NCBI RefSeq assembly: GCF_006345805.1
Contig: NW_021832984.1
Span: 1-52,343, forward strand
Reading direction: 5' to 3'
Source: Octopus sinensis
Taxonomy: Eukaryota
Length of the DNA stretch: 52,343 nucleotides
In this document: positions 1-52,343 of the stretch, piece after piece
How the letters are laid out: each line of letters opens with the position of its first letter
How positions within the stretch are numbered: the first letter of the stretch is position 1
Position numbers and translations under genes: made by a program
Notes under the pieces: generated by a model
Seen by the model: the letters and a program-made list of their open reading frames with translations, nothing else
Databases searched by the model: none
What the model was told of the DNA's origin: nothing

Positions 1-10836: not shown

Positions 10837-12595
10837 TTTACCCAAGTGTGTTGTTATCTGTGATTAGACGTTGAAATTTTGTTGTGTAAAGTGATTAATA
10901 TCGCGCGAGGCGTTTGCCTCCACGTGTGGAAACCTTCCGAAGAAGGTGAATTGACCCTCTAGTCATGGCGACTTACGCGGGGGTCACGGGAAAGAAAAAT
11001 AATGATTCGTCGATAATCGTGAAGGATGTTTTCTTTGAGAAGAGTAAACTCAAAGAATACGAAAAGCTATTCAAAAGGGAGGGTGATAGCGTGAAGCTGG
11101 TCCCCCCGCGAAAGCAAAGGAGGACAAGGAAACAAACTGTAACGTATAGAACCCAGGACAAAAGTACAAAGAAACTGGCAAGAGTGGAGATAGCAGAGAT
11201 CGAAAAATGTCTGGGAGACATAATGGATAATCGACCTACGTGAGTAGAGGAAAAAAATTTGGTACGGTGGAGGTGAGATGTGCAACGGAAGAAATTGCAG
11301 CCTCACTGGCTACCACTGTTCTAAGAGCGGAAACATTTATAATGTGGCCCTCATACAAGGGAAGAAGAGGGGTCCGGGTTAAAATCCCGAATATACCCCC
11401 AGAAGTAAAAACAGAATGGCTGGCAACAGCTATTCTAGGAGCAGCAGAAGAGGAAGTGGAGGTGGAATCCTTTAAGGAGTCCAACGCAGTAAATTGGAGA
11501 GGATATGGGGTAGAACTGTGTTTGATGGCCACAAAAGAGGACATTGAAAGGTTCCCCTATAGAATAGAAATCGAAGACGAGAAAACCCTCAGTGTAATTG
11601 TAGAGGGAAGAAAGCCAAACTGCTACTTGTGCGGGACAAGGGGGCACATTAAAAAAGAGTGCCCGTTATATGAATTCATGGCGGAGTATGAGAAGGAAAA
11701 TGAAGAAAAGAAGAATACGGTAAATGAAAAAGAAAACATAGAAAAGGAGACAAAACAACAAGAGAAAGGAAATAATAAGTCAACGAAGGAAAAAGAAATA
11801 AAAGAAAAGAAAGAAATAGAACCAAAACAGAGTCAGGAAAAGAAAAAGGAAAAAGAAACAACAGGAAAAAAACAAGAGAGAGAACAGAACCAAACGAAAA
11901 GAAAAGACGGCACACAAAAAGAAAAAGAAAAGGAACATAAAACACGAGAGAAAGAGAGAACAGACAAAGAACCAAAAAGACAAGAGAAGGAAGAAGAAAG
12001 AAAAGAAGGCAAAAAGAGAGAAAGAGAGAAACAAAGAGAGGAGAACAAGGAAGAAATAAGCCCGAAAAGAAAACGAGAGAAAACGTAGGACGGAAACAAG
12101 ATTACTACAAGTTAATAACCTTCCATTTCAGCCCCGAAATGAAGGAATTGACATGTAGTATGGAGGGACATGTGTGGGTCAACAGGATGACTGATCAGTG
12201 GCAGGAGACTGCTCTGATCCCCGAAGAAAGAGTCGCTGAGTTCCTCAGAGCAGCTGAGAGAGTGTAATTTTTACACGTGTTCGAGTGAAGAGCGGCTGCC
12301 TGAGGGCTCAGTGATTGACTTTAGAGACTTGAAAAGTATTATGGAATACGTGTGAGATTGTGAGAGGAGAGAGAAGAAAGAAGAGAAAAAGAAAAAAAAA
12401 ATTGTGAACTATAGGTGACGAAAATGTAACCTCTCGATTCCGGGGATCGAGTGGGCATTGCATCTCATTGTAATATTCTTTCATTTGTCATTTTTATTTT
12501 TATTTTTTTCCCTTCTTGTCATTTCGCTTTCTTATTTTAAGTTCCCCGATTGTATTGTCCCCTCTATGTTCGCCCCTTGTGGGTAGTAATAAAAT
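10837..12595 (+). mobile_element. ORF1-only non-autonomous Tx1-type retroelement, copy 1
   Basis: Single gag-like ORF, no EN/RT. 3' tail shared with the LINE at 14397-19605. Bounded by target repeats. Confidence 0.85.
10965..12354 (+). CDS. ORF1p (N-terminal domain, CCHC zinc knuckle, K/E-rich linker, C-terminal domain), frameshifted in this sequence
   Basis: Start MATYAGVTG; knuckle CYLCGTRGHIKKEC; K/E-rich region. After a frameshift near 12080 it continues ..DYYKLITFHFSPEMKELTC..WQETALIPEERVAEFL. Confidence 0.75.
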
Positions 12596-12608
12596 CACAT
12601 CGAGGAAA
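12596..12608 (+). repeat. Target-site repeat 2 (CACATCGAGGAAA)
   Basis: Direct reading. Confidence 0.9.
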
Positions 12609-14381
12609 TTTACCCAAGTGTGTTGTTATCTGTGATTAGACGTTGAAATTTTGTTGTGTAAAGTGATTAATATCGCGCGAGGCGTTTGCCTCCACGTGTG
12701 GAAACCTTCCGAAGAAGGTGAATTGACCCTCTAGTCATGGCGACTTACGCGGGGGTCACGGGAAAGAAAAATAATGATTCGTCGATAATCGTGAAGGATG
12801 TTTTCTTTGAGAAGAGTAAACTCAAAGAATATGAAAAGCTATTCAAAAGGGAGGGTGATAGCGTGAAGCTAATCCCCCCCGCGAAAGCAAAAGAGGACAA
12901 AGAAAACAAGACTGTAACATATAGAACCCAAGACAAAAATACAAATAAACTGGCAAGAGTGGAGATAGCAGAAATCGAAAAATGTCTGGAAGACATAATG
13001 GGGAAATCGACCTACGTGAGTAGAGGCAAGAAATTTGGTACGGTGGAGGTGAGATGTGCAACGGAAGAAATTGCAGCCTCACTGGCTACCACTGTACTAA
13101 GAGCGGAAACATTTATAATGTGGCCCTCATACAAGGGAAGAAGAGGGGTCCGGGTTAAAATCCCGAATATACCCCCAGAAGTGAAAACAGAATGGCTGGC
13201 AACAGCTATTCTAGGAGCAGCAGAAGAGGAAGTGGAGGTGGAATCCTTTAAGGAGTCCAACGCGATAAACTGGAGAGGATATGGGGTAGAACTGTGTTTG
13301 ATGGCCACAAAAGAGGACATTGAAAGGTTCCCCTACAGAATAGAAATTGAAGATGAGAAAACCCTCAGTGTAATTGTAGAGGGAAGAAAGCCAAACTGCT
13401 ACTTGTGCGGGACAAGGGGGGAACATTAAAAAAGAGTGCCCGTTATACGAATTCGTAGCGGAGTGCGAGCAGGAATTTGAAGAAAGAAGAATACGGTAAA
13501 TGAAAAAGAAAACATAGAAAAGGAAACAAAACAACAAGAGAAAGGAAATAATAAGTCAATGAAGGAAAAGAAATAAAAGAAAAGAAAGAAATAGAACCAA
13601 AACAGAGTCAGGAAAAGAAAAAGGAAAAAGAAACAACAGGAAAAAAACAAGAGAGAGATCAGAATCAAACGAAAAGAAAAGACGGCACACAAAAAGAAAA
13701 AGAAAAGGAACATAAAACACGAGAGAAAGAGAGAACAGACAAAGAACCAAAAGACAAGAGAAGGAAGAAGAAAGAAAAGAAGCAAAAAGAGAGAAAGAGA
13801 GAAACAAAGAGAGGAGAACAAGGAAGAAATAAGCCCGAAAAGAAAAACGAAGGAAAACGTAGGACGGAAACAAGATTACTGCTTCTACAAGTTAGTAACC
13901 TTCCATTTCTGCCCTGGAAATGAAAGAATTAACATGTAATACGGAGGGACATATATGGGTCAACAGGATGACCGATCAGTGGCAGGAGACTGCTCTAATC
14001 CCCGAAGAAAGAGTCGCTGAGTTCCTCAGAGCTGCCGGAGAGAGTGTAATATTTTACACGAGTGTTCGAGTGAGAGAGCGGCTGCCTGAGGGCTCAGTGA
14101 TTGACTTTAGAGAATTGAAAGTTATTATGGAATACGTATAGAATTGTGAGAAGAGAGAGAAGAAAAGAAGAGAAAAAAGAAAATATTGTGAAATATATGT
14201 GACGAAAATGTAACCTCTCGATTCCGGGGATCGAGTGGGCATTTACATCTCATTGTAAATATTCTTTCATATGTCATTTTTTACTATTAATTTTTCCTTT
14301 TCTTGTCATTCGCTTTCTTATTTTAAGTTCCCCGATTGTACTGTCCCATCTATGTTCGCCCCTTGTGGGTAGTAATAAAAT
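12609..14381 (+). mobile_element. ORF1-only non-autonomous Tx1-type retroelement, copy 2
   Basis: Colinear with copy 1, same 5' end, scattered substitutions. Confidence 0.85.
12737..14141 (+). CDS. ORF1p, copy 2 (frameshifted)
   Basis: ORF-track 12737-13429 (230 aa, ends in the zinc knuckle) and 13920-14141 (C-terminal domain). Confidence 0.75.
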
Positions 14382-14396
14382 CACATGGAGGAAAGC
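14382..14396 (+). repeat. Target-site repeat 3 (CACATGGAGGAAAGC)
   Basis: Identical 15-mer at 19606-19620. Confidence 0.92.
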
Positions 14397-14609
14397 TATT
14401 TTTGCGTTTATTAGTAAGTTGATATATTTTTGCTCTCGTACTATTATCTCTGTTATTATATACTGTTGGTCTACCTGTTTTGTCTATTGTTGTCTAACTG
14501 ACGAAGTCAGCCTTCGCGCGAAGACTTCGCGTTGGTGTTCCCCCCTCAGTGGGGGAAAACTACAATTAATTTGGATTTACCAAAGGCTTGTTAAAGCCAT
14601 TTGTTCAAG

Positions 14610-15960
14610 ATGGAGTCCCCCATCTCTTATTCGCCCGTGACGAGCGAGGATGAATACCCGGCGTTGTCGCCAATTAAAAAACAGGCGTTGTCGCCAAGAA
14701 AAAAAGAAGCGTTGTCGCCGAAGAAAAAAGAGGCGGCGTCGCCCAATGGAAAAACCAGTACCAGCATCAACTCCAGCAAAAAAATTCGCTGAAGTGGCTG
14801 GGAAAAAGATCAAAAAAATAAATATAGACAATTTTAAAAAATTTGCAGACTGTGTAAAAAAAGAAGGCACAGAAGTGACTGTGGCCACAAACATACAAAT
14901 ACATGACGATATAGAAAAAAAAGAATAATATATAAACTTACGACACAACGAAAAAAATGATCCAAAAAATCGAAGAAAAAAAATAGAGTCTTGTCTAAAA
15001 CCTTTTATGGATAAAATAACGTATATAAACAGAGGAAAAAAATACGGCACAGTGGAGGTGCGTTTTACTACGGAGGAGATAGCGAAGAAACTATCGATGG
15101 AGCCAATCAAAGCGGAAAACATTGTCTTACTACCATTGTATAAAGGAAAAAGGACGTCGAAAATTTCAATGAACAATATACCGCCAGAGGCAGATGCTGA
15201 ATGTCTGGTGGCAGCAGTGATGGTAGGTCTGGAGGAAAAAATAAACATCCTCCAGGCCACAGTGGAGGAAGAGGAGTTTTGGAAGGGCAAAAAATAGTGA
15301 TAGCCATTCAGGCGGAGGTGCAAACACTGGAAGAAATTCCAGAAACGGTAAAGATTAGTGAAGACGAGAAATAACAGTTTTCGTGGAGGGCAGGAAGCCG
15401 AGGTGCTTCGGCTGCGGCAAGAGGGTCATGTAAGGGCGGAATGCCAACCCCAACCCAAACCGCAGGAAGCACCTAAGCCAAAAGAAAAAGAAGATAATGT
15501 GTCACCAGAAGCAGCGTCGGGACGGCCCAGAAGGGAAGACTGAAGGTGTGGAGGTGACGGTGACAGCAGAACCAGCGGCGGAGGAAAAAAGAGCGAGGAA
15601 AAGATAAATGAGGAGGGGTGGGCAAAATTACCGGAAGAAAAAAAAGAAAAACGGAAACCACCCCTCCCAGAGTAATTTTAAAAAGAAAAAGAGTCAATGA
15701 ACTCGTATATGGCCGTAAAGGCAGCAAATAGCAGACTCGGAAACGTGTTGGCAGCCATGGCCAAAGTGGAGAAAGTAGTGAAAAAAAACGACTTTGTAAT
15801 TTACAGAATAGGCCGGAAGGATTACGGGCGGATAAAGTCAGAATTCTTCCATGACGTAGGCCCACTTAGATTGGATGTGACATCTCCACATATATTCGAG
15901 GGCCCACGAGGCCCAGAAAAAGAGTTAGAAGAACAAGAGAAAACCGAACCACTGATATAA
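14610..15960 (+). CDS. ORF1p of the Tx1-clade LINE (frameshifted)
   Basis: Start MESPISYSP; YINRGKKYGTVEVRFTTEEIA and NIPPE are homologous to the ORF1-only elements; C..C..GHVRAEC knuckle near 15405-15445. Confidence 0.78.
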
Positions 15961-15968
15961 GGTAAGTA

Positions 15969-18900
15969 ATGGATTACATTTATGTTGGTTGTTTGAATGT
16001 GCGCGGCCTGGGAGCAGGCTGGAAGCAAGGTCGCTTCCTGCATGATATCAGGTCGCGTAACTTAGATGTTATTGTTGCTACAGAAACCCGGTTAGAGGGG
16101 CCAAGAGGTCTACTCCCGCTGTTTGACGGCTACGAGAGTTTTTTCTCTCCTGGCAGTCCTACAGGCGGGAGTGGGGTGTTGGTCCTATTAAAAAGAACCG
16201 GGTTTCTGAGAAAAAGTTAATTTTTGCAGATCCAGAAGGTAGGCTGGTCGTCATGGATTTGACGTTCAGTAATGGTAAAGTTATCAGACTGGTTGCAATT
16301 TACGCGCACCCAACCATACAGGGCAAAGTGATTATTTTCGTGAACTAGAAAACTTTCTTGGTACTTCGCATTCATTAGTGGTGCTAGGAGACTTTAACAC
16401 AATTTGCAAAGCGGATGTAGATTATGTTGGCTCGTGTCCAGATAGAAAAGGCAACAGTGGCTTCATGGAACTGCTAAGCCGCTTTGAGCTAGCAGATCCT
16501 TATAGGCTGGAATTTCCGAACGCTCCATTGTGGACATGGTCAAACAGCGACGGATCTTCCAGGTCATATTTAGATAGAATACTAATTAGAAAAGTAGACA
16601 GTAAAATAGCTAAGTGTCCACAGTTTTACCCGATCAGCTACAGTGATCATAAATGGTCACTTGTAAGCTTGACATAGATAAGGTTAAAATAGAGGATCCG
16701 GGTACTGGAAACTTAATACGTCCCTTTGGCGATTAAGGAGTACAAAGACCGGATTAGGAATATAATTCAGAGGGCACTATCTGGTACCATCATTAATAAC
16801 AAATGGTGGTACGCCCTCAAACGAGCCATCAAGTTTGAGTCTATTAGATATAGCATAGGAGTAGTGGCTAGAGAGGCTAGAAGGGAAACTACTCTAGTTA
16901 AGGAATTAGAGGAAGCCATGAAAACTGGCTCTGCGGCTCAGGTGGCGTCCAAGAGACTGGTGTTAAACCAGCACCTCGAGGCCAAACACATGGGCTGCAT
17001 TGTCAGGGCTAGAATCCGCCATATGGGATGTGAAGGAATCAACGCCGTGAGATGGGCCCGAGTGGTGGAAGCTCGGCATGGTAACGATGCCACGATTCGA
17101 TCTTTGACGAACCAACAAGGTGAGTTGATAAACGAACCCGAAGAGATGTGTGAGGCCTTTCAGGAGCACTTCGCTCAGCTTTTCGGTGAGTGCGGCGGAC
17201 TGGATAGGAGGAGGGCCTTTACGGACCTACTCGACGGGCTGCCGCGCTTATCGGGGCGAGATGCGGAGGGCTGTGAAGGGCCAATCACGCCTGAGGAGGT
17301 GGTGAGGCAATGGCGGACTGCGGCGCGGGCAAGGCGCCGGGTTTGGATGGTCTACCCTATGAGTTATATAAGAGTATGCCAGACTTGTTCGGGCACCTAC
17401 TGGCGGAGGTCTATGCGAACTGGCAGCAGAACGGGCTTATACCCAGATCTGTGCGCCGGGGATTAGTGACTCTCGTCAGAAAGGACCCGAGCAAGGGGGA
17501 GTGCATTGATAATTTCAGGCCCATCACTCTGCTAAACACAGAGTTGAAGATTTTGGCCAAAGTGTTATCGGAAAGATTGGCGCGTGTCGCGGATGGTCTG
17601 ATCGGAGAGGCACAGACATGTGCCGTTCCGGGCAGATCCATTCAGGATAATCTCCATCTAATGCGGTACACTATAGAGGGGTTTAATAGTGATTCTGGCA
17701 AGGGTGGGGCACTGGTCCAATTAGACCAATCTAAAGCTTTTGATAGGGTCGACCATCGTTACCTGGTATCTGCCCTGGCACAGTTCGGGCTGAGCCTTGG
17801 CTTCCTCAGGTGGATTATCCAAATGTATGATAACATCGACTCGGTAGTTCGGGTGAACGGCTTCTTGTCGAAGCCGTTCAAAATCAAACGCTCAGTTCGT
17901 CAAGGGTGTCCGCTCTCCCCGCTTTTGTACGTGATGGCTCTTGAGCCATTACTGCGAAAACTGAGCGGCATCCCGAGACAGCCAGGTAATGGAAAATCAG
18001 TGTCAGCGTACGCGGATGACATCACCATCATCGTAACCGAAATGGACCACCTATGTAAAGTAGGCAAGGCCATAGAGGTTTACGAGACGGTGACAGGAGC
18101 AAAAGTTAATCGCGAAAAGTCAGTCGGCTTGCAACTCGGCACCTGGAGAGGCAAGTCGATGCCTCCTGACAGCGTCGTGGGACGTTGGACGGAGGGTCCG
18201 ATTAAACTGCTAGGGGTCTGGTTCGGTCCAGACCTCCAAATAGAGAAGAATTGGGGCGAGGTAACGAGCAAGGTGGCTGCAGTAGCCAAGACCTGGTCTT
18301 GGCGGTGGCTATCCCTGAAAGGGAGGGCGGAGGTGGCCAATGTGTTTATCGCATCGGTTATCACCTACCGCCTTTCCGTCGTTCCTTGCCCTGATTCGTG
18401 GTTGATCAAGTTGGAAAGACAGCTCTTCTACTTCTACTTCTTGGGAAGGGCGGGAAACCACTTGTGAACGCTCTACTTGCTGTCAACAACCGTTAAAGGG
18501 TGGGCTAGGGATGCCTTGGCTGATGATGCGCAGACATGCGCTGAGGTTAAGACATCTGTGGCTCTACATGGATGGTGAACGGGTGTGGTCTTCGCTAGCA
18601 AAACTGATGTTTCCCAAGTTCACTAGTTTCGGTGGATGGGAAACTGGCTGAATCGTAGATCGAAACTTGGTACTTGGTACACGGAGTGTCGCAAGGCTCT
18701 CCTGCTATTCCGTCGCTCGGGCAACGCCTGCGGTGGGGGTTCCACCACATTCTTCTATAGAGGGTTGGTAGAGGCGGAATGTGAAGATACCTTGGGGGAA
18801 ACCCTAGGTCTCGACGATAATCAGCTGGCCAGTCTGTTCCGACGTACGTTCGAGCCGAGGACACTGGACAACTTCCAGAAGTCTCTGGCATGGCAATGCT

Positions 18901-19361
18901 ACAGAGGAGCTCTACCTGTTCGGGATAAACTCGCAAGGCACGGTGGCCAAGACAGTCCGATATGTCCAAGATGCGGGCGGGATAGGAAACCGTCCCGCAC
19001 GCTATTGTTCATTGTCCGGACGTGTCTGCTGTGTGTTTATGCCGAACACCTGTTGTCAGGTACACGAAGAGTACAGCTGTCGACTGAGTCGATTACAAAA
19101 ATTGACCCACCGGATTTCCTCGTGAATGAAGGTAAGTTTCGTTTTCTCGTTGTAGTAGCAATTGCGAAAGAGGTGATATGGAAGACGAGAAAGAAAGGTT
19201 TACAGTCAGGCAAGTTCATCTCCGGCCCTGGTTTGATGAATTATTTCATCTTTCACCTGAAAAGGAAGATAGGGCTGGAGAGAATATGCCTGACTAGGAG
19301 AGTGTATGAAGAACGATGGAAGGATGTAGCACGAAAGTTGCGAGTGAAAGATACAACATAA
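15969..19361 (+). CDS. ORF2p APE endonuclease / reverse transcriptase / C-terminal zinc finger (several frameshifts)
   Basis: Motifs CLNVRGL, VLGDFN, YLDRILI, SDH, GKAPGLDGLP, FRPITLLNTELKILAK, LDQSKAFDRV, SVRQGCPLSPLLY, YADD, LSLKGR, CPRCG. Confidence 0.9.
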
Positions 19362-19605
19362 ATGTAATACAAGCGCAACCAAAAGTATCAGTGGGGAGGC
19401 GGGGCTCGTGGGGTCCGAGCTAAACCCGCACCCACTCCACCCGTAATGTCTTCCGGTCTGTCCCATCATTCGATTTCTGTCCATTTATTGTAATTCATGA
19501 AAATTTTTAAATCCGATTTATTGTAAAAACCCATTCGTTTGTCTGACCCCATCATCAGATTGTATTGTCCCATCTATGTTCGCCCCTTGTGGGTAATAAT
19601 AAAAT

Positions 19606-19895
19606 CACATGGAGGAAAGCACATTCGAAAAGTGTCTTGGTGCGACTATGAAAGGTATCTAATCAGAGGCGGTAAATTCGCCACAATAGAAGCAAGGTTC
19701 GAGTCAACGGAGCGTGCAAGGGAATACTCGACTCGAACTTGCAAAGTGGAAATATTTTATTTTTACGTAGGACGTCCCGGATAAAAATTAAAAATATCCA
19801 CCCTGAAGTAGAGGTAGGCTGGATTATAGCCACACTTCTATACAAGAGGGAGGACAAGATACAATTGATCGAAATTACAAGAGACGGGCTAACAA
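19606..19895 (+). pseudogene. 3' part of the interrupted Tx1-type ORF1 fragment (starts with target repeat 4)
   Basis: HMEESTFEKCLG / YLIRGGKFATIEARFESTERA / RIKIKNIHPEVEVGWIIATLL align with EIAEIEKCL / YVSRGKKFGTVEVRCATEEIA / RVKIPNIPPEVKTEWLATAIL. Confidence 0.8.
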
Positions 19896-20159
19896 TTCCA
19901 GTCTGTTATATATTTTGAGTATTGTTATCACTAGCGATATCAAGATATAACTTTGTATTTTGTATTGTATGTGTAGATGTATATATATAGATGTACATGT
20001 AATATGTACACATATATATACACATATATACATGCACTAGCACTATGACCCGGCAACGACGGGTCTTTAATGCTAGTTGTTAATAAATCTAAAGTATGGA
20101 ATTCATGACAAATACCCTGAAGTAATCAAAATGTGATAAAAAGAGAATTAGTTAAGTTA

Positions 20160-20650
20160 ATTTTTTGGCTCAAAAAGCAAAAAGCAAGGCCATGTAGGGG
20201 GACATGGAGTTATGTACAAGGTGGCGTTCATGCAAAGAGTTCAGGCCATTTCTGGTCAAGGGAGACTTTTAACCGAGCGGTCGTCGGCATTTTCACTATC
20301 TCGTCCGGCAGCTTATTCCACGAATTCGCAACACGGACGAAGAAAGCCCCTCTCCTTCGATTAAGATGAAATCGTCGCAGATATAGCTTTTCGGAGTGAG
20401 CACGCAGCCGACGCTTTGGAGCAGGAGTGAAGAACAGCTCTTTCGAGAGGTTACACTTTCCGCTTATGATGGTGTGAGCAAGAATGAGATCACCACGGCG
20501 TCGTCGTTTTTCTAGAGAATAAAGGTCGAGCGCCTTCAGCCTTTCTTCATAAGACAAATGCTTGAGACCAAGAACCATGCGGGTAGACAGCTTCTGGACT
20601 CTTTCGAGATGCTGTATGTCTTTGAGGAGATAAGGAGAAGAGGATTGAAA
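20160..20650 (-). mobile_element. CR1-group LINE 3' fragment (another family)
   Basis: GLKHLSYEERLKALDLYSLEKRRRRGDLI..FFVRVANSWNKLP. Confidence 0.88.
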
Positions 20651-21719
20651 GGAATCTCATCAATGTAGAATCGTTTAATTGGAAGCTTCTGGTTTACATT
20701 TTTTGAATATCAGATTTCTCACATTTCTGAACATTGTTTCTTTGTTTCTTAGCATTGAGTAAGTATCCGACCAACAACTCATAATTATGAGGATCATAAA
20801 TTTTTGTATATTAAAGTCTATATCTCTATATTCTTAAACATACCACGCTACGTTGATAACTGCGCTGTGTGATTCGAGGGAGATATTTTATTGCTATTTG
20901 TTGCGGGTTTTTACATTTCTTTCGTTGTAGATGGGTTGCATGTGGCAAGTGTTACTGTTTAAGATTCTTTGTGGGTTGCTTTTACGAATTGGTTCTAGTT
21001 TTTAATGGAAAACAATGTCTTAGAACTTCCAGAGTTGCAAGATTTTCGGTCTATGCAGCAATTCCAAAGAATATTGATTTCCTAATGTTTGTTTGGTATT
21101 CGAAATATGTGAATTCCTTCTTAGATATTTGTTCAATGGCAAATATTTTTTCTAGATTGCTTTAGGCTTTTTACTTGCTATTGAATATATATATATATAT
21201 AATATATATATATATAACTCAAGATCATATTTTCACTGTGAGCCACGATCCAGTCTGTTAAAGCATCTACAAACTTCGTTTCATGTTGATAGCTTTGGAG
21301 CTGTATAGATTTCTAATATTTATCTTGAAACTTGTATCTCCACTACTTTTAGTGGCTTGTTTTTATTTTCATTTCCTTTCTCGTTGTTCACATCAGCAAT
21401 ATTTTCTTTCATTCACCTCTCAGTATTAGATGCTTGCACCAATCATATTTCGTTTTTTAAGTGCTACATAGCAATTTATTTTCACATGTTTCACGTTACA
21501 TCGATTTTGTCTGCAAAATATATAATTTCCCATTTAAAAAAAATGTTTCCCGATGTACATGCAACTTTACAAAAATCAGGTCATATTGCCCAGCATATTT
21601 GTAATCCTCTTCATTAAGTATATTTATTATAAAACTCCTGAGCATTGACTTTGTAAAATTGATTGTTGTAATGCATTTACGATTTTGAAGAAATGTAAAT
21701 GAAGACATTCCCTAAGAAT

Positions 21720-34705: not shown

Positions 34706-36476
34706 TACTTTGATACTTTGATACTTTGATAGGTTTAGGCCAGTTATTAAAAAAGGCCATGTCTAACTTAATAGCACCACCTGGTGAAGGATATCAAGTC
34801 AGAATTTGGGCACTATGGCCCACTCAAGTAGAGAGTTATTGTTTACAGAAACATATCCGGGTGTAGGGGGTTTATCCGGGATTTCTTGAAGGAATCTGTC
34901 CAAAGACTTCTTGAACCCTATAGGGTTAGTTTCTGTTTTAATGTGTTTTGGTGTAATGTTAAAGAGAGCGGGGCCAATTGAGGTGAAATAATTGTGCCGT
35001 ATTGTTGTTGTGAGATGAGAGTGCGATTTTTGTTTTGGGCAGATGGCACGGGGCCCAAGCCTTGGGTGTACCTTAAAGGTGATGCCAACATCATTTGGGC
35101 AATGCTGATGGAATATTTTCCACATCATGCAGTTGATGTAGCGCTCACGACGACGTTGGAGAGAATAAAGTTTTAGCTTTTCTAGTCGACCCCAGTAGTC
35201 GAGGCCTGTCATGCCATCTATCTTTTTTGTGATTGCCCTTTGAGTGCTTCAACTTTTATGATATCATGTGGGGAGACCACAGTGGACAACAGTATTCAAG
35301 GTGGGGTCTGGCAAAAGTGGAGAAGAGAAGGATAATGGTGTGGATACCTCTCGACTTGAAAGTTCTGAGAATCCAGGAACACATTCTGCGGGCCATGTCA
35401 ACTTTGGTGTTTATATGAGTGGCCCAGCTTATGTTGTCCACAATTACTCCCAAGTCTCTGATGTTGTTGGACGCCGCGAGAGTTTCACCTGATGGAAGGG
35501 AGTATGGGAGTTTCAGGGCATCCTCTTTTCCAAAGTAGATTAACTCAAATTTATCCTCGTTCAGCAGCATATTGTTTTTTTCTGCCCATTGGATAACAGC
35601 CAGTAGATCTGACTGAAGGCATGTCCGGTCACTCGCCTCATTTATGACCTTCTGTAGCTTGGAATCATCTGCAAAGATTTTTATGTTGCTGTGCTTGATG
35701 ATGTCATTAATGTCATTAATGTAAATGATGAAAAGAAGTGGGCCCAGCACAGTGCCTTGCGGAACGCCACTACTGACTTTGGCTGGGCTTCATTTTACCC
35801 CTTCAACTACAACATGTTGAGATCTGTCTGTCAGGAAACACGTGATCCATTTCAGTAACTTTCCAGAGACACCAATGTTGGATAGTTTTTTCAATAGGAT
35901 CTTGTGATCGACCCTGTCGAAGGCCTTACTGAAATCAAGGTAGATGACATCGGTGTTGGAGCCCTCTCCCAAAGCTCTCAGAATGTCCTCAAAGTGATGC
36001 AGGAGCTGCGTTAGGCAGTCCCTTCCATTACGGAACCCATGTTGGTTGGAGATCAGCCGTCTGTTGCTTTCCAGAAATTGGGTTATTCGAGATCTCACCA
36101 CCCTCTCAAATATCTTGAAGATATGAGAGGTGAGTGAGATCGGACGGTAGTTCACTACAAGGGACTTGTTTCCCTTTTTGAAAACTGGGACAACAGACTG
36201 GGACAGAAGGTTTTTTGGAATATAGCCAGCAACCAGTGAGTTTCTCCACAGATAAGCAAGGGGAGATGCAAGTTGGTGTCGACAAACCTTCAGGACACAA
36301 CCAGGGAACCTATCGGTGCCTACTGTTGAATTGTGTTTTATTTCGTTTATCGCCGCTAAGACATCAGGGGCACTAAAAGTTATGTCCAATATAGTGTGTT
36401 GGGGGTTGACATCACTGATACAGCCCAGATCGGCCATATCAGGATTGCTGAAAACAGAGCAGTATTGTTTCTGCAG
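34706..36476 (-). mobile_element. CR1-group LINE, 3' half (RT), (TATCAAAG)n tail; 5' side runs into the satellite
   Basis: NYRPISLTS, QHGFRNGRDC, IYLDFSKAFDRVDH, LGPLLFIIYIND, FADDSK, RPHLEYC; tail reads TACTTTGA x3 on +. Confidence 0.92.
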
Positions 36477-39400
36477 AAAAAAGAGCAGTATTGTTTCTGC
36501 AGAAAACAGAGCAGTATTGTTTCTGCAGAAAACAGAGCAGTATTGTTTCTGCAGAAAACAGAGCAGTATTGTTTCTGCAGAAAATAGAGCAGTATTGTTT
36601 CTGCAGAAAACAGAGCAGTATTGTTTCTGCAGAAAATAGAGCAGTAATGTTCTGCAGAAAAGAGAGCAGTATTGTTTCTGCAGAAAAGAGAGCAGTATTG
36701 TTTCTGCAGAAAACAGAGCAGTATTGTTTCTGCAGAAAACAGAGCAGTATTGTTTCTGCAGAAAACAGAGCAGTTTTGTTTCTGCAGAAAATAGAGCAGT
36801 ATTGTTTCTGCAGAAAACAGAACAGTATTGTTTCTGCAGAAAATAGAGCAGTATTGTTTCTGCAGAAAACAGAGCAGTATAGTTTCTGCAGAAAACAGAG
36901 CAGTATTGTTTCTGCAGAAAACAGAGCAGTATTGTTTCTGCAGAAAATAGAGCAGTATTGTTTCTGCAGAAAACAGAGCAGTATTGTTTCTGCAGAAAAC
37001 AGAGCAGTATTGTTTCTGCAGAAAACAGAGCAGTATTGTTTCTGCAAAAACAGAGCAGTATTGTTTCTTTTTCTGCAGAAAACAGAGCAGTATTGTTTCT
37101 GCAGAAAACAGAGCAGTATCGTTTCTGCAGAAAAAGAGCAGTATTGTTTCTGAAAAAATAGAGCAGTATTGTTTCTGCAGAAAACAGAGCAGTATTGTTT
37201 CTGCAGAAAACAGAGCAGTATTGTTTCTGCAGAAAATAGAGCAGTATTGTTTCTGCAGAAAACAGAGCAGTATTGTTTCTGCAGAAAACAGAGCAGTATT
37301 GTTTCTGCAGAAAACAGAGCAGTATTGTTTCTGCAGAAAACAGAGCAGTATTGTTTCTGCAGAAAACAGAGCAGTATTGTTTCTGCAGAAAATAGAGCAG
37401 TATTGTTTCTGCAGAAAACAGAGCAGTATTGTTTGTTTCTGCAGAAAACAGAGCAGTATTGATTCTGCAGAAAACAGAGCAGTATTGTTTCTGCAGAAAA
37501 CAGAGCAGTATTGTTTCTGCAGAAACAGAGCAGTATTGTTTCTGCAGAAAACAGAGCAGTATTGTTTCTGCAGAAAGAGAGCAGTATTGTCTCGGCAGAA
37601 AACAGAGCAGTATTGTTTCTGCAGAAAAGAGAGCATATTGTTCTGCACAAAAGAGAGCAGTATTGTTTCTGTAGAAAAGAGAGCAGTATTGTTTCTGCAG
37701 AAAATAGAGCAGTATTGTTTCTGCAGAAAACAGAGCAGTTTTGTTTCTGCAGAAATAGAGCAGTTTTGTTTCTGCAGAAAATAGAGCAGTATTGTTTCTG
37801 CAGAAAACAGAGCAGTTTGTTTCTGTAGAAAAGAGAGCAGTATTGTTTCTGCAGAAAATAGAGCAGTATTGTTTCTGCACAAAGAGAGCAGTTTTGTTTC
37901 TGTAGAAAGAGAGCAGTATTGTTTCTGCAGAAAATAGAGCAGTATTGTTTCTGCAGAAAACAGAGCAGTTTTTGTTTCTGCAGAAAATAGAGCAGTATTG
38001 TTTCTGCAGAAACAGAGCAAGTATTGTTTCTGCAGAAAACAGAGCAGTTTTGTTTCTGCAGAAATAGAGCAGTATTGTTTCTGCGCAGAAAACAGAGCAG
38101 TATTGTTTCTGCAGAAATAGAGCAGTATTGTTTCTGCAGAAAACAGAGCAGTATTGTTTCTGCAGAAAACAGAGCAGTATTGTTTCTGCAGAAAATAGAG
38201 CAGTATTGTTTCTGCAGAAATAGAGCAGTATTGTTTCTGCAGAAAACAGCAGTATTGTTTCTGCTGCAGAAAACAGAGCAGTATTGTTTCTGCTGAAAAA
38301 TAGAGCAGTATTGTTTCTGCAGAAACAGAGCAGTATTGTTTCTGCAGAAACAGAGCAGTATTGTTTCTGCAGAAAATGAGCAGTATTGTTTCTGCTGCAG
38401 AAATAGAGCAGTATTGTTTCTGCAGAAAACAGAGCAGTATTGTTTCTGCAGAAAACAGAGCAGTATTGTTTCTGCAGAAAACAGAGCAGTTTTTGTTTCT
38501 GCAGAAAATAGAGCAGTATTGTTTCTGTAGAAAACAGAGCAGTATTGTTTCTGCAGAAATAGAGCAATATTGTTTCTGCAGAAATAGCAGTATTGTTTCT
38601 GCAGAAAACAGAGCAGTATTGTTTCTGCAGAAAATAGAGCAGTATTGTTTCTGCAGAAAACAGAGCAGTATTGTTTCTTCAGAGAAAACAGAGCTGAATT
38701 GTTTCTGCAGAAAATAGAGCAGTATTTTTTCTGCAGGAAACAGAGCAGTATTGTTTCTGCAGAAAACAGAGCAGTATTGTTTCTGCAGAAATAAGCAGCA
38801 TTGTTTCTGCAGAAAACAGAGCAGTATTGTTTCTGCAGAAAACAGAGCAGTATTGTTTCTGCAGAAAACAAGAGCAGTATTGTTTCTGCAGAAAACAGAG
38901 CAGTATTGTTTCTGCAGAAACAGAGCAGTATTGTTTCTGCAGAAAACAGAGCAGTATTGTTTCTGCAGAAAACAGAGCAGTATTGTTTCTGCAGAAAACA
39001 GAGCAGTATTGTTTCTGCAGAAAATAGAGCAGTATTGTTTCTGCAGAAAACAGAGCAGTATTGTTTCTGCAGAAAACAGAGCAGTATTGTTTCTGCAGAA
39101 AACAGAGCAGTATTGTTTCTGCAGAAAACAGAGCATATTGTTCTGCAGAAAACAGAGCAGTATTGTTTCTGCAGAAAATAGCAGTATTTGTTTCTGCAGA
39201 AAACAGAGCAGTATTGTTTCTCTGCAGAAAAAAGAACTGAATGTTTCTGCAGAAATAGAGCAGTATTGTTTCTGCAGAAAACAGAGCAGTATTGTTTCTG
39301 CAGAAAACAGAGCAGTATTGTTTCTGCAGAAAATAGAGCAGTATTGTTTTCTGCAGAAAACAGAGCAGTATTGTTTCTGCAGAAAACAGAGCAGTATTGT

Positions 39401-42400
39401 CTCGGCAGAAAAGAGCAGTATTGTTTCTGCAGAAAAGAGCAGTATTGTTTCTGCAGAAAACAGAGCAGTATTGTTTCTGCAGAAATAGAGCAGTATTGTT
39501 TCTGCAGAAAACAGAGCAGTATAGTTTTTCTGCAGAAAACAGAGCAGTATTGTTTCTGCAGAAAACAGAGCAGTATTGTTTCTGCAGAAAATAGAGCAGT
39601 ATTGTTTCTGCAGAAAACAGCAGTATTGTTTCTGCAGAAAACAGAGCAGTATTGTTTCTGCAGAAAACAGAGCAGTATTGTTTCTGCAGAAAACAGAGCA
39701 GTATTGTTTCTGCAGAAAACAGAGCAGTATTGTTTCTGCAGAAAACAGAGCAGTATCGTTTCTGCAGAAAAAAGAGCAGTATTGTTTCTGAAAAAAATAG
39801 AGCAGTATTGTTTCTGCAGAAAACAGAGCAGCATTGTTTCTGCAGAAAACAGAGCAGTATTGTTTCTGCAGAAAATAGAGCAGTATTGTTTCTGCAGAAA
39901 ACAGAGCAGTATTGTTTCTGCAGAAAACAGAGCAGTATTGTTTCTGCAGAAAACAGAGCAGTATTGTTTCTGCAGAAAACAGAGCAGTATTGTTTCTGCA
40001 GAAAATAGAGCAGTATTGTTTCTGCAGAAAATAGAGCAGTATTGTTTCTGCAGAAAACAGAGCAGTATTGTTTCTGCAGAAAACAGAGCAGTATTGATTC
40101 TGCAGAAAACAGAGCAGTATTGTTTCTGCAGAAAACAGAGCAGTATTGTTTCTGCAGAAAACAGAGCAGTATTGTTTCTGCAGAAAACAGAGCAGTATTG
40201 TTTCTGCAGAAAAGAGAGCAGTATTGTCTCGGCAGAAAACAGAGCAGTATTGTTTCTGCAGAAAAGAGAGCAGTATTGTTCTGCACAAAAGAGAGCAGTA
40301 TTGTTTCTGTAGAAAAGAGAGCAGTATTGTTTCTGCAGAAAATAGAGCAGTATTGTTTCTGCAGAAAACAGAGCAGTTTTGTTTCTGCAGAAAATAGAGC
40401 AGTTTTGTTTCTGCAGAAAATAGAGCAGTATTGTTTCTGCAGAAAACAGAGCAGTTTTGTTTCTGTAGAAAAGAGAGCAGTATTGTTTCTGCAGAAAATA
40501 GAGCAGTATTGTTCTGCACAAAAGAGAGCAGTTTTGTTTCTGTAGAAAAGAGAGCAGTATTGTTTCTGCAGAAAATAGAGCAGTATTGTTTCTGCAGAAA
40601 ACAGAGCAGTTTTGTTTCTGCAGAAAATAGAGCAGTATTGTTTCTGCAGAAGACAGAGCAGTATTGTTTCTGCAGAAAACAGAGCAGTTTTGTTTCTGCA
40701 GAAAATAGAGCAGTATTGTTTCTGCAGAAAACAGAGCAGTATTGTTTTGTTTCTGCAGAAAAGAGCAGTATTGTTTCTGCAGAAACAGAGCAGTATTGTT
40801 CTGCAGAAAACAGAGCAGTTTGTTTCTGCAGAAAATAGAGCAGTATTGTTTCTGCAGAAAATAGAGCAGTATTGTTTCTGCAGAAAACAGAGCAGTATTG
40901 TTTCTGCAGAAAACAGAGCAGTATTGTTTCTGCAGAAAATAGAGCAGTATTGTTTCTGCAGAAAACAGAGCAGTATTGTTTCTGCAGAAAACAGAGCAGT
41001 ATTGTTTCTGCAGAAAATAGAGCAGTATTGTTTCTGCAGAAAATAGAGCAGTATTGTTTCTGCAGAAAACAGAGCAGTATTGTTTCTGCAGAAACAGAGC
41101 AGTATTGTTTCTGCAGAAAACAGAGCAGTTTTGTTTCTGCAGAAAATAGAGCAGTATTGTTTCTGTAGAAAACAGAGCAGTATTGTTTCTGCAGAAAATA
41201 GAGCAATATTGTTTCTGCAGAAAATAGAGCAGTATTGTTTCTGCAGAAAACAGAGCAGTATTGTTTCTGCAGAAAATAGAGCAGTATTGTTTCTGCAGAA
41301 AACAGAGCAGTATTGTTTCTTCAGAAAACAGAGCTGAATTGTTTCTGCAGAAAATAGAGCAGTATTGTTTCTGCAGGAAACAGAGCAGTATTGTTTCTGC
41401 AGAAAACAGAGCAGTATTGTTTCTGCAGAAAATAGAGCAGTATTGTTTCTGCAGAAAACAGAGCAGTATTGTTTCTGCAGAAAACAGAGCAGTATTGTTT
41501 CTGCAGAAAACAGAGCAGTATTGTTTCTGCAGAAAACAGAGCAGTATTGTTTCTGCAGAAAACAGAGCAGTATTGTTTCTGCAGAAAACAGAGCAGTATT
41601 GTTTCTGCAGAAAACAGAGCAGTATTGTTTCTGCAGAAACAGAGCAGTATTGTTTCTGCAGAAAATAGAGCAGTATTGTTTCTGCAGAAAACAGAGCAGT
41701 ATTGTTTCTGCAGAAAACAGAGCAGTATTGTTTCTGCAGAAAACAGAGCAGTATTGTTTCTGCAGAAAACAGAGCAGTATTGTTTCTGCAGAAAACAGAG
41801 CAGTATTGTTTCTGCAGAAAATAGAGCAGTATTGTTTCTGCAGAAAACAGAGCAGTATTGTTTCTGCAGAAAAAAGAACTGAATTGTTTCTGCAGAAAAT
41901 AGAGCAGTATTGTTTCTGCAGAAAACAGAGCAGTATTGTTTCTGCAGAAAACAGAGCAGTATTGTTTCTGCAGAAAATAGAGCAGTATTGTTTCTGCAGA
42001 AAACAGAGCAGTATTGTTTCTGCAGAAAACAGAGCAGTATTGTCTCGGCAGAAAAGAGAGCAGTATTGTTTCTGCAGAAAAGAGAGCAGTATTGTTTCTG
42101 CAGAAAACAGAGCAGTATTGTTTCTGCAGAAAATAGAGCAGTATTGTTTCTGCAGAAAACAGAGCAGTATTGTTTCTGCAGAAAACAGAGCAGTATTGTT
42201 TCTGCAGAAAACAGAGAAGTATTGTTTTTGCAGAAAACAGAGCAGTATTGTTTCTGCAGAAAACAGAGCAGTATTGTTTCTGCAGAAAACAGAGCAGTAT
42301 TGTTTCTGCAGAAAACAGAGCAGTATTGTTTCTGCAGAAACAGAGCAGTATTGTTTCTGCAGAAAACAGAGCAGTATTGTTTCTGCAGAAAACAGAGCAG

Positions 42401-45400
42401 TATTGTTTCTGTAAAAATAGAGCAGTATTGTTTCTGCAGAAAACAGAGCAGTATGTTTTTCTGCAGAAACAGAGCAGTATTGTTTCTGCAGAAAATAGAG
42501 CAGTATTGTTTCTGCAGAAAATAGAGCAGTATGTTTTCTCTGCAGAAAACAGAGCAGTATTGTTTCTGCTGCAGAAAACAGAGCAGTATTGTTTCTGCAG
42601 AAAAGAGCAGTATTGTTCTGCAGAAAAGAGAGCAGTATTGTTTCTGCAGAAAACAGAGCAGTATTGTTTCTGCAGAAAACAGAGCAGTATTGTTTCTGCA
42701 GAAAACAGAGCAGTATTGTTTCTGCAGAAAACAGAGCAGTTTTGTTTCTGCAGAAAATAGAGCAGTATTGTTTCTGCAGAAAACAGAGCAGTATTTTTCT
42801 GCAGAAAACAGAGCAGTATTGTTTTCTGCAGAAAACGGAGCAGTATTGTTTCTGCAGAAAACAGAGCAGTATTGTTTCTCTGTAGAAAATAGAGCAGTAT
42901 TGTTTCTGCAGAAAACAGAGCAGTATTGTTTCTGCAGAAACAGAGCAGTATTGTTTCTGCAGAAAATAGAGCAGTATTGTTTCTGCAGAAAATAGAGCAG
43001 TATTGTTTCTGCAGAAACAGAGCATATTGTTTCTGTTTCTCTGCAGAAAACAGAGCAGTATTGTTTCTGCAGCGAAACAGAGCAGTATTGTTCTGCAGAA
43101 AAGAGAGCAGTATTGTTTCTGCAGAAAACAGAGCAGTATTGTTTCTGCAGAAAACAGAGCAGTATTGTTTCTGCAGAAAATAGAGCAGTATTGTTTCTGC
43201 TGAAAATAGAGCAGTATTGTTTCTGCAGAAAACAGAGCAGTATTGTTTCTGCAGAAAATAGAGCAGTATTGTTTCTGCAGAAAATAGAGCAGTATTGTTT
43301 CTGCAGAAAACAGAGCAGTATTGTTTCTGCAGAAAACAGAGCAGTATTGTTTCTGCAGAAAACAGAGCAGTATTGTTCTGCAGAAAAGAGAGCAGTCTTG
43401 TTTCTGCAGAAAACCGAGCAGTATTGTTTCTGCAGAAAACAGAGCAGTATTGTTTCTGCAGAAACCAGAGCAGTATTGTTTCTGCAGAAAACAGAGCAGT
43501 TTTGTTTCTGCAGAAAATAGAGCAGTATTGTTTCTGCAGAAAACAGAGCAGTATTGTTTCTGCAGAAAATAGAGCAGTATTGTTTCTGCAGAAAATAGAG
43601 CAGTATTGTTTCTGCAGAAAACAGAGCAGTATTGTTTCTGCAGAAAATAGTGCAGTATTGTTTCTGCAGTAAACAGAGCAGTATTGTTTCTTCAGAAAAT
43701 AGAGCTGAATTGTTTCTGCAGAAAATAGAGCAGTATTGTTTCTGCAGGAAACAGAGCAGTATTGTTTCTGCAGGAAACAGAGCAGTATTGTTTCTGCAGA
43801 AAATAGAGCAGTATTGTTTCTGCAGAAAACAGAGCAGTATTGTTTCTGCAGAAAACAGAGCAGTATTGTTTCTGCAGAAAACAGAGCAGTATTGTTCCTG
43901 CAGAAAACAGAGCAGTATTGTTTCTGCAGAAAACAGAGCAGTATTGTTTCTGCAGAAAACAGAGCAGTATTGTTTCTGCAGAAAACAGAGCAGTTTTGTT
44001 TCTGCAGAAAATAGAGCAGTATTGTTTCTGCAGTAAACAGAGCAGTATTGTTTCTGCAGAAAATAGAGCAGTATTGTTTCTGCAGAAAATAGAGCAGTAT
44101 TGTTTCTGCAGAAAACAGAGCAGTATTGTTTCTGCAGAAAATAAAGCAGTATTGTTTCTGCAGAAAACAGAGCATTATTGTTTCTGCAGAAAACAGAGCT
44201 GAATTGTTTCTGCAGAAAATAGAGCAGTATTGTTTCTGCAGGAAACAGAGCAGTATTGTTTCTGCAGAAAACAGAGCAGTATTGTTTCTGCAGAAAATAG
44301 AGCAGTATTGTTTCTGCAGAAAACAGAGCAGTATTGTTTCTGCAGAAAACAGAGCAGTATTGTTTCTGCAGAAAACATAGCAGTATTGTTTCTGCAGAAA
44401 ACAGAGCAGTATTGTTTTTGCAGAAAATAGAGCAGTATTGTTTCTCTGCAGAAAATAGAGCAGTATTGTTTCTGCAGAAAACAGAGCAGTATTGTTTCTG
44501 CAGAAACAGAGCAGTATTGTTTTCTGCAGAAAACAGAGCAGTATTGTTTCTGCAGAAAATAGAGCAGTATTGTTTCTGCAGAAAACAGAGCAGTATTGTT
44601 TCTGCTGCAGAAAACAGAGCAGTATTGTTTCTGCAAAAATAGAGCAGTATTGTTTCCGCAGAAATAGAGCAGTATTGTTTCTGCAGAAAACAGAGCAGTA
44701 TTGTTTCTGCAGAAAACAGAGCAGTATTGTTTCTGCAGAAAACAGAGCAGTATTGATTCTGCAGAAAACAGAGCAGTATTGTTTCTGCAGAAAACAGAGC
44801 AGTATTGTTTCTGCAGAAAACAGAGCAGTATTGTTTCTGCAGAAAACAGAGCAGTATTGTTTCTGCAGAAAACAGAACAGTATTGTTTCTGCAGAAAACA
44901 GAGCAGTATTGTTTCTGCAGAAAATAGAGCAGTATTGTTTCTGCAGAAAACAGAGCAGTATTGTTTCTGCAGAAAACAGAGCAGTATTGTCTCGGCAGAG
45001 ATGGGAGCAGTATTGTTTCTGCAGAAAACAGAGCAGTATTGTTTCTGCAGAAAACAGAGCAGTATTGTTTCTGCAGAAAATAGAGCAGTATGTTTCTGCA
45101 GAAAACAGAGCAGTATTGTTTCTGCAGAAAACAGAACTGAATTGTTTCTGCAGAAAATAGAGCAGTATTGTTTCTGCAGAAAACAGAGCAGTATTGTTTC
45201 TGCAGAAAACAGAGCAGTATTGTTTCTGCAGAAAAGAGAGCAGTATTGTTTCTGCAGAAAACAGAGCAGTATTGTTTCTGCAGAAAATAGAGCAGTATGT
45301 TTCTGCAGAAAACAGAGCAGTATTGTTTCTGCAGAAAACAGAACTGAATTGTTTCTGCAGAAAATAGAGCAGTATTGTTTCTGCAGAAAACAGAGCAGTA

Positions 45401-48400
45401 TTGTTTCTGCAGAAAACAGAGCAGTATTGTTTCTGCAGTAAATACAGCAGTATTGTTTCTGCAGAAAACAGAGCAGTATTGTTTCTGCAGAAAACAGAGC
45501 AGTATTGTCTCGGCAGAAAAGAGAGCAGTATTGTTTCTGCAGAAAAGAGAGCAGTATTGTTTCTGCAGAAAACAGAGCAGTATTGTTTCTGCAGAAAATA
45601 GAGCAGTATTGTTTCTGCAGAAAACAGAGCAGTATTGTTTCTGCAGAAAACAGAGCAGTATTGTTTCTGCAGAAAACAGAGAAGTATTGTTTTTGCAGAA
45701 AACAGAGCAGTATTGTTTCTGCAGAAAACAGAGCAGTATTGTTTCTGCAGAAAACAGAGCAGTATTGTTTCTGCAGAAAACAGAGCAGTATTGTTTCTGC
45801 AGAAAACAGAGCAGTATTGTTTCTGCAGAAAACAGAGCAGTATTGTTTCTGCAGAAAACAGAGCAGTATTGTTTCTGTAGAAAATAGAGCAGTATTGTTT
45901 CTGCAGAAAACAGAGCAGTATTGTTTCTGCAGAAAACAGAGCAGTATTTTTTCTGCAGAAAATAGAGCAGTATTGTTTCTGCAGAAAAGAGAGCAGTATT
46001 GTTTCTGCAGAAAAGAGAGCAGTATTGTTTCTGCAGAAAATAGAGCAGTATTGTTTCTGCAGAAAACAGAGCAGTATTGTTTCTGCAGAAAATAGAGCAG
46101 TATTGTTTCTGCAGAAAACAGAGCAGTATTGTTTCTGCAGAAAACAGAGCTGAATTGTTTCTGCAGAAAATAGAGCAGTATTGTTTCCGTAGAAAACAGA
46201 GCAGTATTGTTTCTGCAGAAAACAGAGCAGTATTGTTTCTGCAGAAAATAGAGCAGTATTGTTTCTGCAGAAAACAGAGCAGTATTGTTTCTGTAGAAAA
46301 CAGAGCAGTATTGTTTCTGCAGAAACAGAGCAGTATTGTTTCTGCAGAAAACAGAGCAGTATTGTTTCTGCAGAAAACAGAGCAGTATTGTTTCTGCAGA
46401 AAACAGAGCAGTATTGTTTCTGCTAGAAAAAGAGCAGTATTGTTTCTGCAGAAAACAGAGCAGTATTGTTTCTGCAGAAAACAGAGCAGTATTGTTTCTG
46501 CAGAAAATAGAGCAGTATTGTTTCTGCAGAAAATAGAGCAGTATTGTTTCTGCAGAAAACAGAGCAGTATTGTTTCTGCAGAAAACAGAGCAGTATTGTT
46601 TCTGCAGAAAAGAGAGCAGTATTGTTCTGCAGAAAAGAGAGCAGTATTGTTTCTGCAGAAAACAGAGCAGTAATGTTTCTGCAGAAAACAGAGCAGTATT
46701 GTTTCTGCAGAAAACAGAGCAGTATTGTTTCTGCAGAAAAGAGAGCAGCTTTGTTTCTGCAGAAAATAGAGCAGTATTGTTTCTGCAGAAAACAGAGCAG
46801 TATTGTTTCTGCAGAAAACAGAGCAGTATTGTTTCTGCAGAAAACAGAGCAGTATTGTTTCTGCAGAAAACAGAGCAGTATTTTTTCTGTAGAAAATAGA
46901 GCAGTATTGTTTCTGCAGAAAACAGAGCAGTATTGTTTCTGCAGAAAACAGAGCAGTGTTGTTTCTGCAGAAAATAGAGCAGTATTGTTTCTGCAGAAAA
47001 GAGAGCAGTATTGTTTCTGCAGAAAATAGAGCAGTATTGTTTCTGCAGAAAACAGAGTAGTATTGTTTCTGCAGAAAATAGAGCAGTATTGTTTCTGCAG
47101 AAAACAGAGCAGTATTGTTTCTGCAGAAAACAGAGCTGAATTGTTTCTGCAGAAAATAGAGCAGTATTGTTTCCGTAGAAAACAGAGCAGTATTGTTTCT
47201 GCAGAAAACAGAGCAGTATTGTTTCTGCAGAGAATAGAGCAGTATTGTTTCTGCAGAAAACAGAGCAGTATTGTTTCTGCAGAAAACAGAGCAGTATTGT
47301 TTCTGCAGAAAATAGAGCAGTATTGTTTCTGCAGAAAACAGAGCAGTATTGTTTCTGCAGAAAACAGAGCAGTATTGTCTCGGCAGAGATGGGAGCAGTA
47401 TTGTTTCTGCAGAAAACAGAGCAGTATTGTTTCTGCAGAAAACAGAGCAGTATTGTTTCTGCAGAAAATAGAGCAGTATTGTTTCTGCAGAAAACAGAAC
47501 TGAATTGTTTCTGCAGAAAATAGAGCAGTATTGTTTCTGCAGAAAACAGAGCAGTATTGTTTCTGCAGAAAACAGAGCAGTATTGTTTCTGCAGTAAATA
47601 CAGCAGTATTGTTTCTGCAGAAAACAGAGCAGTATTGTTTCTGCAGAAAACAGAGCAGTATTGTCTCGGCAGAAAAGAGAGCAGTTGTTTTTCTGCAGAA
47701 AGAGAGCAGTATTGTTTCTGCAGAAAACAGAGCAGTATTGTTTCTGCAGAAAATAGAGCAGTATTGTTTCTGCAGAAAACAGAGCAGTATTGTTTCTGCA
47801 GAAAACAGAGCAGTATTGTTTCTGCAGAAAACAGAGAAGTATTGTTTTTGCAGAAAACAGAGCAGTATTGTTTCTGCAGAAAACAGAGCAGTATTGTTTC
47901 TGCAGAAAACAGAGCAGTATTGTTTCTGCAGAAAACAGAGCAGTATTGTTTCTGCAGAAAACAGAGCAGTATTGTTTCTGCAGAAAACAGAGCAGTATTG
48001 TTTCTGCAGAAAACAGAGCAGTATTGTTTCTGTAGAAAATAGAGCAGTATTGTTTCTGCAGAAAACAGAGCAGTATTGTTTCTGCAGAAAACAGAGCAGT
48101 ATTGTTTCTGCAGAAAATAGAGCAGTATTGTTTCTGCAGAAAATAGAGCAGTATTGTTTCTGCAGAAAAGAGAGCAGTATTGTTTCTGCTGCAGAAATAG
48201 AGCAGTATTGTTTCTGCAGAAAACAGAGCAGTATTGTTTCTGCAGAAATAGAGCAGTATTGTTTCTGCAGAAAACAGAGCAGTATTGTTTCTGCAGAAAA
48301 CAGAGCTGAATTGTTTCTGCAGAAAATAGAGCAGTATTGTTTCCGTAGAAAACAGAGCAGTATTGTTTCTGCAGAAAACAGAGCAGTATTGTTTCTGCAG

Positions 48401-51400
48401 AAAATAGAGCAGTATTGTTTCTGCAGAAAACAGAGCAGTATTGTTTCTGTAGAAAACAGAGCAGTATTGTTTCTGCAGAAAACAGAGCAGTATTGTTTCT
48501 GCAGAAAACAGAGCAGTATTGTTTCTGCAGAAAACAGAGCAGTATTGTTTCTGCAGAAAACAGAGCAGTATTGTTTCTGTAGAAAAAAGAGCAGTATTGT
48601 TTCTGCAGAAAACAGAGCAGTATTGTTTCTGCAGAAAACAGAGCAGTATTGTTTCTGCAGAAAATAGAGCAGTATTGTTTCTGCAGAAAATAGAGCAGTA
48701 TTGTTTCTGCAGAAAACAGAGCAGTATTGTTTCTGCAGAAACAGAGCAGTATTGTTTCTGCAGAAAAGAGAGCAGTATTGTTCTGCAGAAAAGAGAGCAG
48801 TATTGTTTTTCTGCAGAAAACAGAGCAGTAATGTTTCTGCAGAAAACAGAGCAGTATTGTTTCTGCAGAAAACAGAGCAGTATTGTTTCTGCAGAAAAGA
48901 GAGCAGCTTTGTTTCTGCAGAAAATAGAGCATATGTTTCTGCAGAAAACAGAGCAGTATTGTTTCTGCAGAAAACAGAGCAGTATTGTTTCTGCAGAAAA
49001 CAGAGCAGTATTGTTTCTGCAGAAAACAGAGCAGTATTTTTTCTGTGAAAATAGAGCAGTATTGTTTCTGCAGAAAACAGAGCAGTATTGTTTCTGCAGA
49101 AAACAGAGCAGTGTTGTTTCTGCAGAAATAGAGCAGTATTGTTTCTGCAGAAAGAGAGCAGTATTGTTTCTGCAGAAAATAGAGCAGTATTGTTTCTGCA
49201 GAAAACAGAGTAGTATTGTTTCTGCAGAAAATAGAGCAGTATTGTTTCTGCAGAAAACAGAGCAGTATTGTTTCTGCAGAAAACAGAGCTGAATTGTTTC
49301 TGCAGAAAATAGAGCAGTATTGTTTCCGTAGAAAACAGAGCAGTATTGTTTCTGCAGAAAACAGAGCAGTATTGTTTCTGCAGAGAATAGAGCAGTATTG
49401 TTTCTGCAGAAAACAGAGCAGTATTGTTTCTGCAGAAAACAGAGCAGTATTGTTTCTGCAGAAAATAGAGCAGTATTGTTTCTGCAGAAAACAGAGCAGT
49501 ATTGTTTCTGCAGCAAAAACAGAGCAGTATTGTCTCGGCAGAATGGGAGCAGTATTGTTTCTGCAGAAAACAGAGCAGTATTGTTTCTGCAGAAAACAGA
49601 GCAGTATTGTTTCTGCAGAAATAGAGCAGTATTGTTTCGGCAGAAACAGATCAGTATTGTTTCTGCAGAAAACAGAGCAGTATTGTTTCTGCAGAAAACA
49701 GAGCAGTATTGTTTCTGCAGAAAACAGAGCAGTATTGTTTCTGCAGAAAACAGAGCAGTATTGTTTCTGCAGAATAGAGCAGTATTGTTTCTGCAGAAAA
49801 GAGAGCAGTATTGTTTCTCTGCAGAAAACAGACTGAATTGTTTCTGCAGAAAATAGAGCAGTATTGTTTCTGCAGAAAACAGAGCAGTATTGTTTCTGCA
49901 GAAAACAGAGCAGTATTGTTTCTGCAGAAAATAGAGCAGTATTGTTTCTGCAGAAAACAGAGCAGTATTGTTTCTGCAGAAAACAGAGCAGTATTGTCTC
50001 GGCAGAAAAGAGAGCAGTATTGTTTCTGCAGAAAAGAGAGCAGTATTGTTTCTGCAGAAAAGAGAGCAGTATTGTTTCTGCAGAAAATAGAGCAGTATTG
50101 TTTCTGCAGAAAACAGAGCAGTATGGTTTCTGCAGAAAACAGAGCAGTATTGTTTCTGCAGAAACAGAGAATATTGTGTTTTTTTTGCAGAAAACAGAGC
50201 AGTATTGTTTCTGCAGAAAACAGAGCAGTATTGTTTCTGCAGAAAACAGAGCAAATTGTTTCTGCAGAAAACAGAGCAGTATTGTTTCTGCAGAAAACAG
50301 AGCAGTATTGTTTCTGCAGAAAACAGAGCAGTATTGTTTCTGCAGAAAACAGAGCAGTATTGTTTCTGTAGAAAATAGAGCAGTATTGTTTCTGCAGAAA
50401 ACAAAGCAGTATTGTTTCTGCAGAAAACAGAGCAGTATTGTTTCTGCAGAAAATAGAGCAGTATTGTTTCTGCAGAAAATAGAGCAGTATTGTTTCTGCA
50501 GAAAACAGAGCAGTATTGTTTCTGCAGAAAACAGAGCAGTATTGTTTCTGCAGAAAACAGAGCAGTATTGTTCTGCAGAAAAGAGGGCAGTATTGTTTCT
50601 GCAGAAAACAGAGCAGTATTGTTTCTGCAGAAAACAGAGCAGTATTTTTTCTGCAGAAAACAGAGCAGTATTGTTTCTGCAGAAAACAGAGCAGTTTTGT
50701 TTCTGCAGAAAATAGAGCAGTATCGTTTCTGCAGAAAACAGAGCAGTATTGTTTCTGCAGAAAATAGAGCAGTATTGTTTCTGCAGAAAATAGAGCAGTA
50801 TTGTTTCTGCAGAAAAGAGAGCAGTATTGTTTCTGCAGAAAACAGTGCAGTATTGTTTCTGCAGAAAACAGAGCAGTATTGTTTCTGCAGAAAACAGAGC
50901 TGAATTGTTTCTGCAGAAAATAGAGCAGTATTGTTTCCGCAGAAACCAGAGCAGTATTGTTTCTGCAGAAAACAGAGCAGTATTGTTTCTGCAGAAAATA
51001 GAGCAGTATTGTTTCTGCAGAAAACAGAGCAGTATTGTTTCTGCAGAAAACAGAGCAGTATTGTTTCTGCAGAAAACAGAGCAGTATTGTTTCTGCAGAA
51101 AACAGAGCAGTATTGTTTCTGCAGAAAACAGAGCAGTATTGTTTCTGCAGAAAATAGAGCAGTATTGTTTCTGCAGAAAATAGAGCAGTATTGTTTCTGC
51201 AGAAAACAGAGCAGTATTGTTTCGGCAGAAAACAGAGCAGTATTGTTTCTGCAGAAAACAGAGCAGTATTGATTCTGCAGAAAACAGAGCAGTATTGTTT
51301 CTGCAGAAAACAGAGCAGTATTGTTTCTGCAGAAAACAGAGCAGTATTGTTTCTGCAGAAAACAGAGCAGTATTGTTTCCGCAGAAAACAGAGCAGTATT

Positions 51401-52343
51401 GTTTCTGCAGAAAACAGAGCAGTATTGTTTCTGCAGAAAATAGAGCAGTATTGTTTCTGCAGAAAATAGAGCAGTATTGTTTCTGCAGAAATCAGAGCAG
51501 TATTGTTTCTGCAGAAAACAGAGCAGTATTGTTTCTGCAGAAAACAGAGCAGTATTGTTCTGCAGAAAAGAGAGCAGTATTGTTTCTGCAGAAAACAGAG
51601 CGCTATTGTTTCTGCAGAAAACAGAGCAGTATTGTTTCTGCAGAAAACAGAGCAGTATTGTTTCTGCAGAAAATAGAGCAGTATTGTTTCTGCAGAAAAT
51701 AGAGCAGTATTGTTTATGCAGAAAACAGAGCAGTATTGTTTATGCAGAAAATAGAGCAGTATTGTTTCTGCAGAAAACAGAGCAGTATTGTTTCTGCACA
51801 AAACAGAGCTGAATTGTTTCTGCAGAAAATACAGCAGTATTGTTTCCGCAGAAAACAGAGCAGTATTGTTTCTGCAGAAAACAGAGCAGTATTGTTTCTG
51901 CAGAAAACAGAGCAGTATTGTTTCTGCAGGAAATAGAGCAGTATTTTTTCTGCAGAAAACAGAGCAGTATTGTTTCTGCAGAAAATAGAGCAGTATTGTT
52001 TCTGCAGAAAACAGAGCCGTATTGTTTCTGCAGAAAACAGAGCAGTATTGTTTCTGCAGAAAATTGAGCAGTATTGTTTCTGCAGAAAACAGAGCAGTAT
52101 TGTTTCTGCAGAAAATAGAGCAGTATTGTTTCTGCCTAAAACAGAGCAGTATTGTTTCTGCAGAAAACAGAGCAGTATTGTTTCTGCAGAAAATAGAGCA
52201 GTTTTGTTTCTGCAGAAAACAGAGCAGTATTGTTTCTGCAGAAAACAGAGCAGTATTGTTTCTGCAGAAAACAGAGCAGTATTGTTTCTGCAGAAAATAG
52301 AGCAGTATTGTTTCTGCAGAAAACAGAGCAGTATTGTTTCTGC
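36451..52343. repeat. Satellite DNA, 26-bp monomer AAAA(C/T)AGAGCAGTATTGTTTCTGCAG, about 610 copies, runs off the window
   Basis: Direct reading. Each junction forms the palindrome TTTCTGCAGAAA (contains a PstI site). Confidence 0.98.

Follow-up and report, generated by a model that had tools for sequence, protein, structure and literature searches.

A probable ORF1-only LINE family that shares the 3' tail and insertion site of a Tx1-like LINE within a Helitron-like repeat in octopus

Results

The window (the whole 52,343-nucleotide stretch of Octopus sinensis DNA that was analyzed) contains an array of three elements arranged head-to-tail on the + strand: ORF1-only unit 1 (10837..12595; 1759 nt), ORF1-only unit 2 (12609..14381; 1773 nt), which is assigned to a second subfamily, and a full-length autonomous LINE of the L1/Tx1 type (14397..19605; 5.2 kb), which is frameshifted as assembled. 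The sequence CACAT(C/G)GAGGAAA was found at four places in the window, beginning at 10824, 12596, 14382, and 19606, and these places flank or separate the three elements. They correspond to target-site duplications of 13-15 bp, also on the + strand, with the letters CACATCGAGGAAA in the first two copies (10824..10836 and 12596..12608) and CACATGGAGGAAA(GC) in the last two (14382..14396 and 19606..19620), which gain GC and reach 15 bp; the right flank begins with the fourth copy.

Unit 1 consists of a 5' UTR of 128 nt, ORF1 (10965..12355, + strand), and a 3' UTR of about 240 nt, and unit 2 contains ORF1 at 12737..14141 (+ strand). The two units are 94.2% identical across 1807 aligned nt, and each ORF1 spans 468 codons when X is used to bridge the small indels. 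The encoded protein comprises, from the N-terminus onward, a conserved core, one CCHC zinc knuckle (Pfam zf-CCHC, E 5e-5), a linker rich in K and E, and a C-terminal domain some 90 residues long. No trace of ORF2 was detected in either unit (best HMM E 1.9) with tblastn or with an HMM that was built from 45 ORF2 relatives and covers the neighboring LINE at model positions 4 to 1150. An earlier reading of this DNA (hereafter, the original prediction) had described units of ~1.76 kb that encode only a zinc-knuckle ORF1p, and this description agrees with our analysis. As the join between ORF1 and the 3' UTR is identical in both units, the loss of ORF2 would be older than the split between units 1 and 2.

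Neither ORF1 is intact as assembled. Indels break 10 codons in unit 1 and 4 codons in unit 2, and the further lesions are one stop in unit 1 and two inserted bases in unit 2; codons 1-230 of unit 2 lie in a single open frame, with the indels coming later. Some of the missing bases are restored in contigs from the sequencing runs, and thus the breaks may represent either decay of the locus or assembly errors; some single-base indels have no contig support. The opening 236 nt of the two units, including the duplication, are identical to each other (probability by chance, about 8e-6), which could result from homology-aided 5' joining, gene conversion, or assembly collapse.

The ORF1 of the neighboring LINE (14610..15960, + strand; located by sequence comparison) is broken. 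The short ORF1 is 36.7% identical to it over 158 aa, and 34% identical over 225 aa to P0002, a protein that serves as a 92%-identical proxy of the neighbor's ORF1; the two types are homologous yet clearly diverged, as had been predicted. The C-terminal domain was also correctly predicted to differ, in that a profile comparison of the short-type and neighbor-type domains by hhalign gave no similarity (probability of 0.25%, against 0.16% in the reversed control). A homology of the two domains that had been suspected by eye was not supported by this comparison, and ESM Atlas gave no usable match. In a quick tree of 52 ORF1 cores, the short type was not the sister of the neighbor type and grouped with other Octopus ORF1s, e.g., P0001 from O. 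bimaculoides (52% identical), with moderate support at the relevant forks (SH-aLRT of 87-88).

The short ORF1 is kept under purifying selection. The dN/dS ratio between units 1 and 2 was 0.19-0.32 (kappa of 1-8; p of 3e-8 to 9e-5) over 427 codons, from which the codons adjoining indels had been dropped. There were 28 synonymous and 23 non-synonymous differences, and third positions held 32 of the 51. The signal peaks in codons 1-240 (dN/dS of 0.10-0.16); taken alone, the linker and the C-terminal domain show it only weakly (p of 0.01-0.35). Neutral evolution of ORF1, which the original prediction had raised as a check, is contradicted by these values.

In an alignment of the final 48 nt of unit 1 (12548..12595), unit 2 (14334..14381), and the autonomous LINE (19558..19605), all on the + strand, 45 of the 48 columns are identical, and the predicted near-identity of the last ~45 nt in all three elements therefore holds. 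The terminal letters in unit 1 are AATAAAAT. In the window, the core motif of the tail was found only at the three element ends. Upstream of the tail, the 3' UTRs (about 240 nt each) of the short elements can barely be aligned with that of the long one (scores as high were obtained in 16-63 of 500 shuffles). The 5' UTRs had been claimed to be different; they are largely divergent, yet a weak residual resemblance to that of the neighbor was detected (the global score was reached by 2 of 500 shuffles and the local score by 10 of 500).

The tail can form a predicted stem-loop with a stem of 10 pairs. Two of the three variable columns make up one predicted pair, which is kept as UA, UG, and CG, and the third disrupts a pair in unit 1. 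As there are three sequences, and the fold was not significant against shuffles (z of 0.11 to -1.41), we regard the stem as a hint only. For the whole 3' UTR, z was -2.2 in unit 2 and -0.7 in unit 1, and we claim no structure. The tail pattern gave no match in metagenome contigs and two unrelated matches in viral contigs.

The depth in run X3 was about 427,000 at 12568-12571, compared with 5,000-29,000 in the ORF1 bins. The contigs at the tail have two recurring inserted bases, and their letters diverge before 12555 and after 12589. From the depth peak and the diverging edges, we conclude that some 35 nt of the tail also occur in another, far more abundant repeat. Because SINEs account for 11.6% of the genome in O. 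vulgaris (PMC13282606), this repeat is likely a SINE.

ORF2 of the autonomous LINE (15969..19361, + strand) was recognized by Pfam, by the ORF2 HMM, and by a PDB match. The Pfam matches were RVT_1 (E 2e-32), zf-RVT (E 0.007), and Exo_endo_phos (E 0.11); the full-length relatives have PF03372+PF00078+PF13966, and the best PDB match was L1 ORF2p. The plan is that of the L1-group ORF2, namely, an APE endonuclease, RT, and a C-terminal zinc motif. The CCHC motif reaches significance in the short ORF1 and can also be seen in the ORF1 of the partner, and an RRM match reached only E 0.057; ORF1s with RRM/CCHC have been described as consistent with Tx1 (PMC5203782). The combination of a CCHC ORF1, an L1-type ORF2, and an apparently fixed target in the partner LINE fits the Tx1 group.

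The empty site was observed as contig joints that connect 10814-10827 to 19606-19610 in runs X3 and X4 (two of the four runs), and the letters of the left flank were found at the loose end before 19606 in runs X3, X1, and X8. The original prediction that the units share the target specificity of the LINE stands at this locus, where the four duplications and the empty site (in two of four runs) were seen. The flanks contain two collinear pieces that resemble ORF1 of a third lineage, i.e., a left piece at 10768..10823 (ORF1 HMM positions 80-96, E 8e-4) and a right piece at 19606..19890 (HMM positions 100-116, 117-149, and 160-199; best E 3e-11), both on the + strand. When the flanks were joined in silico, the relic became continuous, with HMM positions 80-96 in the left flank, 93-116 spanning the junction, and 117-149 and 160-199 in the right flank. 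This comparison places the target within an ORF1 relic from a third LINE lineage. A small-RNA gene was also considered as the target, and the candidate was rejected, as an Rfam scan of 9000-22000 gave no match at any of the junctions and none at the gathering score.

The array is surrounded by a host repeat (10139-20076), which is itself about 1.15 kb long. The left part (10139..10823, + strand) contains an internal 146-nt duplication (direct repeat), and the 3' end (20047..20076, + strand) has a 19-nt hairpin (20047-20065) that stops 11 nt short of the terminus; the repeat closes with CTAG, and the next base is T. The hairpin DNA fold had a z of -4.25, and none of 200 shuffles was as stable. 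The termini would be TC at the 5' end and CTAG at the 3' end, inserted between A and T; the 5' end (A|TC at 10138/10139) was deduced from one copy only. The hallmarks of Helraiser are 5' TC, 3' CTAG, an A|T junction, and a 19-nt hairpin located 11 nt from the end (PMC4778049). As the termini and hairpin match these hallmarks, the host is probably a non-autonomous Helitron-like repeat with a captured piece of a LINE ORF1. In each of the four runs, the summed contig depth is highest in the bins of the flanks (very high at 10400-10723), and other joints, from 10746 or 10817 to 19888-19892, represent host variants without most of the relic. Both the identity of the target and the third repeat that shares the tail go beyond the original prediction.

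Protein clustering gave five clusters with 27 members, 19 of which have the short-type C-terminal domain. These 19 are all Octopus vulgaris gene models; they lie on eight contigs (seven of which are >50 Mb) and have a common last residue. Unit 1 differs from three gene models at 2-4 of 212 residues (nearest, 2/212), and unit 2 differs from two other gene models at 5-6 of 216 residues (nearest, 5/216), while the two units differ from each other at 11 of 209 residues. As the closest relatives of each unit are gene models from other contigs, and not the other unit, the two units represent two subfamilies that arrived separately, and they belong to a dispersed family rather than to a local duplication. 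The prediction that the units are not recent, locus-specific deletions of the neighbor was borne out by the ~35% identity of ORF1 and the location of the nearest relatives on other contigs. With regard to an ORF1-only family, we found two ORF2-less subfamilies in the window and the ORF1 in the 19 gene models, where it is known as proteins only. No ORF1 relatives were found in metagenome contigs. Contig X4-19 (14367-14649, with 26 other letters) was considered as a second array; it was not counted, because fewer than 31 letters lie left of the junction.

Discussion

We consider it probable that the two units belong to a dispersed ORF1-only LINE family, the ORF of which is selected, and which is likely trans-mobilized by a Tx1-type ORF2p via the 48-nt tail and likely inherits in this way a target in the Helitron-borne ORF1 relic. 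Shared tails are an accepted sign of stringent 3'-end recognition in LINEs (PMC3747384). We infer both trans-mobilization by the partner ORF2p and fidelity to the target across the genome.

The cycle may proceed as follows. The unit would be transcribed, and its own ORF1p would likely coat its RNA, as suggested by LINE biology and the selection on the ORF. The helper ORF2p would likely bind the tail, possibly as the predicted stem-loop, in the manner of the stringent 3'-end recognition known in other LINEs. The endonuclease would then likely nick GATTTGAA|CACAT(G/C)GAGGAAA, giving the duplication of 13-15 bp. Each insertion would regenerate the site, so that arrays accumulate. The letters C, C, G, and G in the four duplications fit an insertion order in which the LINE came first and unit 2 second; the left copy would then have changed from G to C, and unit 1 would have been the last to insert. 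ORF2 was likely lost long ago in a lineage other than that of the neighbor, and only the tail would still be matched to the helper.

A wider picture is possible, and we offer it tentatively. The target of the Tx1-type endonuclease may be the DNA that codes for ORF1 in a related LINE lineage, and a Helitron, by capturing and multiplying this piece, may have provided a safe landing site in many copies. The autonomous LINE might share this site with at least one old ORF1-only family that maintains its own ORF1p under selection, and possibly with the abundant SINE-like repeat, as a parasite system of several tiers in which one ORF2p reads one signal of 35-48 nt.

Several other explanations must be weighed against the trans-mobilized family. 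An unseen autonomous family may have the same 5' UTR and ORF1 together with its own ORF2; the units would then be its deletion derivatives that exchange sequence, the selection on ORF1 would be partly borrowed, and the neighbor would be a mere co-tenant. We regard this as unlikely, although several observations are in its favor. The summed contig depth of ORF2 relatives was several times that of either ORF1 in all four runs (depth is not copy number), so that in further families ORF2 might be joined to a different 5' half, this ORF1 included. Family members are mosaic in the four-gamete test (56 of 192 site pairs are incompatible), which suggests that copies recombine, and 80 L1-Tx1 families, 13 of them recently active, are reported in O. 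vulgaris (PMC13282606). Against this explanation, none of 44 candidate proteins of 488-2000 aa had the short-type C-terminal domain, which argues weakly, as ORF2s seem to be absent from the annotation (no O. vulgaris ORF2 protein was among the 120 matches listed, and ORF2 may be masked there). Similarly weak arguments are that no joint of ORF1 to ORF2 was among the 15 listed of 342 contig joints, and that the accessions CAI9715245-249, five in a row with four distinct sequences, all encode the short-type ORF1, though ORF2 may be masked here as well. It is rather improbable that the family is real and the sharing of the site is a local effect, i.e., a pile-up at an existing junction or hitchhiking on the Helitron, without a sequence-specific endonuclease. 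A single array was seen in full, and off-target flanks may exist among the 3131 loose ends (none was found among the 24 listed, a weak negative). However, the same base received three insertions, which represent two distinct families and two subfamilies, the runs of neighboring gene models suggest arrays at other loci, and targeting of DNA transposons by the Tx1 clade is known (PMC4494074).

The units could also be members of a multicopy gene family that was recruited by the host, like L1TD1, and is no longer mobile. The purifying selection is in line with this idea, and so are the many gene models in which the C-terminal half is intact, but the units end exactly at the LINE tail, are bounded by target duplications, and have dispersed, nearly identical copies, and both copies in the window are frameshifted as assembled; we therefore consider it very improbable. 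Least probable of all, and hardly to be credited, is the idea that one dead fragment was duplicated locally in tandem, or that the pair arose as an artefact of assembly. The identical first 236 nt and the many single-base indels, some without contig support, would be expected in such a case, but neutral decay would give a dN/dS near 1, contrary to the observed 0.19-0.32, and each unit matches a different subfamily on other contigs.

If the reading as a trans-mobilized ORF1-only family is correct, the Tx1 group would join the three clades that are already listed with ORF1-only derivatives, and a Helitron would join the known Tx1 targets. The usual proposal for why ORF1-only LINEs retain ORF1 is co-assembly with the proteins of the partner (PMC5786205). 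Here, a selected ORF1p is only ~35% identical to that of the partner, its C-terminal domain cannot be aligned, and the candidate cis signal is narrowed to 48 nt. The elements would provide a compact test system, with ORF1 swaps, tail mutants, and insertion scored at a known site of 13-15 bp. A candidate helper would also be offered for the very abundant octopus repeat, and an endonuclease-RT that is specific for one site and works with a short RNA tag would be relevant to targeted insertion.

Comparison with known systems

ORF1-only LINEs and Tx1 targeting of DNA transposons are each known, and we found no report of their combination. Our full-text search, which lay outside most subscription journals, found no ORF1-only Tx1 family and no Tx1 element targeting a Helitron; a curated entry in Repbase or Dfam may exist. 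The repeat paper on O. vulgaris, in the portion available to us, one supplement included, counts L1-Tx1 and Helitron families and describes no such structure (PMC13282606), and the accessible part of PMC4758252 contains nothing more on the short ORF1-only family.

Recognized ORF1-only LINEs include HeT-A (Jockey), HAL1 (L1), and Ag-Sponge (CR1) (PMC5786205, PMC5753468, PMC5537684, PMC13534243). The original prediction named HAL1 as the analogue. The ORF1-only mode is indeed like that of HAL1 and HeT-A, and HAL1 is likewise non-autonomous, encodes only ORF1p, and derives from an L1-group LINE (PMC5753468, PMC5786205). However, the octopus units are not HAL1 itself in the strict sense, i.e., derived from a mammalian L1: the named ORF1 relatives that were looked up are all from Octopus, and the short ORF1 had no match to L1 ORF1 among Pfam families or PDB chains. 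Unlike HAL1, they appear to have a Tx1-type partner, a CCHC ORF1, and a fixed site, and they share a specific 48-nt tail without a long poly(A). HeT-A, other Drosophila telomeric elements (Jockey clade), and Ag-Sponge (CR1 clade) are also ORF1-only and form head-to-tail arrays, and a partner likely supplies Pol (PMC5537684); ORF2 was lost in ~40% of telomeric families (PMC13534243). Those elements extend chromosome ends, whereas the octopus units are internal, with target duplications, inside another transposon.

Tx1 elements likewise target non-autonomous DNA transposons in other animals: Tx1L in Tx1D in Xenopus, and, in crocodilians, Tx1-Mar and SINEU in Mariner-N4 and Tx1-9_AMi in Harbinger (PMC4494074). 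In these systems, as here, dependants share the target, and tandem insertions occur around the target duplication (PMC4494074). The dependants there are non-coding SINEs, whereas the octopus dependant encodes a selected ORF1p; furthermore, the octopus host is Helitron-like, and its target bases are a relic of a related LINE ORF1. The host resembles non-autonomous Helitrons in its termini, hairpin, and captured gene piece (PMC4778049), but differs from them in that the captured piece is a LINE ORF1 fragment that serves as the landing site for that same group of LINEs.

Sequence features of the units and related gene models

The two ORF1-only units are identical over their first 236 nt, counted from the start of the target-site duplication (10824-11059 and 12596-12831), and the remainder differs by about 5%. 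Two small hairpins are predicted in the 3' UTR of each unit (12430-12475 and 14214-14262); in the second, the predicted pairing is preserved between the units through a matched insertion on either side. The word TCGCGCGA occurs in both types of 5' UTR (about 10900-10910 and 14512-14525) and is a candidate promoter word common to both types.

At other loci, gene models with the short ORF1 (the zinc-knuckle ORF1 of the units) lie next to one another in runs, namely CAI9715245-249 and 251, CAI9729052-053, CAJ1099379-380, and CAI9739099-101. Neighbouring members often belong to different subfamilies. These runs suggest longer arrays elsewhere; some of the neighbouring models may be isoforms.

An 89-aa peptide was found in the related proteins P0161-P0168 and P0174-P0176, with identical copies on nine O. 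vulgaris contigs. It is spliced to the C-terminal half of the short ORF1 in gene models P0164, P0165, and P0176, and part of it is joined to the same half in P0006 and P0160. A search of the window did not find the peptide, and a profile comparison of the peptide with the short ORF1 C-terminal domain gave no significant match. The peptide may represent the terminal part of a different family located upstream in short-ORF1 arrays.

Other repeats in the window and the shared tail

Further retroelement fragments, read from translations, lie on the minus strand at 1690-3912, 5075-5428, 7460-7807, 20228-20578, 22094-22976, and 34799-36437. We take them to include LINE endonuclease and reverse transcriptase (RT) pieces, and one, presumably GIY-YIG-like, resembles part of a Penelope element. 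A satellite with a 26-bp unit begins directly at the end of the RT fragment at 35790-36437 and fills positions 36446-52343. It is at least 16 kb long, and the scanned part shows 92% matches.

About 35 nt of the 3' tail (12555-12589) are also present, with different sequences on both flanks, in a far commoner repeat found in contigs of sequencing runs X3, X4, X1, and X8. This abundant repeat is probably a SINE relying on the same LINE. Octopus SINEs were named by Ohshima and Okada (1994), as cited in PMC4758252.

What the first reader, a model, noticed from the sequence alone, without database searches (positions are those of the whole stretch)
36420..52343. A 16-kb satellite apparently born from 26 bp of LINE ORF2 coding sequence
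Seen: on the minus strand the last monomer CTGCAGAAACAATACTGCTCTGTTTT reads LQKQYCSVF and runs in frame into SNPDMADL..DITFSAPDVLAAINEIK..RT. The equivalent ORF2 motif in the other CR1-group LINE here is ILNEQFKSVFT (ORF 2810-3292), at a similar position before the GPDG motif. The bases after the unit (CAGCA) resemble the unit start (CTGCA), a microhomology that could seed slippage. Multimerisation creates the palindrome TTTCTGCAGAAA. Inference: in situ amplification to about 610 or more copies inside a LINE.
Basis: partly seen in the sequence, partly recalled or inferred. Interest (0 to 1): 0.8.

Follow-up and report, generated by a model that had tools for sequence, protein, structure and literature searches.

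The report
Satellite born inside a LINE gene
A 26-letter piece of a jumping gene's protein-coding sequence is repeated more than 600 times in a row right beside the rest of that gene, in what is likely an octopus genome, so this is probably the birthplace of a satellite DNA: a clean example of a known process, not a new kind.

Summary
Observation confirmed. A 26-bp array (612 copies, 93% matches) runs from 36446 off the window's end and joins in frame to the 3' part of a LINE ORF2. The unit reads LQKQYCSVF. This is a real ORF2 motif: relatives carry it once, at this position, after non-repetitive sequence (exact in 7 of 306 proteins held; none reads into a second unit). It scores 29 bits, against at most 15.7 in 200,000 shuffles, and aligns with human L1 ORF2p. 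So the satellite comes from LINE coding sequence (about 0.97). Best named relatives are from Octopus and Argonauta. Birth in this very copy is likely (0.7) but unshown: the far end lies outside the window, no genome is held, and no DNA of an intact copy was obtained. The array grew partly by 2.2-2.7 kb block duplications. The proposed seeds (4-of-5 microhomology, hairpin) are weak. Satellites and minisatellites derived from mobile elements, including LINE ORF2, are already in print, so this is a new member of a known kind with an unusually sharp junction. The scan's notes held no earlier report of this array.

The parts
36446..52343 (.). 26-bp tandem array, at least 612 copies, all head to tail, open at the window end
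   Evidence: TRF; 259 of 613 parsed units equal the consensus, 2.7% substitutions per base; 0 inverted against 575 direct matches of an 11-base probe
36451..36476 (-). Last unit, equal to the array consensus and in frame with ORF2 (LQKQYCSVF with base 36450); inferred founder unit
36446..36450 (-). LINE bases after the unit that match the unit start at 4 of 5; possible slippage seed, weak
   Evidence: chance 0.015 per site, 18 of 1718 sites in this LINE copy
34799..36476 (-). 3' part of a decayed CR1-group-like LINE ORF2 (linker helix, RT, C-terminus); stops at 35790-35792 and 35256-35258, frame change near 35250
   Evidence: RVT_1; matches residues 356-929 of Argonauta protein P0304 at 60-63%; stops
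34705..34798 (-). Short 3' UTR and tail of 3.4 copies of an 8-bp unit, running into TA-rich sequence: the LINE's 3' end
   Evidence: no special RNA fold, z -0.35
36887..42078 (.). Block duplication in the array, offset 102 units (2652 bp); end approximate
   Evidence: 33 shared rare variants, 0.86% substitutions, score 98.2 against 15.0-18.2 in 20 shuffles
45330..49643 (.). Block duplication in the array, offset 83 units (2158 bp); end approximate
   Evidence: 38 shared rare variants, 0.56% substitutions, score 123.8

Best explanation
The array is a satellite whose 26-bp unit is a piece of LINE ORF2 coding sequence, and it likely arose by local duplication inside this LINE copy after insertion. 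Shown: the unit encodes a conserved ORF2 motif, sits at its proper place and frame, and occurs once in relatives; later growth included duplications of 2.2-2.7 kb blocks. Inferred: a first 26-bp duplication by replication slippage or break repair, perhaps helped by the 4-of-5 microhomology; further slippage, possibly favoured by the hairpin that adjacent units can form; then unequal exchange or gene conversion copying kilobase blocks. The array is most likely neutral repeat DNA. Its long open frames follow from a stop-free unit and are not genes.
For: With homologues anchored on the LINE without the unit, the nine residues just upstream match LQKQYCSVF at 5 or more places in 91 of 120 full-length relatives. 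The exact motif occurs once each in 7 of 306 proteins held, and in those inspected it follows SEI, AEI, GEI or SEW; 0 of 306 read into a second unit. Profile score 29.0 bits; best of 200,000 shuffled units 15.7; best other phase of the array 0.0; best of 72,782 nine-mers outside the array 17.6, which is the other LINE's motif. The motif aligns with the IREYYKHLY stretch of human L1 ORF2p, so it is older than the satellite. The commonest allele at the most variable site (402 of 612 units) is the one that encodes the family's Val, and the junction unit equals the consensus. The LINE family is high-copy in runs X1 and X2, with depth in 30 of 30 bins, and X2 has contigs that loop back over the unit. 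Block duplications far exceed shuffles.
Against: The far end of the array and the LINE's 5' half are unseen. No DNA of an intact copy was obtained (empty), so the single-unit test is at protein level only. The queries contained the motif, which biases the short-query hits towards it. The microhomology is found at about 1% of sites, and 7.5% of the LINE's 26-mers tested fold as well when doubled. X2 holds a unit variant absent from the window's copies, so more array exists somewhere, possibly at other loci. Indel differences between duplicated blocks (66 against 2 shared) point to sequencing error in the assembly.
Confidence: 0.7

Rival explanations
1. The satellite was born from this motif in another copy of the same LINE family, and this junction is secondary: a segmental duplication of the birthplace, ectopic recombination or conversion between an array and this copy, or a 5'-truncated insertion that annealed to an existing array through the shared 26 bp.
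For: The family is high-copy; a unit variant in X2 is not in the window; the LINE stops exactly at the unit, as a homology-guided join would also give.
Against: 26 bp is short for homologous exchange (general knowledge). No LINE pieces or inverted units interrupt 15.9 kb of array. A seamless in-frame junction is the direct prediction of birth in place.
Confidence: 0.2
2. A LINE subfamily already carried a short internal array of this unit, was copied by retrotransposition, and this copy's array then expanded.
For: Repeats inside mobile elements can be spread by them (PMC6947457, passages).
Against: A second 26-bp unit shifts the frame and would remove reverse transcriptase from the protein, so such an element would need a helper. 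None of 306 proteins reads into a second unit, and a search with the array's translation found nothing (weak evidence).
Confidence: 0.06
3. The junction is a coincidence or an assembly error that joins an unrelated or distant satellite to a truncated LINE.
For: The array carries many homopolymer indels (92 of 157 indels lie at such positions), a sign of noisy long-read consensus; the window ends inside the array; no read or contig listed was seen to span the junction.
Against: Coincidence is excluded by the profile score (0 of 200,000 shuffles). Tandem units exist in X2's contigs, though X2 may be the window's own source. A misjoin would still leave the unit LINE-derived.
Confidence: 0.04

Closest known systems
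Satellites with LINE ORF2 sequence: PROsat (Phodopus roborovskii), Pvc 20 (harbour seal), HinfI/SCR1 (chicken CR1), as reviewed in PMC9659126 (passages and section 4 read)
   Same: A tandem array whose unit comes from LINE or CR1 ORF2.
   Different: The review describes similarity to part of a unit (88% over a small region for PROsat; partial ORF2 plus 3' UTR for HinfI). Here the whole unit is 26 bp of ORF2 and the parent element is still attached in frame.
TE-derived minisatellites: Ms6-hm from MaLR, Alu-derived human minisatellites; Haber and Louis flanking-repeat model (PMC6947457 and PMC3389668, passages)
   Same: Short unit (10-100 bp) cut from a mobile element and expanded by local duplication; 23% of human mini/satellites are reported as TE-derived.
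   Different: The array is at least 15.9 kb with kilobase block duplications, the source is coding sequence, and the flanking repeat is only 4 of 5 bases, below the model's 5-10 bp.
Maize CRM1TR/CRM4TR (PMC3648361, passages)
   Same: Retrotransposon-derived arrays with a traced parent and local homogenisation.
   Different: Units of about 700-800 bp from LTR/UTR of an LTR element, not 26 bp from a LINE ORF.
Octopod CR1-group LINEs (Octopus sinensis XP_029638012.1; Argonauta hians GAB1605924.1)
   Same: 69% identity over 80% of the query; 60-63% over residues 356-929.
   Different: They carry the motif once and have no array.

Membership tests
TE-derived satellite/minisatellite | Long head-to-tail array of a unit | tested here: met
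   612 copies, one orientation
TE-derived satellite/minisatellite | Unit homologous to part of a mobile element | tested here: met
   29 bits against at most 15.7 in shuffles; exact motif in 7 of 306 proteins
TE-derived satellite/minisatellite | Intact elements hold a single copy of the unit | tested here: met
   Met at protein level; DNA of intact copies not obtained
TE-derived satellite/minisatellite | Element resumes on the far side of the array (birth in place) | not testable with these tools
   Window ends in the array; no genome held
Haber-Louis flanking-repeat origin | Unit flanked by 5-10 bp direct repeats in the parent | tested here: inconclusive
   4 of 5 on the visible side; parent DNA upstream of the unit unseen
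Classical (peri)centromeric satellite | Very large heterochromatic arrays, chromosomal position, CENP-A binding | not testable with these tools
   Only 15.9 kb visible; block duplications seen but no regular higher-order repeat
CR1-group LINE | ORF2 with APE endonuclease and RT | tested here: met
   RT in the window copy; APE and RT in relative P0304; feature as in PMC13343379, section read
CR1-group LINE | 3' end in short tandem repeats (recalled), not poly-A (poly-A marks Zenon, PMC13343379) | tested here: met
   3.4 copies of an 8-bp unit at 34705-34731
CR1-group LINE | Placement in the CR1 clade on an RT tree | not tested
   No named CR1, L2 or Zenon references were at hand; the label rests on domain order, tail and recall

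The most novel reading that the evidence does not exclude
This locus is the intact birthplace of a young octopod satellite family: one LINE copy split by its own amplified 26 bp, with both halves and the target-site duplication preserved, daughter arrays elsewhere, and related species carrying the LINE but not the array. The step from one coding motif to a satellite could then be dated and traced base by base.
Probability: 0.3. Interest if true: 0.62.

Novelty: new member of a known kind. Interest (0 to 1): 0.44.

Why it matters
How satellites begin is hard to study because the source is usually lost; one human survey could explain the start of only 6% of TE-derived tandem repeats by the proposed mechanisms (PMC3389668, abstract and passages). 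Here the source, the frame and one breakpoint are visible to the base, the parent family is abundant in several related organisms' runs, and the array keeps a record of its own growth. Satellites are 3.12% of the Octopus vulgaris assembly in 80 families (PMC13282606 supplement), and the listings of my searches showed no paper on their origin. It does not reveal a new mechanism or function.

Tried and rejected
Own genome: none held. Exact search for the unit in metagenome, viral and prokaryote contigs: 0 hits each. Related-locus searches with the junction protein or its alignment: no confirmed relative. Protein search with the array's translation: 0 of 426 candidates, so no other array or far-end junction was found. 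Raw-read runs X21 and X22 laid 0 and 8 reads and are no test. One search printed only the best-supported rows, and none showed what intact copies carry upstream of the unit. Two joints from the LINE body into the unit region (35465 to 36447 in X1 and X2; 35121 to 36454 in X1) fit other LINE copies holding the unit but are too short to count. Summed depth in the last bin is 2.8 times higher in X2 than in X1, but the tool says depth is no copy number. The long open frames in the array are rejected as genes, since the consensus unit has no stop in any frame. Hairpin as cause of birth: the single unit in LINE context folds no better than shuffles (z -0.47), the dimer and trimer modestly better (z about -2.5), and 7.5% of doubled LINE 26-mers do as well. 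No other copy of the unit (up to 7 mismatches) and no 5' half of this LINE lies in the rest of the window. Literature searches for an octopus satellite of this kind (listings only) showed none; the library lacks most subscription journals, and the O. vulgaris repeat library itself was not visible, so the unit may already be catalogued there.

Full report
Observation. TRF reports a single array at 36446-52343, period 26, 612.1 copies, 93% matches, open at the window end. On the minus strand the last unit (36451-36476, plus base 36450) reads LQKQYCSVF and continues in frame through SNPDMADL into an RVT_1 domain, E 2.5e-16. No whole genome is held, so the far end could not be read.

The element. 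An Argonauta hians protein of 929 residues with APE and RT domains (P0304) aligns to the window from 36479 to 34775 over residues 356-929 at 60-63% identity. The window therefore holds the 3' part of ORF2, and the array begins where the motif begins. The element ends in a short UTR and 3.4 copies of an 8-bp unit at 34705-34731. The best named hit is Octopus sinensis XP_029638012.1 at 69%, so the host is likely an octopod (inference). Contigs of runs X1 and X2 cover 30 of 30 bins of the element (7153 and 4769 records laid). By my hand count, 25 of the 40 differences listed there are at 90% or more in both runs, so this copy has drifted at least 1.5% from its family; 94 further rows were not shown. 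The CR1-group label rests on domain order and tail, not on a tree.

Is the unit really ORF2 sequence? I anchored homologues on the LINE without the unit and read the nine residues upstream. In 91 of 120 full-length relatives, five or more match LQKQYCSVF; a stricter pattern found the motif 51-57 residues before the GPDG-type motif in 63 of 120, against 52 here. Among the closest relatives (59 of 63 anchored, 5 with 9 of 9), P0184, P0250, P0252 and P0261 have the exact motif once, after AEI, GEI, AEI and SEW, and P0243 continues upstream into ordinary linker sequence. Of 306 proteins held, 7 have the exact motif and 0 read into a second unit. A profile of the 120 relatives scores the unit at 29.0 bits; 0 of 200,000 shuffled units reach that (best 15.7); the best other phase of the array scores 0.0; the best of 72,782 nine-mers outside the array is the other LINE's LNEQFKSVF at 17.6. 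The queries contained the motif, which favours it among the short-query hits, but the 120 long hits are carried by 219 residues of RT. The motif also aligns with IREYYKHLY in human L1 ORF2p, so the direction is LINE to satellite.

The array. Of 613 parsed units, 259 equal the consensus; substitutions are 2.7% per base, or 1.4% without one variable site. At that site the majority allele (402 of 612) encodes the family's Val, and the junction unit is pure consensus. All units face one way. Rare variants recur in long blocks: 83 units repeated at 2158 bp (38 shared rare variants, 0.56% substitutions) and 98 units at 2652 bp (33 shared, 0.86%), scoring 123.8 and 98.2 against 15.0-18.2 in 20 shuffles. 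This shows recent kilobase-scale duplication. The second pair differs by 66 indels and shares 2, and 92 of 157 indels lie at homopolymer positions, so many indels are probably sequencing error and the copy number is approximate. X2 has contigs that loop back over the unit, including the 25-bp variant seen 8 times in the window and one variant not in the window. The repeat thus exists in read data and extends beyond what is seen here, though X2 may be the window's own source.

Mechanism. Shown: source, frame, one breakpoint, growth by block duplication. Inferred: the first duplication. The 4-of-5 microhomology has chance 0.015 and occurs at 18 of 1718 sites of this copy, below the 5-10 bp of the Haber-Louis model as cited in PMC6947457 and PMC3389668 (passages). 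The unit has a short internal inverted repeat; two or three units fold modestly better than shuffles (z about -2.5) while the single unit in context does not (z -0.47), and 7.5% of doubled LINE 26-mers fold as well. The hairpin may have helped expansion but does not explain why this site was chosen. The PstI core lies within one unit, so tandem copies lengthen the palindrome from 6 to 12 bp. The long open frames in the array follow from a stop-free unit. I put birth in this copy at 0.7, a secondary junction after birth in another copy at 0.2, a mobile array-bearing subfamily at 0.06 and coincidence or misassembly at 0.04.

Comparison with what is known. Satellites with LINE ORF2 sequence (PROsat, Pvc 20, chicken HinfI) and minisatellites cut from elements (Ms6-hm, Alu-derived) are reviewed in PMC9659126 (passages and section 4) and PMC6947457 (passages); 23% of human mini/satellites are reported as TE-derived (PMC3389668). 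This case differs in having a whole unit of only 26 coding bases, a large array and the parent attached in frame. A recent O. vulgaris repeat annotation lists 80 satellite families, 3.12% of the assembly, and CR1 elements, without discussing satellite origins in the parts I saw (PMC13282606: first third read, term searches in text and supplement). Searches listed no paper on this satellite; the repeat library was not visible and may hold it.

Verdict. Real feature; LINE origin of the unit nearly certain; birth in place likely but untested; new member of a known kind. Interest 0.44, up to about 0.62 if the far end shows the other half of the element.

Noticed in passing
window 1325-4521 (-): A second, broken CR1-group-like LINE with APE and RT and, upstream, an ORF with a CCCH-like pattern (4234-4521) that may be its ORF1. 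Its codons before the motif read VSEI.
   Followed up: partly
window 36451-36476 (-): In another frame the unit reads AETIL, which resembles the AEIL/SEIL peptide just upstream of the motif in relatives. If the codons match too, the intact element may already hold a short imperfect repeat here. Untested, as no parent DNA was obtained.
   Followed up: no
window 10824-14394 (+): Tandem duplication of about 1.8 kb at 94% identity of a zinc-knuckle, lysine/glutamate-rich ORF (zf-CCHC), upstream of an endonuclease-RT element at about 15966-19361.
   Followed up: partly
window 31804-33112: Two pairs of inverted repeats: 276 bp at 96% (32472-32742 / 32841-33112) and 146 bp at 92% (31804-31946 / 32334-32475), possibly foldback or MITE-like.
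   Followed up: no
window 7460-8757 (-): Broken Penelope-like element (weak GIY-YIG and RT matches below Pfam cut-offs); about 100 bp recur inverted at 22367-22466.
   Followed up: partly
window 28268-28975 (+): Broken mariner-type transposase (Transposase_1, E 4.4e-27).
   Followed up: partly
window 33225-34365: A 1.1-kb TA microsatellite (585 copies) about 340 bp from the LINE's tail.
   Followed up: no
window 34800-36475: Runs under eight organism labels hold about 45% of this LINE's sampled words, which suggests a family shared at high identity across related organisms; only four runs were laid.
   Followed up: partly
protein P0255 (ENA, 667 aa): A hit that is itself a tandem repeat translation with a unit of about 51 residues, weakly matching the GTDRFPGC region; probably a chance match, possibly another repeat.
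   Followed up: no
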